A stretch of 64,000 nucleotides of DNA from Bacteroidia bacterium (GTDB lineage Bacteria > Bacteroidota > Bacteroidia > 2-12-FULL-35-15): contig JBDTFR010000105.1 of assembly GCA_039937835.1 (NCBI GenBank), positions 28,036 to 92,035 of the forward strand. The letters are read 5' to 3'. Both the position numbers and the translations under genes were made by a program. A model generated the notes under the pieces. The model made no database searches, had not been told where the DNA came from, and worked only from the letters and a program-made list of their open reading frames with translations. Positions 1 through 64,000 of the stretch are shown one piece after another (positions within the stretch are counted from its first letter, which is position 1; each line of letters opens with the position of its first letter).

Positions 1-920
1 TAGTTTCATTTATTTTATCAGAAGCTTCAATTAAATTTTCGCCTGAACGTTTTACAATATTTAAGGTAATTACGTTTTTCCCTTCTAAGCGCGCATAACT
101 TTCTTGTTCTTTATTACCGTCTACTACCTGTGCTATATCTTTTAAATATAAATGAGCACCAGTAGGCGAATTAATAATTAGATTACCAATTTCGCTTACT
201 TTCTTAAATTCTCCTTGAATAGTAAGATTACGTTTCATACCATCCATCGGAACCAAGCCACCAGATATATTCATGTTTTCGTACTTCACGGCTTGCTCAA
301 TATCTCTTAATGTAAGCGAAGCAGCTTGTAGTTTATACATGTCTACATTAATTTGTATCTCTCTCTCTAAATCACCCACCATTACTACTTTAGAGATGTA
401 CCTCATGGCTTCTATTTTATCTTTTAAATCATCAGCATATTGCTTTAATTTATTAAGATCCATGTCGCCGGCTAAATTAACATACATAATAGGTAAGTCA
501 GAAAAAGCCACTTCCATCACATTTGGTTGGCGAGTAAGGTCTTTCGGCAAATCGGTTGCCGCTTTATCTACCGCATCTTTCACTTTTTGTTTGGCAATAG
601 CAACATCTACATTGGTATTAAATTCAACCGTTATAACTGATACATCTTGTAAAGAAGTTGAATTTAATTTTTTTACTCCTGATATAGATTTTAATTGTTT
701 TTCAATGGGCTTTGTAACTAAGTTTTCAATATTGGTAGGTGAGTTACCAAAATATACGGTATTGATATAAATAGTGGGTACAACGATGTCTGGAAAACTT
801 TCTTTGGGAATACTGTTATAGGCAGATATACCCATAAGTGTAATAATAACGGTAAGCACATATATACTTATTTTATTATCAATTGCCCAGCTGGAGGGCT
901 TAAATTGTTTAAAGTTCATA
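1..920 (-). CDS. Efflux RND transporter permease subunit (AcrB/CzcA family), N-terminal part; the gene runs off the window start
   Basis: A minus-strand ATG at 918-920 opens a frame that stays open to position 1. The translation begins MNFKQFKPSSWAIDNKISIYVLTVIITLMGISAYNSIPKESFPDIVVPTIYINTVYFGNSP..., the typical RND N-terminus (TM1 followed by a periplasmic loop). It lies directly downstream of the MFP gene. The listed + ORF 273..770 is antisense to it. Confidence 0.85.
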
Positions 921-977
921 ATGGTATTTTTAATTCCGTTTTAATTGAAGGAAAATAAATTTGTTTAGGGTTTTTCT

Positions 978-2090
978 TTATTTAAAAGTGATGGGATCGC
1001 CCTGATTAATTAGGTCATAACCTGCTGTAATTAATAAATCACCTTCTGCTAATCCACTAGTAATTTCAGCCTTACCGTTATATTCTTGGCCTAGGGTTAC
1101 AATTCTTTTTTCTGCTTTATTATTTTTTGCAATAAATACAAAAGAAGCATTGCTTTCATCTTTCTGTATGGTTCTTACTGGTATGGCGATAAGTGGTTTT
1201 GGCGATTGAAAATCATTAATATTCAACTTGGCTACCATATTTGGATGGTATTCTTTTTTGTTATCTAATAATACTTCTACCGTAAAAGAGCGAGTACTAT
1301 TATTAATTGCTCTGGAAACAAAATTAACTTTCGAAACAATTGAATCATCGTTATCTGGAAAGTGTACAATTACTTCATTTCCTTTTTTGATTTTAGAAGC
1401 ATAGCTTTCTGATACATCTGCTTTTACTTTTAGGTTAGAAAAATTGATTACACGAATGGCTGGCATACCAGGTGCCACTAGTTGACCCATTTTAATATCA
1501 ATAGCATCCACTGTTCCTTCAATTGGTGAAATAATTTTACTCATGCGTATTTGTTCTTGTAAGGAACCCATCTTTTTCTCTATACTTTCTTTATTTGTTT
1601 TTGCTTGAAGAAATTGTATTTCGGTACCAATTTTTTGATCCCATAGGTTTTTTTGTTTTTGATAAATTTGATTCACCAAGTTTATATTTGTTTGCAAGTC
1701 GGCTATACTTTCAGAAAGCGCACGTGTATCTGTTTCTGCAAGTACTTGGCCTTTGGAAACCCTATCACCTACACTTACATTTATTTTATTAATCGTACCA
1801 GGTATTTCGGTACTTAAGGCTACGTTTTCTTCTGCATCTATTCTACCTTGTACCGCAATATAGTTTTTAAATATTTCCGGCTTTATGGGAACTGCCAATA
1901 CCGATATTGCATTTGCAGCAGCGGTTGAAGGCAAATCCGCTTCTAATACTGCAATTTTTGCTTTTATGTCAACCTCTTGTTTTTTTAACTCTTGTAATTG
2001 TGCTTTTTTACCTTCTTCACTTTTATTGCTTTTACTGCCACAAGCAGCAAGTAATAATGTTATTGACGAGATAAGAACTAATTTTTTCAT
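978..2090 (-). CDS. Efflux RND periplasmic adaptor (membrane fusion protein, HlyD/AcrA family), lipoprotein
   Basis: The lipoprotein signal MKKLVLISSITLLLAACGS is followed by a coiled-coil hairpin and beta-barrel segments. The gene sits between TolC-like and RND genes on the same strand. Confidence 0.85.
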   Translation of the reverse strand: MKKLVLISSITLLLAACGSKSNKSEEGKKAQLQELKKQEVDIKAKIAVLEADLPSTAAANAISVLAVPIKPEIFKNYIAVQGRIDAEENVALSTEIPGTINKINVSVGDRVSKGQVLAETDTRALSESIADLQTNINLVNQIYQKQKNLWDQKIGTEIQFLQAKTNKESIEKKMGSLQEQIRMSKIISPIEGTVDAIDIKMGQLVAPGMPAIRVINFSNLKVKADVSESYASKIKKGNEVIVHFPDNDDSIVSKVNFVSRAINNSTRSFTVEVLLDNKKEYHPNMVAKLNINDFQSPKPLIAIPVRTIQKDESNASFVFIAKNNKAEKRIVTLGQEYNGKAEITSGLAEGDLLITAGYDLINQGDPITFK

Positions 2091-2137
2091 GTGTATTTTA
2101 ATTTAATAGCGTGTATTGTATATGATATAGTAGTTAA

Positions 2138-3508
2138 TTATTTTATTACGTTATTACCATTTGCCTTATCGTAATCGATTTTAGCAACTAAGGCATCAAA
2201 CATGGCATTGTAATAATTTGTTTGTGCTTCTTTTAATGCAGTTTCAGCAGTAACCAACTCTAAGTTAGAGCCAACACCTTGATCATATTTTATTTTAGCA
2301 ACTCGTGCTACATCTTCTGCTATGGTAATATTTTCTTTTTGTATGTCCAGTGAAGCCGATGCATTTTTTAGCATAGTACTAGTAGATGCTAGTTCTAAGT
2401 CAATCGATTTTCTTATAAAATCCATATTGTTTTCTGCCTCCATCACTTTTATTTTAGCTTGTTGATAACGAGCATTCCGTTGTAAGCCAGTAAATATTGG
2501 CAAAGAAACTTTTGCTCCGATAAGAGCAGTTGGGTACCATTTTTCACCTATTTTGAAAATATCAAAATTCTCACGTTGTGCTGTCCCGTTAATGCTACCA
2601 TAGGCAGCAGCAGTGGGTAAGTACGCTACTTTATTTCTTTTAAAATCAAGCGCGGCTAGTTTATATTGTACTTCAAATAAATTATATTCTACTCGCTTCG
2701 TATAATCAAATTTATCTACTGCTGCAGTAGCGGCTACATCTAATTTTACTGTTTCTAATTTATCTGTCAATATTAATTTGGTATTCATTTCCATGCCTAT
2801 TTGATATTTTAATAAATAGGTTCCCAACTCTAATAATCGTCTTACTTTATCTTGTTCTACCAGTAAACTATTGTAGGTAACGGTAAGACGATCGTAATCA
2901 ATTTTCTCTACAAATCCATTTTCTAAAAATACTTTTGTATCCTCTTTCGTTTTTTTTAATCGAACAATGTTTGCCTCCATTAATTTTATACGTTCCTGAT
3001 TAATTAGCACCGTATAATAGGCTTTGCTAACCAAAGCAGTAGTTTCAATCTTCGTACGCTCAGTAGATTTTTTGGAAAGTTCCACAAATACTTTAGCGGC
3101 TTTTAATCCTAACAGGTATTCACCGCTAAATAATAATTGACTAGCATCCGCACCTACAGTGCCTTGGTATTGAGTCCCAAACTTAACAGGAATAAAGGTA
3201 CCTGGCTTCCCCCCAAAAAATTCAGCTGGTATTAAAGAAGTTGGAATTTGCAAAAAGTCTTTTACATCAAAACTCGTATTGATTTGAGGAAGACCTAATC
3301 CCGTTATTTCATTTACCTTTTGTTTTGCAACTTGTTCTTCGAGCACTGCATTTTTTACATCTTTTTGATTTTGCATGGCATAATCAATGGCTTGTTGTAA
3401 TGAAAAAGAAACCGAAGCACTGTCACCTGTTTGTGAAAAGACGGCAGATGAAACGGTTAACCCTATTAGTAATACTATTATACTTTTCATACTGTTTGAA
3501 TAATTCAA
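2138..3508 (-). CDS. TolC-family outer membrane efflux protein
   Basis: A signal peptide precedes 456 aa with the two-repeat alpha/beta architecture typical of OEP/TolC. It is the first structural gene after the TetR gene in a TetR-OMP-MFP-RND operon. Confidence 0.85.
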   Translation of the reverse strand: MNYSNSMKSIIVLLIGLTVSSAVFSQTGDSASVSFSLQQAIDYAMQNQKDVKNAVLEEQVAKQKVNEITGLGLPQINTSFDVKDFLQIPTSLIPAEFFGGKPGTFIPVKFGTQYQGTVGADASQLLFSGEYLLGLKAAKVFVELSKKSTERTKIETTALVSKAYYTVLINQERIKLMEANIVRLKKTKEDTKVFLENGFVEKIDYDRLTVTYNSLLVEQDKVRRLLELGTYLLKYQIGMEMNTKLILTDKLETVKLDVAATAAVDKFDYTKRVEYNLFEVQYKLAALDFKRNKVAYLPTAAAYGSINGTAQRENFDIFKIGEKWYPTALIGAKVSLPIFTGLQRNARYQQAKIKVMEAENNMDFIRKSIDLELASTSTMLKNASASLDIQKENITIAEDVARVAKIKYDQGVGSNLELVTAETALKEAQTNYYNAMFDALVAKIDYDKANGNNVIK

Positions 3509-3562
3509 AGTTTATATTTAAATTTTTATTTTAATTTATTATTTAATTTTTGATGCAAACGC

Positions 3563-4177
3563 TTAATCTTCTTCTATAATTTCTTTGTATTTGTTAATCA
3601 ACTTATGCCCCTTTATAGTACAAATGCCATGAAGGAAATAATCTAAAGAAGCCAATTGTACTTCTGCCATTTTAAAAGTATTGGGTGAAAATATTTCTGA
3701 ATTAAAACCCATTTCCATTTCTGCCATTCGTAACGTAGCAATAATTTTTGTGTTGATATCTGGGCGTACTAGTCCTTGTTTTATGCCAGTGTTTAAGCTA
3801 TCTTCTACCATTTTACTGATGCATTCTTCTTTAAATTTTTTAAAATCGTTCCAACTTTTAGGATAATATTTTTGAAGATCATAAAACAGGTTTGGATTAA
3901 TTCTTGTAAATAAAGTAGACATGTGTTTCATGATACTAAAAATCTCTACAATTATATTATCAGATTCTGACTGCATTTTCTTGCAGATAGCTTCTTCATG
4001 ATGCAACTTATTTTTAAGCAAAGTTTCTACCACGTCATTCTTATGGCTATAAAATTGATAAATGGTTTTTTTTGAAATAGATAAATATTTTGCAATATCA
4101 TCCATTGTAATGCTTTTGATGCCGTACTTAAAAAACAGTTCTTCTGCTCCTTGCAATATTCTGTCTTTTGGTTCCAT
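3563..4177 (-). CDS. TetR/AcrR family transcriptional regulator
   Basis: The N-terminal HTH reads ILQGAEELFFKYGIKSITMDDIAKYLSISKKTIYQFY (TetR_N). The protein is about 200 aa and sits at the head of the efflux operon. Confidence 0.85.
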   Translation of the reverse strand: MEPKDRILQGAEELFFKYGIKSITMDDIAKYLSISKKTIYQFYSHKNDVVETLLKNKLHHEEAICKKMQSESDNIIVEIFSIMKHMSTLFTRINPNLFYDLQKYYPKSWNDFKKFKEECISKMVEDSLNTGIKQGLVRPDINTKIIATLRMAEMEMGFNSEIFSPNTFKMAEVQLASLDYFLHGICTIKGHKLINKYKEIIEED

Positions 4178-4688
4178 TAATCTTACCTTTCTTTATTTTT
4201 AAAATTTGCGCACACAAAACTATGGAAACATTTTTAATCTCCAAAGTTTCCGCTTGTCTTTTTTTGATTTTTTTTATCTTCTGCTGATAATCAATAAAAA
4301 CCAGATGGATTAATATGTATGCAGATTCCTTTGGTCTATAAAAAAACAAATCTAAGCAGTAATAATCGCTAAATATTGAAGTTTTTGAAGTGTTTATTGA
4401 TAAAATAAGTTCGTTACGTTTAGAAATGGACGCATTAAAAAATCCTTAAACGGATTAATCCATTAATAAAGAAGATTAAACTTGTTCCGTATTATTTTTT
4501 ACTTTTACGCAGCTTTATAATTAGAAAGAAAAGGATCTATTTTTGATTATATAAATTAATCATTATTAAAGGTCAATCTATAAAAATTAAGGGTATTAAT
4601 TTTACGCGAATTATTATTTGTGAACTTATTAATTACTGAAAAATAAAGCAACCTCAACATTTATTAAAATTAAAATAATCAACATTCA
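4178..4688. promoter_or_regulatory. Divergent promoter/operator region between the TetR-efflux operon and asnS
   Basis: A 511-bp AT-rich intergenic region separates the divergent genes. It contains the inverted repeat GGAAAC-N18-GTTTCC around 4221-4250 and a perfect 10-bp palindrome GGATTAATCC at about 4449-4458. These are candidate operators, unverified. Confidence 0.3.
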
Positions 4689-6122
4689 ATGAAAAGAACC
4701 AAAGTAAAAGCCTTGCTAAGTTCAACAGCATATGGTACGGAAGTAAATGTAAAAGGGTGGGTACGTACCTTTCGTAACAATCAATTTATTGCCATTAATG
4801 ATGGTTCTACCATTAATAATATACAAGCTGTAATTACCTTAGCAACTTTTGATGATGCGCTATTAAAAAGACTTACAACAGGCGCTGCGGTTAGTGTTAC
4901 AGGAGAACTAATAGAATCGATGGGGAAAGGACAAGCTGTTGAAATTAAAGTAAAAACCTTAGAAATACTTGGTGATAGTGATGCAGAAAAATTTCCGCTA
5001 CAACCTAAAAAACACAGTCTTGAATTTTTACGCGAAATAGCACATTTACGTTTTAGAACCAACACCTTTAATGCAGTGTTTAGAGTGCGTCATGCATTAG
5101 CCTTTGCCGTACATCGGTTTTTTAATGAGCGTGAATTTGTTTATTTACATACGCCTATTATTACGGCTTCTGATGCCGAAGGTGCTGGTGAAATGTTTAA
5201 AGTAACCGCCTTTGATTTTAATAATTTACCTCGTACCGAAAATGGAGAACTTGATTTTAAACAAGATTTTTTTGGTAAAGCCACTAATCTTACCGTATCC
5301 GGACAATTAGAGGGAGAACTAGCTGCCATGGCATTGGGAGAAATTTATACTTTTGGTCCTACTTTTAGAGCAGAAAATTCTAACACCACTCGCCATTTAG
5401 CAGAGTTTTGGATGATTGAACCCGAAGTGGCTTTTGCCGATTTAAATGATAACATGCAATTAGCAGAAGATCTTTTAAAATACGTGATTAACCATGCCTT
5501 AACACATTGTAAAGACGAATTAGAATTTTTAAAAACTCGTTTATTAGAAGAAGAAAAATCAAAACCAGAAAATGAACGTTCGGAATTAGATTTGCTAGCG
5601 AAATTAAATTTTTGTTTAACAAATGATTTTGAACGGTTAACCTATACACAGGCAATTGAAATTCTTAAAAATTCTACGCCGAATAAAAAGAAAAAATTTA
5701 AATATATTATTGAAGAATGGGGTGCCGATTTACAAAGTGAGCACGAACGATATTTGGTAGAAAAACATTTTAAAAAACCGGTTATACTTACGGATTACCC
5801 TAAAGATATTAAATCGTTTTACATGCGCCAAAATGAAGATGGTAAAACGGTAGGGGCTATGGATATTCTATTTCCTGGCATTGGTGAAATTATTGGCGGT
5901 TCACAACGAGAAGAACGCTTAGATTTATTAACGAAGCGAATGCAAGAAATGCACATACCTACCGAAGAACTTTATTGGTATTTAGATACCCGCAGATTTG
6001 GTAGCGCGCCGCATTCTGGCTTTGGTTTAGGTTTTGAACGCCTGGTGCTTTTTGTTACCGGCATGACTAATATTCGTGATGTGATTCCTTTTCCGCGGGC
6101 GCCGAAGATGGCGGAATTTTAA
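4689..6122 (+). CDS. asnS: Asparagine--tRNA ligase
   Basis: The 477-aa class II aaRS has an N-terminal OB anticodon-binding domain. It carries [21 protein letters not shown] (motif 2 region) and GGSQREER...[10 protein letters not shown] (motif 3). Confidence 0.92.
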
Positions 6123-6312
6123 GGGGTTTGTTTTATTTGAGAATTGATTTTTGTTGGCTTAACATTTTATTGTAGATGAGAATATTTTATAGATAATAGA
6201 AATGGTAGTATTGTATTAATATTGTCCTAAGCAATCAAAAGACAAGTGAAGGAGATATTTTATAATAAAACTTTAACAAACGAAATATTTAACTCAATAT
6301 GAAAATTTTAAA

Positions 6313-6921
6313 TTGATTTTATTGCTTGCAACTATCTTTACCGTTAATGGATTAGCACAAAATGCGGAAGCTGATCGGGAAAAAGTTATTGTAACCAGAA
6401 ATAGTGATGATGTCAAAGGGCTTAGAAGAGCGGGAGATGTGAGTGCAGAAACAAGCAGAATATATGGAAAACAATCAAAACTAAGAGAAGAAACAACAAT
6501 TAAAATCAAAAAAGAAGCTGCAAAAATTGGAGCTTCAATTGTATTTATTCAAGTTGATGAATTTGCTATGACTCCAATAAACAATGTTAATATGATTGGC
6601 GTTGCATATTTTCAGAATAATAATGATTCTATATTAAACAAGGTTGTTACAAATAATCAGAGCATTACTGACGCTGACTGGGAAATGATTATTGTAACAC
6701 GTAATAAAGACGATACTAGCGGATATAAAAGAATAGGAGATGTAAGTGCAGAAACAAGCAGATTGTATGGGAAACAATCGAAGCTAAGAGAGGAAACAAC
6801 AATTAAGATCAAAAAAGAAGCTGCAAAAATTGGTGCTTCAATTGTATTCATTCAAGTTGATGAATTTGCAATGAGCCCAATAAATAATATTAATATGATT
6901 GGCGTTGCATATAGGAAATAA
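6313..6921 (+). CDS. Secreted tandem-repeat protein, two BhsA/YdgH-like (DUF1471-like) domains
   Basis: A TTG start gives the signal-like N-terminus MILLLATIFTVNGLAQN. Two repeats of about 101 aa follow, each containing GDVSAETSR.YGKQSKLREETTIKIKKEAAKIGASIVFIQVDEF...NMIGVAY. This resembles the ...A...A.K.GA....I.......G.A.aYK pattern of DUF1471. An ATG 14 nt upstream (6299) is in another frame and stops after 5 codons. Confidence 0.5.
   Translation: MILLLATIFTVNGLAQNAEADREKVIVTRNSDDVKGLRRAGDVSAETSRIYGKQSKLREETTIKIKKEAAKIGASIVFIQVDEFAMTPINNVNMIGVAYFQNNNDSILNKVVTNNQSITDADWEMIIVTRNKDDTSGYKRIGDVSAETSRLYGKQSKLREETTIKIKKEAAKIGASIVFIQVDEFAMSPINNINMIGVAYRK
6380..6918. repeat. Tandem direct duplication (2 x about 303 nt, roughly 90% identical) inside the CDS
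   Basis: Copy 1 (about 6380-6615) and copy 2 (about 6683-6918) align with an offset of exactly 303 nt (for example GATGTGAGTGCAGAAACAAGCAG at 6436 and GATGTAAGTGCAGAAACAAGCAG at 6739). The minus-strand ORFs 6294..6509 and 6657..6851 are antisense copies of the same repeat. Confidence 0.85.
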
Positions 6922-7121
6922 ACTTCATATAGCAACTGTACATAGTGTCGAGCCTTATTCGTGCTTCTAATGGACAGAAAGATTGAATATTACAAAGAAG
7001 CCACATTCAATAATGAAAAAATAAAAAGTAATTGAACTTATGTTTGTTCTGAAAATGGTCGTTATTAAACAGACTCAAGTTGTTGCTGTTAGAAAAAATG
7101 AAAGTGTTTCAATAATTATTT

Positions 7122-7901
7122 ATGAGTTACCCGAAATTTTTTAAAAATAATGTAAATTCAGATATTTATATTGGTACAGGTGCGGGAGCTAAATTATTGA
7201 AAGATATAGAAGATGCCCAAACTTCAATTAGAATTATATCTCCATATCTGAATCGCAGCTACGTTGAAAAACTAATTAATTTAAAAGAAGCAGGCAAGGA
7301 TGTAAGTTTGATCACATCTGATTTAATAGAAGATTTTTATGATAATAGAAATCTTCGAAAGTTGATTATACAAAATAGATCGACGATTAGTGAAGCTAAA
7401 GTAAAGCGTGATTTTTTGATTAAATGTAAAAATTGGATGCTAATTTTTTCATCGATTATTCCCATTTTGTTTTTTATTGATTTGTATATTGGCAGGGAAA
7501 CTAAGATTTTATATTTGATTATATTTTCACTTTTATATGCTATTGCTTTATGGATGATAAATTCAAAAATTAAGAGGTTGCGGATTTACAGATATTCCTA
7601 TGAGACTTTATTTCCTATTAAAGTATTTCTGACACCTAATGCTAAGGATTACTTTAATCATAGTACTTACTTCATTCATTCTAAAGTTTATGTTATAGAT
7701 AATAAAGTAGCGTACTTAGGTTCTTTAAATTTTACATTCGGTGGATTTCAAACAAATTTCGAGACTCGAATTAGAGTTTCCGATGCAGAAACAATAAAAG
7801 GAATTAATTATATGTTTAATGAATTGTTTTATTCTAACGAAAATTCGTTTGTTGAGATTGAGCAACTTGCTAAAAGAGTTTACAGAGAACCAATAAATTA
7901 A
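7122..7901 (+). CDS. Phospholipase D / Nuc-like single-HKD protein with an internal two-helix transmembrane insertion
   Basis: The N-terminus resembles the first strands of the Nuc/PLD fold (IYIGTGAGAKLLKDIEDAQTSIRIISPY...AGKDVSLITSD). The C-terminus has a perfect H-x-K-x4-D-x6-G-S-x-N motif (HSKVYVIDNKVAYLGSLN). Between them are two hydrophobic helices (WMLIFSSIIPILFFIDLYIG and ILYLIIFSLLYAIALWMINS). Confidence 0.65.
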   Translation: MSYPKFFKNNVNSDIYIGTGAGAKLLKDIEDAQTSIRIISPYLNRSYVEKLINLKEAGKDVSLITSDLIEDFYDNRNLRKLIIQNRSTISEAKVKRDFLIKCKNWMLIFSSIIPILFFIDLYIGRETKILYLIIFSLLYAIALWMINSKIKRLRIYRYSYETLFPIKVFLTPNAKDYFNHSTYFIHSKVYVIDNKVAYLGSLNFTFGGFQTNFETRIRVSDAETIKGINYMFNELFYSNENSFVEIEQLAKRVYREPIN

Positions 7902-8009
7902 TAGAAGGTAACTCCGCCATCATTAATTTACGTTATAAAATTAAAGACAATTTTATACTCTTGCTTTATACGTAAAACAGTAATTCAAAAAATAAATAAA
8001 ATTCGCAAA

Positions 8010-8984
8010 ATGAAAGCAGTCGTTGTATTTAAAAAAGGTGAATTACCAAAGTATGTAGAGAACTTTGCAGAACCAGTAGTACAAAATGAAAATGAATTGT
8101 TGATTTATGTTAAAGCAGCAGCTATAAAAAATCTTGACAAATTGCGTGCGAGTGGAAAACATTATTCTACACAACATGAGGAATGGAAAGCAAAAGTAGT
8201 TGGTGGAGATGGTATTGGTTTACTTTCAGACGGAACGCTAGTTTATGGGATAGGCCTGAGTGGCATGCTAGCCGAAAAAGCTATTATAGAAAAAGACAAG
8301 TTAGTAAAATTACCTAATGGCATTAATATAGCAACTGCTGCTGCTTTGCCAAATGCAGTGATGGGTGCTGCGTTACCATTACGTTTTAAAGCGGCATTGC
8401 AAAAAGGAGAAACGGTATTGATAAATGGCGCAACAGGCGTTACAGGAAAAATTGCCGTGCAGATTGCTAAACATTATGGAGCAAAAAAAGTAATTGCAAC
8501 CGGAAGAAATGAAGAAACATTAAAAGAACTGTTATCATTGGGTGCAGATGAAATAATTTCAGTTCAACAAGATGATGAATCTTTTATTTCTCAAATTAAA
8601 AGTTCACATAACAAAAATCAGATTGACGTTGTAATTGATTATTTATGGGGACATAGTGCAGAATTAATTTTAAATGCACTTAAAGGAAATGGCGAATTTT
8701 CTCATTTTACCCGTTACTTTACAGTGGGTGCAATGGTTATTGACACGATCACCCTGTCATCATCTATTTTGCGTGCAACCAATATTAAAATTTCAGGTTC
8801 GGGATTAGGAACTTGGACAAAGTTAGAAATGAAGTTGCTATTTACTGAAATTCTTCCCGAAATGTTTCAGCTTGCCGCCGAAGGAAAACTAAAAATAGAA
8901 ACGGAAAATAAAGCACTAATAGACATCGAAAATGCTTGGAATATAAATATGGAGGGAGGAAAGCGATTGGTAGCTTTAATTTGA
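8010..8984 (+). CDS. MDR-family zinc-type alcohol dehydrogenase / NAD(P)H:quinone oxidoreductase-like protein
   Basis: The 324-aa protein has a GroES-like N-terminus and the Rossmann motif INGATGVTGKIAVQIAKHYGAKKVIATGRN. Confidence 0.75.
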   Translation: MKAVVVFKKGELPKYVENFAEPVVQNENELLIYVKAAAIKNLDKLRASGKHYSTQHEEWKAKVVGGDGIGLLSDGTLVYGIGLSGMLAEKAIIEKDKLVKLPNGINIATAAALPNAVMGAALPLRFKAALQKGETVLINGATGVTGKIAVQIAKHYGAKKVIATGRNEETLKELLSLGADEIISVQQDDESFISQIKSSHNKNQIDVVIDYLWGHSAELILNALKGNGEFSHFTRYFTVGAMVIDTITLSSSILRATNIKISGSGLGTWTKLEMKLLFTEILPEMFQLAAEGKLKIETENKALIDIENAWNINMEGGKRLVALI

Positions 8985-9162
8985 TAGAAAAAATAGAAGA
9001 ACTGGTTGCACCGCAGGCGATATGCTGAAGCGTTGTTATGTGTACAAAAACTTTTGCCGTCTGTTATTTTTATAAAAGCAAAAAATAGTTTACAATTACA
9101 TCCCTAAACTCAACACTTCAATACTATTAAAAATTTTATTTTATTATTGCGATTATATTTCT

Positions 9163-10200
9163 TTAAAAAGAACTGATGGGTGATGATCTAGGGTTTCCTG
9201 CTTCATCCATTCCAAAACTAGCACTTTTTGATTTAGAAGCCCTGCTTAGTTTAAATGACAAAGTGATTTCATGTGCATTCGCTTGTACAGCAACATTCTT
9301 TAAGTTTGAGTTAACCATATCGTAACTATACCCTAGTGTAAAATTTTTATGCTCAAAACCAACTAAAAAGGCGATGGCATCATGCGTTCTGTACCAAGCG
9401 CCAATCACCAGTTTTGCCTGCTCATTAAAACGATAATCTACATACACACCAGTGGCAGTTTCTAAATTTCCGCCTTGTGAATTCATTCTAAAATTCGGGC
9501 TAACATCAATTTTATTATCTCCAAGAATTTTTATTCCGCCCTGATAAGCAAATCGCAAAGGAGTAGCAGCATCTTCACCTAAAAAGGATTCATTCGGTTT
9601 GTTAAGATGATAACCCGCAATTCCTGCATACGCATTTAACTTCGATTTTTCTCTGCTAGGATTGTAAAACCACATTAAGCCAAATCCTAGTTCGGGGTGA
9701 TTCTCACTTTTATTAAGTCCAAATTCATTAGAAGGATTTGAAGCGTTGTATGCGCCCATTACATATTGGTAATCAAACGTCTGTTTACTGATGTCTACTG
9801 ATTGCTGCACAAAGCCGCCCATTAGCGCTAATGTTAAAATATTATTTGGTGCAATTTCTTGATTATAATCAATAGCAAGTGCGGCATCAAAAACTTTGAA
9901 TGCACCCATTTTATCGTTTATGATAGAGGCGCCGATATCCAACTTACTTTTCCCTTCATTAAAAAACAAGGGATACATACCAGTAAACGAAAAGGTTTTA
10001 TATCCGTTATCAATTGCAGCAAACTGACTGCGGTAATTAAGGATGGCTTTAATATCCGTATTAACACCCATTATGGCAGGGTTAATGCGTAACGGGTTGG
10101 AGTATGATTGTGAAAATCGCATATCTTGCGCAACAAGTTCAGCTTGGTTGAATAAATTAAACAGAAGTAGGTTTAAGAAGAGTATGTATATTTTTTTCAT
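9163..10200 (-). CDS. Type IX secretion system membrane protein, PorP/SprF family
   Basis: A signal peptide is followed by QDMRFSQSYSNPLRINPAIMG and NYRSQF, the hallmark N-terminus of PorP/SprF beta-barrels. The gene lies immediately downstream of a type-B CTD cargo gene. Confidence 0.8.
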   Translation of the reverse strand: MKKIYILFLNLLLFNLFNQAELVAQDMRFSQSYSNPLRINPAIMGVNTDIKAILNYRSQFAAIDNGYKTFSFTGMYPLFFNEGKSKLDIGASIINDKMGAFKVFDAALAIDYNQEIAPNNILTLALMGGFVQQSVDISKQTFDYQYVMGAYNASNPSNEFGLNKSENHPELGFGLMWFYNPSREKSKLNAYAGIAGYHLNKPNESFLGEDAATPLRFAYQGGIKILGDNKIDVSPNFRMNSQGGNLETATGVYVDYRFNEQAKLVIGAWYRTHDAIAFLVGFEHKNFTLGYSYDMVNSNLKNVAVQANAHEITLSFKLSRASKSKSASFGMDEAGNPRSSPISSF

Positions 10201-10240
10201 AAGAAGAGTTATAAAATTCAGTTCGTTTTATTTTTTTGAG

Positions 10241-12679
10241 TTAACGGATCAAATTGATCAGACCTTGTTTATTGATTACTTCACCGGTGGTGAGAACGCC
10301 TTTGATGTGATACACATAAGCACCCTTAGGTAATTCTTCACCACCATTTTGTCTTCTTCCATCCCACCCCAATTCAATGTTTTTTGAATTGAAAATTTGT
10401 TCGCCCCATCGATTAAAGATGTTACATTCAAAATTTTGGATGCCTTCTCCTCTCACATAAAAAATATCACTGATTCCATTACCATCAGGCGTAAATGCGG
10501 TTGGCACCCAAAAATTGGGAGCAATAACGGTAATTAATATAGTATCCTTATTTACACAACCAAAAATATCTGTTCCTGTTACAAAATAAGAGGTCGTTTT
10601 TTCTGGGTTAGCAACTGGATTGTATATGCCCGCATTGTTAAGCCCTGATTCAGGAAACCAATTGTATTGAATTGCTCCTTTGGCATTGAGCTGAATGCTG
10701 GAACCCTTTGTTATGGTATCATCCATACCTGCATTCACAAGCGGTAGCTGATGAACTATAATGGTAACTTCATCTGTAACTTGAGGACAGCCACTGCCCG
10801 TTACGGTTATCGTATAAGTGGTGGTGCTATCTGGTGTTGCAACAGGATTGGATAAGTTTTTATTGTTTAGGTGCTTTGCTGGACTCCAAGAATATCGTTG
10901 CCCTTTTACCAGTCCTGTTCCCAACTGAATACTGTCATGCCTACAAATTGCTTCATCTATTCCTGCATATGCTTTTAATGGAGCAAGCATGGTTACAAAA
11001 ACAGTATCGTTATTTTTACATCCCGTAGTCATATTGGTAACGGTTAACATATAAGGGGTAACTGAAGCAATGGGTGCAGCTGTTGGATTTGAAATAGACA
11101 GACTGCTAAGTGTAGCGCTGGCAAACCAGGAATACGTATTTCCAGGTTGTGGTAAGCCACCAAGTTTAACAGTTGTATTGGCGCAAATAATAGTATCGAA
11201 GCCAGCAAAAGCTTTTGGAAGCGCATTAATTTGAATTGTTTTTACGGCACTGGTAACGCAGCCAAATTGATTAGTAACGGTGAGTGTAATTGTTTTGGTT
11301 CCACTTTGCTGATAGCTAATTCCCTGTGGTGTTTGAGCGGTAGAAATTTCAGGGATTGCATTTTTTCCAAAATCCCATGCATAAGAAACACCAGCAGTTG
11401 CGCTGGATGAGTTTATAAAATTAACCGACTCTTTTGCACACACGGGTGTATTAGAAGAGAAATCGGAAGTAGGAGAAGGGTTAATGGTAATGATGTTTGT
11501 AACCGTGTCTGATTTAGTTCCATTGGATACAATGTGTGTCACTAATTTTGCACCAGTAATGTTATACACGATTCCAGTAGGGTCAGATAACGTAGAAGTT
11601 GCTGGAGTTGCACCACGACCAAAGGTCCATGAATGAGTTATCCCAACTGTTCCAGAAGCAACACTGTAAAAATTTTCAAGTTGACCCAAACAACCTGGTT
11701 CAGAAGATGTAAAACGAGCATCCAAATGGTTGGTATTAATCGTATTGCTCCATTTTATAATTTGTCCCTCCGCACCCACTGCATAAGCGAGTTTGGCATT
11801 TACAAAATCAACGGACATGAATCGAGCTATACCAAAAATTAATTGCGACCAAGTATTCCCACCATCATTTGTACTTAAAATAATTCCATAACTTGAACTG
11901 GGATTGCCTCCCACTGTAAAACCATTATTATTATCTATAAAGTCAATCTTTCCGAGCCATTCTGAAGTACCACTAGGTGTTATATTCCAGGAAGCACCAG
12001 CATCCGTCGTTTTACTGATAACACCATCTCCTCCACAAAGAAACCCAGTGTTTAATGATGTAAATATAATTTTAGCATGGGATCCGCTATAACCGCCAAA
12101 TACAGATGTTGGCCAAGTTGCACCCCCATCAGTAGTTTTATATACTTGTCCGTCATAATCAGCAATGTAGCCAACGCTTGGAGTAGTAAAAAGTATAGAA
12201 TAAATTATATTCCCTGTAGTAATATTTAACTTTGTCCATGAAAAACCTCCATCAATGGTTTTATATACACTACCCGAAATGCCGCTTTGACCTCCTGTAA
12301 CATAACCTGTAGTCGCATCTTGAAACCAGCAGGATCTTAAATATTCAGGAGCTATTGACATTGGTATCCAGTTAATACCACCATCCGTGGTTCTAAGTGC
12401 AGCTCCATTGTCACCAACAGCGAATCCCCTATTTACATCAACAAAAAAAGTATAATACAGATTTTCGTTTGTACCTGTGATTTGTTTAATCCATGTAGAT
12501 CCACCATCAATGGTCTTTAGCATGGTACCGTTTGAACCACAGGCATACACAACCGTTGGAGTAAGAGCTGTTACACAAACCAAACCCTCGTTTGTGCCAC
12601 TTGTTAAATTCGTCCATGTTTGTGAAAAAGAAATAGTTTGTGAAAATAGATAGAGGACAATAAGTAGTGTTTTTTTCAT
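10241..12679 (-). CDS. T9SS type-B sorting-domain cargo protein: Ycf48/BNR-like beta-propeller, PKD-like domains and a gliding-motility-type C-terminal domain
   Basis: A signal peptide is followed by repeated xTxDGGxTW/SW motifs (TIDGGSTW, TTDGGINW, TIDGGFSW, TTDGGATW, TTDAGASW, TNDGGNTW) and then PKD-like Ig segments. The C-terminus reads FTPDGNGISDIFYVRG...IFNRWGEQIF...GWDGR...YVYHIKG (type-B CTD). Confidence 0.8.
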   Translation of the reverse strand: MKKTLLIVLYLFSQTISFSQTWTNLTSGTNEGLVCVTALTPTVVYACGSNGTMLKTIDGGSTWIKQITGTNENLYYTFFVDVNRGFAVGDNGAALRTTDGGINWIPMSIAPEYLRSCWFQDATTGYVTGGQSGISGSVYKTIDGGFSWTKLNITTGNIIYSILFTTPSVGYIADYDGQVYKTTDGGATWPTSVFGGYSGSHAKIIFTSLNTGFLCGGDGVISKTTDAGASWNITPSGTSEWLGKIDFIDNNNGFTVGGNPSSSYGIILSTNDGGNTWSQLIFGIARFMSVDFVNAKLAYAVGAEGQIIKWSNTINTNHLDARFTSSEPGCLGQLENFYSVASGTVGITHSWTFGRGATPATSTLSDPTGIVYNITGAKLVTHIVSNGTKSDTVTNIITINPSPTSDFSSNTPVCAKESVNFINSSSATAGVSYAWDFGKNAIPEISTAQTPQGISYQQSGTKTITLTVTNQFGCVTSAVKTIQINALPKAFAGFDTIICANTTVKLGGLPQPGNTYSWFASATLSSLSISNPTAAPIASVTPYMLTVTNMTTGCKNNDTVFVTMLAPLKAYAGIDEAICRHDSIQLGTGLVKGQRYSWSPAKHLNNKNLSNPVATPDSTTTYTITVTGSGCPQVTDEVTIIVHQLPLVNAGMDDTITKGSSIQLNAKGAIQYNWFPESGLNNAGIYNPVANPEKTTSYFVTGTDIFGCVNKDTILITVIAPNFWVPTAFTPDGNGISDIFYVRGEGIQNFECNIFNRWGEQIFNSKNIELGWDGRRQNGGEELPKGAYVYHIKGVLTTGEVINKQGLINLIR

Positions 12680-12797
12680 AGTTTTATATTGAATTGTGAA
12701 TCAAAAGCAGTTATAGTAATATAATTATTACCCGAGCTAAAAAAAAGATATTGTCCTCCTTTGAAATAGGTTTACCATAGAAATCGCGTCACTTATT

Positions 12798-13607
12798 CTA
12801 TTTAATACTATCTTTTTTTATTCTCTCACGATATTTTTTTAAACTATCGGCGTTAATGTTAGAAAACATAAGTGTGTTCCAACCGGCAGAAGAAGGTGCT
12901 GTTGCTTTTGGAGTTGTTGTTTTTGGGGTAGTTTTAGACACTTCTTCTTTTGGAGGAGTTTTTTCAACTGGAGCAGTTTTGTCAGAATCGGTGATAGTTG
13001 GTGTCTCTATTTTAGTTACTGTATTTTTATTTTGATCTGGTGTACTAGTACTAACCGTTTTGTCTGTTTTCTTAGTTTCAGTTTTGGCATCAGCTTGTTT
13101 TTTAGATATTTTTTCTACTGAACTTGTGGTAACCTCTTTCTCTGTTTTTGAGCTTTTAGTTGTTACAATTGGCGTTTCTTCAATCGAATTAATGCTTTTA
13201 CCAGAAACAATAGAGTCGCTCCCTTCAGTTATTGTTTTCTCTAAAGCGTTATTTATACTATCAGTATTAACTACCACAGGTGTATTAAGAGCTGGTGAAG
13301 TAGTTGTGGGCGTATTTATTTTTTTACTTGGTAAGGGAGTTACTTTCTCACTTGACTTTGTAACAGTTGATTTACTAATTGATAACGTGAATGGAAATTG
13401 TATATATAAAAAATAACCACCAATAAGCGCGCCTATTAATATAACTACAATTACGCCCGCTTTCCAATTTAGAGAAGTTTTTTTAGGAGTAACTGTTAAT
13501 GCATTTTCTACCCTTATCCAATCAGCTGGTTCAACAATTGTTTTATAATTGCTTAATGCATCTTTTATGACATTATCTAACTCAGTAGTATGTAAATCAT
13601 TTTCCAT
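12798..13607 (-). CDS. Putative anti-sigma factor (single-pass membrane protein with a T/S/K/P-rich periplasmic tail)
   Basis: The start abuts the sigma-factor stop (13607/13608). A roughly 50-aa cytoplasmic N-terminus is followed by a TM helix (VIVVILIGALIGGYFLYI) and a low-complexity Thr/Lys/Pro-rich region. Confidence 0.5.
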   Translation of the reverse strand: MENDLHTTELDNVIKDALSNYKTIVEPADWIRVENALTVTPKKTSLNWKAGVIVVILIGALIGGYFLYIQFPFTLSISKSTVTKSSEKVTPLPSKKINTPTTTSPALNTPVVVNTDSINNALEKTITEGSDSIVSGKSINSIEETPIVTTKSSKTEKEVTTSSVEKISKKQADAKTETKKTDKTVSTSTPDQNKNTVTKIETPTITDSDKTAPVEKTPPKEEVSKTTPKTTTPKATAPSSAGWNTLMFSNINADSLKKYRERIKKDSIK

Positions 13608-14162
13608 CTACAGTTTTATTTGGAGCATTAGGTTTTTTCGGAGATTATATTTGGCTTTTGATAAATTCATTTTCGATGTTTCTTCACTTATATCTAGTAA
13701 TTGAGCAATTTTTTGATGTGAATAGGCGTCAATCATAAATAAATTATAAACAATGCGATATGCGGGTACTAACTCTTGCAACGCTTTTAGTACTTGTTCT
13801 TTTTGAATGGGTTTATTTAATTCTTTTTCATTTACAGTAAATTCAGCAATAGCATCTTTATTTTCATTAACGTAAATGGTGCTTACAATGGCGTAGTTTT
13901 GTTTATTCTTTTGCAGATGATTTATTGCTGTTTGCACTGTTTTTTGCTTTGCCCACTCTTCGAAAGACGTTTTTTCATTAAACTCTTTAATACTATTAAA
14001 AATAATTAAAAACGCTTCAAATAAAATATCTTTTGCCTCTTCTATGGTTTTAGAATAACGCAGACAGGTTACTAATACGCCATTATAAGCCAATTCATAT
14101 AGCTTTTTTTGGCTTAACAGTTCGTTTCGTATACAACCTTTAATAATACTTGCTTCAATCAT
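13608..14162 (-). CDS. RNA polymerase sigma-70 family (ECF-type) sigma factor
   Basis: The 184-aa protein has a region-2-like segment (ELAYNGVLVTCLRYSKTIEEAKDILFEAFLIIFNSIKEF) and a region-4 HTH (YSHQKIAQLLDISEETSKMNLSKAKYNLRKNL). Confidence 0.75.
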   Translation of the reverse strand: MIEASIIKGCIRNELLSQKKLYELAYNGVLVTCLRYSKTIEEAKDILFEAFLIIFNSIKEFNEKTSFEEWAKQKTVQTAINHLQKNKQNYAIVSTIYVNENKDAIAEFTVNEKELNKPIQKEQVLKALQELVPAYRIVYNLFMIDAYSHQKIAQLLDISEETSKMNLSKAKYNLRKNLMLQIKL

Positions 14163-14359
14163 AAGTACATAGTTTCTTATTAACTACGGTAGTTATATAC
14201 GACAAATATAACTAAAAGTTTATAAACACCGTATTCGTATTCTTTTTAAGGATACTCTGACTATCTAATTTAATGTACTAATGCGATTGTCTTTTAAGAG
14301 GGTAAAAATGAGGAACATTATTTCATTGGTGAAAGGAATATTTTTGTTAGATTCTCTCT

Positions 14360-17260
14360 TTAATGGTTATTGTCATTTTCATGAATTGCCAATTGAAGTA
14401 ACTGTGCTAAGTGTATCCCTTTGCGATCTGTTTGCTGATCAATTTGTTCTCGGCAACTAAATCCGTCGGCAACTACCAAGGTTGCTTTTTCTGTATTTCG
14501 CACTGCAGGCAATAACACTCGCTCACCAGCTTTAATAGAAATATCATAATGCTGTCCTTTTTCATAGCCAAAGCAACCCGCCATTCCGCAACAACCGGAG
14601 TCTAACAATTGATAATCCAGTGCCATCTTTTTAAAGATTTTTTTCTCAGCATCCATTTTCATAATAGCTTTATGATGACAGTGACCATGCACAACCGCTT
14701 TTCGCTTTAATTCAGGGATTTTAAAATCGACCGCTTTCTTTTCTAGAAACTCTGCAAGTGTATATACGTTGGCCTTTAAGCGTTTTGCCTGATGATTGTC
14801 TGGAAACAGATTGCATAATTCATCTCTAGATACAGCTACACAACTAGGTTCTAATCCAACAATGGGAGTACCTTGCTCTATTTCATCTTTCAGTGAGTGC
14901 ATAATCTGAAGTAACATTTTTTTCGCTCTGTCAAGCATTCCAAAATCGTATAAAGGTCTTCCGCAACATAGCGGTGTTTTTGGTGTTATAACTTTATAAC
15001 CTGCGGCTTCTAGCACTTCTACACCTGCCACAAGAGTTTCGGGCAAAAAGAAATTGTTAAAGGTGTCTGCCCACAAAATTACTATTGGTAGATCATTCTT
15101 TTTTTCGTCCCGTTGAAAGAACCAAGTTTTAAAACTTTGCTTTGCAAATTTTGGCATGGTTCGCTGAGGCGCTACACCAGCAATTGCTTTTACAATATTA
15201 GAAATTACAGGAGCGCGCATAAAGAAGTTAGCGATACTCGGCATAACGGAAGCCATGCGCGACCACCAATAAATCCAACCAAAAACATAAGCGGTTCGTG
15301 GTCTTAGCTTTCCTTTATAATAATGAGATAGAAATTCGGATTTGTAGGTAGCCATATCTACGTTTACAGGGCAATCACCTTTACAACCTTTGCAAGCCAA
15401 ACAAAGATCAAGTGATTCTTTTACATCCTTTTTTTTCCAACCGCTTTTTGTAACATCACCTTGCAGCATCTCAAAGAGCATACGAGCGCGTCCTCTGGTA
15501 CTATGTTTTTCTTTGCGCGTCACCATATAACTGGGGCACATCGTTCCTTCTTCATGGCGTCGGCAATTGCCTACGCCTACACATCTTATGGTAGCACGTG
15601 AAAAACTATGTTCATCATCTGGGAACTTAAAATGAGTATCTATATGAGGTGGATTATATGTATTGTTTAAACGAAGATTGGATAATTGACCATAACTGTC
15701 TATTATTTTACCTGGATTCATTTTCCCTGTCGGATCCCAAATGCTTTTAAATTCTTTAAATGCTTGTATAAGCTCTTTGCCAAACATAATTTCTAGTAGC
15801 TCACCGCGCGATTGTCCATCGCCGTGTTCACCCGAAAGCGAACCACCAAATTTTACCACCAGATGCGCTGCTTCTACTGTAAATGCCTTATAATTCTGTA
15901 ATCCTCTTTTTGTAAAAAGGTCGAACTGTATGCGACAATGAATACATCCTTGACCAAAATGTCCATAAACAGAGGGATGATAGTTGTATTTATCAAATAA
16001 TTTCCGAAGCGCTCTTAAATAATCAGCTACATTTTTAGGCGCCACAGCGGAATCTTCCCATCCTGTAGCAGTCATTGGTTCATCTGGTACCCAAGCAGTA
16101 GCACCAAGTCCAGACTCTCTAATCTCCCAAAGCATTTTTTCCTGATCGGGATCATCAAATAAACTCATATCTGGTGAATTTTCCTCTTTTTTAAGTGCAG
16201 CCATTAATTCTTTTGCCTTCTGATCACTTTCATCTTTTGTAGCACCGCCAAACTCCACCAGCAACCATCCTTTTCCTTTCGGTAACAAAGGCAAGTCTTT
16301 TAAATTAAGTCCTTTTTTCTCCATGTATTCGATCAGAATATCGTCAATCCCTTCCAGACCTATAGGCTTGTATTTCAATACAGTCATCACATCTTCCGCA
16401 GCAGAATACACATCTTTATACCCAAATACAACGAGTGATTTTGCTTTGGGTGCCGACAATAAATTCACTGAAGCTTCCACTATCGTTACGCAGGAGCTTT
16501 CTGATCCAACAAGTGCACGAGCTACATTAAAACCATTTTCCGGCAGCAGTTGCGGCAAGTTGTATCCTGAAACACGACGAGGTATGTTTGGAAATTTTTC
16601 GCGAATAAGGTCACTGTATTCATCTCTTAACTCTCTGAGGTTTTTATAAATTTCCGCTTTGCGACCACCTTCTTTAATTATCTGGTGATACTCGTCATCA
16701 GCAGTAGGGCCTACTTTCATTTTAACGCCATCATAGGTAACAATCGTAAGTGATTCCGTGTTATCGGAGATACGCGCACCATTACCTTGAAACTGCGCCA
16801 TGACAGAATGTATGCCGCAAGAATTATTTCCCAACATACCACCAATACAGCAATGGCTGTGTGTTGCGGGGTCAGGACCGAATGTAAGACCTGCTTTTTT
16901 TTCGGTTGTATGACGCATTTCATCTAATACAATACCTGGTTGTACACTTACCAGTTTTTTTTCTTTATCTATATTCAAAATCTGGTTAAAATATTTTGAC
17001 ATATCAATGACAACCGCTACGTTACAACCCTGTCCTGCGAGGCTCGTGCCGCCACCACGAGACAAGATGGGTGCTCCATATTTTCTGCAGATAGCAATGG
17101 TGTTAATCACATCATGTTCTGACTTAGGGAGTACAACACCAATAGGGATCTGTCTGTAATTGGAGGCATCGGTAGAATATAACGCCTTTGCACCGCTATC
17201 AAACCTTACTTCACCATTAATATTTTTTTTTAATTCTTGTTCAAGGGCAGCTATATCCAC
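14360..17260 (-). CDS. FAD-binding and Fe-S oxidoreductase (GlcD-like FAD-linked oxidase fused to a GlcF-like 4Fe-4S/CCG domain; YdiJ-like)
   Basis: It has an FAD_binding_4 motif (PILSRGGGTSLAGQG), a ferredoxin-type cluster (CLACKGCKGDCPV) and two CCG cysteine clusters (PLCCGRPLYDFG and SGCCGMAGCFGYEKG). The called start is GTG at 17258-17260, immediately 3' of a C8 homopolymer on the coding strand. Confidence 0.85.
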   Translation of the reverse strand: MDIAALEQELKKNINGEVRFDSGAKALYSTDASNYRQIPIGVVLPKSEHDVINTIAICRKYGAPILSRGGGTSLAGQGCNVAVVIDMSKYFNQILNIDKEKKLVSVQPGIVLDEMRHTTEKKAGLTFGPDPATHSHCCIGGMLGNNSCGIHSVMAQFQGNGARISDNTESLTIVTYDGVKMKVGPTADDEYHQIIKEGGRKAEIYKNLRELRDEYSDLIREKFPNIPRRVSGYNLPQLLPENGFNVARALVGSESSCVTIVEASVNLLSAPKAKSLVVFGYKDVYSAAEDVMTVLKYKPIGLEGIDDILIEYMEKKGLNLKDLPLLPKGKGWLLVEFGGATKDESDQKAKELMAALKKEENSPDMSLFDDPDQEKMLWEIRESGLGATAWVPDEPMTATGWEDSAVAPKNVADYLRALRKLFDKYNYHPSVYGHFGQGCIHCRIQFDLFTKRGLQNYKAFTVEAAHLVVKFGGSLSGEHGDGQSRGELLEIMFGKELIQAFKEFKSIWDPTGKMNPGKIIDSYGQLSNLRLNNTYNPPHIDTHFKFPDDEHSFSRATIRCVGVGNCRRHEEGTMCPSYMVTRKEKHSTRGRARMLFEMLQGDVTKSGWKKKDVKESLDLCLACKGCKGDCPVNVDMATYKSEFLSHYYKGKLRPRTAYVFGWIYWWSRMASVMPSIANFFMRAPVISNIVKAIAGVAPQRTMPKFAKQSFKTWFFQRDEKKNDLPIVILWADTFNNFFLPETLVAGVEVLEAAGYKVITPKTPLCCGRPLYDFGMLDRAKKMLLQIMHSLKDEIEQGTPIVGLEPSCVAVSRDELCNLFPDNHQAKRLKANVYTLAEFLEKKAVDFKIPELKRKAVVHGHCHHKAIMKMDAEKKIFKKMALDYQLLDSGCCGMAGCFGYEKGQHYDISIKAGERVLLPAVRNTEKATLVVADGFSCREQIDQQTDRKGIHLAQLLQLAIHENDNNH

Positions 17261-17271
17261 ACCCGCCGATT

Positions 17272-17279
17272 GGGGGGGG
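17272..17279. repeat. G8/C8 homopolymer at the 5' end of the FAD/Fe-S oxidase gene
   Basis: The sequence reads tgGGGGGGGGt (8 G). The upstream 65-aa minus-strand ORF (17251..17448) is offset by one nucleotide from the oxidase ORF across this tract. A ninth C on the coding strand would fuse the two. Confidence 0.9.
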
Positions 17280-17454
17280 TAAAAATGGTTCCAATTTTAA
17301 TATTGGTATTGATATGTTCAATGATTTTTTTATCATCAATTACCTTTTTTTCTTTTGTATGTTCAGAGATCATTTTTTTAAAATTTAATTTTATATTTTT
17401 CAGTACCATTGTGTTTAAACGCCAAACGTAATCCTGTGCAGCTGTCATCCAGTT

Positions 17455-17964
17455 TTAAATAAACATTTTTTGTGTAATAAATCCATCAAACAATAATTCT
17501 TCAATTCTTGCTTGGTCAAAAAAATATTCGGCGATATAAAAGGAGGAAATAGCTAACGACGCGTGTAAATTTTTCGAAGGTGCACAATGTGACCAAATTG
17601 AAAGTTGCATGACCACACACAAATGACCGACTTTCAAAAAATTAGATATGGCTTCACATCGGGTGCAATCGGCTAGTAAAATACCTGCCTCATCCGCGCT
17701 CAACATGTTTTCATAATAAGGAAGGTTGTAACCGTATTCGCTCGCTGCAATGTTTATTTGTGAAGATACGCGGTCACGTATAAAATTTAATCCTTTTAAG
17801 TTAAAAGAGGCAACAGGTTCTTCAAACCAGTTAATATTAAAATCAGAAAATTCTTTTGCTTTTGAAAATGCCTGCTTAATTGTAGCACCGTTAATATCAT
17901 TTATTCCATCATCTGAAAATTCAAAAATAGGTCTTACACCCCATTCTGAGACGCCCTTGATTAT
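17455..17964 (-). pseudogene. 5'-truncated fragment of a mandelate racemase / muconate lactonizing enzyme (enolase superfamily) gene, C-terminal ~170 aa only
   Basis: An open minus-strand frame runs from the TAA at 17965-17967 down to 17455 with no ATG until 17706. Its translation reads ...NINWFEEPVASFNLKGLNFIRDRVSSQINIAASEYGYNLPYYENMLSADEAGILLADCTRCEAISNFLKVGHLCVVMQLSIWSHC... This matches the MR/MLE C-terminal barrel (the FEEP motif, then IAA[SG]E, then the GG-like turn and a His region). The N-terminal capping domain and the first barrel strands are absent. The upstream 536 bp carry stops in all frames. Confidence 0.55.
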
Positions 17965-18506
17965 ATAATCACTTACATGCGTATCTTAGATAGTTTAAGT
18001 TTATATTTTAGATTGAAATCCAAATTAATGAAGTGTCTCAAATTTCAGTTCCGCTTCTCTAAAAAGTAGAAAATTTATTTAATTTAGATTGTCTTATTTG
18101 CGTCAATTAATATGCTATAAAAATAAGCTCCTAACAATTTCAACACATTTAAAATCTTAATATCCATTTGGTATTTAAAATATAAAAATTCTCTTGTAGC
18201 CATAGCATTATTTGCATTCTGGATTTTTTTGCTGAATATGTTACGATAGAAATAGTGTGAGTAAAAGATGTTTTAATTTGATGTAAGCTGAGGATACAAA
18301 ACTAAAAACAAGCCTTTGAAATGTCCACTTTTATTGCTGGAATAACTAATGATAATCGTATGTTAAAAAATCACAATATAAGACGTCAGCGAAATTTTAT
18401 AAAAGGTGTTGGTAAAAATCGGGAAATAAAATATACATAAGGGGGTAAATTAATTATCTAAAAGTTGTTTTGATTCAAGAAAATTAAACGCCTTACCATA
18501 ATACAT

Positions 18507-19904
18507 TTATTGTTGTTTGCTATTTTTTAAAAAATCAACTATAGCATCTAATTCCTTGCTACTAAGAATGCCACCGTATGCAGGCATATCACTTCCTCCA
18601 TTTACTATTCTTAATTTTATATCGCTTTCTGAAAGCCGAAGTGAAAGCTTAGTAAGATCAGGTCCTTTTAATCCGCCCTGTTCGCCTATTCTATGGCAAT
18701 AAAGACAACCCTTTTTATAAAATAAATGAGCTCCTTCAATTACGGAAGGATTGCTCGAATTTATTGTAGATTTAGATAACGGTTTAACGTCGAAATGAGG
18801 AGACCATGCAGATTTTTCACCCAATAGGAACAATGTAAAAATAAAAATAAACACGCAAGCTGAACCAAAAACTGCCCAAGGTCTTCTGATGGGGCTTCGT
18901 TCTCCTTTATTTGAAAGAAATGGTAATGATAATAAAATAAGTATAGTAAAAATTGGACCTATAAAAATTACAACTGATTCTATTTTTGGTGGCATTAATG
19001 CAAACAATGAAAAGATAGAAAGCATATACCAATCGGGAGAAGGATTCGTATAAATAAAAGAAGGATCAGGAGGATGCGTTAATTCTGGCGGACCGAAAAC
19101 GAATGCAAAAAAAACAATAACAATAATTGTAGCTGCACCAAATAAAATATCTCGCCAAGCGGCATAGGGCCAAAACGGCACTCCATTTTTTTTTAACATA
19201 TCCTTATACCATTGTCTATATGTTTTAGGATCAACTGGGCGCCCAGCTTTTGCTGGTTCTGATATGCCGTTACGCACCACAAGCATTAAATGATATCCCA
19301 CAAATAGAAAAATAAAAGCTGGAATGATGAACACGTGATAGGAGTATAAGCGACTCAACGAATGCCCACCAATGGTATCTCCACCTAAAATCAGACGAGC
19401 AATAAATTTACCAATGAATGGAATTCGTCCCATTTGTTCCGCTGCAACGACCGCTGACCAAACACCGTTGGAATCCCACCGTAGTAATTGGCCGGTAAAA
19501 CCCATGGCAATTGTTAGAAACAAAAGTAGGACGCCACTAATCCATGACATTTCCCTGGGATATTTGTAAGCTGCCATTATATAAACGCGCATCATGTGAA
19601 TGCCCACCATAATGATCATTCCCGAAGCACCAAAATAGTGAATGCCTCTTAGCACATTGCCAAATTTAGCGGTGTGCGTTATAAATTGTAAAGAATGATA
19701 GGCCTCTGATGAAGAAGGTTGATAAAGAAGCGATAACGCTATGCCTGTAACAATTTGTAAAATTAGGCAAAATAAGGTAGCACTTCCGAAAACATAACTC
19801 CATTTGGAACCAGGAGGAACAGGGTGATTCATCAGCGGTTTAAAAATTTCTGAGAATCCACTCCGATCATCTATCCAATTCCATATTTTTTTTAGAATCT
19901 TCAT
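18507..19904 (-). CDS. Cytochrome b subunit of a Rieske/cytochrome b (bc-type) menaquinol:cytochrome c oxidoreductase, fused to a C-terminal mono-heme cytochrome c domain
   Basis: The heme-b ligand regions are RGIHYFGASGMIIMVGIHMMRVY, followed by a subunit-IV-like segment. The C-terminus carries the CxxCH motif (GCLYCHRIGEQGG) plus DMPAYGG. Confidence 0.85.
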   Translation of the reverse strand: MKILKKIWNWIDDRSGFSEIFKPLMNHPVPPGSKWSYVFGSATLFCLILQIVTGIALSLLYQPSSSEAYHSLQFITHTAKFGNVLRGIHYFGASGMIIMVGIHMMRVYIMAAYKYPREMSWISGVLLLFLTIAMGFTGQLLRWDSNGVWSAVVAAEQMGRIPFIGKFIARLILGGDTIGGHSLSRLYSYHVFIIPAFIFLFVGYHLMLVVRNGISEPAKAGRPVDPKTYRQWYKDMLKKNGVPFWPYAAWRDILFGAATIIVIVFFAFVFGPPELTHPPDPSFIYTNPSPDWYMLSIFSLFALMPPKIESVVIFIGPIFTILILLSLPFLSNKGERSPIRRPWAVFGSACVFIFIFTLFLLGEKSAWSPHFDVKPLSKSTINSSNPSVIEGAHLFYKKGCLYCHRIGEQGGLKGPDLTKLSLRLSESDIKLRIVNGGSDMPAYGGILSSKELDAIVDFLKNSKQQ

Positions 19905-20419
19905 GTTCGTTGTTTAGACGGTAATAATGGAGTAAGCGGAATTGGAGCGGTTAATAATTCCACATCGTTTTTATTTACTCGGACTTGATATTGAACCAAA
20001 GCTCTTGGTGGTGGCCCAGATGCTACGGTTCCATCTTTATAATAAACACCTCCATGACAAGGACACATAAACAATTCTGCTCCAGCCTCCCATCTGATAG
20101 GACAGCCAAGATGGGTGCAGTTCGCAGAAAACGCTGTAAACAAATTTTCTTCGTCTCTTCGTAACCAGGCTGCAGATAATGCTGTTACTCCAGCCCAAGC
20201 TTTTGCATCAGCATTTTCAAACTTTACGATGTTGGTTGTACCCACTGCAAAATCATCTAAACTACCAACTCTTCGCCATAATTCAGGTGTTTTTTCAAGC
20301 AAAGGTGCAAGCAATGCGCTAAAAACAGGAACCGCAACGGCTATAGCACTCAATGCGCTTAACCCTAAACTTACTTTAATTAAAAAAGATCTTCTGTTCT
20401 CTTGTGGTTTATCATTCAT
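19901..20419 (-). CDS. Rieske [2Fe-2S] iron-sulfur subunit with a Tat signal
   Basis: The twin-arginine signal is NRRSFLIKVSLGLSALSAIAVA. The Rieske boxes are CTHLGCPIRW and CPCHGGVY. The stop overlaps the cytochrome b start. Confidence 0.85.
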   Translation of the reverse strand: MNDKPQENRRSFLIKVSLGLSALSAIAVAVPVFSALLAPLLEKTPELWRRVGSLDDFAVGTTNIVKFENADAKAWAGVTALSAAWLRRDEENLFTAFSANCTHLGCPIRWEAGAELFMCPCHGGVYYKDGTVASGPPPRALVQYQVRVNKNDVELLTAPIPLTPLLPSKQRT

Positions 20420-20627
20420 GGCGCAATATATTAATCCATCGTGTGAGTGAAATTATAAAAATCAATAAGCCTGCTACTAAAATAACCCAACTGCTGAGAA
20501 GTCCCCAAAAAACAAAGGCAATACCCATAGCTGTAAAAAATGGCCAGTAGGTTGGCTCAGGTAGTTTTTCTGGTTTTGCTTTTTCCCATTCTACTTGTGG
20601 GATAATTGATGCAGTATATTTATTCAT
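20412..20627 (-). CDS. Small two-helix membrane protein (possible accessory subunit of the bc/oxidase complex)
   Basis: The 71-aa protein has a hydrophobic hairpin (FFTAMGIAFVFWGLLSSWVILVAGLLIFIISL). It overlaps the Rieske start by 8 nt in an operon context. Its function is unassigned. Confidence 0.4.
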   Translation of the reverse strand: MNKYTASIIPQVEWEKAKPEKLPEPTYWPFFTAMGIAFVFWGLLSSWVILVAGLLIFIISLTRWINILRHE

Positions 20628-20643
20628 CTGACGTGTTTTGTTT

Positions 20644-21450
20644 TTAATTTGATTGATTTAGAGAAATTGTATCATCTACTGCAAACCATTGTTGCAATAA
20701 ATAAATACAACCTGTTAGATATATCAGGCAGCAGGGTACCCACATAATAAGGCCAGCCGCCTTTTGGTCTTCGATAGCAGAAATTCCCAGAGGGTTAACG
20801 CTCATTCCTATAGAAGAACTTGTATTAACGTAATGATGATAAGTATTTGGCGGAGCAAATGTAATGAGCAACCCTAACAAAGAGCAACTGATACAAGCTG
20901 TAAATAGGTATACAATTCCAACAAGAGGATGTATCCGATATTTTAGAAAAGGCCCAACTAATGGCCAACTAAAAATCATACCTGCAAGTAACATGCTTGC
21001 AGAATGCATTAGCGGCATAAAATTAAGTGATTCATGCATGTGCGCAAAGGATGCATCAAACACATAAGGAATATGCCACAACCACATAACTACTGCGCCA
21101 GTTATCCAACTAATAAGCGGATATTTAAATAGTAAAGAGGACAGGGCTTCTATCTTCTTGAAAAAAAATGTAGGAGAAGAAATGGGAATAGATACTATAA
21201 TTAATGGACCGCAAACTAATAAGATAATGATATGAGCGATCATATGAGCGCTAAAATAATAGTGCATGCCTAAATAGTGAAGTGGTGAAAAAGTTACTAG
21301 TATAAAAAGAAAGAGTGCTGAGAAAAAGCAATATATGCTTTTCTTAAAACGAAAGCCGCCTAGAGAATAAAAAATAGAAACAATGAGTGCTAAAAATACG
21401 CATGTTGCTAGATCAGCATGCCATTCATAAAAAAGAGAAGTTAATTTCAT
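20644..21450 (-). CDS. Polytopic membrane protein, putative caa3-type cytochrome oxidase assembly factor (CtaG-like)
   Basis: The 268-aa protein has about seven predicted TM helices and conserved His/Trp positions (HMIAHIIILLVCGPL, WHIPYVFDASFAHMHESL). It lies between coxIII and the Rieske gene. The family call comes from memory of Bacillus CtaG (Caa3_CtaG) and is not verified. Confidence 0.45.
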   Translation of the reverse strand: MKLTSLFYEWHADLATCVFLALIVSIFYSLGGFRFKKSIYCFFSALFLFILVTFSPLHYLGMHYYFSAHMIAHIIILLVCGPLIIVSIPISSPTFFFKKIEALSSLLFKYPLISWITGAVVMWLWHIPYVFDASFAHMHESLNFMPLMHSASMLLAGMIFSWPLVGPFLKYRIHPLVGIVYLFTACISCSLLGLLITFAPPNTYHHYVNTSSSIGMSVNPLGISAIEDQKAAGLIMWVPCCLIYLTGCIYLLQQWFAVDDTISLNQSN

Positions 21451-21454
21451 AGCC

Positions 21455-22006
21455 TTAAGATAAATGTGGCATTACATAAACAATAAAAAAAACAAACAAC
21501 CATACAATGTCAACAAAGTGCCAGTACACGCCGACTGCGCTAACAATTGATGACTTTTTGTAATCGTAATCTCCGATGAAGGTTAGGTAGGTAATGATAC
21601 CAATAATGATTAGGCCAACTGCTACATGCAATCCATGAAACCCAGTTAATGTGAAGAAACTTGTTCCAAAAATACTGCTACTAATTGTTACTTGACTTGA
21701 TAATAGTTTTACATATTCTTTTGCCTGACCTAATAAAAAAAGAATACCCAATATAAGTGTGAACAGTATCCAAAATTTAAAACGTTTTATCATTCCGTTG
21801 TTGAAATTTTTTTCAGCGCGCCAATACGTAAAACTGCTGAACAATAACAAGGCAGTAAATTGGCTGGTGGTTGATATATCGAGGTTCTTTATTTGTTGCA
21901 TTTTAAATTCTGGCAGCAGCGAAAAATATACAAAAACCATTATTAAACAAAGAAAGAACATTGCTTCTGTGCCCACTACCAGTTTGACCATGATTTTATT
22001 ATCCAT
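21455..22006 (-). CDS. ctaE: Cytochrome c oxidase subunit III (short form)
   Basis: Contains GFHGLHVAVGLIII and VGVYWHFVDIVWLFVF, the subunit III signature. It is 183 aa. Confidence 0.85.
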   Translation of the reverse strand: MDNKIMVKLVVGTEAMFFLCLIMVFVYFSLLPEFKMQQIKNLDISTTSQFTALLLFSSFTYWRAEKNFNNGMIKRFKFWILFTLILGILFLLGQAKEYVKLLSSQVTISSSIFGTSFFTLTGFHGLHVAVGLIIIGIITYLTFIGDYDYKKSSIVSAVGVYWHFVDIVWLFVFFIVYVMPHLS

Positions 22007-22007
22007 T

Positions 22008-23666
22008 TTATTTTATTTTAAAGTCAGCATCGTTTCGTAGCTTATAATCTCTATAAGGTCTAGCACTTTTTATTGGTATTACGCGATCAAAATTCTGAAG
22101 TGGAGGAGGAGATGTAGTCGTCCATTCCAATGTATCAGCATCCCACGGATCTGAAGAAGCTATTTCCCCTTTTTTCATTGCTTTTAACACGATGTATATA
22201 AATAACCCAAAAGAAACTGCCATCAAAAATGCACCAATTGTTGAAATAAAATTGAGTATTCCCCATCCTGAAATATTGGGATATGTATAAACTCTGCGTG
22301 GCATACCCATAGCGCCTAATGCATGTTGAACTAAAAATGTAAGATTAAAACTAATAACGAAGAGCCAAAAAAACCATTTGCCTAAACGTTCATCCAAAAC
22401 TCTACCGCTTATTTTAGGAAACCAATAAAACATTCCTGAAAATAATCCAAATACGGTACCACCAATCAATACATAATGAAGGTGAGCAACAACATAATAG
22501 GTATCCGTTAACTGCCAATCAATAGGTACGATAGCGAATGAAATTCCGCTAAGACCACCAATGGTAAATTCAATCAAAAAAGCGATAGCAAACATCATGG
22601 AAACACTAAAACGGAGACTACCGCCATACATGGTGGCCAACCAGCTAAAAATTTTCACACCCGTAGGAATTCCAATAAGTAAACTACTTGCTGCAAAAAA
22701 TCCATTCACTGTATTGCCCAATCCTGTTGTAAACATATGATGTACCCACACTCCAAAAGCCAATAAGGAAATAGCCATTCCAGAGCCAACTACAAATGCG
22801 TATCCGAATATAGATTTGCGACTGAATACAGGAAACACTTCAGAAAGAATTCCAAAAATCGGAAGGATAACAATATAGACCTCTGGATGACCGAATAACC
22901 AAAACAAATGTTGCCATAAAATAGCCGAACCTCCAGCAACTGCACTAAAAAAATGAGCGTGAAGTTGCCTATCTATTAAAAGCATAGCTAATGCAGCGTT
23001 CAAAGAGGGGAATGCGGCTAAAACGAGAAAAGAATTTATGAGCACCATCCATACAAATATGGGTAGTTGCTTTAAACTCATGGAACGAACTTTATAGTTA
23101 AGAATTGTAACAATAAAATTTATTGACGCTGTTACAGATCCTATTCCTGAAAGTAAAAGACCGGAACAATAATAGTCAATTCCTTTGCTGGTGGAAAAAT
23201 TGACTTGGTTGAGTGGTGCATAATTAAACCAACCTGCATCAGGTGCTCCTCCTGCTAAAAAGCTAAAGTAGAGTAGAGAGCCTCCAAAAAAGGTCATCCA
23301 AAAGCTCAATGCATTTAGTCTTGGAAAAGCCATATCGTTCGCACCAATCATCAATGGAACAAAATAGGTTGAGAATCCAAATATAGCTGGCATGGCTACA
23401 AAAAAGATCATGGTCGTTCCATGCATCGTAAATAATTGATTGTAGGTTTCGGGCAAAAGAAAATGATTTTTGGGAATAGATAATTGTATTCTAACGAGCA
23501 ATATTTCAATGCCTCCGATTATCAAAAATACTACGGTTAACCATAAATACATAATCCCAATCTGCTTGTGATCGACAGAAGATATCCATTGCAACAATCC
23601 CTGGTCATTGCTAATACTTAGGTTAGGAATAGGCTTTTCTGGTTTGGGAATAAAAATTTCTTCCAT
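22008..23666 (-). CDS. ctaD: Cytochrome c oxidase subunit I
   Basis: Contains WLFGHPEVYIVILPIFGI, VWVHHMFTTG and YVVAHLHYVL (heme/CuB ligand regions). It is 552 aa. Confidence 0.95.
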   Translation of the reverse strand: MEEIFIPKPEKPIPNLSISNDQGLLQWISSVDHKQIGIMYLWLTVVFLIIGGIEILLVRIQLSIPKNHFLLPETYNQLFTMHGTTMIFFVAMPAIFGFSTYFVPLMIGANDMAFPRLNALSFWMTFFGGSLLYFSFLAGGAPDAGWFNYAPLNQVNFSTSKGIDYYCSGLLLSGIGSVTASINFIVTILNYKVRSMSLKQLPIFVWMVLINSFLVLAAFPSLNAALAMLLIDRQLHAHFFSAVAGGSAILWQHLFWLFGHPEVYIVILPIFGILSEVFPVFSRKSIFGYAFVVGSGMAISLLAFGVWVHHMFTTGLGNTVNGFFAASSLLIGIPTGVKIFSWLATMYGGSLRFSVSMMFAIAFLIEFTIGGLSGISFAIVPIDWQLTDTYYVVAHLHYVLIGGTVFGLFSGMFYWFPKISGRVLDERLGKWFFWLFVISFNLTFLVQHALGAMGMPRRVYTYPNISGWGILNFISTIGAFLMAVSFGLFIYIVLKAMKKGEIASSDPWDADTLEWTTTSPPPLQNFDRVIPIKSARPYRDYKLRNDADFKIK

Positions 23667-24622
23667 TACTTAAGTTGTTCTAAATATGCTGTTAACGCGC
23701 TTATGCTATCTCGATTAAAAATAAATCGCGGCATATGAGCACCCGGTTTTATTTTTTGCGGATCAGTTAACCAATCAAAAACATTTTTTGGATTGTTTTC
23801 TAATATCCCTCCTAAAATCATTTTCCTACTCGCAAAGTGTGTTAAGTCGGGACCTGCGATGCCTTTCGCATCCGTTCCACGAATGGAGTGACAACTGCTA
23901 CAGGTAGCTTTTTTAAATAAAGTTTCGCCTGCTAATGCCTTACTATCCAAAATTGGTAAAGCATTCCTAGCATTTATAATTACCCATTGATTAAAATCTT
24001 CCGGCGATTCTCCAATTACCCGAATACGCATCCAAGCATGTTGTTGTCCACAAAATTCACTGCACGCTCCTTCATAAATACCAGGTTTCGACAGTGTCAT
24101 CCATAAGTAATTAGTTGTGCCGGGTATCATGTCCATTTTACCTGCTAAAGAAGGAACCCACCAACTGTGAATCACATCTGCAGAATTTAATTGAAGCAGT
24201 AATTTTTTTCCAACAGGTAAATGCAATTCATTCGATGTGATCGATTTTGATGACGGATAGGATATCTCCCACCACCATTGATGACCAGTTATAACAACGT
24301 CTGGTGTTTCCTTGTGCCGTTCTGGTAACACAGCATTCATGATTTTAATAGACCAAAAAAAGAAGAACAGAACAAGTATAAACGGGCCAGTAACCATAAG
24401 TATTTCAAGCTTTCGATTGCTTGTAATCTCTTTCGGTTCGTGTTTATTTGTTTTTGCACGAAATTTTACAAGAATATAAATGGTTAAAAAAATAACCAAC
24501 AGTAAGATAAAGCATGCAGCTATGATAAACCCATTTGTGATCGATCTAATTTTTTCAGATTGTGGAGAGAAAGAATTAAAAATTGACTGAAAATAAATAA
24601 ACATTTGTAAAGGGAAATACAT
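23666..24622 (-). CDS. ctaC: Cytochrome c oxidase subunit II, caa3 type (CuA domain plus C-terminal heme c domain)
   Basis: The CuA site is HSWWVPSLAGKMD...CSEFCGQQHAWM. The C-terminal CxxCH is ATCSSCHSIRG. The gene overlaps the ctaD start. Confidence 0.9.
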   Translation of the reverse strand: MYFPLQMFIYFQSIFNSFSPQSEKIRSITNGFIIAACFILLLVIFLTIYILVKFRAKTNKHEPKEITSNRKLEILMVTGPFILVLFFFFWSIKIMNAVLPERHKETPDVVITGHQWWWEISYPSSKSITSNELHLPVGKKLLLQLNSADVIHSWWVPSLAGKMDMIPGTTNYLWMTLSKPGIYEGACSEFCGQQHAWMRIRVIGESPEDFNQWVIINARNALPILDSKALAGETLFKKATCSSCHSIRGTDAKGIAGPDLTHFASRKMILGGILENNPKNVFDWLTDPQKIKPGAHMPRFIFNRDSISALTAYLEQLK

Positions 24623-24660
24623 ACGCTCGAATTAGATATATAAATTTTTGTTCACTATTT

Positions 24661-25029
24661 TTACTCTGAGTATGCAATTGTTGTAATCAAAGCATTTTCA
24701 CTTTGACGAGAATCCAATCGCGTATGTTGAATGATAATTGGCACATCTGATTCAAAGACGCTAGAGTAATCCGTCCCTAACGGAATAACTCCAGGATCTT
24801 TCAGATTATTAAACCGCATATGGAATGTACGTTTTCCTTTTACGGTGATTTTAAAAGGTCCAATTGGATCTCTGTCAGCAAAGTAAATCATTAGTGAGAT
24901 GTTTGCATCTTGGTCTCCAACATTTAATATACAAGCTGCTTCATGACTCGTAAATTCTGGAGCTGGTCCATTACTCCATGAAGGGATATAGCCTTCTGCT
25001 ATTGCCCAAATTTTTTTACCTAATTTCAT
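24661..25029 (-). CDS. Small beta-sandwich protein resembling the sensory-rhodopsin-transducer (ASRT/DUF1362) family
   Basis: The 122-aa protein has WAIAEGYIPSWSNGPAPEFTSHEAACILN...DVPIIIQHTRLDSRQ. The similarity to ASRT-family proteins is recalled from memory and not verified. No rhodopsin gene is present in the window. Confidence 0.45.
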   Translation of the reverse strand: MKLGKKIWAIAEGYIPSWSNGPAPEFTSHEAACILNVGDQDANISLMIYFADRDPIGPFKITVKGKRTFHMRFNNLKDPGVIPLGTDYSSVFESDVPIIIQHTRLDSRQSENALITTIAYSE

Positions 25030-25108
25030 AGTCGTTAAATATTATTTAAATTCTTATTTATTCATTTACACAACTACTCAACCATAAATTTATGATTGTA
25101 TAGTAACT

Positions 25109-25915
25109 TTATCCACCGTGTGCAAACTCGGGATATAACGTCATACCACCATCAACATAAATTGTGGTTCCTGTTATATAATCAGCCTCATCCGAAGCAA
25201 TCCACACGGCAACTTTTGCAATATCTTCCGGCTGACCTATTCGCTGATAAGGAATCATTTTTAATAATTGTTCATTTTGTTTTGGGTCTGACCATACTTT
25301 TTTATTAATATGTGTTTGTATGGCACCAGGCGCAATACTATTCACTCTTATTTTTTGTGGAGCAACTTCTTGTGCAAGCGTTTTCATTAGCATCGTTTCT
25401 CCTCCTTTAGAAGTGGTATAATTTGCGTGTCCAGCCCATGGAATAATATTATGAACCGAGCTTATAAAAATAATTTTACCACAAGCAGATGATCGGTCTT
25501 TCACAATTCCTCTTTTGGTAAATTCTTTTACTGCTTCTCTTGAACATAAGAATTGACCGGTGAGATTGGTATCTAAAACAGATTGCCATGTTTTTAAAGA
25601 CATTTCACTAAACTTACTATCCTTCTGAATTCCAGCATTGTTTACCAATATGTCGAGTGTACCAAATTGCTTAATTGCGTTATCAAACATAGAAACCACC
25701 TCTTCTTCTTTGCTTACATCTGCTTTAATGATTGCTCCTTTCCCACCCGCTTTTTTAATAGTGTCGAGAACGGACATTGCGCTATCTTCATCTGAGTAGT
25801 AATTCACAATTACATTTGCACCTGCCTGACCCATAGCGATAGCAATGGCTTTTCCAATACCAGAGTTTGCACCGGTAATTAAAACTGTTTGTTCAAGTAA
25901 TTTAGTTGCTTTCAT
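25109..25915 (-). CDS. SDR-family oxidoreductase, glucose 1-dehydrogenase-like
   Basis: Carries the TGANSGIGKAIA Rossmann motif, NNAG and the YTTSKGG catalytic Y-x3-K. Overall it looks collinear with Bacillus glucose 1-dehydrogenase (...INYYS... and the C-terminal DGGMT.YP.F). That comparison is recalled, not aligned. Confidence 0.75.
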   Translation of the reverse strand: MKATKLLEQTVLITGANSGIGKAIAIAMGQAGANVIVNYYSDEDSAMSVLDTIKKAGGKGAIIKADVSKEEEVVSMFDNAIKQFGTLDILVNNAGIQKDSKFSEMSLKTWQSVLDTNLTGQFLCSREAVKEFTKRGIVKDRSSACGKIIFISSVHNIIPWAGHANYTTSKGGETMLMKTLAQEVAPQKIRVNSIAPGAIQTHINKKVWSDPKQNEQLLKMIPYQRIGQPEDIAKVAVWIASDEADYITGTTIYVDGGMTLYPEFAHGG

Positions 25916-27272
25916 TTTTTTTTGTTTTTAGTTGCTCTATCCATCCGCCAGTAAAGCCCGCTTTTATCAAACCCACTGTTATATAGTTAGATTTCTTTAT
26001 TATATTCCAAATAAGCCGCGTTCTATAATTCTCTATCATGATGATTATAGGCCCTTGATTTAATCCATATTGCAAAGGAGAAATCCATCCGTTAGGATTG
26101 GGTCCTTTCTCAGGATAGGTAGGATTGAAACTTGCATCAAATCCATATTTACTATGCTTCTTTAAATCTAATCGCTCTATTGCATGTCTAATTGTTTTTA
26201 AAACAATATCCGAAGCAAAAGGTAGAGAAGCTACTACAGCCCATGGCGCAATCGTTCCATCATCTGGTCCATAAGGAGCTCCGCGTGCTATATATGAAAA
26301 AAATGTTCTTTGAACCCCTTTTATCATCATTGTTCTATTGCCAGGGCCATTGCTAGCGGTAAAGCCCCATCCATTTTCACTGTAATGCAAAAATTGTAAA
26401 GGGTTTTTAATTGCATATTGTTGTTGAATATGTGTTGCACGAGAACTGTTTTCAAAATAATCAATCTTATCCTTCTTGTTACGATCGTCTTGAATACCCT
26501 CAAAATCTATCCAAATGTGCGACATCTGATGAATAAAAAGAGGTCCCGCATAATAGCATTTTATACCATATATATCTTTCAACTCAAATGTTGATATCCA
26601 TTTATTGTAAATAGGTGATTGAATTGGAAATGTGGTAGAACCCAAGGCAAGAATATAAAGAATATGTGCCTCACTATAATCCTTGTCCCAACTGTATGAA
26701 AGAAAGCCTGATTCTGGTTTCCATCCATGATTTATTGCATCACTTCCGTTCAATGCCCAATTCCAGTCAATACGTAAATATATTTTATCTGCTAATGATC
26801 TGATTTCGGATTCTATCTCGTTATCATCTAAATAGTAATTTTGCGCAGTTAATATTCCAGCAACAAGTATTGCGGTATCAATGGTAGATAATTCACAATT
26901 CCAAGTTCGTTTTCCAGTTTTCATGTCAAGAAAGTGGTAATAAAACCCTTTATAGCCAGTGGCATCTGATTCAGTACTTTGCTTGCTAGTATAAAGAAAT
27001 TTTAAAACCGTATGTGTTCGTTTGACAGCCTCAGCCCTTGAAAATAAATTACACTCAACCGCTGAGATGTAACAGGTAAGTGCCATTCCGACTGCTGCTA
27101 TACTACATGGAGAATCGTATGACGTGTTATCTGCTATTAATCCATTTTCAAGGTTCGTTTCCTTCAAAAAAAATTCCAATGTTTCTTTTTGTAACGTCGC
27201 TAACATTTCCGTATCAGTTCCCTGAGGATTAACATTTGATAATGGCGTATGTTTGTCTTCTTCTATCATCAC
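25902..27272 (-). CDS. Putative (alpha/alpha)6-barrel glycoside hydrolase, DUF3131 / GH144-like (endo-beta-1,2-glucanase-like)
   Basis: The 456-aa protein has no signal peptide. Its aromatic-rich segments (GFYYHFLDMKTGKRTW, YSWDKDYSEAHILYILALG, HIWIDFEGIQD, GWGFTASNGPG) resemble Bacteroidota 'putative glucoamylase' proteins. The assignment is tentative. Confidence 0.4.
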   Translation of the reverse strand: MMIEEDKHTPLSNVNPQGTDTEMLATLQKETLEFFLKETNLENGLIADNTSYDSPCSIAAVGMALTCYISAVECNLFSRAEAVKRTHTVLKFLYTSKQSTESDATGYKGFYYHFLDMKTGKRTWNCELSTIDTAILVAGILTAQNYYLDDNEIESEIRSLADKIYLRIDWNWALNGSDAINHGWKPESGFLSYSWDKDYSEAHILYILALGSTTFPIQSPIYNKWISTFELKDIYGIKCYYAGPLFIHQMSHIWIDFEGIQDDRNKKDKIDYFENSSRATHIQQQYAIKNPLQFLHYSENGWGFTASNGPGNRTMMIKGVQRTFFSYIARGAPYGPDDGTIAPWAVVASLPFASDIVLKTIRHAIERLDLKKHSKYGFDASFNPTYPEKGPNPNGWISPLQYGLNQGPIIIMIENYRTRLIWNIIKKSNYITVGLIKAGFTGGWIEQLKTKKNESN

Positions 27273-28711
27273 AATTCAAGGGTTAAGAAAACAATACCTT
27301 GTGGAGGAATGAAAACCTCGATAGAAATACTTTTATCTTTATATGTATTTCTAATTGATTGCTTTTCTAGAACAGATGCTGCTTCCAACATATTCACTTC
27401 GTCACGGTTCAGCGTATCTTTCATTCCATCATCCTTCCAAACTTTATTTGCATTGGAGTGGTCATGGTCTATTCGCTCTATAAAAACACTTTTAACTTCT
27501 TCTATATTTTCTAACTGAAGATGTATGAACTCCGTATGAATGGGATGCCGTGGTAACGCCCAATTTGTAATGAGCACATTTATTTCCTTTTTTTTGTAAG
27601 TCACCCATGTGTCCACGGTTTTGTGTTTACCATGCACAGTCAATAATTCGTTTCCCAAGCGATGCAATAATTCATAAGCACGATAAGCAGGTTTCGGAAT
27701 ACCGTTGATGTTCAATAACCCAAAGCCCCCATGAAACGGTATAGAGGAAAAATAATTTTCATCAAAAATATCGGAAAAAGTCCAATAGCTATATCCTTCA
27801 ACAATACCACTTGCTTCCATTATCGTTTTTATAATAAAAGCAGCTGCATAGGGTTCATCATGCAATCCATCAAAAGGATTAGAAGACGTGGACCATTCTG
27901 TATAATAGATCGGCTTCCCTTCCGCCTGTTCCTTTACATTTTTAGCTTCATCATGAAGGACGCTTCGCTTACTTTCTGAAAGTTGAGTAATCGTATCATC
28001 TCCAGGCTTTCCAAAAGAATCCGTTGGATAGTGATGCGTGGATATAAAATCTACTGGAAGATTATTTTTTTTGCAGAAAACTATAAAATCAGTTATCCAC
28101 TCATTATTAGCAGTAGCGGGACCACCCACTTTCAACGTTTTATCTATTTTTTTGATTGCCGTAACAGTGGTTTGATATAATTTAAAATAATCTGCCTGTG
28201 ATCCATCCCAGAAAGCTTTCAGATTGGGCTCATTCCAAACCTCGAAAAACCATTTACTAACTTCATCTATCCCATAGCGTTTTACAAGATGTGCGATTAA
28301 TTTGGATATGAGCGTTTCCCAATCTTTATAATCTCGTGGCGGGTCTATATTTCCTTTATAACTAAAAACTGTTTTATTACCAGAAGATATGGCGGCAGGC
28401 ATAAACGATAATTCCATAAAGGGCCTCATTCCTATGGATAATAAAAAGTCACAAATTTGATCGATATTAAAAAAGGAATAAATATACGTATTGTCTTGAT
28501 CAACGAGTGTATACATATTGTCTGATAACAATCCATGAAATCGAACATGTTTAAATCCGAGCTCTTTTGTACACCTCGATAATTGTTTTTGCCAATCAGA
28601 ACGCAGTGCCATAGTAGCATGCGAAGCTCCTATTGTATGCTCCCAAAAATGGGGGAAAACTATACGCTTATCTTTTACGTCGCATTTGAAATTAATTACT
28701 TCTAGCTTCAT
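27269..28711 (-). CDS. Glycoside hydrolase family 39-like (beta-xylosidase type)
   Basis: Carries FFEVWNEPNLKAFWDGSQADYFKLY (catalytic NEP motif of clan GH-A/GH39) and YYTEWS. It is 480 aa with no signal peptide and overlaps the next gene by 4 nt. Confidence 0.7.
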   Translation of the reverse strand: MKLEVINFKCDVKDKRIVFPHFWEHTIGASHATMALRSDWQKQLSRCTKELGFKHVRFHGLLSDNMYTLVDQDNTYIYSFFNIDQICDFLLSIGMRPFMELSFMPAAISSGNKTVFSYKGNIDPPRDYKDWETLISKLIAHLVKRYGIDEVSKWFFEVWNEPNLKAFWDGSQADYFKLYQTTVTAIKKIDKTLKVGGPATANNEWITDFIVFCKKNNLPVDFISTHHYPTDSFGKPGDDTITQLSESKRSVLHDEAKNVKEQAEGKPIYYTEWSTSSNPFDGLHDEPYAAAFIIKTIMEASGIVEGYSYWTFSDIFDENYFSSIPFHGGFGLLNINGIPKPAYRAYELLHRLGNELLTVHGKHKTVDTWVTYKKKEINVLITNWALPRHPIHTEFIHLQLENIEEVKSVFIERIDHDHSNANKVWKDDGMKDTLNRDEVNMLEAASVLEKQSIRNTYKDKSISIEVFIPPQGIVFLTLEL

Positions 28712-29340
28712 ATTAGTAAATCTATATCATGGCACTTCAGAAATTTAAATTTGTAATGAAAGAAAATTATTTTATTCAAATAAAAAATAATTTCATTTTC
28801 AACTTCTCTTCTTTTTTAATGTGCATTTATTTATCTCTTAAATTGAAATAAATCTGTTCACCCTTTTGAAAATTGTTCTTGTAAAAATAGAAATGGTGAT
28901 GTGCTTTTGCATTTCTTTTTAACATAGTTAATTTTTAATTACCGAAATTCATGCCACTTTTTTATTAAGAATAAAATATATACATAACCCTTATTGGATC
29001 TTTATTCTAAAAAAAAGTCACCTGGTGCTGATTAATAATGCACAAACATTTCCTCTTCTTTGGGGATAGTAAATAGAAGTATTTTCCAAAGTAATTTATT
29101 AATACCGCGTAACTAAATTTTTTCACATTCATGATATTTATGGGATGGGGAAACAGTTATGGCATGATGGTTTAATAGCATAGTTAACGTTTATCGCACT
29201 TACTATTTGAGTTTAACCGTGGTTTTTGTATTTTTTATGTCTAGATAAAATTGAAATCTTTGTCTGTATTATACAGTGAGAATTTCTGAGAGGTAATAAT
29301 GTAAAGTGATGAATAATTTTTCAAGACGAAAGTAGATTTG

Positions 29341-29784
29341 GTTTATTTACCAAAAATAGTAGAGCTTTAACTGCTAAAGGCTTAAAGATTTTGTGCCTTT
29401 TCTGCAATTAATGGCAACAATTTTTTATTAAAATTGCCATTTTGTAATAGTGTTGTGTTTCAAATTTATTTAAACGAACTTTCAGCGTAAGACTCAAATG
29501 AATTTGAGATTATCGTACTAAATAATGGAGTTTTTCACAAATTAAAAAGCGTTAAAAATACTCAAAATATATCTCTTGTCTTTTTACCACTCTATTGTGC
29601 TGAATTAAACCCCGCAGAAAGAATGCGGTAAATAGTAAAAGCAAATTTTACGAACTGTCTATTCAAAAATTTAGAACCGCTGTCAAACTTTAGTAAAAGT
29701 CAAGTAAATCTATCAACAGAAAAGGCGATTATTTATGCTTTTTCACATTCTTATATTTTTGAATATATAAATTGGACTAGTTAA
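29341..29784 (+). mobile_element. Decayed IS630/Tc1-mariner-family transposase gene remnant (pseudogene) inside a 1.25-kb ORF-free region
   Basis: Three-frame reading of the + strand gives collinear fragments broken by stops and shifts. They are ...GLFTKNSRALTAKGLK..., ...EFEIIVLNNGVFHK..., ...LVFLPLYCAELNPAERMR* and then KANFTNCLFKNLEPL...EKAIIYAFSH... These match the IS630 DDE-domain consensus (iVlDNasiHk ... fLPPYSPeLNPIE..W ... le.l). No intact ORF and no clear terminal inverted repeats were found. Confidence 0.55.
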
Positions 29785-29965
29785 TAGCTGTATTGGGTAC
29801 TAATGCAATCTAATGCTTGTATTTTCTAAAAACAGGTTAATTTTTTTTTATTTTTTATTAAGTTATTCTTATTAAAAATGATAAAAGGCTTCCGAAAAAT
29901 CGAAAACTTTTTAACATATTATTTCTTAATTATATAAATAAAAATAATTATTCTAACCTATCTAA

Positions 29966-30718
29966 TTATAATGTTTTTAATCGCTTAGAAAGTTCTTCTT
30001 TGTAGGAACCACCAATAGGAATTAATTTTTTGTCTTCCTCTAGAAGCAAATTAGGTTGCTCAATGGCAATTATTTTATCAATTCTAACAATGAAAGAACG
30101 GTGTACACGAATAAATTCATTCGGAGGTAATTTCTTTTCAATATCCTTCATAGTTGAATGAATCGTGTAGCGCGCATTGTTAGTATTAATTACTACATAA
30201 TCTTTAAGCGCTTCTACAAAATAAATATCGCTCGTTTTTACTTTTACCAAGCGAGAGTTTGATTTTACAAAAAGAATTCCTTTTGTTTCTTTATTTTCTA
30301 AAACTGAATACAAAAAGTCACGTTCCTTTCTAACAACACTCTCCTTACTATGCTTGTACATTGCCATTTCTATGGAAGTATGCAAATCAATTTCTTTAAA
30401 AGGCTTAATAATATACCCGTAAGGCTCCGATACTTTAGCTTTGTTTAAGGTACTTTCATCCGCATAAGCGGTAAGATAAATAATAGGAATGTTAAACTTT
30501 TCTCGAATTTGAGTCGCAGCATCAATTCCGCTCATTTCACTCTTTAACATAATGTCCATCAAAATTAGATCGGGTTTCAACTCCTCTGTTTTTTTAATGG
30601 CATCTTCTCCTGTTGCGCAAACTCCAACGACTTCATATCCTAGTTTTTTTAAACTATTTTGAATGTCTTTAGCAACGATACTTTCATCCTCAACGACTAA
30701 AATGTTTGTTTTTGCCAT
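29966..30718 (-). CDS. LytTR-family two-component response regulator
   Basis: The REC domain (ILVVEDESIVA...LKPDLILMDIML with the phospho-Asp) is followed by a LytTR DNA-binding domain (VKVKTSDIYFVEALKDYVVINT...FIRVHRSFIV). Confidence 0.85.
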   Translation of the reverse strand: MAKTNILVVEDESIVAKDIQNSLKKLGYEVVGVCATGEDAIKKTEELKPDLILMDIMLKSEMSGIDAATQIREKFNIPIIYLTAYADESTLNKAKVSEPYGYIIKPFKEIDLHTSIEMAMYKHSKESVVRKERDFLYSVLENKETKGILFVKSNSRLVKVKTSDIYFVEALKDYVVINTNNARYTIHSTMKDIEKKLPPNEFIRVHRSFIVRIDKIIAIEQPNLLLEEDKKLIPIGGSYKEELSKRLKTL

Positions 30719-30721
30719 GTG

Positions 30722-33700
30722 TTATATCCTATTTTTAACTTGGTTTTGTTTAAAGGCTATATTAAATTCAACTCCTGTTTTATTGTTTAACGCTATGGTT
30801 CCATTCAATTGATCTACCAATGTTACCACTAATTGCAAACCTAATGATTCTGTATTTCTATAGCTTATATGCTCTGGTATACCTTTACCATTATCTTTTA
30901 TTTGCAGATAAACGAATTCATCTTTCAAATCCATTTTTACATTTATAGTTGCATCTGTTTGGGTATCTACAAATGCATATTTCAACGCATTTGTTATTAT
31001 TTCATTTATAATTAAACCGCATGGAATAGCAAGGTCTAAGTTAAGAAAAACATTTTGAATTTCAAGATTTAATTTTATTTCATAATCTAGCCTAGAGTAA
31101 GAATGGATTAAATTTCTGGTAAGATTAACAATATACTCCGAAAAATTAATATTGGTAAAATCTTTCGTTTGATATAAGCTTTCATGTATAAAAGCCATCG
31201 ACTTTATACGATCTTGGCTTTCTTTTAATATGGTTAACGTTGCCTGATCTTTTACGTAGCTTGATTGTAGGTTTAATATACTGGATATTACTTGGAGATT
31301 ATTTTTTACACGATGGTGCACTTCTTTTAATAAAACTTCTTTTTCGTTCAAAGAACTACGGATTTTCTCATTGGCTAGCTTTTTTTCAGTAATATCTAAA
31401 CCTATACCCGCAACCTCTAATAATTTGCCTTTTTCATCAAAAATAGGATTTAAAAAAATTTCTCTCCAAACAATATTGTTTTGCTTATCTATCATTTTAG
31501 TTTCAAAATATTGCGCTTCTCCCCTTAAAACAGCTTCATATTTTTTGAGCCAGTAGTTATTGTACTCCTCTGTTAAAACTAGCTTTACTGAAACGGCAGA
31601 AAGCCCCACAGCTGCTTTAACATTATAATGTTTCATTAAATCTAAAACATAGTTTTTATTGAACGAGGTAAGGCACATTTGCCGGTCGGTAGTCCAAATA
31701 ATATGCGAACTGTTTTCAATAATTGCATCGTGTCTAGCTGCTTGTGCTTGTTTATCTTGTTCTAGTTTCTTTTGTTCGGTAATGTTTTGAAGTATCGCGA
31801 TAAAATGGGATGGGTTACCATTTACATCTCTCACTAATGATAGAGTTGCATTGGCATTGACTACATGTCCTTTTTTATGAAAAAAGTTCTTCTCGAAACT
31901 TATTTTCTTAATATCACCATTGATTAATTTCTCCATGTAATTAGATAGCCTTGGAGTTTCTTTTATAATAATTTCATCCCAAGATTTATGGCATAACTCT
32001 TCTTTTGAATAGCCCAGCATTTTACATATTTGATCATTTACTTGCATAAATTTTCCACCAAGGCGTAATTGGGCAATACCAATGAAAACTTGATTATAAA
32101 TAGCTCGATAGTGCTCTTCGCTTTCACGCAGTTCTTCTTCTGCCTTTTTAATTTCAGAAATGTCTCTTGAAACCCACATGGCGCCCACTACCACACTCTT
32201 TTCATTTTTTAATACAGATGACGATAGATAAGCAATGAATTTTTCACCATTTTTTTTAATATTTGTTACTTCTCCTGCAAATTTTTCTTTAGCATATAAT
32301 TCATTAAGTTGTAGCGTAAACTCAGCATTAGGATAAAGAATTTCTACTGGTTTACCAATAATTTCAGATAACTCATAACCAAATATCTTTTGAGCAGCAG
32401 TATTAAATTCGATTATATTCCCTTTTTTATCAAAAGCACAAATCATGTCTAAAGAACTATCAATTAACAATCGTGTATACTTTTGGGTTTCCTTTAATTG
32501 ACGTTCAGTTTCTTTACGATCTGAAATTTCTTGTTGAAGTTTACTATTTGTTTCCTCTGCAAGCTGGGCTCTTAACTGCTCTTTAATTAATTGTTTTTTT
32601 GCGGTATTATCTTGTAGTAAAACCTGTATGGCATTATCGCCATTATAAGTGATGGAGGCGAAACTTATTTCAAATTCTTTTACATTAAATTTTAACGTTT
32701 TTACTTTTATTTCTGTAGTAGGAAATACTTTTATTTTATGAATATGATTTATCTGTTCGGTAATTTGTTTTTTATATTCAGGTAATATAAAGTGGTATAA
32801 GGAGGTTAAATAGATATTATCAAACGTTTGCGTCTCCAGTAATTTTAACGCGCTTGAATTAGCAAACTGCAACTCATCTCTTTTATATATTAAAATACCA
32901 ATAGGAGAACTATCTATTAAATTTTTATAATTTTCTCGGCTTTGCTCTAATTGCAATTCATATTGTTTACGCTCGGTGATATCGTAAATTACCGTAGCAT
33001 TTATGGTTCTTCCAAAATAAGGAATTATTTGGGTTTTGGCTTCTACGGTAAGAATTTTTCCATTTTTTGTTTTCGTTTGAATTTCTAAAGATTGTGATTT
33101 TCTAGAACGAAAAAACTTGCGAACGGCGTGATGTTCTTTTTCTAATACAAAATCTACTAATAAATGTTTACCTATTAATTCTTGTACGTTCGAATACTCA
33201 AACATTTTTATTGCCTGATCATTTACATCTATCAGCCTTCCATTTTCACTAAATACAATTCCTTCAAAAGTTGCATTTGACAATAGTCTAAAACGCTTTT
33301 CACTGTCTTTTAATGCTTTTTCAGCAATTAACTTCTTTGTAATATCCTCTCCCGAACTTAAAATAGAGGTAATGTTATTTTTATTATCTCTTATAAGTGC
33401 TCCCTTCCATGATATTATACGTATTTCACCCTTTTTAGAAAGTATTTCACCCGTATAAATATCTTGTGTGTGCTTATCTGCTATTGAATTTAAAAACCAC
33501 TCTCTTCTAATTTTTCTTACTTCTTTAGGAACAAAATTATCGAACCAGTTTTTACCAATAATTTCACTTTCTTTATACCCTAAAAGTTTGCATCCCATTT
33601 TGTTAATAAGGGCAACGGTTTGGTCGCGATTAAATACAATTAATACCACATTCGCTACATCTAAATAATTTTGAGCTTTTAATGTTTGTTGATTAAGTTG

Positions 33701-34930
33701 CTGTTCATGTTCAATCTGATTAGTAACCTCTCTAATAAGACCAAAATTACCAACGTAATTGCCACTGTTATCTAATTGTGGAGCAATTCTTTCTTCGATG
33801 TGGATATACTTCTTTTTTTTCGGATGAAAAAAACGATAAATAGCTTGATGACTTTTTTGTGTTTTTTTTAAAATTTTATTGTTCTTACTAAATTTCGTTA
33901 AGTCTTGAGGATGTACCCATTTTAACAGGTTATTCTCTTCATATTCTTTTTGCGTAATGCCTAGTATGTTTTCAATTTGTTTTCCAACGAATTTTATACG
34001 TTTTTTATTTTTGGGTAAAAACTCAATAAAATAAACCAATTCATTAATATTATTTAATACTTGAGTAAGATTATTTTGTGATTCGGTAATAACTTGTTCA
34101 ACATTTTTACGATAGGTAATGTCATTTAATATGGATTGTATTACTTGTTGTCCATTATAATTAACAAGGCTTGATTTTACTTCTATAAAAATGATTTTAC
34201 CAGACGATAATTTCAGTTTGAATTCAAACGGTGGTAATTTATCACCATTTAAAATTTTAGCGGTTCTTTCTTTAATGATGGAACGGTATTCTGGCAGTAT
34301 ATAGCTGAAAATATCTGTGTTTTTCGTTTTATTTTTTCCCTTATTAATCAGCTGTAATAATTGATAAGTCGCTTTGTTGGCGTATACGATTTTAAAATCA
34401 GAATATATAATTACAGGGCTCGGCATTTCCTCTAAAAAATGCTTGTAAAGCTGTTCACTTGGTATTAAATCATCTTCAATTTTATTCTTATGGATTATAT
34501 CTACACCTTCTAAAAGTGCTGCTACAACTGATTTGTCTTTTAGTATGGGTGTTAATTTATTTTTGTAGGGTATTAAATTGCCATTTTTATCTGTTTGATT
34601 TATTTTAAAATCAATTCGTTTTTTTTCTTTAAATACTTTACCTATTGCTTCTTTTACTGCCTTTTGCGTAGGTTTATTAATGTATTTTAAAATAGATGTT
34701 CCTACTACGTCTTTTTTTTTATATCTTTTAGAAGTAGTATTAATATCCAAAATAACACCAACTTTATTTAATACTAAAATAAAGTTGGAGCTATTTTTCA
34801 AGTAGGAATCCCAGATGGGCTTTGCAGATTGTTTTCCTATTAATTGTTTTTTATTAAGCTGCTTTATTTCTTGCTGCAGTTTTTGTATTTCAGCAATAAG
34901 TACTGCTTTTGATTTAGAAATTGCTTGCAT
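30722..34930 (-). CDS. Cytoplasmic multi-PAS/PAC sensor histidine kinase (HisKA_2-type, 1402 aa)
   Basis: An N-terminal coiled coil is followed by about eight PAS/PAC modules. The C-terminal H-box EVHHRVKNNLQVISSILNLQSS (HisKA_2/SignalP-type) precedes an HATPase_c (NEIITNALKYAF...DNGKG). No TM segment is present. The stop is 3 nt before the regulator start. Confidence 0.85.
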   Translation of the reverse strand: MQAISKSKAVLIAEIQKLQQEIKQLNKKQLIGKQSAKPIWDSYLKNSSNFILVLNKVGVILDINTTSKRYKKKDVVGTSILKYINKPTQKAVKEAIGKVFKEKKRIDFKINQTDKNGNLIPYKNKLTPILKDKSVVAALLEGVDIIHKNKIEDDLIPSEQLYKHFLEEMPSPVIIYSDFKIVYANKATYQLLQLINKGKNKTKNTDIFSYILPEYRSIIKERTAKILNGDKLPPFEFKLKLSSGKIIFIEVKSSLVNYNGQQVIQSILNDITYRKNVEQVITESQNNLTQVLNNINELVYFIEFLPKNKKRIKFVGKQIENILGITQKEYEENNLLKWVHPQDLTKFSKNNKILKKTQKSHQAIYRFFHPKKKKYIHIEERIAPQLDNSGNYVGNFGLIREVTNQIEHEQQLNQQTLKAQNYLDVANVVLIVFNRDQTVALINKMGCKLLGYKESEIIGKNWFDNFVPKEVRKIRREWFLNSIADKHTQDIYTGEILSKKGEIRIISWKGALIRDNKNNITSILSSGEDITKKLIAEKALKDSEKRFRLLSNATFEGIVFSENGRLIDVNDQAIKMFEYSNVQELIGKHLLVDFVLEKEHHAVRKFFRSRKSQSLEIQTKTKNGKILTVEAKTQIIPYFGRTINATVIYDITERKQYELQLEQSRENYKNLIDSSPIGILIYKRDELQFANSSALKLLETQTFDNIYLTSLYHFILPEYKKQITEQINHIHKIKVFPTTEIKVKTLKFNVKEFEISFASITYNGDNAIQVLLQDNTAKKQLIKEQLRAQLAEETNSKLQQEISDRKETERQLKETQKYTRLLIDSSLDMICAFDKKGNIIEFNTAAQKIFGYELSEIIGKPVEILYPNAEFTLQLNELYAKEKFAGEVTNIKKNGEKFIAYLSSSVLKNEKSVVVGAMWVSRDISEIKKAEEELRESEEHYRAIYNQVFIGIAQLRLGGKFMQVNDQICKMLGYSKEELCHKSWDEIIIKETPRLSNYMEKLINGDIKKISFEKNFFHKKGHVVNANATLSLVRDVNGNPSHFIAILQNITEQKKLEQDKQAQAARHDAIIENSSHIIWTTDRQMCLTSFNKNYVLDLMKHYNVKAAVGLSAVSVKLVLTEEYNNYWLKKYEAVLRGEAQYFETKMIDKQNNIVWREIFLNPIFDEKGKLLEVAGIGLDITEKKLANEKIRSSLNEKEVLLKEVHHRVKNNLQVISSILNLQSSYVKDQATLTILKESQDRIKSMAFIHESLYQTKDFTNINFSEYIVNLTRNLIHSYSRLDYEIKLNLEIQNVFLNLDLAIPCGLIINEIITNALKYAFVDTQTDATINVKMDLKDEFVYLQIKDNGKGIPEHISYRNTESLGLQLVVTLVDQLNGTIALNNKTGVEFNIAFKQNQVKNRI

Positions 34931-35139
34931 AGAGCCGTAGAAATTTTAACTAATTTAGAGCCTGTTTAAAATTTATTTAAAATGTTTGTTATGCATCTTT
35001 TTGTGCCATACTTCGTGACTTTTTTTGTCCTTAGAGGGTTGCTATGGCCTTCAAAAAGTGTCTCGTCTGGCTAAAAAACACATCATAACATTCCAAATAA
35101 ATAAAATTTAAATAGGCTCTATGACTCGTTTAGGTATTC

Positions 35140-36708
35140 TTAAGAAGGAGAGGATTCGGGAACTACTTTTATTCCGTCAAATTTTATTTCAATATCATTT
35201 TTGAATAAAATAGTTAGCATTAAAAATCCATCTTCATCATAAAAATACCAATACCCTTCTTTAAATCCGCCCACATATTTACCTGTTTGTTTTTCTCTAC
35301 CATTTGGATAATAGAAAATTTGCATTCCATCCGGTACACCATCAATAAATTTACCTACAAAACGAAGTTTATTATTAGAGGCGTAGTAATGTTTCCATTC
35401 TCCAGTACGTTTACCCGCTTGGTAGCTTCCTTCTTCCCTATAATCGGGTAGTTCTAATACCCATGCACCTTCTTTTAATCCATCAATGTATTCGCCTTTT
35501 GTAATTATTTTTCCATCTTCATTATATTCGGTCATTATACCATCCTCTAAATCATTCCTGTAGTTTTCTTCTCGTAAAATTTTTGCATCGTCGTAATACC
35601 ACTTCCAAGGCCCTTGTGCTTGCCCCTTTTTATCATATTTACCAGTTTGTTCTATGTTTTTGTTGGGATAATAAAAAACCCATGAACCAATTCGTTTACC
35701 GTTTAAATATTCCCCTTCTGATTTTAATTCTCCCGTTAAGTGGTACTCTTTCCATGGGCCTTGCTTACGACCAGCAGTATCCAAAATACCTTCTCCCGTT
35801 AACAATCCTTCTGAAAATATTTTTGCACCGATCACTGTTCCTTCGGGTGAAAACTGACGTTGAATGCCCTCCTCAACTCCATCTTTATAAGTCGCAGTAT
35901 ATTTTATTGCGCCATTATCGTAGTATGCATTTTTTACATCTAATTTAGCAAGTTCTGGTGCATTTTTTTGAATAACACCATTTATATATTTAGTGGTATT
36001 TAACAAACTACCGTTAGCTGAATATTCTTTAAAATACCCATTCATTTTATCATCGGTAAAATTAACTTCATTTTTAACTACTCCTGATGGATAAAAATTT
36101 TTCCACATACCTTGTTTTAAGCCTTTTTCATCTTTTCTATTTATTCTTTCATCTTTCTCTACAAACCCCATTTTATATTGCGTAATAGTAATTATTGTAC
36201 TATCTTCACTGTATTCATAACCCACGCCTTCTTCTCTTCCGTTAACAAACGGAATGGTTTGTTTTAATTTACCATCTTTATAAAAGATAGAAGTGTTTTT
36301 TTCTTTAATATCGTTGATGTAATTTTCTGATTGTATTAAATACCCTTCTTTCGTATTATAAGTATTTTTTAATCCATTTTTTTTACCTCCTAAGTAATTG
36401 AATTCAAAAGCAATTTTACCTTGATCCGTATAAAACTTCCAAAGGCTATCTAATTCAAAATTCTTTCGATTTCCCTCTGATTTTAAGATTCCATTTTTAG
36501 AGTAGGTTTTCCAGTATCCATCAGGCTTACTATCACGCATAAAACCTTCACTAGAAACCTTTCCATTATCGTAATAATATTTTTGATATCCGTTAAGGAG
36601 AACGGAATCTTTTTGAGCAATAAGACCCAAGGGAATAAAGCACAATATTATTTTTAATAGTTTATACATTTGATATTTTAAAGGGATACAAACATACGCA
36701 TTTTGCAA
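35140..36708 (-). CDS. MORN-repeat (YwqK-like) lipoprotein
   Basis: It has more than 15 repeats of the G.WK.YY.NGKL.SEG.Y.NGKK.G.W type. A signal peptide (...LKIILCFIPLGLIAQKD) suggests the true start is at the internal Met (about 36669). Confidence 0.65.
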   Translation of the reverse strand: MQNAYVCIPLKYQMYKLLKIILCFIPLGLIAQKDSVLLNGYQKYYYDNGKVSSEGFMRDSKPDGYWKTYSKNGILKSEGNRKNFELDSLWKFYTDQGKIAFEFNYLGGKKNGLKNTYNTKEGYLIQSENYINDIKEKNTSIFYKDGKLKQTIPFVNGREEGVGYEYSEDSTIITITQYKMGFVEKDERINRKDEKGLKQGMWKNFYPSGVVKNEVNFTDDKMNGYFKEYSANGSLLNTTKYINGVIQKNAPELAKLDVKNAYYDNGAIKYTATYKDGVEEGIQRQFSPEGTVIGAKIFSEGLLTGEGILDTAGRKQGPWKEYHLTGELKSEGEYLNGKRIGSWVFYYPNKNIEQTGKYDKKGQAQGPWKWYYDDAKILREENYRNDLEDGIMTEYNEDGKIITKGEYIDGLKEGAWVLELPDYREEGSYQAGKRTGEWKHYYASNNKLRFVGKFIDGVPDGMQIFYYPNGREKQTGKYVGGFKEGYWYFYDEDGFLMLTILFKNDIEIKFDGIKVVPESSPS

Positions 36709-36752
36709 TAGTTTGACAACCGTATTAATACGATAATTATTCGTTTTCTTCC

Positions 36753-38771
36753 TTATTTATTCGCCGAAAAGGTGGCAATGGCAATAATTTGTATTTTACG
36801 TTCTAGTGCAGCGGCTGGACTATAAACGGAATTTTTGGTATCGTAATAATCATCGCTTACGTTGGCACGTGCTTTTAATTCACCAATTTCTTCATCTATA
36901 AAGGTAATGCTGCCTTCCTCGGTATTTGTATTATTTATGTAATTTGAAAAAATTCCATTATTATATTCGCTGAAATAATTACGAAGACTAACAATTCTTC
37001 GTTTTGCTAAATTGATGTTGTATTCAGTAGAGGCCAATGGGCTACAAAATCCTTTGATAGTAATTGTTACCTTTTCTTTCTCTTTCATTACTTTTAATAG
37101 TAATTGTGTAAATTTATCGAGGTCTTGCATTCCTGCGCTTACGCTATCATCGAATAAAATATCAATATCATTATAGGCATGTTCTATCTCTTCTTTATTT
37201 GCTCCTTTCGCGTACTCCTTTTTATATTGCTCACGCATGGCAATATAATCTTCGTAGGTCTGTTTATAATTTTTTTTAGTGGTAATCGCCATGGTTTTTT
37301 TATCAGGCTCATCATTATGAAAGTAAAGAGTAAGCGGTACTAGTAATCTCATTTGCTGTACCAATAACTGCGCGCTATCTAGTTGTTTTGGTGGAACAAT
37401 TATTTTAGGAGTTTTAAACATGTAAATATCATTACAACAACTTTCTTTTTCTTCAAAATATGAACCTATACGGTTGGATGATAAATAGGCTTCTGATTTA
37501 ATTGAATTGATGGAAAAATAAATATCGTTATAACTAGTATTGATAGGGCTACCTAAATTCTTAGGTTCTGAAAAAATGCCATTTTTATAGTCGCTTTTAA
37601 AAATATCAAACCCACCTAAGCCTTTATGCCAAGTAGAACTAAAAAATAATTGTTCACAAGAAGTACAATAAAATGGAGTAATTTCATCTTCTATAGAATT
37701 TATTTTTTTACCAGCATTTATAGCTTTTCCATACGTTTTATCAGAATTTATGGTACTATACCAAATATCCATATTTCCCTCGCCACCTGGCCTGTTAGAT
37801 GCAAAAAACAATACTGTTTCATTGTTTAAAGTGCCAACTGCCGGTTGGGTATTGTTAGCTTCTGCATTATTTATTTCTGATGGTAGCTTTTTAAAGGGCT
37901 GCCAATTACCGTTTAGATAATCCGATGAATAAATTTCGCAGACGAATTCTTGAGCATTTTTTTGTTTACAACGTGTAATATAAGCGGTGGTGTAGTCGGC
38001 ATTAAAAGCGGTGTTGGCATTGTGTATACCAGGTGCATTAAAAGTGGTATCTAACTCTTTTGCTGTTTCCCATTTTAAGCTATCGTGTATGGAAGTGTAT
38101 ATTTTATTATAATTAATGGGGTGCTTTTTATCTCGATCTTTTGAATTGCGTAAGGATGAAAAATATAAAATGCTATCTTTTAGAATGGGGGCATATTCTG
38201 ATACTTTACTATTTACGGTAGTATCTAAATGAATGATGATAATTGTTTTATCAGCATTAACTAACAATAATTGTGCATAATCACACGCGGCTAATTCTTG
38301 TATTGCTTTCTTAACAAAGTAGTCATCTTTTTTCTTTTTATTTTTTTTAGCATACTTGTCAAAATATTTTTTTGCTTCTTTATATTTTCCTTTATTTTTT
38401 TTTATGGTGGCTAACCAAAACATACACTCTGGATATAATTTTCCTTGTGGATCTTTTTTATATACTTTGTTATACCAATGGTCAGCAATGTCAACATCAA
38501 AATTTAATCGGCTTGCTTCTGCATATTTATATTGTATAGCAGGAGTTATTGAATCTATTAAAATGGCTTTGTTATAATAGATGGATGCACTAAAAAAATC
38601 ATTTTCGCTAAATGCTTTATCACCATCAGTAATAAGGGTTTTTAATTTTTGTGCCTGTAAAGGGTTGCTAAGAAAAATAAATTGCAAAATCAGGATAAAA
38701 TAAAAAAAAAGAGGAGAGGGCTTACTTTTTTTTCTACTTGTATTTCTATTTATAAATTGTGTTTTAACCAT
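36753..38771 (-). CDS. OmpA-family protein with TPR-like and TolB-like beta-propeller regions and a C-terminal OmpA peptidoglycan-binding domain
   Basis: The C-terminus reads ITIKGFCSPLASTEYNINLAKRRIVSLRNYF (OmpA_C). A signal peptide follows the internal Met (MVKTQF...). I set the start at 38771, 2 nt after the PorP stop, rather than at 38807. Confidence 0.7.
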   Translation of the reverse strand: MVKTQFINRNTSRKKSKPSPLFFYFILILQFIFLSNPLQAQKLKTLITDGDKAFSENDFFSASIYYNKAILIDSITPAIQYKYAEASRLNFDVDIADHWYNKVYKKDPQGKLYPECMFWLATIKKNKGKYKEAKKYFDKYAKKNKKKKDDYFVKKAIQELAACDYAQLLLVNADKTIIIIHLDTTVNSKVSEYAPILKDSILYFSSLRNSKDRDKKHPINYNKIYTSIHDSLKWETAKELDTTFNAPGIHNANTAFNADYTTAYITRCKQKNAQEFVCEIYSSDYLNGNWQPFKKLPSEINNAEANNTQPAVGTLNNETVLFFASNRPGGEGNMDIWYSTINSDKTYGKAINAGKKINSIEDEITPFYCTSCEQLFFSSTWHKGLGGFDIFKSDYKNGIFSEPKNLGSPINTSYNDIYFSINSIKSEAYLSSNRIGSYFEEKESCCNDIYMFKTPKIIVPPKQLDSAQLLVQQMRLLVPLTLYFHNDEPDKKTMAITTKKNYKQTYEDYIAMREQYKKEYAKGANKEEIEHAYNDIDILFDDSVSAGMQDLDKFTQLLLKVMKEKEKVTITIKGFCSPLASTEYNINLAKRRIVSLRNYFSEYNNGIFSNYINNTNTEEGSITFIDEEIGELKARANVSDDYYDTKNSVYSPAAALERKIQIIAIATFSANK

Positions 38772-38772
38772 A

Positions 38773-39876
38773 TTACATATAGATTGGACAAACCCGTTTT
38801 TTAGCAATAAATGGCTTTAATTTTTTAAAAATGTAAATAACTGATAATTCAAATCCTCCTCTTCGATTGGTGGCTTCAAGTAGTTTAGAGGTATTAGCAT
38901 CATAGCTTATGCCGAATATAAAATTTTGATAGTCCATATTTGCCACCATAAAAAATGCATCTTTATAACGATAAAATGCACCTAAGGAAATTGCTGCTGG
39001 ATGACCATTTATTTGCATTAAATAATATTTAAGAAAAGCACCTAAAACTGCTTCATTATAACGCCCTTGTCGTTGATATAAAAAACTAGGTAAAACATCT
39101 AATTGGGTAGCAATAGCGAATTGCGCTATCGCAGTAATGGTTGTTTTAATATCTAATTTCGTTTCATTATTAAAAAACGATTGTTTGGGTTGGTTCATGT
39201 GAAAAAGTGAAGCGCCAATATTTAGTTGTGTTCGTTCATTTTTTCTCCAAAGATAGACCAACCCAGCCCCTAAATCAAAATAAGTAATTTTTGTATTATT
39301 AAAATTTTCTAGGTTACTTAAAGATGCATTGTATTGGTCGCCGTCAAATTGGCTATCAAATGATAATTTATTAACGTTAAATTTTTTTGTGGAAATGCCT
39401 GGCTGTATTCCAATAGAAAGAAAATTAGTGGAATCTGCTGTTAATTGTTTTATATAAGCGGCCGATAAAAATACCTGTGCTGTTGTAAACCTAGAATCAC
39501 CAGATTGATCAGAATTTATAATTAATCCAGCAGCAGGTACATCGTTTTTTAAATTTGTTTTTATACGAGTATCGCTGGCCATAGAAAAAGTTTTATACGG
39601 AACAGGAATGGCTGACCATTGGCTACGATAATTTCCAACAAAGCGCCAGTCGCCATTAAATATACCTGTTTGCGCAGGATTTAAATTCTGTGGTGATGAA
39701 TTAAATTGAGAATAATGTATATCTTGAGAGAATAACATAGTGGGTAAAAAAAATAGAATAAGTAATATCTTAAAAATACCACGAATAGGGGTATAATTAA
39801 TTTTAAACAGCCTCCTATTATCTCTTTGAAAAGTAAAGAGAAAGCAGCATTGTTTGATATGATCTTTAGTCATCAT
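38773..39876 (-). CDS. Type IX secretion system membrane protein, PorP/SprF family
   Basis: Contains QDIHYSQFNSSPQNLNPAQTG...NYRSQW, the PorP/SprF signature. The start overlaps the stop of the upstream cargo gene (ATGA). Confidence 0.8.
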   Translation of the reverse strand: MMTKDHIKQCCFLFTFQRDNRRLFKINYTPIRGIFKILLILFFLPTMLFSQDIHYSQFNSSPQNLNPAQTGIFNGDWRFVGNYRSQWSAIPVPYKTFSMASDTRIKTNLKNDVPAAGLIINSDQSGDSRFTTAQVFLSAAYIKQLTADSTNFLSIGIQPGISTKKFNVNKLSFDSQFDGDQYNASLSNLENFNNTKITYFDLGAGLVYLWRKNERTQLNIGASLFHMNQPKQSFFNNETKLDIKTTITAIAQFAIATQLDVLPSFLYQRQGRYNEAVLGAFLKYYLMQINGHPAAISLGAFYRYKDAFFMVANMDYQNFIFGISYDANTSKLLEATNRRGGFELSVIYIFKKLKPFIAKKRVCPIYM

Positions 39877-42800
39877 CGTATTAAAGTAACATTTCCTTTT
39901 CTTTTAATTTCTTCTCCATTATAACATTTTGCTCTTAAATACCATGCAAATACTGCTGGATCAGATTTAATGTTCTTATAGGTCCCATCCCAACCCTTAT
40001 TAATATCAGTTGTTTCAAACATTAACTCACCCCAACGATCATAAACTGCAAAATACAATTCTAATAATGCATTACTTCTTACATAAAGAATATCATTCTT
40101 TCCATCACCATTAGGGCTAAATGTATTGGGTACAAATACATTTTGAGTAGTGCATTTACTTGGAAAAACATAAATAGTTATTTGTTGTTGTTTGCTACAT
40201 CCCGAAGAATCTGAAATTACAACGGTGTAGGTAGTAGTTTTAACTGGCGTGGCAATGGGGTTATAAGAAGTGGTGCTACTTAGCGTTTTATCTGGATTCC
40301 AATTAACAGCGATAGTCGTATCGGTAATGGCATGTAGTTTTGTCGATTCTCCTTCTAACAGCGTATCTTTATCCGCTTTTAAAAGCAAAGGAAACGTAGC
40401 CGGATTAAACACTTTTACAAGCGTAGATAATTGTTGTGAGCAAGTATCTCCTAGTGCATTTACACTTAAAATTGTTACTATATAAAGTGTGGTGGTATCA
40501 GGACTTGCAATAGGGTTTGCAATTGCTGTATTGTTTAAACCTTTTGATGGGGTCCATTTATAGGCAATACCTCCTGAAGCCATTAATTGAATTGGATTAC
40601 CAATACATGCATTTTTATTTGAATTAATTGATATGGGATTTAACACCGCTAAATCAACCATTACCTCCACAGAATCAGTACATCCATAACTATTAGAGGT
40701 TGTTAATTTTACGATGTACTTTCCCGACTTTTGATAAACATGTTTTGGGTTTTGAAGTTTAGAGAAAGTGCCATCATCAAAATTCCATCTCCAGCTAATA
40801 GGTGCTGTAGTAGAAGAATCAGAAAAATAGACTTCGTAGCTACAAGGCTTTGCTATAAAATCAAAATCAGCATTCATTGGCGGATATACGATTACATATT
40901 GAATACTATTATCTCCTTTATTACAACTAGCAGGATTTAATACGTTTAATTTTATAGCGTAGGTACCAGGTACGGTATACGTAACTGTTGGATTTTCTAT
41001 GGAAGAAGAGGTTGTGCCGTTGCCAAAATCCCAGAGATAAGTAGCGCCTGTCGCATTTTTATAATTCAATTGAATAGTAACTGGTGCACAACCATTAAGA
41101 TTACTAGTGGTAAAACTAGCGTCGGCGAGTGGTATTTGAAAATCAAGTTTAAATGTTCCATTGTTACAATTTTTACTATGATTTACATTGGCGCCTGTAT
41201 TTGGCCAAGCGCCAGGTGTAACTGGGAAGTCATCATTGCCGCCACACCCTGCACAAACCGATTGATAAACAATTCCTTTTTTATCAAATCTACTAGTGCC
41301 ACCATCTACATGCTCTTCGCTTAGTGGACCCCCAAAGTAGGTAGCGTATAATAACGATTGCGCATTGGGCGATAAAACAAAGAGATAGAAATTAAATCCA
41401 TCGCTGGAGCTAGGTTGTATGGCGTTTGGGGTAACGGGCATGTTGATTGTTTTTACTTTAGTTAAAATATTACCTCCCCAACCAGAGACATATATGTTTT
41501 CGCAATAATCTACCAGAAAAGCAGAAGGAGAAATGTTTGGTGTGCCATTGCCATTTCCAAAAACAGTTGAAAATAATAATTTATCTAATGATGAATTCAT
41601 TTTTGTGATAAATTGCCCGCTGCTAGGGTTGTTATAAACACCAGCAGTAACAGGCATAGCGCCTTCTGTTTGCCCTACCACGTAAACATTTTTATTTTTA
41701 TCAAGCTGAACAAAATAACATTGATCGTAGCTAGCAGTTCCCCAAAAAGTGGAATTTAAAATAGCAGTTCCATCGTTTTTAATTTTTGTGACATAGCCAT
41801 CTGCTTTGCCTCCCGAGTAAGTGGGTTTTAGAACTCCTGCTGTTGAAGGAAAATCAATACTTCTGGTACCTCCGGTAACGTATACATTTGCCGAATCATC
41901 TAAGACTAGCGCATAACCAGCATCGTTATCTTTACCTCCAAGATAGGTACTCCATAATAAATCGGATAGATTACTACTCAATTTAAAAACAACGGCATCT
42001 TGTTTCCCTTCCAGTTTTTTATCAAACCCATTCACAATCGGAAAATTTTGCGAGCGAGTAGAACTGGCAATATATACATTTCCATGAGCATCTACATTAA
42101 TCTCTCCTCTATATTGATCGCCATAGTTATATTGTAAAGAGTCCGCTGGGAATTCATAAGTAGGAGGACTACTAAAAATCAGTACGCTATCGTTATTTAC
42201 ATTTACGCCATCATTTAAACTACCTCCAATATAGGTAGAGGCGAGTAATGTTGAACCTGTTGCATTAAATTTTGAAACAAAAATATCTGTTCCTTTATCA
42301 AAATAAGATCCATTATACATAAAACGGAGTTTAATTCCTCCGTTAAATGTGGTATCAAATGCATTGGGTGTTACTGGAAAGTCAGAAGAACCTGTAGCCC
42401 CGTATAACAATAATTCATTTTGTGCATTCACCACTAAGCTAGTGACAATTTCAGTTCCAGTAGCGCCACCTATATAAGTAGAGTAACGTAAAAAGGTACC
42501 AGACGAATCATATTTGGTAATTACTACATCTGTTCTGCCATATGACGTAGCCCCGTTAAAAGTAGGATCATAAGCACCTATTGTAACTGGATAACCAATA
42601 TCAAATGCCGTACCTCCAGAATATAAATTACCTTCTGAATCATAGGTAGCCGTCATACCAAAATTATCTGCGGTAGAACCCGAAGAGCAGGCAAATACCA
42701 AAACCGGGTCAATTACTAACTCATACCCTTTGTCATATCCTTTCGGAAAATTAAAACTAATGGTTTTATTTTTTAATACAAATTCGCAAGGCACTTCAAC

Positions 42801-43448
42801 TCTTTTACTTCCCATCCATTGATAGGCATACGGCCTTTGTTCCTGAATCTCATTAATACTAGTTTTTAATATTAATATCCCTTTCTCCAAATACAAACTA
42901 TCTAAACCTTCATACAACAATTGAATATTATTGGTAGTACCCAATGGCTTTACAAAAAAATTATATTTCATACTATTTTGTAAACCGATTAACTGCAAAT
43001 CAATGTCCTTGTATAAATCAGTATAAATTATTTCGGTAAATTTTTTTACATCACTTGCCCACATTTTATTACTTTTCCCAATAAAATAATTACAATAATC
43101 CGAAGTAGGGTCTTTAGCAGTAGCAGTAACGTTAGCTATTGAATTTAAAAAGTGCATACGAAATGAATGCGATCGAATAACATCATCTGAATTTCGATCA
43201 TCCTTACTTTTTATATGATTCTTACGAAGTTTGTCTTTGTCATAAAAATTATAAGTAAATGCATTTTTCTCTAGAAATAAAGCACCTCCATCTAACTGAG
43301 CGCGGTATAATATTTTTTTATCCCACTGATTTTTATTTTCAGTAAACGTAATATTATTCTCTCTTTTCGGAACTTCTTTTTCCCTCGCGCCTAATTTCGT
43401 AATTGGTAGAATAAATAATAATAAAAGAAAAGGAAAAACGTACTTCAT
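39873..43448 (-). CDS. T9SS type-B sorting-domain cargo protein: SBBP beta-propeller repeats, PKD domains and a gliding-motility-type CTD (1191 aa)
   Basis: A signal peptide is followed by repeated ...G.T.S.DFP.T.GAF... SBBP-like units (for example NVYVTGGTRSIDFPSTAGV) and PKD segments. The C-terminus reads FSPNGDGKNDILYV...VYDRWGELMF...GWDG. Confidence 0.8.
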   Translation of the reverse strand: MKYVFPFLLLLFILPITKLGAREKEVPKRENNITFTENKNQWDKKILYRAQLDGGALFLEKNAFTYNFYDKDKLRKNHIKSKDDRNSDDVIRSHSFRMHFLNSIANVTATAKDPTSDYCNYFIGKSNKMWASDVKKFTEIIYTDLYKDIDLQLIGLQNSMKYNFFVKPLGTTNNIQLLYEGLDSLYLEKGILILKTSINEIQEQRPYAYQWMGSKRVEVPCEFVLKNKTISFNFPKGYDKGYELVIDPVLVFACSSGSTADNFGMTATYDSEGNLYSGGTAFDIGYPVTIGAYDPTFNGATSYGRTDVVITKYDSSGTFLRYSTYIGGATGTEIVTSLVVNAQNELLLYGATGSSDFPVTPNAFDTTFNGGIKLRFMYNGSYFDKGTDIFVSKFNATGSTLLASTYIGGSLNDGVNVNNDSVLIFSSPPTYEFPADSLQYNYGDQYRGEINVDAHGNVYIASSTRSQNFPIVNGFDKKLEGKQDAVVFKLSSNLSDLLWSTYLGGKDNDAGYALVLDDSANVYVTGGTRSIDFPSTAGVLKPTYSGGKADGYVTKIKNDGTAILNSTFWGTASYDQCYFVQLDKNKNVYVVGQTEGAMPVTAGVYNNPSSGQFITKMNSSLDKLLFSTVFGNGNGTPNISPSAFLVDYCENIYVSGWGGNILTKVKTINMPVTPNAIQPSSSDGFNFYLFVLSPNAQSLLYATYFGGPLSEEHVDGGTSRFDKKGIVYQSVCAGCGGNDDFPVTPGAWPNTGANVNHSKNCNNGTFKLDFQIPLADASFTTSNLNGCAPVTIQLNYKNATGATYLWDFGNGTTSSSIENPTVTYTVPGTYAIKLNVLNPASCNKGDNSIQYVIVYPPMNADFDFIAKPCSYEVYFSDSSTTAPISWRWNFDDGTFSKLQNPKHVYQKSGKYIVKLTTSNSYGCTDSVEVMVDLAVLNPISINSNKNACIGNPIQLMASGGIAYKWTPSKGLNNTAIANPIASPDTTTLYIVTILSVNALGDTCSQQLSTLVKVFNPATFPLLLKADKDTLLEGESTKLHAITDTTIAVNWNPDKTLSSTTSYNPIATPVKTTTYTVVISDSSGCSKQQQITIYVFPSKCTTQNVFVPNTFSPNGDGKNDILYVRSNALLELYFAVYDRWGELMFETTDINKGWDGTYKNIKSDPAVFAWYLRAKCYNGEEIKRKGNVTLIR

Positions 43449-43644
43449 TTATAATAATATAGTGACTATCAAACTTACCAAAAATTAAATAAAGATGCAC
43501 CGAATTCTTGCTAATTTCAATTGTTATTATTAGTTGGACGTATCCATATTTAATAATTAGCAGAAGTAATCTGAATGGGAGAAGAATTTTAAATGAAAAT
43601 TCAGGCTATTTTTCGTAATTTAGCTAGGTAATTGTAGATGCGTT

Positions 43645-44217
43645 ATGGCAAAATTTTTAAGGTATTTTGTACAGGGTATAATTATTACCGTTCCTGTACT
43701 TATCACTGCGTTTGTAATTTATAAACTAATTGCAATGGTAGGGTCCGCATTTAGTATTTTTGGAATCATTGTGAGTCCTATTATAGACCCTTTTATAGTA
43801 ATTGCTTGCGCAGTAGTTATTATTTTCTTTATGGGATTATTGGGCTCCTCTATTATTCTTCGACCCATCTTTATAATGGTTGACAATGCCATGCAGCATA
43901 CGCCCATTATAAAAACAGTATATTCATCAATTAAAGATTTGTTAGCTGCTTTTGTAGGCAATAAAAAACGATTCAATAAACCAGTACTTATTACTATTAA
44001 TAAAGAAAACAATATTCAACAATTGGGATTTATTACACAAGAAAATTTAACAGAATTAAACATTGGGAAAGATAAAATAGCTGTATATGTCCCTTTATCG
44101 TATTCTTTCTCAGGTAATTTATTAATTGTACCAACTCATCATATTACGGTTGTAAATGCTTCTTCAACAGAAGTAATGAAATTTATTGTTTCTGGTGGTG
44201 TTACCGATATTGATTAA
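43645..44217 (+). CDS. DUF502-family membrane protein
   Basis: Two N-terminal TM helices are followed by ...VAVYVPLSYSFSGNLLIVPTHHITVVNASSTEVMKFIVSGGV, which matches the DUF502 C-terminal motif (P.s..G.l.iVp...v..ld.s.ee.mk.ivSgG). Confidence 0.65.
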   Translation: MAKFLRYFVQGIIITVPVLITAFVIYKLIAMVGSAFSIFGIIVSPIIDPFIVIACAVVIIFFMGLLGSSIILRPIFIMVDNAMQHTPIIKTVYSSIKDLLAAFVGNKKRFNKPVLITINKENNIQQLGFITQENLTELNIGKDKIAVYVPLSYSFSGNLLIVPTHHITVVNASSTEVMKFIVSGGVTDID

Positions 44218-44250
44218 AGGATTATTAATAGTTTAAAAAATTTAATTAAA

Positions 44251-44979
44251 ATGAAAAAAGTTAGCACACTGATTCTTGCATTAGCAATAGCATCTACCGG
44301 TTTTTCACAAAAAAAGGTGATCAAAAAAGCCACTATATCTAAGCCTTCTGCAGAAGCCACTAACAACGGTTCACAAAAGATAACGATTAAAGAATTACCA
44401 GAAGATATTGGGGGGGGCGTACAAAATGCGTTGGTGGTAAAAATACCAGACATTAACCCAGTTGATGCAGAAGAAGGATTTAAAACTTATATGAAATCAT
44501 ACAATGGTAAAAAGACTTCAAAGGGTGGAAGTGTTTTTATTGATAATGCAGATATAAAAGAAATGAGTGAAAATACTGTAGATGTTTATGCCAAAGCCGT
44601 TGCCGCAGGTAAAGATGTAAATTTTAATGTTGCTTTTGATTTAGGAGGTATTTTCTTAAGCTCAAAAACACATAAAGATAAATATTTAGTAGCTGAAAAA
44701 ATGTTAAAAGACTTTGCTACTAAAATGACGAAAGAGCCGTTGTTAGCTAAATTAAAAGAAGCCCAGAAAATATCAGCTAAAGCAGATGATGAGCAAAAAA
44801 ATTTAGAAAAAGAAAATGCCAGTTTAAATGAAGAAATTCAAAATTATAAGAACAAAACTAAAACAGCAGAAGATAACTTAGCTAAAAACAAAATCGAACA
44901 GGATAAGAAAAAAGTAGAGATAGAAACAAACAAAAAACTAGTAGCAGACATAGAAACAAAATTAAAAGCTACAGAATAA
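44251..44979 (+). CDS. Secreted hypothetical protein with a C-terminal coiled coil
   Basis: Carries the signal peptide MKKVSTLILALAIASTGFSQ and a Lys/Glu-rich heptad C-terminus. It contains a G8 homopolymer at 44410-44417 encoding IGGGV. Confidence 0.55.
   Translation: MKKVSTLILALAIASTGFSQKKVIKKATISKPSAEATNNGSQKITIKELPEDIGGGVQNALVVKIPDINPVDAEEGFKTYMKSYNGKKTSKGGSVFIDNADIKEMSENTVDVYAKAVAAGKDVNFNVAFDLGGIFLSSKTHKDKYLVAEKMLKDFATKMTKEPLLAKLKEAQKISAKADDEQKNLEKENASLNEEIQNYKNKTKTAEDNLAKNKIEQDKKKVEIETNKKLVADIETKLKATE
44410..44417. repeat. G8 homopolymer inside a CDS
   Basis: The sequence attGGGGGGGGcgt is in frame as Gly-Gly-Gly. This is a long G tract for an AT-rich genome. Confidence 0.9.
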
Positions 44980-45111
44980 TGGTTTCTAAATTATCTTAAA
45001 TATTTGTTAAATCAATAACTACGCGGATCTTTACTATTATTGGTTATTGTAGAGACCTGCATAGTTAAATAAACAATTAGTCAAAAAACGATAGCTGAGT
45101 AATCAATTAAT

Positions 45112-45663
45112 TTATAATCTCCAATCTTTTTCCGGCTCTACTAATCTACTACGTGTGCTACTCCTATTTGCTCTCGGTTCAATATTACTACCTTGTCGTT
45201 TTAAGTATTGCATTGCTGTAAATGTAATAATTGCAGCGCCAGCCATGCCTTCTATAAACAGGCTACCAAACAAAGTAATAGGATCCATTGACCAACCAAC
45301 AGTGGTATTATCGCGTATTTTCTCTAGCAAGAAAATATCAAAATATACAATATAAATACTCATAAATGCAGCAAACACAGCTACAGCTACAATTGCTATA
45401 AACATGCCTTGCCCTATTCCTTTCAAATAAAACTCAGGTTGATTTAGTTCTTTCTTGAGTTTGTTAATACCGTATACAATACCAACAGCTAAAATTATAA
45501 AGTTAAAAAACCTTAATTCTATTTTTTGCTCTAAGCCAACAGCTTTCATAATAAAAAAGTAAGCTAGCATTGCAATAGCAGTCAATATGCCTACCACTAT
45601 TCCATTTTTTTCTATAAATCTTTTTTTTGTTTTCATGTCTATCGATTTTTGGTATACTTTCAC
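45112..45663 (-). CDS. Small four-helix membrane protein (DUF4199-like)
   Basis: It has four hydrophobic helices. The probable start is the internal MKTKKRF. The family call is tentative. Confidence 0.45.
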   Translation of the reverse strand: MKVYQKSIDMKTKKRFIEKNGIVVGILTAIAMLAYFFIMKAVGLEQKIELRFFNFIILAVGIVYGINKLKKELNQPEFYLKGIGQGMFIAIVAVAVFAAFMSIYIVYFDIFLLEKIRDNTTVGWSMDPITLFGSLFIEGMAGAAIITFTAMQYLKRQGSNIEPRANRSSTRSRLVEPEKDWRL

Positions 45664-46021
45664 TATTCAAAAAAGCGTGCCGCAATAATTTATTTCCTTT
45701 TTTTAAGCGTATTCGCTAACTTACAGCCTTAAATAAAAAAAAGATATTTTAAGCTGTGGAATTAAAGCCTGAATTAATGGAAAATATAAGCTGTTTTGTA
45801 AAATAGTCTGAATAATAGGACGATTTATCTTGTTAGTTGGGTAGTTTATTATACGCTAATAAATTAACTAATTGGGATTATATTAAACGATAGTAATTAT
45901 TATCTAAATAAAATATCTCATTTTTAATAGTGCAATTTTACTTGTAACTCAATTTAACTTATAGAAAAGTGTTTGCAAATTTTTTTTATGATTAACATCA
46001 ACGTGTAATATTAATTAACTT

Positions 46022-46870
46022 ATGAATAAAAATTGTATAGTTTGTAATGCCAATAAATTTGTACCAATTTATAATGATACCCTACTTAAGTGTGGCTCTT
46101 GTGGTTTTGTAACTGCCAACATGGAAATAGATACGGAACTTCTTAAACAAACGTATACTGAAAATTATTTCAAAGGAGAGGAGTATGTAGATTATTTAAA
46201 CGATAAAGAAATCTTACAAACCAATTTCAAAAAAAGGATAAGTGCTATTTTTAAAAGATTTGATAAAGAAAATATTAATAATATTGTAGAAATTGGCTGT
46301 GCCTATGGCTTTTTTGCTGAAATGATTAACAAAGAGTTAAAAACGAAATATGTTGGATATGATGTGGTTGGGGAAGCGATAGATTATGGTAAAAATATAT
46401 TAAATCAGAATTTAATTTGTGGAGACTATCTAGAAGCTAATATAGAGAACGGGTTAAGTGATGTATTTATGTGGGATGTTATAGAACACTTGCCTGAACC
46501 TGAAAAATTTATTAAAAAGGCAAACACCGAATTAAAAAAGGGTGGGCGAATATATATTACAACGGGTGATATAGAATGCTTAATGCCTCGTATCCAAAAA
46601 GCAAAATGGCGTATGATTCATCCACCTTCTCATTTGCATTATTTTTCAAAGAATACACTTTCACTTTTGTTAAAGCAACATGGATTTAAAATAATAGATG
46701 TATCCTATCCACCTGTTTATAGGAGTATTCGGCTGATTTATTATTCTCTTTTTATGCTACGGAAAAAGTATCCTCGTTTTATTGAAAAACTATATGATAA
46801 AATACCTTCAAAAATGAGTGTTGCAATTAATACGTTTGATATAATGTTTCTAATTGCTGAAAAAGAATAG
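46022..46870 (+). CDS. Class I SAM-dependent methyltransferase with an N-terminal Cys4 zinc ribbon
   Basis: The zinc ribbon is CIVCNANKF...CGSCGF. The SAM motif I region is VEIGCAYGFFAE, followed by DVFMWDVIEHL (motif II/post-II). Confidence 0.7.
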   Translation: MNKNCIVCNANKFVPIYNDTLLKCGSCGFVTANMEIDTELLKQTYTENYFKGEEYVDYLNDKEILQTNFKKRISAIFKRFDKENINNIVEIGCAYGFFAEMINKELKTKYVGYDVVGEAIDYGKNILNQNLICGDYLEANIENGLSDVFMWDVIEHLPEPEKFIKKANTELKKGGRIYITTGDIECLMPRIQKAKWRMIHPPSHLHYFSKNTLSLLLKQHGFKIIDVSYPPVYRSIRLIYYSLFMLRKKYPRFIEKLYDKIPSKMSVAINTFDIMFLIAEKE

Positions 46871-46993
46871 CCTTATCGGTTTTAAAATAATTGTTCTAAT
46901 TATTTCTGAGTGGATTATTAAATTCTTTCTTGAAATTTTATAACACTTTATAAAACAATAGTTTTAAATAATTGCTTTCACAACCGTGTTGAA

Positions 46994-47024
46994 ATAAAAA
47001 AACCCTTGATATTCAAGGGTTTTA
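46994..47024. terminator. Bidirectional rho-independent terminator between the methyltransferase (+) and tRNA-Phe (-)
   Basis: The sequence is AAAAAAA-CCCTT-gatattc-AAGGG-TTTT, a GC-rich 5-7 bp stem flanked by an A-run on one side and a T-run on the other. Confidence 0.5.
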
Positions 47025-47031
47025 AGTAATG

Positions 47032-47104
47032 TGGTACCCACTGGGATCGAACCAGTGACACAAGGATTTTCAGTCCTTTGCTCTACCAACTGAGCTAGGG
47101 TACC
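47032..47104 (-). tRNA. tRNA-Phe (anticodon GAA)
   Basis: The reverse complement is GGTACCCTAGCTCAGTTGGTAGAGCAAAGGACTGAAAATCCTTGTGTCACTGGTTCGATCCCAGTGGGTACCA. It has a 7-bp acceptor stem, D-arm GCTC/GAGC, anticodon stem AAGGA/TCCTT with loop CTGAAAA (anticodon GAA), T-arm ACTGG/CCAGT with TTCGATC, and discriminator A. CCA is not encoded. Confidence 0.9.
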
Positions 47105-47187
47105 TAGCGTTATTCGGGTTGCAAATGTATTAAAATATTTGAAATATAAAAAATTAAATATTCTAAAAATTAAGAATTGATTGGCTT

Positions 47188-47877
47188 TTATAATTTTTCG
47201 CCTTTTTTCTTTGCATTCTCTTTAATGGTGTATTCAGCAATTAATACTTTTATATCATCTAATAAATCATTTACGGCTTTTGTGTTGGTACCATCATAAA
47301 CGCCGCGTATGTGTTTTTCTTTATCCACCAATATAAAAAATTCACTGTGGATAAAATCATCAGGTCCACCATCTCCTTGTAAAGCATTTATCAAGTAACC
47401 ATTGCGAGCTAGATCATAAAGTTGTTTTTTATCTCCAGTAACAAAATTCCACATTTTATTATTAGCATGCACCATATTTGAATATGCTTTTAATATAGGC
47501 ACAGAGTCTGTTTCTGGGTTTACAGTATGTGATAAAATTTGTACTAATCCCTTGGTATATTCAAAACCTTCTTGTACTCTTAATAATTCTGTTGTCATTT
47601 TAGGGCAAATAGTTTTACAGGTTGTAAAAAAATAACTAGCAACATATATTTTACCATCGTAATAAGTATTGGTAATGGTATCATTATCTTGATTGATAAA
47701 TTTAAAAGTAGGAATAGAATGATAAATGGTGTCTTTACCATTCGCAGCAATATGCCTCTCGCCTATATATGGTAAATGAATAAAATTGTGTTTACCAACG
47801 GTTAAAATAACATATAATATAGAAGGGAAAGATAATAGAAAAAATAAAATAAGTAATACAGAAGTTCTCTTTTTCAC
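47188..47877 (-). CDS. SCO1/SenC-family thioredoxin-like copper chaperone
   Basis: An N-terminal TM anchor is followed by FFFTTCKTICPKMT (the CxxxCP copper-binding motif) and a downstream His. Confidence 0.8.
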   Translation of the reverse strand: MKKRTSVLLILFFLLSFPSILYVILTVGKHNFIHLPYIGERHIAANGKDTIYHSIPTFKFINQDNDTITNTYYDGKIYVASYFFTTCKTICPKMTTELLRVQEGFEYTKGLVQILSHTVNPETDSVPILKAYSNMVHANNKMWNFVTGDKKQLYDLARNGYLINALQGDGGPDDFIHSEFFILVDKEKHIRGVYDGTNTKAVNDLLDDIKVLIAEYTIKENAKKKGEKL

Positions 47878-47966
47878 GATATTTAAATCAAGTATAAAAT
47901 CATAAAAAAATGGCTTTGCATATTATTTTGCAGAGCCATTTTTGTTTGTATTGTTAATTAATTAGT

Positions 47967-48446
47967 TTAATGCTCATGTTGCATTGTTTCAGTGGCACCT
48001 TCGTGATGACCACTTTTTGCTTGTTCATTTAGCTCCATTTTTTGTTTTATAATCAATGGATCCATTTTATCTTTATGAAGTAAGCTATAATTAGCTTCCC
48101 CTACAGTAATAAAAAATAAATAAATTGCAAATATAGTATAAGGTACCACTACGCAATATTTTAGCATTTTTATTTCATCACCTAAATGCATGAAATTATA
48201 AACAATGAAATAAGCTTTTCCTATTGTTAAACCTATAAATATAACCTTTAATATGAAAGTAGAGTTTCTATCATCATGAAGTAAACCCCACTTACCAGCA
48301 AAAGTACCAATAATTAGTTCTAAGATAGTAATGGCCAACATGATCCAAAATACATTCCATAATTTTCTGCGTTTAATTTTACCTTCTTCTTCGCTATGAT
48401 GAGCCATTAACTCATATTGCGGGTAATCATCGTGAAATTCTGACAT
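47967..48446 (-). CDS. Cytochrome c oxidase subunit IV-family small membrane protein (prokaryotic COX4 type)
   Basis: The 159-aa protein has three TM helices and His-rich termini. It lies between coxIII and sco, as in Bacteroidota cox accessory clusters. Confidence 0.55.
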   Translation of the reverse strand: MSEFHDDYPQYELMAHHSEEEGKIKRRKLWNVFWIMLAITILELIIGTFAGKWGLLHDDRNSTFILKVIFIGLTIGKAYFIVYNFMHLGDEIKMLKYCVVVPYTIFAIYLFFITVGEANYSLLHKDKMDPLIIKQKMELNEQAKSGHHEGATETMQHEH

Positions 48447-48488
48447 ACAATTTATTTTTATTTCTTAATAAACGAATATTTAATAATT

Positions 48489-49214
48489 TTATAGTAAATA
48501 AAAGAAGGTAAATACAAATACCCACACTAAATCTACAAAGTGCCAATACAACCCTACCTTTTCTACCATTTCATAATGCCCGCGTTTTTCATACGTGCCC
48601 TTTAGTACATTGGTAAAAATAATAATATTAATAACAACTCCACTAAATACGTGAAATCCGTGAAATCCCGTAATGAAAAAGAAAAAATTGGCAAACACTG
48701 GCAATCCATATTCATTCACCGTCATGTTTGCTCCTTTTACTATTTTATCAACATAATGACCATCCACTAAAACACTACGCATTGCACCGTGGTCAGTACC
48801 CACAATAAAATGGTACCATTCCCAAGCTTGAGAGCCTAAAAACATTGCCCCACCAATAATGGTTAATAACATAAACATGATTACTTTCCTTTTATCATTA
48901 CGATGCCCCGCTTCAACAGCTAACACCATTGTAACAGATGACATGATTAAGATTAAAGTCATTAATCCTACGTAAGCTAAAGGAAGATGTCCTTCATACC
49001 CTGGAAAATGGGTAAATACATCACCTGGATTAGGCCATACTTCTGGGTGTTTATGGCGCATAAAACCATAAGCACACAATAAACCCGTAAAAGTTAATGC
49101 ATCTGATACCAAAAAGAACCACATGAACATTTTTCCATAGCTAACTCTAAATGGAGATTTTCCACCACTCCAAGCTGAGTCAGAGTCTGTTTCTAATACT
49201 GCGTTACTTGACAT
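48489..49214 (-). CDS. Cytochrome c oxidase subunit III
   Basis: Contains GFHGFHVFSGVVINII and VGLYWHFVDLVWVFVF. It is 241 aa. Confidence 0.85.
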   Translation of the reverse strand: MSSNAVLETDSDSAWSGGKSPFRVSYGKMFMWFFLVSDALTFTGLLCAYGFMRHKHPEVWPNPGDVFTHFPGYEGHLPLAYVGLMTLILIMSSVTMVLAVEAGHRNDKRKVIMFMLLTIIGGAMFLGSQAWEWYHFIVGTDHGAMRSVLVDGHYVDKIVKGANMTVNEYGLPVFANFFFFITGFHGFHVFSGVVINIIIFTNVLKGTYEKRGHYEMVEKVGLYWHFVDLVWVFVFTFFYLL

Positions 49215-49278
49215 AATATTACTTAAATTAAATTATTAAAAATGTAGAATGCGAAGATGCAAACTTTTCACTAAACTT

Positions 49279-49884
49279 TCAACGTACAAATAACAAAAAT
49301 AAAAACAAATATATCCACAAAAGATCTAAAAAATGCCAAAATATTGCACAAAGTCTTATCCCTAAAAAGTTTTCTGAATTATATTTTTTTAAACTCGCCT
49401 TTATGAATACTACAATTAAAGCAATTATTCCAAAAAACAAATGGGCTAAATGCAAACCTGTTAGAGCATATAAAAATGAACCAGACGCATTACTATCTTT
49501 TCCAGCAAAAAAGATTTTTTGATCCACTAATACACTCCATGCTTTAAACTGGCAGATTATAAAGGCAACACCTAACAACAATGTTATAAAGGCTGCTAAT
49601 TGAATACTTTTATAGGCGTTTTTTTTTGCTGAAGACAAAACCCAATTCATACTAATGCTACTAAATAGGAGTATAGCGGTACTTATATAGAATAGTTGAG
49701 GTAATTGAAATTGAAGCCAATCTCCCTTTTCTTGTCTTACTACATAAGCACTTGTTAAGGCGGCAAAAATCATCACCATGCTTATCATACCTAACCATAG
49801 CAATGGAATTGACACTTTTTTACGAATGGCCTTTTCTTCCTCTAAATACAATGATGTTTCCATTTTTTTTATTTTATTTTCCAA
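49279..49884 (-). CDS. Cytochrome c oxidase subunit III-family paralog
   Basis: Contains GLHLAHLFFGIIALIV and CAIFWHFLDLLWIYLF. It is 201 aa and overlaps the ctaB 3' end. Confidence 0.7.
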   Translation of the reverse strand: MENKIKKMETSLYLEEEKAIRKKVSIPLLWLGMISMVMIFAALTSAYVVRQEKGDWLQFQLPQLFYISTAILLFSSISMNWVLSSAKKNAYKSIQLAAFITLLLGVAFIICQFKAWSVLVDQKIFFAGKDSNASGSFLYALTGLHLAHLFFGIIALIVVFIKASLKKYNSENFLGIRLCAIFWHFLDLLWIYLFLFLLFVR

Positions 49885-50776
49885 TCATAACGGCCAGTTG
49901 TACTATTGGTAAATAAATGAAAGACCCAAACATTAATTTACGTGCGGCTTCTACCGTGCAATCTCTATATAATTTATATGCTTGATAAGCGAAAAGTATT
50001 CCGCTCACTGAAATAATGACGGCAGAAATAATACCTGACATACCAAACAGCACTGGCAATATACTAATAGGTAGTAAAAATAACGTATATAATAGTATTT
50101 GAAAACCACTTCTTTTGTCTCTGCCACCTAAAGAAGGCAACATTTGAAAGCCTGCTTTTTTATAGTCATCGTCTAATACCCATGCTATTGCCCAAAAATG
50201 AGGGAATTGCCACATAAATTGACCCACAAATAATACCCACGCACCTAATTCTATTTCACCAAAACCAGAGGTAGATGCTACATGACCCAACAATGGTGGT
50301 ATAGCACCTGGAAACGCACCTACAAAAACAGCCAATGGTGTTACTCGTTTTAATGGAGTGTATACACAGGTATATAATATTAATGCTAAAAGACCTAACA
50401 ACCCACTTAATGGGTTCATAAATACCCATAGAATTACCACTCCAGAAACACCCGTTATAAAGGCCAATAAGAATGATTCATTTACACTCATTCGATCCTG
50501 TGGTAAGGGTCGATTTTGTGTACGATTCATTAACTTATCTAAGTTTCGTTCTATAATTTGATTAAATCCATTGGATGCACCCGTTACTAGAAAACCTCCT
50601 AGCACCAATAACCCCATTTTATTCCAATCAACCGTTTTAGCCCCTACCACGTATCCAATAGCGGCAGACAGTACAACTAACGAAGCTAAACGCAACTTTA
50701 TGAATTGCGCATAATCTTTGATTTTGCTCATTGCTGTATATTGTTTTACTTCTGTGTGTACGTTTTCGACCAACAC
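49874..50776 (-). CDS. ctaB: Protoheme IX farnesyltransferase (heme O synthase)
   Basis: A UbiA-family polytopic protein with the NRTQNRPLP / D-rich prenyl-binding region. It is the first gene of the ctaB-coxIII-coxIII-coxIV-sco operon. Confidence 0.88.
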   Translation of the reverse strand: MLVENVHTEVKQYTAMSKIKDYAQFIKLRLASLVVLSAAIGYVVGAKTVDWNKMGLLVLGGFLVTGASNGFNQIIERNLDKLMNRTQNRPLPQDRMSVNESFLLAFITGVSGVVILWVFMNPLSGLLGLLALILYTCVYTPLKRVTPLAVFVGAFPGAIPPLLGHVASTSGFGEIELGAWVLFVGQFMWQFPHFWAIAWVLDDDYKKAGFQMLPSLGGRDKRSGFQILLYTLFLLPISILPVLFGMSGIISAVIISVSGILFAYQAYKLYRDCTVEAARKLMFGSFIYLPIVQLAVMIGK

Positions 50777-51063
50777 TAAGAGATAATTTTGAATTCGGGT
50801 GCAATTTTACCAATTATTATGTTAATGAGAAAGCTAAAACGTAAAATTTAGACTATTTCTAAATTAATGAAGATAAGTTTCGTACAAAGCCTACTCAAAA
50901 ATTCAAGGTGTCAATGATATCTTGTTGTTGACAATAGGTAAAGATTACTCAAATGAGCGATTAAACGATTTTTTTATATATTTTAATATGAGAACGGGTA
51001 TGATACTTAACATTTTATCTTCACATAAAATTTATTACCTTGCGTTGTTATAATTGAAACAAA

Positions 51064-51426
51064 ATGAAAAGACCAACCTATACCTTTTTCTTGAAAGTGG
51101 TTTTACTTCTTTTCATTTTTAATATTGGAAAAGTAAGTGCTCAAGGAACTGAAATGGCGGAGATTAAAATTAAAACTTCTGCTATTTGTAATGAATGTAA
51201 AAATACCATAGAAAGTGCCTTGGCATTTACAAAAGGTGTAAAAAAATCATTCTTAGACGTTCCTACTAGCATTGTAACGGTAAGTTATAATCCTTTAAAA
51301 ACCACGCCCGAAAAAATCAGGATAGCTATATCCAATGCTGGATATGATGCAGATGACGTACCCGCAAATCCGAAAGCATATAAAAAATTAAGTAATTGTT
51401 GCAAAAAGGAATCGGGCGCACATTAG
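51064..51426 (+). CDS. Secreted heavy-metal-associated (HMA)-like CxxC protein, putative copper chaperone
   Basis: A signal peptide precedes IKTSAICNECKNTIESALAFTKGV...VTVSY, which follows the HMA beta-alpha-beta-beta-alpha-beta pattern with its metal-binding CxxC. The gene is divergent from the ctaB-cox-sco cluster. Confidence 0.5.
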   Translation: MKRPTYTFFLKVVLLLFIFNIGKVSAQGTEMAEIKIKTSAICNECKNTIESALAFTKGVKKSFLDVPTSIVTVSYNPLKTTPEKIRIAISNAGYDADDVPANPKAYKKLSNCCKKESGAH

Positions 51427-51474
51427 TTTTATTTATCAGTCTAAGAAAAATACTCTTTTTCAATCTTGTAATTT

Positions 51475-51996
51475 ATGGCACTTATTAAATCTGTTAAAGG
51501 CATCCACCCATCATTTGGTAATAATTGTTATTTAGCTGAGAATTCAACTATTGTAGGCGATGTTATAATGGGTAACGAATGCAGCGTGTGGTTTAATGCT
51601 GTTATTCGTGGCGATGTAAATTCCATTAGAATAGGAGATAAGGTGAATGTGCAAGACGGGGCTATTCTTCATTGTACGTATCAAAAAACAAAAGTAGTTA
51701 TTGGCAATAATGTATCTATAGGGCATAATGCAATTATACATGGTTGTACAATACACGACAATGTATTAGTTGGTATGGGTGCTATTATAATGGATAATTG
51801 TGAAATTGGTAGCAATACAATTATTGCAGCAGGTGCGGTGGTGCTTGAAAACACAAAAGTAGAGGCAGGGGTAATTTATGCGGGAGTTCCTGCAAAAAAA
51901 GTGAAAGAAATAAATCCGCAGCTAATTAATGGTGAAATTAATCGAGTCGCCAATAACTATCTGATGTACAGTAGTTGGTTTAAAGAAGAAGAATAA
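51475..51996 (+). CDS. Gamma carbonic anhydrase-family (left-handed beta-helix, YrdA/PaaY-like) protein
   Basis: Hexapeptide repeats run throughout the protein. His ligands sit in a HGCTIHDNVLVGMGAIIMD-type context. It is 173 aa. Confidence 0.8.
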   Translation: MALIKSVKGIHPSFGNNCYLAENSTIVGDVIMGNECSVWFNAVIRGDVNSIRIGDKVNVQDGAILHCTYQKTKVVIGNNVSIGHNAIIHGCTIHDNVLVGMGAIIMDNCEIGSNTIIAAGAVVLENTKVEAGVIYAGVPAKKVKEINPQLINGEINRVANNYLMYSSWFKEEE

Positions 51997-52002
51997 TATA
52001 AA

Positions 52003-52869
52003 TTATTTGCTATCAGAAAGGCTAAGGTGTTTTGAAAGAACTTGTTTCCCATAGAATGTGGTGGCTGCTTTATCAAAATTTTCTGTAGAATCAGTCGTAT
52101 AAAAAAGCACACGACCATTTTTACTACATTTTTTTTCGAGTTCAGGATGTCGGTTTAAATAATCGACTAAACTAGTAGCAACAATAGTTCCTTGAGATAA
52201 TACGGTAATTGTAGAAGGTAAGTATTTTTTTATTTTATCCATCAGTAATGGATAATGAGTACAACCGAGTATAATGGTATCTATTTGAGAATCTTTTTTT
52301 AATAAATGATGAAGGTGCTTTTCGATAAAATAATCTGCTCCTATGGTTTCTATTTCATTGTTTTCAATTAATGAAACCCACATTGGGCAAGCTTCCTGAG
52401 AAATATGTATATGCGGGTAAAACTTATTAATTTCTATCGGATAGGAATTAGAAGCCACTGTTCCATTCGTACCCATCACCCCGATATGAGCTGTTTTACT
52501 GTATTTGCCCACTATTTCAGCAGTAGGGCGAATAACACCAAGTACTCGTTTTGTTGTTGAAATTTTTGGTAAGTCTAATTGTTGTATGTTACGCAATGCT
52601 TTTGCAGATGCTGTATTACATGCAAGTAAAATTAATTCACAACCCATATTAAATAATCGTTGAACACATTCTAACGTATATTGATATACGGTTTCAAAAG
52701 ATCTCGTACCATAAGGTGCGCGAGCATTGTCACCCAAATAGATGTATTCGTAATCTGGTAGCTGTTTTACAATTTCTTTTAAAACGGTGAGTCCTCCATA
52801 TCCAGAATCGAATACGCCAATAGGGCAATTACGTTTTGATGTCATTTTTTTTAAGTTTAAGAATACCAA
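52003..52869 (-). CDS. murI: Glutamate racemase
   Basis: Contains IGVFDSGYGGLTVLKEI and LACNTASA (catalytic Cys) plus GCTHYPLL (second Cys). Confidence 0.9.
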   Translation of the reverse strand: MVFLNLKKMTSKRNCPIGVFDSGYGGLTVLKEIVKQLPDYEYIYLGDNARAPYGTRSFETVYQYTLECVQRLFNMGCELILLACNTASAKALRNIQQLDLPKISTTKRVLGVIRPTAEIVGKYSKTAHIGVMGTNGTVASNSYPIEINKFYPHIHISQEACPMWVSLIENNEIETIGADYFIEKHLHHLLKKDSQIDTIILGCTHYPLLMDKIKKYLPSTITVLSQGTIVATSLVDYLNRHPELEKKCSKNGRVLFYTTDSTENFDKAATTFYGKQVLSKHLSLSDSK

Positions 52870-52877
52870 ATTAGTAA

Positions 52878-52949
52878 AACGAAACTATTTTAAACAATAA
52901 AACCCGTTACAGTTAGGTAACGGGTTTTATTGTTTAAAATAGTTTCGTT
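52878..52949 (-). terminator. Perfect 33-bp inverted repeat (72-nt hairpin with a 6-nt loop) between skp/ompH and murI; terminator- or attenuator-like RNA structure
   Basis: The left arm AACGAAACTATTTTAAACAATAAAACCCGTTAC (52878-52910) is the exact reverse complement of the right arm (52917-52949). The loop is AGTTAG. The hairpin starts at the ompH stop codon and is followed on the minus-strand transcript by UUUUAC, about 40 nt before the murI start. Confidence 0.5.
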
Positions 52950-53529
52950 ATTTTTTAGGTTTTGTAGTAGGCACTAATACCGGTGGTTGTTTGTTAAATG
53001 TAGATGAAGTTACTTTTGATACATCAATACCTAATTTTTTAACTACAAGACTAATTATGTCATCTCCAGGTTCATTGTAAAGAACTAATCCAGTGCTCGT
53101 ATCTAAAATATATTTATAGCTATTTTCTTTTGCTACTTGATCAATTGCTTTTTTTGCTTTTTCATAAACAGGTTTTGAAAGTTCAGCACTTTTCTTTTGG
53201 TAGTCTGTTTGTGCTTGTTGTTGAAAATCAGTAATGCGTTGATTCAAGTCATTTAACTCTTTTTCTTTCGATTCTTTTACAATAGGAGCCATGTCAGCAG
53301 AGCCTTTTTGATAGGTTTCGTATTTGGTTTGTAGTTCTGTTTGCATTGCAACCACTTGTTGCTCTAATTGTTTTGAATATTCTTGAACTGATTGTTGCGC
53401 AACTTTAGATTCAGGCATTAATCCGATCAACGAATCTAAGTGTATATGCCCAATTTTTTGTGCGTTTGCAGCAAATGAGCTTATGATTACTCCAACTCCA
53501 ACAATAAACAGTCTTAAAGAATTCTTCAT
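52948..53529 (-). CDS. OmpH/Skp-family periplasmic chaperone
   Basis: A signal peptide precedes a Q/E/K-rich coiled-coil body of 193 aa. It is the second of two tandem skp-like genes downstream of bamA. Confidence 0.75.
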   Translation of the reverse strand: MKNSLRLFIVGVGVIISSFAANAQKIGHIHLDSLIGLMPESKVAQQSVQEYSKQLEQQVVAMQTELQTKYETYQKGSADMAPIVKESKEKELNDLNQRITDFQQQAQTDYQKKSAELSKPVYEKAKKAIDQVAKENSYKYILDTSTGLVLYNEPGDDIISLVVKKLGIDVSKVTSSTFNKQPPVLVPTTKPKK

Positions 53530-53577
53530 GTGTTTTGATTTTTTAAGTTTATGATTTGATTTAACGTTTGATATTTA

Positions 53578-54135
53578 TTATTTTTTTGTGCCAGTTGAAC
53601 TTTTTGTTGCGCTACTGCCTTTGCTTTTATATCCCAATTCTACTAATATGTCATCGCTTTTATCTAATTTAGGGCTAGCATATAACATAGTAAGTTCGCT
53701 TGATTTATCAAAAATTATTGAGTAAGCTCCCTTTTCTGCCAGCGTTTTCACTGCACCGTATACTTTATCTTGTATTGGTTTTACCAATTCTTGACGTTTT
53801 TTAAACAATTCTCCATCTACTCCAAAACGTACTTTTTGTAAATCTTTTGCATCTTTTTCTTTCGATACAATATCATTTTCACGTTTTTTCTTCATGTCTT
53901 CCGTCAACAATATTTGCTCTGCCTGATAGGCTTTGTACATTTTATCAATTTCAGCGTATTTTGCTTCAATTTCTTTTTGCCATTGTACCGATACTTTATC
54001 TAATTCTGCTTGTGCAGATTTGTATTCTGGTATTTGACCTAAAATATATTCTGTATCTACGTATGCAAATTTTTGTGCAAATGTAACAACAGTTGTTGTA
54101 AGCACAAAGGCTAATGTTAAAATTATTTTTTTCAT
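53578..54135 (-). CDS. OmpH/Skp-family periplasmic chaperone
   Basis: The signal peptide is MKKIILTLAFVLTTTVVTFAQ. The 185-aa protein is coiled-coil rich. Confidence 0.75.
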   Translation of the reverse strand: MKKIILTLAFVLTTTVVTFAQKFAYVDTEYILGQIPEYKSAQAELDKVSVQWQKEIEAKYAEIDKMYKAYQAEQILLTEDMKKKRENDIVSKEKDAKDLQKVRFGVDGELFKKRQELVKPIQDKVYGAVKTLAEKGAYSIIFDKSSELTMLYASPKLDKSDDILVELGYKSKGSSATKSSTGTKK

Positions 54136-54183
54136 AGTATTTTACTTTTTTTATTTCGCTAAAGCGATGATTAAACGTTTATT

Positions 54184-56760
54184 TTATAATTCACCAATTG
54201 ATGCACCAATGGTGAAGTGAAACTGAGACTTTTGCATACCTGGGTTATTGGGTAAATCATCCAAACGCCAACCATAATCAAACCCTAATAAACCAAACAT
54301 TGGTAAAAACACCCTTACCCCTAAACCTGTAGATCGTTTCACATTAAATGGATTAAATTCTTTGGCTTTATTCCAAGAATTACCTGCATCCACAAACCCC
54401 AGCACAAAGATGGTAGCTTGAGGGTTTAATGTTATTGGGAAACGTAATTCTGCTGAATATTTTACAATATAGGCAGCTCCTCCCGCTGGAGATAATGACT
54501 TACCAGTACCTGATTGATCGTCATCATAACCTCTTAAAGCAATTATTTCTCTACCATCCATTGAATAACCAGTTAAGCCACTCCCTCCTAAATAAAAACG
54601 TTCGAAAGGTGTTGATCCTACTTTTTGGTTATAAGAACTTAAAAAGCCAAATCCTGCTGAGGTTTTTAATATCAAATTGCGTGCCTCTTTACCTTCGCTA
54701 CCGCGCTTATTGGTAATGGGCGTAAAGAAAGTGGTGGTAAATTTATATTTTTGATATTCAATAAATTTATATCGCTCTTGTTGTGTCATATCCGGACTTC
54801 TATAATCTTTGTTATTAAAAGCAGAATAAGGAGGAGTCCATTGACCAGTAAGCGCTATTTTTGAACCACGGGTTTCAAAAATAGGTTTATCTACTGAATT
54901 ACGTTGTATACTGGCTTTGTAATAAATGTTATTGGCATAGCCCTTATTAAAAGAAAATGTTTGTTGCCAATTATTAACCACATAGTATTGATAGTTAAAT
55001 TCATGATAAATGGTGAAATAATCGTCAGGCCATTTTAATCGTTTTCCTAATCCAACTGAAAAACCTAGTACGTCTAATGTACTTACATATGGATTGTCTA
55101 CTTTTTTGCCGTCTACTCTTATTTTTCTGCTGAGACCGGTTAAATTTTGTCTGGAATAATAAGCGGTAACGCTTAATGAATTTGGTTTTTTACCACCTAA
55201 CCACGGTTCAGTAAAGGACATGTTATATGATTGGAATGCAGCACCATTAGATTGTGCACGAATGCTGAGTCTTTGACCATCTCCAGATGGTAAAGGCCTC
55301 CATGAACTTTTTTTAAAAAAATTGCGAGCAGCAAAATTGTTAAAAGAAATACCTAATGTTCCTACAATTCGTCCACCACCATATCCTCCAGATAATTCAA
55401 TTTGATCAGAAGGTTTTTCTTCCACAACATATTCAATATCTACCGTACCTGTTGCTTGATCTGGTTTAGGAGTTACATTCATTTTTTCAGGATCGAAATA
55501 ACCCAACTGAGATAATTCTCGTTGGGTACGAATTATTTCTGAACGACGAAATAAATCACCTGGTTTCGTTCTTATTTCGCGTAAAATTACACGATCATTT
55601 GTCTTTGTATTTCCAACAACAGTTACTTTATTTACGGTAGCTTGTTTACCTTCATATATCCTCATTTCTAAATCGATGGAATCATTCACCACCGTCTTTT
55701 CAACAGGGCTTACATTAAAAAATAAATAACCGTCATCCATGTATAATGAACTTATATCATTTCCATTAGGGTTCATAAATAATTTTGCATCGAGTTGAGT
55801 TTGATCATACACATCCCCTTTTTTAACTCCCAAAACTTGATTTAATACGTATGCAGAATATTTACTATTACCCAACCAGTTAATATTGCGGAAATAATAT
55901 TTATGTCCTTCATCTATTGTAATATCAATACTCATTCGTTTATCATTTACTCGATAAACAGAGTCTTTTACAATTTTTGCATCTCTAAATCCTTTTTGAT
56001 TATATTTTGCTATGAGTGCTTTTTTATCTTTTATATAATTATCTTCATCAAATTTGCCATTATTAAAAGGATTCCACCACAATCTTCGTTTAGTTTCTTT
56101 GAATGTACGACGCAGTTTCCATGTTTCAATAGAATTGTTGCCATACAGATTAATGTCTTTGATTCTTATTTTTTGTCCTTTTTTAACCGTGATAATAAGG
56201 TTTATTGCATTATCACCCATTTTTGGATCCTTTTCTTGTTTAATATTCACCTCAACATCTTGATATCCTTTTTTAACAAAAAAGTTCTTTACAATTAATT
56301 TCGTAGAAGCCAACAAGCCGTCTGTTACTACTTTACCTTTAATCAATTTAACTTTGTCACGGATATCATCTGCCTGACTTTTATTCATTCCTACCAATGA
56401 ATATTGCGATAATCGAGAGCGTTCCTGTACGATGATGTTTAGAAAAATTTTAGATCCCTCAATTTTGGAATAAGTAATTTTTACATCTTGAAATAATCCT
56501 TGTTTCCATAAATTTTCTATTGCAGTTGAAAATTTATCTCCAGGAACCTGCACCTCTTCACCCACAGATAAACCCGATAAAAGTATTAGTACGTTCTGAT
56601 CGAAATGATCGGCACCAGTGACTATGATGCCGCCTATTTCATATTTTTTAGGTGCTGCGAAATCAATTGTTGTAGGAATTGAATCTGTATGCGTTAATTG
56701 TGCCTTTAGAGAGAGTACAAGTAATGAAAAACAGTATATAAGTATTATTTTTTTTTGCAT
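54184..56760 (-). CDS. bamA: Outer membrane protein assembly factor BamA
   Basis: The 858-aa protein has N-terminal POTRA repeats and a C-terminal Omp85 beta-barrel ending ...FHFTIGASIGEL with an aromatic near the terminus. It sits in the conserved uppS-bamA-skp-skp neighbourhood. Confidence 0.9.
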   Translation of the reverse strand: MQKKIILIYCFSLLVLSLKAQLTHTDSIPTTIDFAAPKKYEIGGIIVTGADHFDQNVLILLSGLSVGEEVQVPGDKFSTAIENLWKQGLFQDVKITYSKIEGSKIFLNIIVQERSRLSQYSLVGMNKSQADDIRDKVKLIKGKVVTDGLLASTKLIVKNFFVKKGYQDVEVNIKQEKDPKMGDNAINLIITVKKGQKIRIKDINLYGNNSIETWKLRRTFKETKRRLWWNPFNNGKFDEDNYIKDKKALIAKYNQKGFRDAKIVKDSVYRVNDKRMSIDITIDEGHKYYFRNINWLGNSKYSAYVLNQVLGVKKGDVYDQTQLDAKLFMNPNGNDISSLYMDDGYLFFNVSPVEKTVVNDSIDLEMRIYEGKQATVNKVTVVGNTKTNDRVILREIRTKPGDLFRRSEIIRTQRELSQLGYFDPEKMNVTPKPDQATGTVDIEYVVEEKPSDQIELSGGYGGGRIVGTLGISFNNFAARNFFKKSSWRPLPSGDGQRLSIRAQSNGAAFQSYNMSFTEPWLGGKKPNSLSVTAYYSRQNLTGLSRKIRVDGKKVDNPYVSTLDVLGFSVGLGKRLKWPDDYFTIYHEFNYQYYVVNNWQQTFSFNKGYANNIYYKASIQRNSVDKPIFETRGSKIALTGQWTPPYSAFNNKDYRSPDMTQQERYKFIEYQKYKFTTTFFTPITNKRGSEGKEARNLILKTSAGFGFLSSYNQKVGSTPFERFYLGGSGLTGYSMDGREIIALRGYDDDQSGTGKSLSPAGGAAYIVKYSAELRFPITLNPQATIFVLGFVDAGNSWNKAKEFNPFNVKRSTGLGVRVFLPMFGLLGFDYGWRLDDLPNNPGMQKSQFHFTIGASIGEL

Positions 56761-56767
56761 AATAAGG

Positions 56768-57523
56768 TTATGAAATTAATTGCTCACTGGTTTTTCCAAA
56801 CCTTCTTTCGCGATTTTGATAGTCTACAATTGCGTTGTAAAAATTTTCTTTTTTAAAATCAGGCCAAAGTACATCAGTAAAATATAATTCGGCATAGGCT
56901 AATTGCCAAAGCAGGAAATTACTAATACGACGTTCGCCACTGGTACGAATCATCAATTCTGGCTCAGGCATATTTGCTGTACATAAATGTGCAGATAATA
57001 TATCTTCATTGATTTCCGATGGGTTAAGAGAGCCTGTTTTTATTTTTTCAGCAATTTGTTGAACCGCATTTACAATTTCCCAACGAGAACTATAACTTAA
57101 TGCAAGCACTAAAGTAGTTCCTGAATTAGTACTTGTATCTTTAATGGTTTCTTGCAGTTGGTTATAACATTCAATTGGTAAACTTTTTAAATTACCAATG
57201 GCTTGAAGACGCATATTATTCTCATTAAGTGTTTTTGTTTCAGCACTGATAGTTTGCACTAATAATTGCATCAGAGCTATTACTTCTTCTTGAGGACGGT
57301 TCCAGTTTTCGGTAGAGAAAGCGTAAAGTGTTAAGTAATTAATTTTTAGTTCGGCCGCCGCTTCAACAGTTTCTCGTACGGCGGTTACTCCATTCTCGTG
57401 CCCAACTATTCGTTCGGCTCCTTGCTGTTTTGCCCATCTGCCATTACCATCCATTATTATAGCAATGTGTTGCGGCAATTTATTAAGATTTATTTTTTCT
57501 TTAAAACTCATTCTGTTATGCAA
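56768..57523 (-). CDS. uppS: Isoprenyl transferase (undecaprenyl diphosphate synthase)
   Basis: Contains [17 protein letters not shown] and [14 protein letters not shown], the UPP synthase signature. Confidence 0.9.
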
Positions 57524-57567
57524 AAACTATTGTTTCCTTATTAAGCTAATTGAAATGTTATTAAATA

Positions 57568-58416
57568 TCAATTACCAACCCCAGGACATCTTTCTCTTTT
57601 TCCGTTTAGTTTAACTGTTAATACAACTCCCGCAAAAGAATACCAATCATTATTTGTAGGGTTACCTCGTAGGCGGCCTACATTACTCTTACTGGGATCT
57701 TTGCCTAAACTCCGATCAGATAATATTGCCGATAGGGCACCTCTATTAGCAACAAGTTTTGCGGGATCGTAATAGCGGGAACTTACATCATCTAAATAAT
57801 CTGTAAATGTCTTACGCATGCCCCATTCGAGAGACGCACCTAAGCGTTTTGCCAAATTAATTTTTATACCTACTCCAAAAGGGATAGAAATTTGTGTTAA
57901 TTTATATAATTTTTTACTTGCTCCATCAGCTAAGCCCTGACCTTCTGTACCAAGCGGTTGAAGTGCTATCCATTTATCATCTAATTTTGCTTTAGGGTTA
58001 AATTTAAAACCAGCTAATCCTAAAAAAATATAAGGAGAAAAGGGGGTTTCTCCATCGCCTATTTCGTATTGAAGGAAATTAAATTCAATTTGAGCAGATA
58101 ATTCACCAATCGTTGATTTAAAGCTTAAATTGCGCTGTTGTTGAGCCGTTACATTAGAAAATTCATCATAAGCAGCAATGGTGCCTACTAAAAAATTTCC
58201 ACGAAATGCCAAACGGGGATTAAAATTATATCTGTAAACTATACCACCAGCAGGTTTTGTGAATTGATTAAAATGACCCATCGGACAAAGATCTCCTGTG
58301 TAATAAGATGCGCCTATAAATAGTCCTAATTCAGAGCTTGTTGGAGTACGCTGAGCCACCACCCGAAGTACAGATAAAAATAAAATAAAAAATAATATAT
58401 GAAATTGTTTTTTCAC
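57568..58416 (-). CDS. Putative outer-membrane beta-barrel protein (DUF6089-type)
   Basis: A signal peptide precedes alternating-hydrophobic beta-strand patterns and a C-terminal aromatic-rich strand. It occupies the position between nadK and uppS seen in Bacteroidota. Confidence 0.45.
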   Translation of the reverse strand: MKKQFHILFFILFLSVLRVVAQRTPTSSELGLFIGASYYTGDLCPMGHFNQFTKPAGGIVYRYNFNPRLAFRGNFLVGTIAAYDEFSNVTAQQQRNLSFKSTIGELSAQIEFNFLQYEIGDGETPFSPYIFLGLAGFKFNPKAKLDDKWIALQPLGTEGQGLADGASKKLYKLTQISIPFGVGIKINLAKRLGASLEWGMRKTFTDYLDDVSSRYYDPAKLVANRGALSAILSDRSLGKDPSKSNVGRLRGNPTNNDWYSFAGVVLTVKLNGKRERCPGVGN

Positions 58417-58524
58417 GTTTTTAAAATCCTACCCAATAACAAATTAAAAGCGTTTTTATTGTAAATTTTTGATAGGGAGGGCAAATATACTTGATTTTTG
58501 TTTATTTTTTGATGTTAATTTAAG

Positions 58525-59409
58525 TTAATTGCGCTTATCCAATCCCCACAATAGTTTGTTGCGAATTGTATTAAAAAAACTTTGATTTTCTAATTGAATA
58601 AGGTTGACGCAAAAATTAGCTTTTTTAATGGTTAACTCTATAGAAGAGTCAATGATTTCACTGCGAGAATCTAGCGAAACAAGATAATGGCTGCTGCGCC
58701 CAGTAACTTTTAGGGTAATAATATTATTATCTGAAATTACCAAAGGTCTTACATTTAAATTGTGAGGGGCAATGGGCGTAATCACAAAGTTTTCTGACCC
58801 AGGCATTATTAAAGGGCCTCCGCAGCTTAGCGAATACGCGGTTGATCCTGTGGGCGTGGCTATTATCAATCCATCTGCAAAATAGGAGTTTAAGTATTCG
58901 TTATTTACATAGGCGTGTATGGTAATCATGGAGGATGAGTCTTTTTTCATGACGGTAAGTTCATTCATTCCATAATTTAAGTCACCAAATAATTTTGTAG
59001 GGTCTTCTAAACTTAATAAGGCTCTTTTTTCAATAATGAACTTTTTTTGCGCAATGGAGTCTATCGCGTTAGCAATTTCAGTTTTTGCAACATTTGCTAA
59101 AAAGCCTAGTCTTCCTGTATTTATACCTAACATTGGAATGCCCGAATTTCTAACATACATTAACAGTTCTAAAAACGTACCATCGCCACCTAAACTTAAT
59201 ATATAATCAATATCTTTAGTTAATTCAGTCGGCGTATTAAAAAAACTAATAGGCGTTGTTAACTTTAATTTTTGATGAATGTATTTATAAAAAGGTTGGT
59301 AAATAATTACGTCTGCATTATATTCTTTGAGTTTATTAAATAATGTTTGAATGTGTTCAGAAACATTATCTTCTGTTGGTCGCCCGTAAATAGCAATTTT
59401 CATGGACAT
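58525..59409 (-). CDS. nadK: NAD+ kinase
   Basis: Contains LSLGGDGTFLE (the GGDG motif) and NTGRLGFL, with a DxxxxxxTPTGSTAYSLSAGGP-type C-terminus. Confidence 0.9.
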   Translation of the reverse strand: MSMKIAIYGRPTEDNVSEHIQTLFNKLKEYNADVIIYQPFYKYIHQKLKLTTPISFFNTPTELTKDIDYILSLGGDGTFLELLMYVRNSGIPMLGINTGRLGFLANVAKTEIANAIDSIAQKKFIIEKRALLSLEDPTKLFGDLNYGMNELTVMKKDSSSMITIHAYVNNEYLNSYFADGLIIATPTGSTAYSLSCGGPLIMPGSENFVITPIAPHNLNVRPLVISDNNIITLKVTGRSSHYLVSLDSRSEIIDSSIELTIKKANFCVNLIQLENQSFFNTIRNKLLWGLDKRN

Positions 59410-59442
59410 TTAAAAATTATAGTGTAAAAATAAAATACAATA

Positions 59443-60105
59443 TTAAATATTCAGGTAATTCATAAATGAATCGTAACGATGTTTCATATCATCTAAAAAT
59501 TCACTTTGATGGTAGGAGGCTTTTACATTATAATTATAGCGATAAAATGTTTGTAAAATGGATGAAAGATCTGTTTTATTTGTTTTTAATGTAACCTCTA
59601 ATTTTGTAGAATCTATTTGTGAACTAACATAACAACTTAATATTTTAGCGTCATTCCCTTCAACAATTTGTGCTATTTGAGTTAATGAATAATCATGCAC
59701 CCCTAACTCTAACACAATGATTCCACCCGGCTCGCTGGTGGCGGTGAGTGATGCAAAATGCTCTATTAAAACTCTGGCGGGTATTAAGCCTAAATAATGT
59801 TTCGCTTCATTTAATACTGGTAATACGGTAAGCTTTAGACTGGAAATAAGTTTAATAACTTCGTAAATATGTTGACCTTCAAAAACAAATGGTCTAATCA
59901 GCGATAATTTACATTTACCTATTTTATCATCTGTAATATTAAAATCTAAAATCTCCGTGTCTGAAATTAGTCCTAAATATTCATTTTTGTCAACGATAGG
60001 TAGATGAGATACTTTAAACTCATCCATCCAATTAATAACCATTAAGCCTGTATCACAAACTTTAAGTGGAGGTATTTCGTCTGTTATTAAATCTTTTGCC
60101 AGCAT
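59443..60105 (-). CDS. CBS domain-containing protein
   Basis: Two CBS repeats (...VSHLPIVDKNEYLGLISDTEILD... and ...LTVLPVLNEAKHYLGLIPARVLIE...) are followed by a C-terminal extension. It is 220 aa. Confidence 0.7.
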   Translation of the reverse strand: MLAKDLITDEIPPLKVCDTGLMVINWMDEFKVSHLPIVDKNEYLGLISDTEILDFNITDDKIGKCKLSLIRPFVFEGQHIYEVIKLISSLKLTVLPVLNEAKHYLGLIPARVLIEHFASLTATSEPGGIIVLELGVHDYSLTQIAQIVEGNDAKILSCYVSSQIDSTKLEVTLKTNKTDLSSILQTFYRYNYNVKASYHQSEFLDDMKHRYDSFMNYLNI

Positions 60106-60311
60106 TTGATTATGTTTATGTGAAAGTAATTGAATAAAAGTAAAAACAATTACTTAATGGTTCATTAAATATTTAGCTTTTACTATTATTTTAACGTCAA
60201 TTTGCAATTGATATAGTTGTATTTTGATCATATCGTTAAATTTTAAATCTGCAACTATTTATAAATAGCTATTTTAAAGTGGGAACTTTTTTAACAGACT
60301 TTTCTTATTAA

Positions 60312-62375
60312 TTAAATTTTTATTCCCATAATACAAATATCATCTACTTGTTCCAAGGCACCTTTCCAACTTTTAAAAGTTGAATGTAAAATTTCTTGCT
60401 GGTCATCCATTCCTTTACTGTGAATACTTAATAACAACTCTTCTAAGTTTTTATATTTATATTTTTTTCCAGAGGCGCCTCCAAATTGATCGGGGAATCC
60501 ATCTGTAAACATATATATAGTATCATTTTTATCTAATTGAATACACTGTTGAGTAAATTGGTTTTTATTAGTATGATAAATTCCAATAGGCTGTTTGTCG
60601 CCTTTTAATTCAATAATTTTATTATCTCTGATAATATGAACCGAATTATTTGCACCAGCAAAACTCAATTCCATGTTTGTTTTGTTTATTCGACATAGCG
60701 CAATATCCATTCCATCTTTCGCTTCACTCGCATTTTCTGTTTGGCGTAAGGCTAAAATTATTTTTGCTTTCAGTAAGTCTAAAATATCGCAAGGGTTATA
60801 TTCTTTTTTTTCATTAATAACTTCATTTAGTAATGCAATGCCCAACATACTCATAAATCCTCCAGGTACACCATGGCCTGTGCAATCTGCAACAGCTACA
60901 AAAGTATAATCTTCTTTTTGGGTAAGCCAATAAAAATCACCACTTACAATGGCTTTAGGCAATAATAAGGCGAAACAATTTGGAAATATATTTTTTACCT
61001 CTGCAATGGAAGGGATAATTGTTTGCTGAATTTTTTGAGCATAATTAATGCTATCTAAAATTTCTTTGTTTTTTGCTTTAACCACTAAATGTTGTTGCTT
61101 AATAATTTGTTTTGAATCGCGTTCTTTCTGATAAAATCTGAATAACACGATAGCTATCGCGATCACTGTTAGTAGGAGAACGCTTCCTGCAACTATATAC
61201 GCTTGTTGTTGTCTTGTTTTTGCGAGTTGTATAATATCCTTTTGCTTTTGTTTTTCTGCACGTAATATACTCTCTTGCTTTTCTTTAAAAGCATTTAAAA
61301 AATTAATTTCTAATTGCGCTTGCTTTTTTATTTGGATTGAATTTATAGTATTTTCGTGTATCTCCTTATTTATTTTCAAGAAGTTAAATGCCTCCTTATA
61401 GTTACCAGCACCTAAGTAAGCTTTATATATTATTTCTGATGCATCGCCATAAATACCGGGTGAATTAATTTGCTTACCAATTTCAAATGACTGCAATCCA
61501 TAGGTTATAGATTCACTATATTTTTTTTCTTTTAAGTTTGCTTTTGCCAAACCCATTAGACATAAACTTAAATGATAATTATCGTTTACCTTTTTATTTA
61601 TATTAACTCCACGATATAAATAAAACAATGCTTCAGTTGGCTTATCTTGATCTATTAGAACATTACCTACTGCATATAAAAAATCAACAATACGCATTGT
61701 ATCTTTTGCCTTTGTTGATATTGCTAAACCTGTATTGTAACAAAATAAAGCCTCCTTATATTTTTTAACATCATAATAAACGGTACCTAATGAGCTATAA
61801 CAAAAAGTTAACACCTTTGTATAGTTCTTTTCCTTGGCAATGCTCAGGGCTTCTGTTAAATAATGTGTAGCATCATTTAATTGCTCTAAACAACGGTTAA
61901 TGTCGCCCACTAATGATAAATTATGTGCTAATTGAAAAGTATCTTTTAATTCTCTGTATAAGTTAATAGATTGAAAAATTAAATTTAGTGCTATGGTATT
62001 TTTATCCTGCAAACGACTAATATCTCCCAACGCACTTAATTCTTTAGCAATAATGGCTTTATTGCCAGTACGTTTACTTGTTTCTAAAGCTTTTGTATAA
62101 TAGATGTTGGCAATATCATAGTTATCAACGCTGTAAAAACGTTGCCCCATGTGATGATAGAAAAAGGTTTTATTTATGTTATTGCTAATTTTAGAAGCTA
62201 AAATAAATGCTGCTATTGTATCGCGTACATTAAATTTTTGGGTTTGCTCAAAAGTTGGTGGTGTCTTTTGAGAGTAATAATAGAGTAAAGAATCTTCTCC
62301 TGAAGATTGCGAGTGTAACAAAAGAGTGGTTACAAAAAATAAAATGAAGCAGGTTGTTTTTTTGAAATTATTCAC
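60312..62375 (-). CDS. TPR-repeat / transmembrane / PP2C-type (SpoIIE/RsbU-like) serine phosphatase
   Basis: A signal peptide and about eight TPR units are followed by a TM helix (VAGSVLLLTVIAIAIVLF) and a coiled coil. The PP2C core contains SGDFYWL and VAVADCTGHGVPGGFMSMLG plus the C-terminal DG/D metal ligands. Confidence 0.75.
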   Translation of the reverse strand: MNNFKKTTCFILFFVTTLLLHSQSSGEDSLLYYYSQKTPPTFEQTQKFNVRDTIAAFILASKISNNINKTFFYHHMGQRFYSVDNYDIANIYYTKALETSKRTGNKAIIAKELSALGDISRLQDKNTIALNLIFQSINLYRELKDTFQLAHNLSLVGDINRCLEQLNDATHYLTEALSIAKEKNYTKVLTFCYSSLGTVYYDVKKYKEALFCYNTGLAISTKAKDTMRIVDFLYAVGNVLIDQDKPTEALFYLYRGVNINKKVNDNYHLSLCLMGLAKANLKEKKYSESITYGLQSFEIGKQINSPGIYGDASEIIYKAYLGAGNYKEAFNFLKINKEIHENTINSIQIKKQAQLEINFLNAFKEKQESILRAEKQKQKDIIQLAKTRQQQAYIVAGSVLLLTVIAIAIVLFRFYQKERDSKQIIKQQHLVVKAKNKEILDSINYAQKIQQTIIPSIAEVKNIFPNCFALLLPKAIVSGDFYWLTQKEDYTFVAVADCTGHGVPGGFMSMLGIALLNEVINEKKEYNPCDILDLLKAKIILALRQTENASEAKDGMDIALCRINKTNMELSFAGANNSVHIIRDNKIIELKGDKQPIGIYHTNKNQFTQQCIQLDKNDTIYMFTDGFPDQFGGASGKKYKYKNLEELLLSIHSKGMDDQQEILHSTFKSWKGALEQVDDICIMGIKI

Positions 62376-62452
62376 TAATCAAAATTTAGAAACCAATTTT
62401 TCACTATTTAATTTTAAATATACCACTATCTTTGCAAATCTATAAAAAAAGA

Positions 62453-64000
62453 ATGGAAAACAAGAGAGTTCGTTTACGGTTTGCGCCAAGCCCAACAGGT
62501 GGTTTACATATGGGTGGTGTACGCACCGCATTATTCAGTTATTTATTTGCAAAAAAACATAAGGGAGATTTTATTCTCCGTATTGAAGATACCGACCAAA
62601 CCCGTTATGTTAAAGGCGCAGAAGAATATATTATTAGCGCTTTAAAATGGTGTGGTATTGAACCCAATGAAGGCGTTGGTTTTGGAGATGGACCTCATGC
62701 TCCCTATCGCCAAAGCGAGCGTAAAGAAAAAGGTATTTACAAAGCTTATGCACAAAAGCTAATTGATAGTGGACATGCGTATTATGCTTTTGATACTTCT
62801 GAAGAATTGGACGCTATGCGCAAACGTTTGGAGGCAGCAAAAGTTATTGCTCCGCAATACAATGCAGTTACTCGGCAAAATATGCGCAATTCAATTACAT
62901 TGTCTGAAGATGACGTAAAAAAATTAATGGATGCTAAAACGCCTTATGTAATACGTTTAAAAGTTCCAAGAAATGAAGAAATTCGTTTTCATGATATAAT
63001 AAGAGGTTGGGTCGTTGTTAATTCCACTCAAGTGGATGATAAAGTATTATTAAAATCAGATGGCATGCCCACTTACCATTTAGCGCATATTGTAGATGAT
63101 ATTGAAATGGAAATTTCACATGCGGTAAGAGGGGAAGAATGGTTGCCTTCTGCACCGTCACATGTTCTAATTTATCGCTATTTAGGTTTAGAAGATAAAA
63201 TGCCGCTATTTGCGCATTTACCTTTAATATTAAAGCCTGATGGAAATGGAAAATTATCTAAGCGAGATAAATCCGGTATACCTATGTTTCCTCTTGATTG
63301 GCTTGATGAAAGCACTGGGGAAAAATATACAGGGTATCGTGAAAGTGGTTTTTTTCCAGAAGCATTTATAAATATGTTAGGAATGTTGGGTTGGAATCCT
63401 GGGACGACTCAAGAAATATTTTCTAAAGATGAATTAATCGACGCTTTTTCTTTTGAGCGAGTAAATAAATCAGGCGCTAAATTTGATCCTGAAAAAACAA
63501 AATGGTTTAATCAACAATACCTAAGAAAAAAATCGGATGTAGAATTAGCAAAATTATTTCAACCTATTTTGGAAGAAAAATTAAAAGCTGCTAATATTAC
63601 CAATACTAAAAGTGAGAAGTTTGTTGAAGAGGTATGTAAGTTAGTGAAAGAAAAGGCACATTTTGTTAATGAATTTTGGGAAAGTGCCCATTACTTTTTT
63701 ATTGCTCCTACCACTTATGATAATGAAGTTATTAAAAAACGTTGGAATGAAAAAACAGCTGCATTTATTTCAGCGACAGCTGAAACGTATGAAAAGGTAA
63801 GCACTTTTACAGCAACGGAGGCTGAAGCTTTATTTAAAAACTTGGCAGAGGCGCAAGGGATAACTACAGGGCAAGTAATGCAACTATTTAGGGTCTGCAT
63901 AAGTGGCGTTGGAGGAGGGCCTGCACTATTTGAGATGGTAGCACTTTTAGGTAAAGAAGAAGTAGTAAAACGTTTAAAAAAAGCAGTGAATTCAATTACA
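62453..64000 (+). CDS. gltX: Glutamate--tRNA ligase (3' end beyond the window)
   Basis: Contains RVRLRFAPSPTGGLHMGGVRTALFSYLFAKKH (the HIGH region as HMGG) and later KLSKR (the KMSKS variant). The frame is open to the last base of the window. Confidence 0.9.
   Translation, partial: MENKRVRLRFAPSPTGGLHMGGVRTALFSYLFAKKHKGDFILRIEDTDQTRYVKGAEEYIISALKWCGIEPNEGVGFGDGPHAPYRQSERKEKGIYKAYAQKLIDSGHAYYAFDTSEELDAMRKRLEAAKVIAPQYNAVTRQNMRNSITLSEDDVKKLMDAKTPYVIRLKVPRNEEIRFHDIIRGWVVVNSTQVDDKVLLKSDGMPTYHLAHIVDDIEMEISHAVRGEEWLPSAPSHVLIYRYLGLEDKMPLFAHLPLILKPDGNGKLSKRDKSGIPMFPLDWLDESTGEKYTGYRESGFFPEAFINMLGMLGWNPGTTQEIFSKDELIDAFSFERVNKSGAKFDPEKTKWFNQQYLRKKSDVELAKLFQPILEEKLKAANITNTKSEKFVEEVCKLVKEKAHFVNEFWESAHYFFIAPTTYDNEVIKKRWNEKTAAFISATAETYEKVSTFTATEAEALFKNLAEAQGITTGQVMQLFRVCISGVGGGPALFEMVALLGKEEVVKRLKKAVNSIT

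What the first reader, a model, noticed from the sequence alone, without database searches (positions are those of the whole stretch)
7122..7901. Single-HKD Nuc/PLD-fold protein with a two-helix transmembrane hairpin inserted into the catalytic domain
The 259-aa protein has an N-terminal segment that aligns with the first strands of Nuc-type PLD nucleases (IYIGTGAGAK...SIRIISPY...GKDVSLITSD). Its C-terminus carries a textbook HxK(x4)D(x6)GSxN motif. The roughly 50-residue linker found in Nuc is replaced here by about 100 residues containing two strongly hydrophobic helices. Single-HKD PLDs must dimerise to form an active site, so a membrane-embedded hairpin would tether a dimeric nuclease or phospholipase at the membrane. 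That is reminiscent of mitoPLD/Zucchini but has a different topology. The gene sits in a short accessory-looking stretch next to a recently duplicated secreted BhsA-like protein. Lipid-headgroup hydrolysis, membrane-associated nuclease activity, or an effector-type role are all possible; no system assignment can be made from sequence alone.
Basis: partly seen in the sequence, partly recalled or inferred. Interest (0 to 1): 0.55.

Follow-up and report, generated by a model that had tools for sequence, protein, structure and literature searches.

The report
Membrane-embedded Nuc-type PLD enzyme family
This gene encodes a small Nuc-like phospholipase-D-fold enzyme with two membrane-spanning helices spliced into the loop beside its catalytic histidine; it belongs to an undescribed family that often rides on conjugative elements in Bacteroidota, and whether it cuts DNA or lipid is still open.

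Summary

It is not a frameshifted two-HKD synthase. About 250 sequence clusters share the same ~255-aa architecture. The hairpin keeps its position and hydrophobicity but not its sequence. The positive-inside rule and the absence of any signal peptide place both halves of the enzyme in the cytoplasm.

No partner gene is conserved. The family is rare, with 180 hits in 185,579 species genomes, mostly Flavobacteriia. It is repeatedly tied to mobile elements: 17 of 80 loci lie next to a relaxase and coupling protein or to tra genes of ICEs, and other members sit beside integrases. These contexts occupy several deep branches of the family tree. The window copy is a lone chromosomal gene among housekeeping genes.

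Best reading (about 0.45): a homodimeric nuclease confined to the inner face of the membrane, acting on DNA there. Main rival (about 0.3): a lipid-directed PLD. I found no published description. I rate it a new variant of a known kind, of moderate interest.

The parts
7122..7901 (+). CDS of the 259-aa membrane-embedded single-HKD PLD protein (stop codon 7899-7901)
   Evidence: ORF list. Pfam PLDc_2 E=2.8e-19. An identical protein is annotated in NCBI as 'phospholipase D-like domain-containing protein [Bacteroidia bacterium]'.
7122..7385 (+). N-terminal half of the PLD fold (aa 1-88): strands b1-b4 with the conserved YIGxGAG (Y16, G18, G22) and S40-P41-Y42 loops and Q84
   Evidence: AF2 secondary structure. 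The profile aligns positions 18-72 to Nuc 19-65 and NucT 19-74.
7386..7586 (+). Inserted helical hairpin (aa 89-155): a K/R-rich stalk, TM1, a short GRETK loop, TM2 and a K/R-rich return
7434..7493 (+). TM1 hydrophobic core (aa 105-124)
   Evidence: Kyte-Doolittle mean 2.12. Family median Hessa insertion energy is -0.77 kcal/mol.
7503..7562 (+). TM2 hydrophobic core (aa 128-147)
   Evidence: Kyte-Doolittle mean 2.21. Hessa insertion energy is -1.4 kcal/mol in the window protein and +2.17 at the family median.
7587..7898 (+). C-terminal half of the PLD fold (aa 156-259), including the conserved Y156/Y158/Y160 strand and K167
   Evidence: AF2 strands E156-162, E166-169, E189-192, E196-200 and E214-219. 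The profile aligns positions 178-234 to NucT 102-158.
7677..7730 (+). Catalytic HxK(x4)D(x6)GSxN motif (H186, K188, D193, G200, S201, N203)
   Evidence: Regex match at residue 186. All six residues are 100% conserved in 163 members.
7761..7763 (+). Invariant E214. From my own recollection of the Nuc structure it corresponds to the Glu that hydrogen-bonds the catalytic His; no tool result confirms that role.
   Evidence: 100% conserved. It falls within the stretch aligned to the Nuc, NucT and Zucchini sequences.
7881..7898 (+). Family-specific C-terminal motif Y-x-E-P-x-N (Y254, E256), beyond the Nuc core
   Evidence: Aromatic in 91% of members at Y254 and E in 83% at E256.
7039..7046 (+). Candidate Bacteroidota-type -7 promoter element TATGTTTG, 76 nt upstream of the ATG. 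This is weak evidence only.
   Evidence: It is the only TAnnTTTG match in the 200-nt upstream intergenic region. The sigma-70 scan is at or below shuffle expectation, and no intrinsic terminator was found.

Best explanation
The gene encodes a member of an undescribed subfamily of Nuc/NucT-type single-HKD PLD phosphodiesterases. A two-helix transmembrane hairpin has been inserted at the tip of the b4 hairpin, in the loop that leads into the catalytic His.

Shown:
- The catalytic residues are intact.
- The Nuc fold is complete.
- The hairpin is membrane-competent and conserved only in its hydrophobic character.
- Sequence features predict N-in/C-in topology, so both halves of the enzyme are cytoplasmic.
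- No partner gene is conserved.
- Many members sit on conjugative or integrative elements.

Inferred:
- Like all single-HKD PLDs, two copies pair to build one active site, which would give a four-helix membrane anchor.
- The enzyme is a nuclease held at the cytoplasmic face of the inner membrane, away from the nucleoid.
- It acts on DNA present at that surface, meaning DNA entering or leaving through the envelope (conjugative T-strand, competing elements or phage genomes).
- It therefore serves its mobile element as an exclusion, defence or establishment function.

The window copy is a solitary chromosomal descendant of such a gene.
For: Fold and nearest relatives are nucleases.
- Foldseek: NucT E=3e-9 and Nuc E=8e-8 on top.
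- Family profile against PDB: NucT 3.9e-12, then Zucchini 3e-9, then a bacterial PLD 3e-8, then Nuc 6e-8, with PssA only 1e-3.
- Pfam RE_NgoFVII is above its cutoff.
- The best PADLOC and NCBIfam partial hits are DrmC and NucT, ahead of cardiolipin synthase.
- The characterised single-HKD, ~150-residue-core PLDs compared in PMC5714352 (Nuc, NucT, Zucchini, BfiI) are all nucleases.

Catalytic set: H186, K188, D193, G200, S201, N203 and E214 are invariant in 163 members.

Membrane anchoring and cytoplasmic orientation.
- Hydropathy is membrane-grade.
- Median K/R counts are 4 before TM1, 1 in a 6-residue loop and 3 after TM2; 0 of 153 members has an N-terminal hydrophobic segment.
- The TM region is 14% identical against 37% for the core, so it behaves as a generic anchor.
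- One relative, P0199, lacks the hairpin but has an N-terminal TM helix on a linker of about 45 residues. This suggests tethering itself is what is selected.

Mobile-element link.
- 17 of 80 genome loci have a DUF5712 relaxase, a type IV coupling protein, TraM or TraN within 8 kb. The PLD gene is usually directly downstream of the coupling protein.
- The 32%-identical P0041 lies between a mob/ParB module and the tra operon.
- P0003 (63% identical, sister to the window protein) and P0047 abut tyrosine integrases.
- The hairpin-less tandem variant P0084 lies beside a TraG-type ATPase and toxin-antitoxin genes.
- These contexts fall on several deep branches of the tree.

Precedent: SNIPE shows that a membrane-bound cytoplasmic nuclease can discriminate foreign DNA purely by location (PMC13190303). 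Nuc is encoded on conjugative plasmid pKM101, and NucT is a membrane-associated nuclease implicated in transformation (PMC5714352).
Against: No activity data exist, and sequence cannot separate nuclease from lipid PLD chemistry.

The soluble domain is not basic: median net charge is +1 and ranges from -13 to +13. Nuclease-type PLDs are described as having a positively charged groove (PMC5714352).

Topological reasoning works against easy DNA access. The hairpin leaves the fold in the b4-b5 loop right before the catalytic His, and the two-fold axis of the dimer must be the membrane normal. This implies the active site faces and lies close to the membrane, which suits lipid head groups better.

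Conserved Tyr156, Tyr158 and Tyr160 next to TM2 could form an interfacial aromatic belt.

Defence genes are only sporadic among the neighbours. The family is absent from the phage, plasmid and IMG/VR collections. The window copy and the Chryseobacterium clade sit among ordinary chromosomal genes.
Confidence: 0.45

Rival explanations
1. It is a lipid-directed PLD. A minimal, membrane-embedded homodimer presents its active site to the inner leaflet. It hydrolyses or exchanges phospholipid head groups, for example cardiolipin or PG/PE turnover as was claimed for MitoPLD. Its role would be membrane remodelling or a membrane-damaging effector.
For: The hairpin is inserted in the loop immediately before the catalytic His. 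With the dimer axis perpendicular to the membrane, the active site should face the bilayer (inference). The interfacial segment between the hydrophobic cores and the fold is short (aa 98-104 and 148-155). Y156, Y158, Y160, R96 and K167 next to the membrane are highly conserved. The soluble domain is near-neutral. By single-sequence phmmer the top PDB hit is a bacterial phospholipase D, 7e0m (E=1e-7). Weak hits to cardiolipin synthase models also appear.
Against: From my own knowledge of the ClsA/B/C, PssA and classical PLD families, which I did not survey here, proven lipid PLDs, Cls and Pss enzymes have two HKD motifs in one chain. [quoted passage not shown] This protein has only the minimal Nuc core, with 149 of 159 NucT residues aligned. 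Cls and Pss models score far below their cutoffs (24 against 290 bits). A relative with an N-terminal TM helix on a long flexible linker (P0199) and a soluble tandem form (P0084) would not hold the site at the bilayer. The recurring position beside relaxase and coupling-protein genes is unexplained by lipid metabolism. A constitutive inner-leaflet phospholipase with no regulator or immunity partner would be hazardous to the cell.
Confidence: 0.3
2. It is a latent toxic effector, acting on either substrate, that is switched on by membrane perturbation such as phage injection, depolarisation or mating-pair formation. The hairpins would serve as the sensor, giving a single-gene abortive-infection or exclusion module.
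For: It is a stand-alone gene with no conserved partner. It has MGE and toxin-antitoxin-rich contexts. The hairpins flank the active-site loop and so could gate access (inference).
Against: The TM segments are poorly conserved (14% identity) and the periplasmic loop has a median of 6 residues, which leaves little to sense with. Hairpin-less and N-terminally anchored relatives exist. Nothing in the data indicates toxicity.
Confidence: 0.1
3. It is an annotation artefact: a frameshifted two-HKD cardiolipin or phosphatidylserine synthase, or a soluble PLD whose hydrophobic stretches are buried core elements.
For: JGI pipelines label relatives 'phosphatidylserine/phosphatidylglycerophosphate/cardiolipin synthase-like enzyme'.
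Against: There is one motif per protein in every member, with a conserved ~255-aa length. No second HKD lies in adjacent frames, and the flanking ORFs are unrelated genes. AF2 places the segments in a protruding helical hairpin at high confidence. Hessa insertion energies are membrane-grade against +11 for the rest of the protein.
Confidence: 0.01

Closest known systems
Nuc (IncN plasmid pKM101) and NucT (Helicobacter pylori): single-HKD PLD-family nucleases
   Different: NucT was crystallised without its N-terminal signal peptide and is reported as a periplasmic, membrane-associated protein (PMC5714352). That Nuc is likewise exported to the periplasm is my recollection of the pKM101 literature. 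This protein has no signal peptide and is predicted to be cytoplasmic, held by an internal TM hairpin of about 65 residues. It also has a family-specific C-terminal YxEPxN tail and an extra b-hairpin. NucT equivalog models score 18-28 bits against cutoffs of 211-351.
Zucchini / MitoPLD (PLD6)
   Different: From my own knowledge, Zucchini is anchored by one N-terminal helix in the mitochondrial outer membrane and has a zinc-binding insertion. Here the anchor is an internal hairpin in the b4-b5 loop, and the protein has a single cysteine, so no zinc site is possible. One rare relative, P0199, does have a Zucchini-like N-terminal TM helix.
SNIPE (PD-lambda-1), a membrane-bound nuclease that cleaves phage DNA during injection
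   Same: It is a single-gene, inner-membrane-anchored protein with a cytoplasmic nuclease domain. It sets the precedent for telling self from non-self by location (PMC13190303).
   Different: The fold and architecture are unrelated: an N-terminal TM segment, DUF4041 and a GIY-YIG nuclease. There is no sequence or structural similarity, and no DUF4041-like targeting domain is present here. The resemblance is a functional hypothesis only.
Bacterial cardiolipin synthases (ClsA/B/C) and PssA
   Same: They belong to the PLD superfamily, are membrane-associated and act at the cytoplasmic face. Weak C-terminal HKD similarity is seen.
   Different: From my own knowledge, those enzymes have two HKD motifs per chain, about 400-480 aa, and N-terminal TM helices in ClsA. 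Scores are far below the family cutoffs.
DISARM DrmC and other defence-associated PLD nucleases (DpdK, PLD-helicase fusions, SauUSI)
   Same: The best PADLOC hits are DrmC models (E=1e-10), covering the HKD half only. SauUSI's PLD domain is a structural neighbour.
   Different: No full-length match exists (NF038319 scores 30 against a cutoff of 133). No DISARM or Dpd partner families were detected among the neighbours scanned. None of those proteins is known to me to carry an internal TM hairpin.

Membership tests
PLD (HKD) superfamily | HxK(x4)D(x6)GSxN catalytic motif | tested here: met
   There is one motif at H186-N203, invariant in 163 members.
PLD (HKD) superfamily | PLD alpha/beta fold; Pfam PLDc_2 above gathering score | tested here: met
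Nuc/NucT-type single-HKD nucleases | Single HKD on a minimal core of about 150 residues that superposes on Nuc and NucT | tested here: met
Nuc/NucT-type single-HKD nucleases | N-terminal signal peptide and periplasmic location | tested here: not met
   No N-terminal hydrophobic segment occurs in the window protein or in any of 153 members. The positive-inside rule places the domain in the cytoplasm.
Nuc/NucT-type single-HKD nucleases | Curated NCBIfam NucT equivalog score | tested here: not met
   NF010491 28.1 against 225, NF010490 25 against 211, NF010492 18.5 against 297.
Nuc/NucT-type single-HKD nucleases | Homodimer forming one active site; nuclease activity on DNA or RNA | not testable with these tools
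   No multimer prediction, model coordinates or biochemistry are available. The natural tandem fusion P0084 is consistent with pairing of two such domains.
Zucchini / MitoPLD | Single N-terminal TM anchor preceding the PLD domain | tested here: not met
   The anchor is an internal hairpin at aa 105-147, and the N-terminus is hydrophilic.
Zucchini / MitoPLD | Zinc-binding (CHCC) insertion | tested here: not met
   The protein has only one cysteine, C102 (sequence).
Cardiolipin synthase / phosphatidylserine synthase (two-HKD PLD transferases) | Two HKD motifs in one polypeptide | tested here: not met
   One motif per protein across the family, and the flanking ORFs are unrelated.
Cardiolipin synthase / phosphatidylserine synthase (two-HKD PLD transferases) | Curated family score (TIGR04265, NF009107) | tested here: not met
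   24.4 against 290 bits and 22.2 against 787 bits.
DISARM DrmC | Full-length match to a DrmC model, with drmA, drmB and methylase neighbours | tested here: not met
   NF038319 scores 30.1 against 133. PADLOC DrmC hits cover only aa ~160-240. No DISARM families were detected among the neighbours scanned in the window or in related loci.
BfiI / NgoFVII-type PLD restriction endonucleases | N-terminal PLD domain plus a C-terminal B3-like DNA-recognition domain and a cognate methyltransferase | tested here: not met
   PF09565 scores 27.2 against 23.8, but only over the shared PLD core at aa 158-235. The protein ends 24 residues after the core, and no methyltransferase is adjacent.
SNIPE (PD-lambda-1) | DUF4041 plus a GIY-YIG nuclease behind an N-terminal TM segment | tested here: not met
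   No such Pfam or PADLOC hit appears. The architecture is described in PMC13190303. Only the principle of a membrane-tethered cytoplasmic nuclease is comparable.

The most novel reading that the evidence does not exclude
This would be a second, structurally unrelated class of location-based nuclease. A PLD-fold homodimer is stapled to the cytoplasmic face of the inner membrane by hairpins that flank its active site. Integrative conjugative elements carry it next to their relaxase and coupling-protein genes. It would destroy linear DNA emerging from the envelope, such as rival elements or phage (entry exclusion or defence), or process the element's own transferred strand, while sparing the nucleoid because of where it sits.
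Probability: 0.25. Interest if true: 0.75.

Novelty: new variant of a known kind. Interest (0 to 1): 0.5.

Why it matters
Splicing a transmembrane hairpin into the active-site loop of a soluble enzyme fold is an unusual way to make a membrane enzyme. Here it defines a coherent family of about 250 clusters that no curated model captures.

If the nuclease reading is right, the SNIPE principle of recognising foreign DNA by location would extend to a different fold and to conjugative elements. That would give a handle on entry exclusion or establishment functions in Bacteroidota ICEs, which I understand to be poorly characterised.

If the lipid reading is right, it would be the first single-HKD bacterial lipid PLD that I am aware of. 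It would also be a minimal model for the long-running Zucchini/MitoPLD dispute over nuclease versus lipase activity.

Either outcome can be tested directly with one small protein and one point mutant (H186N).

Tried and rejected
1. A conserved partner gene. The window's upstream DUF4156-like ORF is unrelated to the gene upstream of the 55%-identical homolog (E=4.9). Clustering neighbours across 80 loci found none shared beyond genus-level synteny. Among 146 neighbours from 40 diverse loci, no Pfam family recurs more than 3 times.

2. A known defence system. PADLOC and NCBIfam give only partial, sub-threshold HKD-half hits. Defence genes near relatives are sporadic: one AbiE pair and one Cas1/Cas2.

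3. Phage or plasmid carriage. There are no tblastn hits in INPHARED or PLSDB and none in IMG/VR. BFVD gives only generic PLD folds.

4. Fusion partners as a clue to substrate.
- The apparent cold-shock-like N-terminus of P0179 is not supported (E=15 against CspA; no Pfam hit).
- The Cys-rich N-termini of P0049, P0081 and P0100 reach only E=0.09 for a double zinc ribbon.
- The DUF2809 fusion in P0070 is uninformative.

5. A large soluble sister family. P0084 turned out to be nearly a singleton.

6. Recent horizontal acquisition in the window. Low GC is explained by amino-acid composition, since GC3 equals that of the neighbours. No flanking repeats, tRNA or integrase were found.

7. Literature. 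Eight full-text searches found no description of an internally TM-anchored Nuc-like PLD. Some apparent 'PLD' hits were the string 'pLDDT'.

8. Unavailable resources. The AFDB50 fold library was offline, the Zucchini structure papers are not held, and model coordinates cannot be retrieved. The orientation of the active site relative to the membrane therefore remains topological reasoning.
Full report
**Observation.** Window 7122..7901 (+) is an ORF of 259 aa that begins at the first start codon after an upstream stop. Pfam PLDc_2 matches at E=2.8e-19 (69.7 bits against a gathering score of 27) in two stretches, with PLDc and RE_NgoFVII also above their cutoffs. Two segments, aa 106-124 and 129-147, have Kyte-Doolittle means of 2.1-2.2. 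On the Hessa scale their insertion energies are +2.1 and -1.4 kcal/mol, while the best window elsewhere in the protein is +11.3.

**Structure.** An AlphaFold2 model built on 30 homologs is confident, with mean pLDDT 90.4 and pTM 0.81.
- The order of elements is E13-18, H23-30, E35-39, H45-56, E60-66, H70-81, E82-88, then a long helical hairpin (H90-110, H112-123, H127-152).
- After the hairpin come E156-162, E166-169, a loop, and the HKD strand E189-192 with the rest of the fold.
- The hairpin on its own matches only generic or designed helical hairpins. Foldseek agrees with this ranking.
- The family profile aligns positions 18-72 with Nuc 19-65 and NucT 19-74, and positions 178-234 with Nuc 88-133 and NucT 102-158. 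About 106 positions therefore stand where Nuc and NucT have 23-28 residues.
- Rare hairpin-less relatives show the exact splice point. P0084 reads ...ALIHK-PDQ-YNHEY... and P0199 reads ...LIDCAKKENHEYAY... where the window protein has ...KLIIQNRST-[aa 89-155]-IYRYSYE.... The two helices sit at the tip of a pre-existing b-hairpin, so the net insertion is about 65 residues.

**It is a family, not an artefact.**
- The word-indexed search found 51 homologs, nearly all 240-280 aa with full-length coverage.
- The exhaustive profile search found 249 clusters (50% identity) at E<=1e-30, again almost all ~255 aa.
- In 163 members H186, K188, D193, G200, S201, N203 and E214 are 100% conserved.
- Family-specific conserved positions are Y16, G18, G22, S40-P41-Y42, Q84, R96, Y156, Y158, Y160, K167, N212, R218, G250, Y254 and E256.
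- The hairpin keeps its place and hydrophobicity. Family median insertion energies are -0.8 kcal/mol for TM1 and +2.2 for TM2, against +11 for the soluble parts. Its sequence is not kept: pairwise identity is 14% there and 37% in the core.
- Variants have no TM helices (P0084, a tandem two-HKD fusion, and P0198), one N-terminal TM helix instead (P0199), or about four (P0107).

**Topology.**
- None of 153 standard-length members has an N-terminal hydrophobic segment.
- The 12 residues before TM1 and after TM2 carry a median of 4 and 3 Lys/Arg. The connecting loop is 6 residues at the median with 1 Lys/Arg.
- By the positive-inside rule both PLD halves are cytoplasmic, and only a few residues reach the periplasm.
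- This differs from NucT, which carries an N-terminal signal peptide and is reported as periplasmic (PMC5714352), and from Nuc, which I recall from the literature is also exported.

**Genomic context.** In the window the gene lies between asparaginyl-tRNA synthetase, a DUF4156-like ORF, a quinone-oxidoreductase-like gene and a PorP/SprF gene. It has no integrase, tRNA or flanking repeats. Its GC is 27% against 33% for the window, but GC3 (0.22) matches the neighbours (0.21-0.24). The low GC therefore reflects amino-acid composition and not foreign origin.

Across 185,579 species genomes only 180 relatives were found. They are mostly Flavobacteriia, with stray copies in Salinisphaera, Cloacimonadota and Sulfurovaceae. 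Clustering the neighbours of 80 loci shows no universal partner.

Three context patterns appear:
- (a) About 35 Chryseobacterium species share a syntenic chromosomal site: UvrD-like helicase, BD-FAE esterase, PLD, esterase, DUF3037, HipA-like kinase.
- (b) Seventeen loci from marine Flavobacteriaceae carry conjugation genes within 8 kb. The usual order is MobA-like, DUF5712 relaxase, type IV coupling protein, then PLD, on one strand with a ~97-nt gap. In other loci the PLD lies next to TraN and TraM.
- (c) The remaining contexts are varied.

Additional look-ups extend the mobile-element link to distant branches:
- P0041 (32% identity) lies between a relaxase, coupling protein and ParB module and the tra operon.
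- P0003 (63% identity) and P0047 abut tyrosine integrases.
- P0051 sits among toxin-antitoxin, Fic and Tad-pilus genes.
- The tandem variant P0084 lies next to a TraG-type ATPase, an MNT-HEPN pair and PemK.

In a neighbour-joining tree these mobile contexts occupy several deep branches, the Chryseobacterium copies form one derived clade, and the window protein is sister to the integrase-adjacent P0003. The simplest reading is an ancestrally mobile accessory gene that has been fixed in some chromosomes.

It is not found in phage, plasmid or IMG/VR collections. Defence genes near it are only occasional.

**Mechanism.**

Shown:
- an intact catalytic set on a Nuc-type core;
- a membrane hairpin;
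- a predicted cytoplasmic orientation;
- stand-alone gene organisation;
- an association with conjugative and integrative elements.

Inferred:
- homodimerisation, which every single-HKD PLD needs (PMC5714352) and which the natural tandem fusion mimics;
- the identity of the substrate.

The nuclease reading rests on four points:
- The nearest relatives by every sequence and structure measure are nucleases.
- The characterised single-HKD minimal PLDs compared in PMC5714352 are all nucleases.
- The gene sits beside DNA-transfer machinery.
- SNIPE sets the precedent that a membrane-bound cytoplasmic nuclease can act selectively on DNA entering the cell (PMC13190303).

The existence of a relative tethered by an N-terminal helix on a long linker suggests that tethering, rather than precise placement at the bilayer, is what matters.

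Against the nuclease reading:
- The soluble domain is not basic, with median net charge +1.
- A topological argument points the active site at the membrane. This argument is mine and partly relies on my recollection of the Nuc strand order, so it is not a computed result. In the Nuc fold b1-b4 are parallel and the active site lies at their C-terminal ends. The hairpin leaves from the end of b4, just before the catalytic His. The dimer two-fold axis, which passes through the active site, must be the membrane normal. The catalytic cleft should therefore face the membrane, flanked by the two hairpins and only about 10 A above the hydrophobic boundary. That geometry favours lipid head groups.
- The conserved tyrosines next to TM2 would fit an interfacial belt.

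I put the membrane-confined nuclease at about 0.45, a lipid-directed PLD at about 0.3, a perturbation-gated toxic effector at about 0.1, and an artefact at about 0.01.

**Comparison with what is known.** The protein is a member of the PLD superfamily and structurally of the Nuc/NucT/Zucchini group. It fails the defining features of each named family.
- It has no signal peptide, unlike Nuc and NucT.
- It has no N-terminal anchor or zinc site, unlike Zucchini.
- It has one HKD motif, not two, and scores far below the Cls and Pss cutoffs.
- It has no DISARM partners and scores below threshold for DrmC.
- It has no DNA-recognition domain, unlike BfiI and NgoFVII.
- Its fold is unrelated to SNIPE.

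Eight literature searches found no description of a Nuc-like PLD with an internal transmembrane hairpin. The searchable library is incomplete, so this is absence of evidence only.

**Verdict.** I classify it as a new variant of a known kind: a coherent, uncurated, mobile-element-associated subfamily of single-HKD PLD enzymes with a membrane hairpin spliced into the catalytic domain. I score interest at 0.5. The architecture is unusual and the hypothesis is easy to test, but the chemistry belongs to a well-known superfamily and the function is unresolved.

Noticed in passing
window 6313-6921 (+): The ORF upstream of the PLD gene is a single 202-aa protein with a signal-like N-terminus, made of two tandem ~100-aa repeats. 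The 243-nt direct repeat at 6367-6609 and 6670-6912 is 84% identical. It matches Pfam DUF4156 (32.7 bits against a cutoff of 28.9); no BhsA-type family appeared among its hits. It is not conserved next to PLD homologs.
   Followed up: partly
window 7040-7144 (+), seen as L086 9919-10023: A public gene call places a 34-aa ORF overlapping the PLD start codon. It has no Pfam hit and is probably spurious. A lone Bacteroidota-type -7 box (TATGTTTG, 7039-7046) lies at its start.
   Followed up: no
window ~1-4177 (-): A TetR-family regulator (3563-4177) sits beside an outer-membrane efflux protein (2138-3508). In the matching public contig (L086) these are followed by a membrane-fusion protein and an AcrB-type RND pump, making an ordinary efflux operon.
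   Followed up: no
window 9163-12679 (-): A PorP/SprF type IX secretion membrane protein (9163-10200) is followed by an 812-aa protein (10241-12679). The matching gene in L087 carries BNR/PKD/CHU_C domains, so it is a likely T9SS cargo and partner pair.
   Followed up: no
L002-L079 (Chryseobacterium loci), e.g. L006 10973-11356 and L061 11483-12256: A DUF3037 protein (127 aa) and a HipA_2-type kinase (257 aa) form a tightly conserved gene pair two genes downstream of the PLD gene in ~30 Chryseobacterium species. It looks like a two-gene module of unknown role.
   Followed up: no
L040 and L059 (Arenibacter hampyeongensis contig NZ_PIOB01000003.1; also L042 and L076): Two paralogs of the PLD gene, 81% identical, lie ~23 kb apart on one contig. 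One is directly after the ICE coupling protein and before an RND efflux cargo. The other is beside a 1,521-aa protein with no Pfam hit, two DUF488 proteins and a dual-OB (DuOB) protein.
   Followed up: partly
L096 1-6248: The hairpin-less tandem two-HKD variant P0084 lies in a conjugative-element fragment with a TraG-type P-loop ATPase, an MNT-HEPN pair and a PemK toxin gene.
   Followed up: partly
proteins P0049, P0081, P0100: Three divergent family members share an N-terminal CxxC...SxENY...CxxC extension that looks like a zinc ribbon. Pfam DZR reaches only E=0.09, so its role is unknown.
   Followed up: partly
L036 7663-7998 and L051 7663-8001: In two marine Flavobacteriaceae a 112-aa DUF413 protein overlaps the PLD start by one base, which suggests translational coupling. 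This was seen in only two loci.
   Followed up: no

Follow-up and report, generated by a model that had tools for sequence, protein, structure and literature searches.

We argue that a run of seven genes on the minus strand (24622..18507) of the window, the whole 64-kb stretch of DNA analysed here, very likely encodes a complete and self-contained menaquinol:O2 branch. This operon is a widespread cassette. It was probably acquired by this genome together with its neighbours, adding a second aa3 branch. The genes overlap or nearly abut: in the ORF list, neighbours overlap by at most 8 nt and are at most 16 nt apart. Their content spans a Rieske/cytochrome b complex and a caa3-type oxidase, their cofactor motifs are intact, and their order is conserved in relatives.

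The seven genes and their products

The original prediction named these seven genes from the sequence. The ORF list confirms their coordinates, and an HMM check upholds the domain identities, including the CtaG-like and cytochrome b/c calls. Curated HMM cutoffs are exceeded by 6 of the 7 proteins, and the key cofactor motifs are kept in 61-83 orthologues. No promoter or terminator was assigned, and a sigma-70 scan, whose model is not meant for Bacteroidota promoters, gave no more matches than shuffled sequence.

The first gene is ctaC (23666..24622, minus strand like the rest), which encodes CoxII with a C-terminal fused monohaem cytochrome c of the caa3 type (Pfam COX2, COX2_TM and Cytochrom_C). 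It scores 183 bits against TIGR02866 (cutoff 147.7) in the HMM search and falls far under the cutoffs of the quinol-oxidase models QoxA and CyoA. The CuA motif C.E.CG..H..M at residue 187 and the CxxCH at 241 are both present in 61/61 orthologues. Its best solved match is the Thermus caa3 subunit II (2YEV_B, 187 bits), with the cytochrome c domain covered. Next is ctaD (22008..23666), subunit I of an A1-type haem-copper oxidase, at 675.5 bits against TIGR02891 (cutoff 670.75). It has GHPEVY at 259, HHMF at 309, AHLHY at 394, PTGVK at 334 and DMAFPR at 111, and TMHG too. A test for the A1-type caa3 class found the six His ligands, the cross-linked Tyr and the residues of the D- and K-channels all in place. 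Among solved structures CoxI scores highest against B. subtilis aa3-600 (544 bits), followed by mycobacterial CtaD (about 531 bits). The short subunit III, ctaE (21455..22006, 183 aa), matches Pfam COX3 at 71.8 bits, and its best NCBIfam model is aa3_CtaE_Actin at 108 bits, which is under the cutoff.

Two further membrane proteins follow. The gene ctaG (20644..21450) encodes a polytopic assembly factor of the Caa3_CtaG type (PF09678, 102.3 bits, cutoff 27.7), and its counterparts in the Fulvitalea and Deinococcus operons are annotated 'cytochrome c oxidase assembly protein'. The next product (20412..20627) is a two-helix membrane protein of 71 aa that is present in nearly all orthologous operons, with the motif P-x-LP-x-PTYWPF..A.G..F..WG...GWI..LRHE. 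Against PF12270 (Cyt_c_ox_IV) it reaches 18.1 bits, under the cutoff of 26.9. This family is matched by 16 of 17 orthologues at E<=0.05 (best 1.9e-6), with coverage confined to the last two helices, and in Fulvitalea the corresponding gene bears the annotation 'cytochrome c oxidase subunit 4'. The solved-structure search gave no match for this protein. On these profile matches it is probably a CtaF-like oxidase subunit IV. No CtaA was found among the window proteins scanned, and CtaB occurs only in a second cluster described below.

The last two genes encode the bc complex. The Tat-exported Rieske [2Fe-2S] protein, qcrA (19901..20419), matches PF00355 at 39 bits (cutoff 20.3), and its top subfamily models are of the b6f type. 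It has the Tat motif RRSFL at residue 9 and the cluster-binding boxes CTHLGC at 101 and CPCHG at 119, both kept in 80/80 orthologues. The final gene (18507..19904) is a qcrB/C fusion of 465 aa that joins a b6-like cytochrome b, helices like those of subunit IV and a periplasmic monohaem cytochrome c (Cytochrome_B at 147 bits, Cytochrom_B_C, and Cytochrome_CBB3/Cytochrom_C). Its top solved matches are cytochrome b6 (165 bits), with subunit IV aligned to residues 231-353. His89, His103, His190 and His205 are invariant and align to the b6 ligands of haems bL and bH, and the 14 residues between His190 and His205 give the His-x14-His spacing of the b6 type. The Qo motif PDWY at 290 is kept in 81/83 orthologues. 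The cytochrome c domain has CLYCH at residue 400 and MPAY at 440. In an alignment to 2ZT9 chain A the haem-ci cysteine, Cys35 of b6, is replaced by Val38 ('FYCLGG' vs 'SYVFGS'), which is invariant among 12 aligned family members. Since this cysteine is absent, the fusion is not a strict member of the b6f or Bacillus b6c subgroup.

There is exactly one CxxCH each in the cytochrome b fusion and in CoxII. No separate QcrC gene is present, and the bc1_QcrC_actin model reaches 16.8 bits (cutoff 200). The claim that every carrier is membrane-anchored stands, with cytochrome c fused both to cytochrome b and to CoxII.

Proposed electron path and known systems

By analogy with characterized chains, a Rieske/cytochrome b complex of the Bacillus-like b6c type would oxidise menaquinol at its Qo site, marked by PDWY. 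One electron would be recycled through haems bL and bH in a Q cycle. The other would travel by way of the Rieske [2Fe-2S] cluster and the C-terminal monohaem domain of the cytochrome b fusion to CoxII, first to its own cytochrome c domain and then to CuA, and on to haem a and the haem a3-CuB centre of an A1-type proton-pumping oxidase. This oxidase would be assembled by CtaG and have the 71-aa protein as a CtaF-like fourth subunit. The actinobacterial and Bacillus systems suggest that electrons would move directly between the two haems c and, together with the tethered cytochrome c domains and the strict co-linearity, that the two complexes may form a physical supercomplex.

One can imagine a scenario where the bc complex and the oxidase are encoded together yet work as separate enzymes, with electrons leaving to soluble or lipid-anchored cytochromes or other acceptors and no obligate supercomplex. 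Extra small cytochromes c can serve in those Bacillus and Thermus systems whose cytochrome c domains are fused in a similar way, and the Chloroflexota cytochrome b-c protein has an added SoxE-like cupredoxin domain that hints at branching exits. Against this, the seven genes are strictly co-linear and translationally coupled across four phyla. Each partner has its own tethered cytochrome c, and the operon has no gene for a soluble one. We consider separate enzymes unlikely and argue for the self-contained branch.

The original prediction described the operon as being in the Bacillus/actinobacterial style, and this description holds. Among solved structures CoxI is nearest to B. subtilis aa3-600 and actinobacterial CtaD, the cytochrome b is b6-like, and the 71-aa protein is probably CtaF-like. 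The Bacillus subtilis chain, which is menaquinone-based, has QcrABC (b6c) and CtaCDEF/CtaG. Like it, the window system has a cytochrome b of the b6 kind, with PDWY and with the His-x14-His pair in helix D. A monohaem cytochrome c comes after the subunit-IV-like helices, much as it does in QcrC, and, as in Bacillus caa3, there are a CoxII with fused cytochrome c and a Caa3_CtaG assembly factor. The window system differs in that QcrB and QcrC are one protein and the haem-ci Cys is Val. Bacillus qcrABC and cta genes are at separate loci, whereas here they form one operon.

The actinobacterial bcc-aa3 supercomplexes (Mycobacterium smegmatis 6ADQ/6HWH, Corynebacterium glutamicum 7Q21) also have a short CoxIII, as well as a CtaF subunit to which the 71-aa protein is a candidate counterpart, and mycobacterial CtaD matches CoxI about as well as any solved oxidase does. 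With its membrane-bound carriers, the actinobacterial supercomplex does not need a soluble cytochrome c, and the window system likewise would not. In actinobacteria QcrC is a dihaem protein of its own and CoxII has no cytochrome c, whereas the window has one haem c domain per partner. The QcrB and QcrA proteins of actinobacteria are considerably larger and show only distant similarity (63-73 bits and 28.6 bits), and all actinobacterial NCBIfam models are under their cutoffs for the window proteins. Thermus thermophilus caa3 (2YEV), the A-family oxidase that gives the best solved match to CoxII, likewise includes a small additional subunit. Its subunits I and III are fused, while these are separate in the window, and subunit I here has the A1 motif GHPEVY. 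The Thermus oxidase is of the A2 subtype and would lack the glutamate of this motif. Bacteroidota with ACIII and an aa3/caa3 oxidase (Flavobacterium johnsoniae 6BTM, Rhodothermus marinus) also deliver menaquinol electrons to an aa3-type oxidase with no soluble carrier in between, but in its fold and its cofactors ACIII is unrelated to the Rieske/cytochrome b complex (PMC8552683).

Distribution and probable origin

The operon is real but ordinary, since many Bacteroidota share its gene order, as do Chloroflexota and plasmids of Deinococcus. The idea that Bacteroidota lack Rieske/cytochrome b finds no support here. The cytochrome b-c fusion has relatives at no fewer than 573 places in species-representative genomes (>=573). 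The best 80 of these are almost all in Bacteroidota, across the Sphingobacteriales, Chitinophagales, Cytophagales, Flavobacteriales and Prolixibacteraceae. Among these best 80, all seven genes are in the same order at 57 of the 60 loci with enough sequence. Same-order operons are therefore common in relatives, which is the first half of what the original prediction itself had named as speaking against it. Cytochrome b-Rieske complexes are known from some Bacteroidetes, where they are rarer than ACIII (PMC3362086, citing Refojo 2010).

Carriers among the Bacteroidota include Mucilaginibacter, Puia, Chitinophagaceae, Spirosoma and Pontibacter, and protein identities within the phylum run from about 30% (the small subunit at the most distant loci) to about 82% (CoxI). 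The identical order also occurs in Chloroflexota MAGs, on plasmid pFA4 of Fulvitalea axinellae and on plasmid P1 of Deinococcus gobiensis. The Deinococcus and Chloroflexota fusions are 48-50% identical to the window protein. The Chloroflexota version differs by an extra SoxE-like domain on the cytochrome b-c protein and an N-terminally extended small subunit. The cassette is thus common in soil Bacteroidota, is also found in Chloroflexota and Deinococcus, and is sometimes carried on large plasmids.

The genome also has parts of a different oxidase. As described earlier for this DNA, a cluster on the minus strand at 47188..50776 contains ctaB-coxIII-coxIII-coxIV-sco (Pfam UbiA, COX3 twice, COX4_pro and SCO1-SenC) with no CoxI or CoxII there. 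Relatives both close and distant keep it, and in none of them does CoxI/II lie less than 10 kb away. We take it to be the accessory set associated with the ACIII-linked aa3/caa3 type of the Bacteroidota. No act genes were found in the 64-kb window or on the short contigs that match its ends, and no ORF with >=3 CxxCH lies within 10 kb of the operon at loci L001-L091. The window also contains the T9SS genes PorP/SprF and CHU_C, which support placing this DNA in the Bacteroidota.

We argue that the operon and its neighbouring genes were probably acquired from a Mucilaginibacter-like (Sphingobacteriaceae) donor. The window operon groups with Mucilaginibacter and one 'Puia' locus in 200/200 bootstraps, in trees that were all neighbour-joining. 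A check of composition against the flanking DNA found the 14.4-28.7 kb block atypical. Genes at 14360-28711 have a GC3 of 0.284 versus 0.237 elsewhere in the window (Mann-Whitney p=1e-4) and a larger codon-usage distance than the rest (p=2e-5), and the operon differs from the native cox cluster in composition (p=0.018). The cytochrome b-c fusion has no match with identity between 78% and 100%, while AsnS and CtaB have several relatives at 92-96% and >100 further matches, none bearing a genus name. The dehydrogenase, ASRT, GH39 and glucoamylase genes that adjoin the operon here are also found next to it in relatives, which adds to the case for transfer. Patchy assembly of close relatives into short contigs could account for the absent 80-99% homologues.

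It is quite possible, if less probable, that the operon is native and descended vertically from an FCB ancestor, with the compositional offset reflecting gene-specific constraints. The FCB copies are monophyletic (200/200, neighbour-joining), and the operon tree broadly tracks taxonomy with the Chitinophagaceae, Cytophagales and Sphingobacteriaceae as separate groups. No mobility genes flank the block, and no integrase, tRNA or repeat marks its boundaries. The GC3 shift is small (0.28 vs 0.24), the native gene CtaB has a similar codon distance, and respiratory membrane proteins may carry their own codon bias. The MAG could also be an uncultured relative of the Sphingobacteriaceae, in which case its position in the tree would be vertical. 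Against this, close operon homologues are missing even though close relatives of AsnS and CtaB exist. Mucilaginibacter and one 'Puia' locus make up the clade in which the operon is nested, whereas no genus name is attached to the relatives of AsnS and CtaB, and the block stands apart from the other window genes at p<=1e-4.

A recent import of the module from a Gram-positive phylum, Firmicutes or Actinobacteria, is very improbable. CoxI, CoxIII and the small subunit do score best against Bacillus or actinobacterial models and structures. However, the nearest non-FCB relatives of the cytochrome b-c protein are in Chloroflexota (at 49% identity) and in Deinococcus (48-50%), the Brevibacillus QcrB/C region reaches only 29%, hundreds of Bacteroidota copies fall in one clade, and the actinobacterial equivalog models are far under their cutoffs. 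The idea of a horizontally acquired module is retained in part: a Mucilaginibacter-like donor is suggested and plasmid copies exist in Fulvitalea and Deinococcus, but there is no sign of that import. A transfer inside the phylum is likely rather than proven. If acquired, the bc-caa3 operon probably adds a second aa3-type branch beside the lineage's own oxidase, whose accessory genes are at 47-51 kb.

Neighbouring genes and a possible larger unit

All the neighbours are on the same strand as the operon. Upstream of ctaC by 38 nt, and possibly co-transcribed, is an ASRT-family gene (24661..25029; PF07100, 175 bits). Among the best 80 of the >=573 loci, 14 have an ASRT-like gene no more than 10 kb from the operon. 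Further upstream, and possibly in the same transcription unit, are a GH39 gene, a putative glucoamylase and a glucose-1-dehydrogenase-like SDR (25109..28711; Pfam/NCBIfam), which overlap by 4 and 14 nt. GH39 and glucoamylase homologues of 59-63% identity flank the operon at four other loci (L004, L012, L017 and L070).

Downstream is a 966-aa FAD/Fe-S/CCG dehydrogenase (14360..17260; FAD_binding_4, FAD-oxidase_C, Fer4_8 and CCG) that is YdiJ-like, at 492 bits against NF049975 but under the cutoff. It is near the operon at 65-76% identity in 23 of those best 80 loci, in varying arrangements. Between it and qcrB/C lies a pseudogene fragment (17455..17960), the C-terminal remnant of an enolase-superfamily (MR/MLE) gene. 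Its in-frame translation contains WFEEP and matches Pfam MR_MLE_C (E=1.4e-22) over profile positions 50-195 of 219. At L090, the nearest relative, an intact gene stands in front of the dehydrogenase and shares 49% identity with the remnant. That locus has eleven packed genes in the order enolase-family dehydratase, YdiJ-like dehydrogenase, ASRT-like, SDR, ctaCDE, ctaG, ctaF-like, qcrA and qcrB/C, so the ASRT-like gene is between the dehydrogenase and the operon. In the window the dehydrogenase and enolase-family pair has moved downstream, with the enolase-family gene truncated. The L090 neighbours remain linked to the operon across three orders, with rearrangements.

We therefore raise, as a speculative reading with a small chance of being right, that the cassette is the respiratory half of a larger conserved and portable unit. 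This would be a substrate-dedicated chain that moves between lineages and is plasmid-borne in Fulvitalea and Deinococcus. If so, a sugar-acid or 2-hydroxyacid pathway would feed its own dehydrogenase, complex III and complex IV.

The seven genes and their cofactors

The original prediction placed a seven-gene operon at 18507-24622, and seven minus-strand ORFs with identical coordinates are recovered in the ORF list. The small protein and Rieske genes overlap by 8 nt and the Rieske and cytochrome b genes by 4 nt. The widest gap, between CtaG and the small protein, is 16 nt. Every gene identity first proposed is upheld by Pfam and NCBIfam. CoxII has COX2, COX2_TM and a C-terminal Cytochrom_C domain (TIGR02866, 183 bits, cutoff 147.7). 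CoxI scores 675.5 bits against TIGR02891 (cutoff 670.75), and CoxIII is a short form of 183 aa. The polytopic protein is a member of Caa3_CtaG (102.3 bits, cutoff 27.7) and the Rieske protein has RRSFL. The last gene joins Cytochrome_B, Cytochrom_B_C and a cytochrome c domain in one chain. A promoter and terminator scan of 17.0-26.2 kb, using a model unsuited to Bacteroidota promoters, gave matches no commoner than in shuffled sequence, so we claim no transcription-unit boundaries.

All the cofactor motifs that were checked in these proteins are in place. CoxI contains TMHG, DMAFPR, GHPEVY, HHMF, AHLHY and PTGVK. Its GHPEVY is of the A1 type and supplies both the D-channel glutamate and the cross-linked tyrosine. 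CoxII has the CuA motif C.E.CG..H..M and one CxxCH. One can imagine a quinol oxidase here, but the intact CuA site rules that out and makes this a cytochrome c oxidase. Both Rieske cluster boxes, CTHLGC and CPCHG, are present, and the residue after CPCHG is glycine, not serine. Mutagenesis of bc1 complexes marks serine at this position as a sign of high-potential Rieske proteins. The glycine would fit a low-potential, menaquinol-oxidising enzyme. In cytochrome b His89, His103, His190 and His205 are invariant and correspond in alignment to the four cytochrome b6 haem ligands. The helix D histidines have the b6 spacing, with 14 residues between them. The fusion also has the Qo motif PDWY, and its C-terminal domain has CLYCH and MPAY. 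As judged from its sequence, this is an intact and well-conserved respiratory operon.

The 71-aa protein is less obvious. Taken by itself it falls below the Pfam cutoffs, and searches of solved structures with the single sequence and with a profile gave no match. Its place between CtaG and Rieske is kept in nearly all orthologous operons, where it shows a strong motif. PF12270, the actinobacterial-type oxidase subunit IV, is matched by 16 of 17 orthologues (best E=1.9e-6), and the Fulvitalea orthologue is annotated as 'cytochrome c oxidase subunit 4'. We consider it a moderately supported candidate for a two-helix CtaF-like subunit.

The operon was first described as being in a Bacillus or actinobacterial style. 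The nearest solved relatives of CoxI are B. subtilis aa3-600 (544 bits) and mycobacterial CtaD (about 531 bits). CoxII is nearest to subunit II of Thermus caa3, with the cytochrome c domain included in the match. Cytochrome b is nearest to cytochrome b6, and the Rieske protein to b6f-type and Thermus Rieske proteins. Unlike the actinobacterial bcc-aa3 there is no dihaem QcrC, and all of the actinobacterial equivalog models are far below their cutoffs, so the operon lies outside that family. No membrane span can be read from the sequence between the subunit-IV-like helices and the cytochrome c domain, so the fusion has the architecture of Bacillus QcrB and QcrC in one chain. However, a valine stands where b6 has its haem-ci cysteine, and this valine is invariant in the family alignment. 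A b6f-type complex with haem ci is therefore ruled out, and the complex is not of the strict b6f or Bacillus type. "Gram-positive style" is still a fair description of how the system probably works.

Distribution of the operon

The original prediction held that Bacteroidota normally lack Rieske and cytochrome b, which is too strong. In the databases the cytochrome b-c fusion matches more than 100 clusters at 65-78% identity; those that carry names are Pedobacter, Mucilaginibacter, Puia, Hanamia, Ginsengibacter and Rubrolithibacter. A scan with one genome per species found its relatives in at least 573 places. The best 80 of these were examined, and nearly all are from Bacteroidota: Sphingobacteriales, Chitinophagales, Cytophagales, Aureivirga (Flavobacteriales), Prolixibacteraceae and Balneolales, along with one Ignavibacteria MAG. 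Gene order was compared in the 60 loci whose sequence reaches 5.3 kb or more beyond the cytochrome b gene on its upstream side. All seven genes are co-linear in 57 of them, so the arrangement is common among relatives and not exceptional. Two of the other three differ solely in having no detectable small protein. The third is a Flavipsychrobacter MAG (L068, 10001-11392) where the cytochrome b-c gene is alone, with an 838-aa ORF before it and neither cox nor Rieske genes within 10 kb; it is the sole such locus among the best 80. The remaining 20 shorter loci are consistent with the seven-gene order over their extent.

The same order extends outside the FCB group to Chloroflexota MAGs. Their cytochrome b-c protein (L081/L082, 9001-10899) is 632 aa long with an extra C-terminal SoxE-like domain, a sulfocyanin-type cupredoxin, and their homologue of the small subunit, at 134 aa, is lengthened by a long N-terminal extension. 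Complete operons in this order are also found on Fulvitalea axinellae plasmid pFA4 (L092, 309 kb) and Deinococcus gobiensis plasmid P1 (L093, 433 kb), both typed as non-mobilizable. Plasmids of Deinococcus sp. AJ005 and D7000 encode a cytochrome b-c homologue of full length that is about 50% identical. It must be noted that another order exists on a JGI metagenome contig (L083): cytochrome c comes first, then a long Rieske, cytochrome b-c and CoxII-c, then CoxI fused to CoxIII, an unknown gene and Caa3_CtaG, followed by extra small cytochromes c and a molybdopterin oxidoreductase.

In the literature we found no account of this operon in Bacteroidota. The sole relevant remark is that cytochrome b-Rieske complexes exist in some Bacteroidetes and are rarer there than Alternative Complex III (ACIII) (PMC3362086). 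The operon is already annotated in hundreds of genomes and has apparently not been studied in this phylum.

Neighbouring genes and origin

The nearest relative of the operon is on a metagenomic contig (L090) with eleven tightly packed genes. The first four (together 1-5341) encode an enolase-superfamily protein, an FAD/Fe-S/CCG dehydrogenase of 1026 aa, an ASRT-like protein and an SDR of 342 aa, and the seven operon genes follow. The dehydrogenase of the window is found on the downstream side of the operon, at 14360-17260 (YdiJ-like, 492 bits, which is below the cutoff). It is preceded, in the 1.25-kb gap 17261-18506 that has no large ORF, by a minus-strand remnant at 17455-17960 that matches the C-terminal half of an enolase-superfamily (MR/MLE) gene, with a WFEEP motif and an MR_MLE_C match (E=1.4e-22). 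Because it lacks the N-terminal half, we class it as a pseudogene fragment. Since only this remnant precedes the dehydrogenase, a rearrangement has cut the enolase-family gene. Upstream of the operon are ASRT-like (24661-25029), SDR, glucoamylase-like and GH39 genes, which share one orientation and overlap or sit close together. The operon may be transcribed as a unit of more than seven genes.

These neighbours are not peculiar to the window. The YdiJ-like dehydrogenase, the enolase-family and ASRT-family genes and the 342-aa SDR recur beside the operon in several arrangements across Sphingobacteriales, Chitinophagales and Cytophagales (for example L006, L007, L011, L014, L015, L042, L045, L051, L067 and L070). 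In 23 of the 80 loci the dehydrogenase lies no more than 10 kb from the operon, in differing arrangements, and an enolase-family gene adjoins it in 18 loci besides L090. This hints at a catabolic pathway that would be wired to the bc-caa3 branch.

Horizontal acquisition of the operon had been suggested. A neighbour-joining tree of CoxI, CoxII, Rieske and cytochrome b-c (1,461 columns, distance-based, 200 bootstraps) puts the Bacteroidota and Ignavibacteria copies in one clade (200/200), with Deinococcus and Chloroflexota outside it. This makes a recent import from another phylum unlikely. We reject a recent Gram-positive donor, since the nearest outgroups are Chloroflexota and Deinococcus. Branching inside the clade broadly follows taxonomy. 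Two loci with proteobacterial labels also fall inside it: L004 (Beijerinckiaceae) beside Puia and Chitinophagaceae palsa_949, and L037 (Janthinobacterium lividum) beside Hymenobacter. These labels are probably binning errors and not cross-phylum transfers. The window operon clusters with Mucilaginibacter, one 'Puia' locus and L090 (200/200).

Transfer within the phylum is another matter. AsnS, a housekeeping gene of the window, matches four relatives at 93% identity and over 100 others at 86-90%; where named, these are generic 'Bacteroidia', 'Bacteroidetes' or 'Bacteroidota bacterium' MAGs with no genus name. CtaB of the second cox cluster has relatives at 92-96%. For the cytochrome b-c fusion, in contrast, identity falls from 100% directly to 78%. 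The block 14360-28711 is atypical in composition. GC3 is 0.284 in its twelve genes versus 0.237 in the other 38 (p=1e-4), their codon-usage distance is larger (p=2e-5), and the operon also differs in composition from the native cox cluster (p=0.018). The YdiJ-like dehydrogenase, ASRT-like, GH39 and glucoamylase-like genes stand beside the operon in relatives too. Identities, composition and shared neighbours together suggest that the MAG's lineage acquired the operon from a Mucilaginibacter-like donor. However, there are no mobility genes at the block edges and the trees are distance-based, so we lean towards this transfer only by a little. AsnS homologues at 88-90% identity define no empty insertion site, because their genomes are not syntenic around AsnS.

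On its upstream side the block is parted from a LytTR response regulator and a 1402-aa multi-PAS histidine kinase by 1.25 kb of AT-rich DNA (28712-29965, GC about 0.29) next to GH39. This stretch has no ORF of at least 120 aa and no Rfam match. Rfam and tRNA scans of the window found only tRNA-Phe, with nothing in either 1.25-kb gap.

Respiratory branches in the Bacteroidota

The genome was taken to be of the Bacteroidota type, and T9SS genes in the window agree. A PorP/SprF-family gene is paired with a large CHU_C/PKD-domain cargo gene at two separate places (9163-12679 and 38773-43448), the second pair followed by OmpA/TPR and MORN-repeat genes.

The second cox cluster (47188-50776) is as originally described: Sco, CoxIV, CoxIII, CoxIII and CtaB, with neither subunit I nor II. 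It is conserved in relatives, and there too subunits I and II are absent within 10 kb. This supports the idea of another oxidase core elsewhere in the genome but falls short of proof. A close relative (L089, 13629-20762), whose CtaB is 93% identical, is syntenic with the window from a SpoIIE-domain gene to Sco and tRNA-Phe; its contig stops too far from the operon block to reach it. Directly past tRNA-Phe (47031-47104) the two diverge. L089 has a DnaE2/ImuB-type error-prone polymerase cassette there, and in the window this place is taken by a methyltransferase, two unknown genes and a DUF502 gene (43645-46870). The tRNA looks like the boundary of a variable region.

Multihaem ORFs, taken as a sign of ACIII, are absent within 10 kb of the operon in L001-L091. 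Exact protein matches at the two ends of the window lead to short Logan contigs, which carry no act genes and bring no sequence past the window. A textbook-style generalisation needs correcting: ACIII is not the sole link from menaquinol to aa3-type oxidases in Bacteroidota. Many soil Bacteroidota have this compact Rieske/cytochrome b-c and caa3 cassette, for which we found no biochemical study in the phylum. For the window itself the practical gain is annotation, not discovery. The more interesting leads are that the cassette is portable between phyla and between replicons and that it is repeatedly linked to the YdiJ-like dehydrogenase cluster. Bacteroidota, Ignavibacteria, Chloroflexota and Deinococcus share one gene order, and two genera have the cassette on large plasmids, so we argue that it clearly illustrates how a respiratory branch can move as a unit. 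Cultured carriers exist in Mucilaginibacter, Segetibacter koreensis, Spirosoma oryzae and Pontibacter, where the ACIII- and bc-based branches could be compared in one physiological background.
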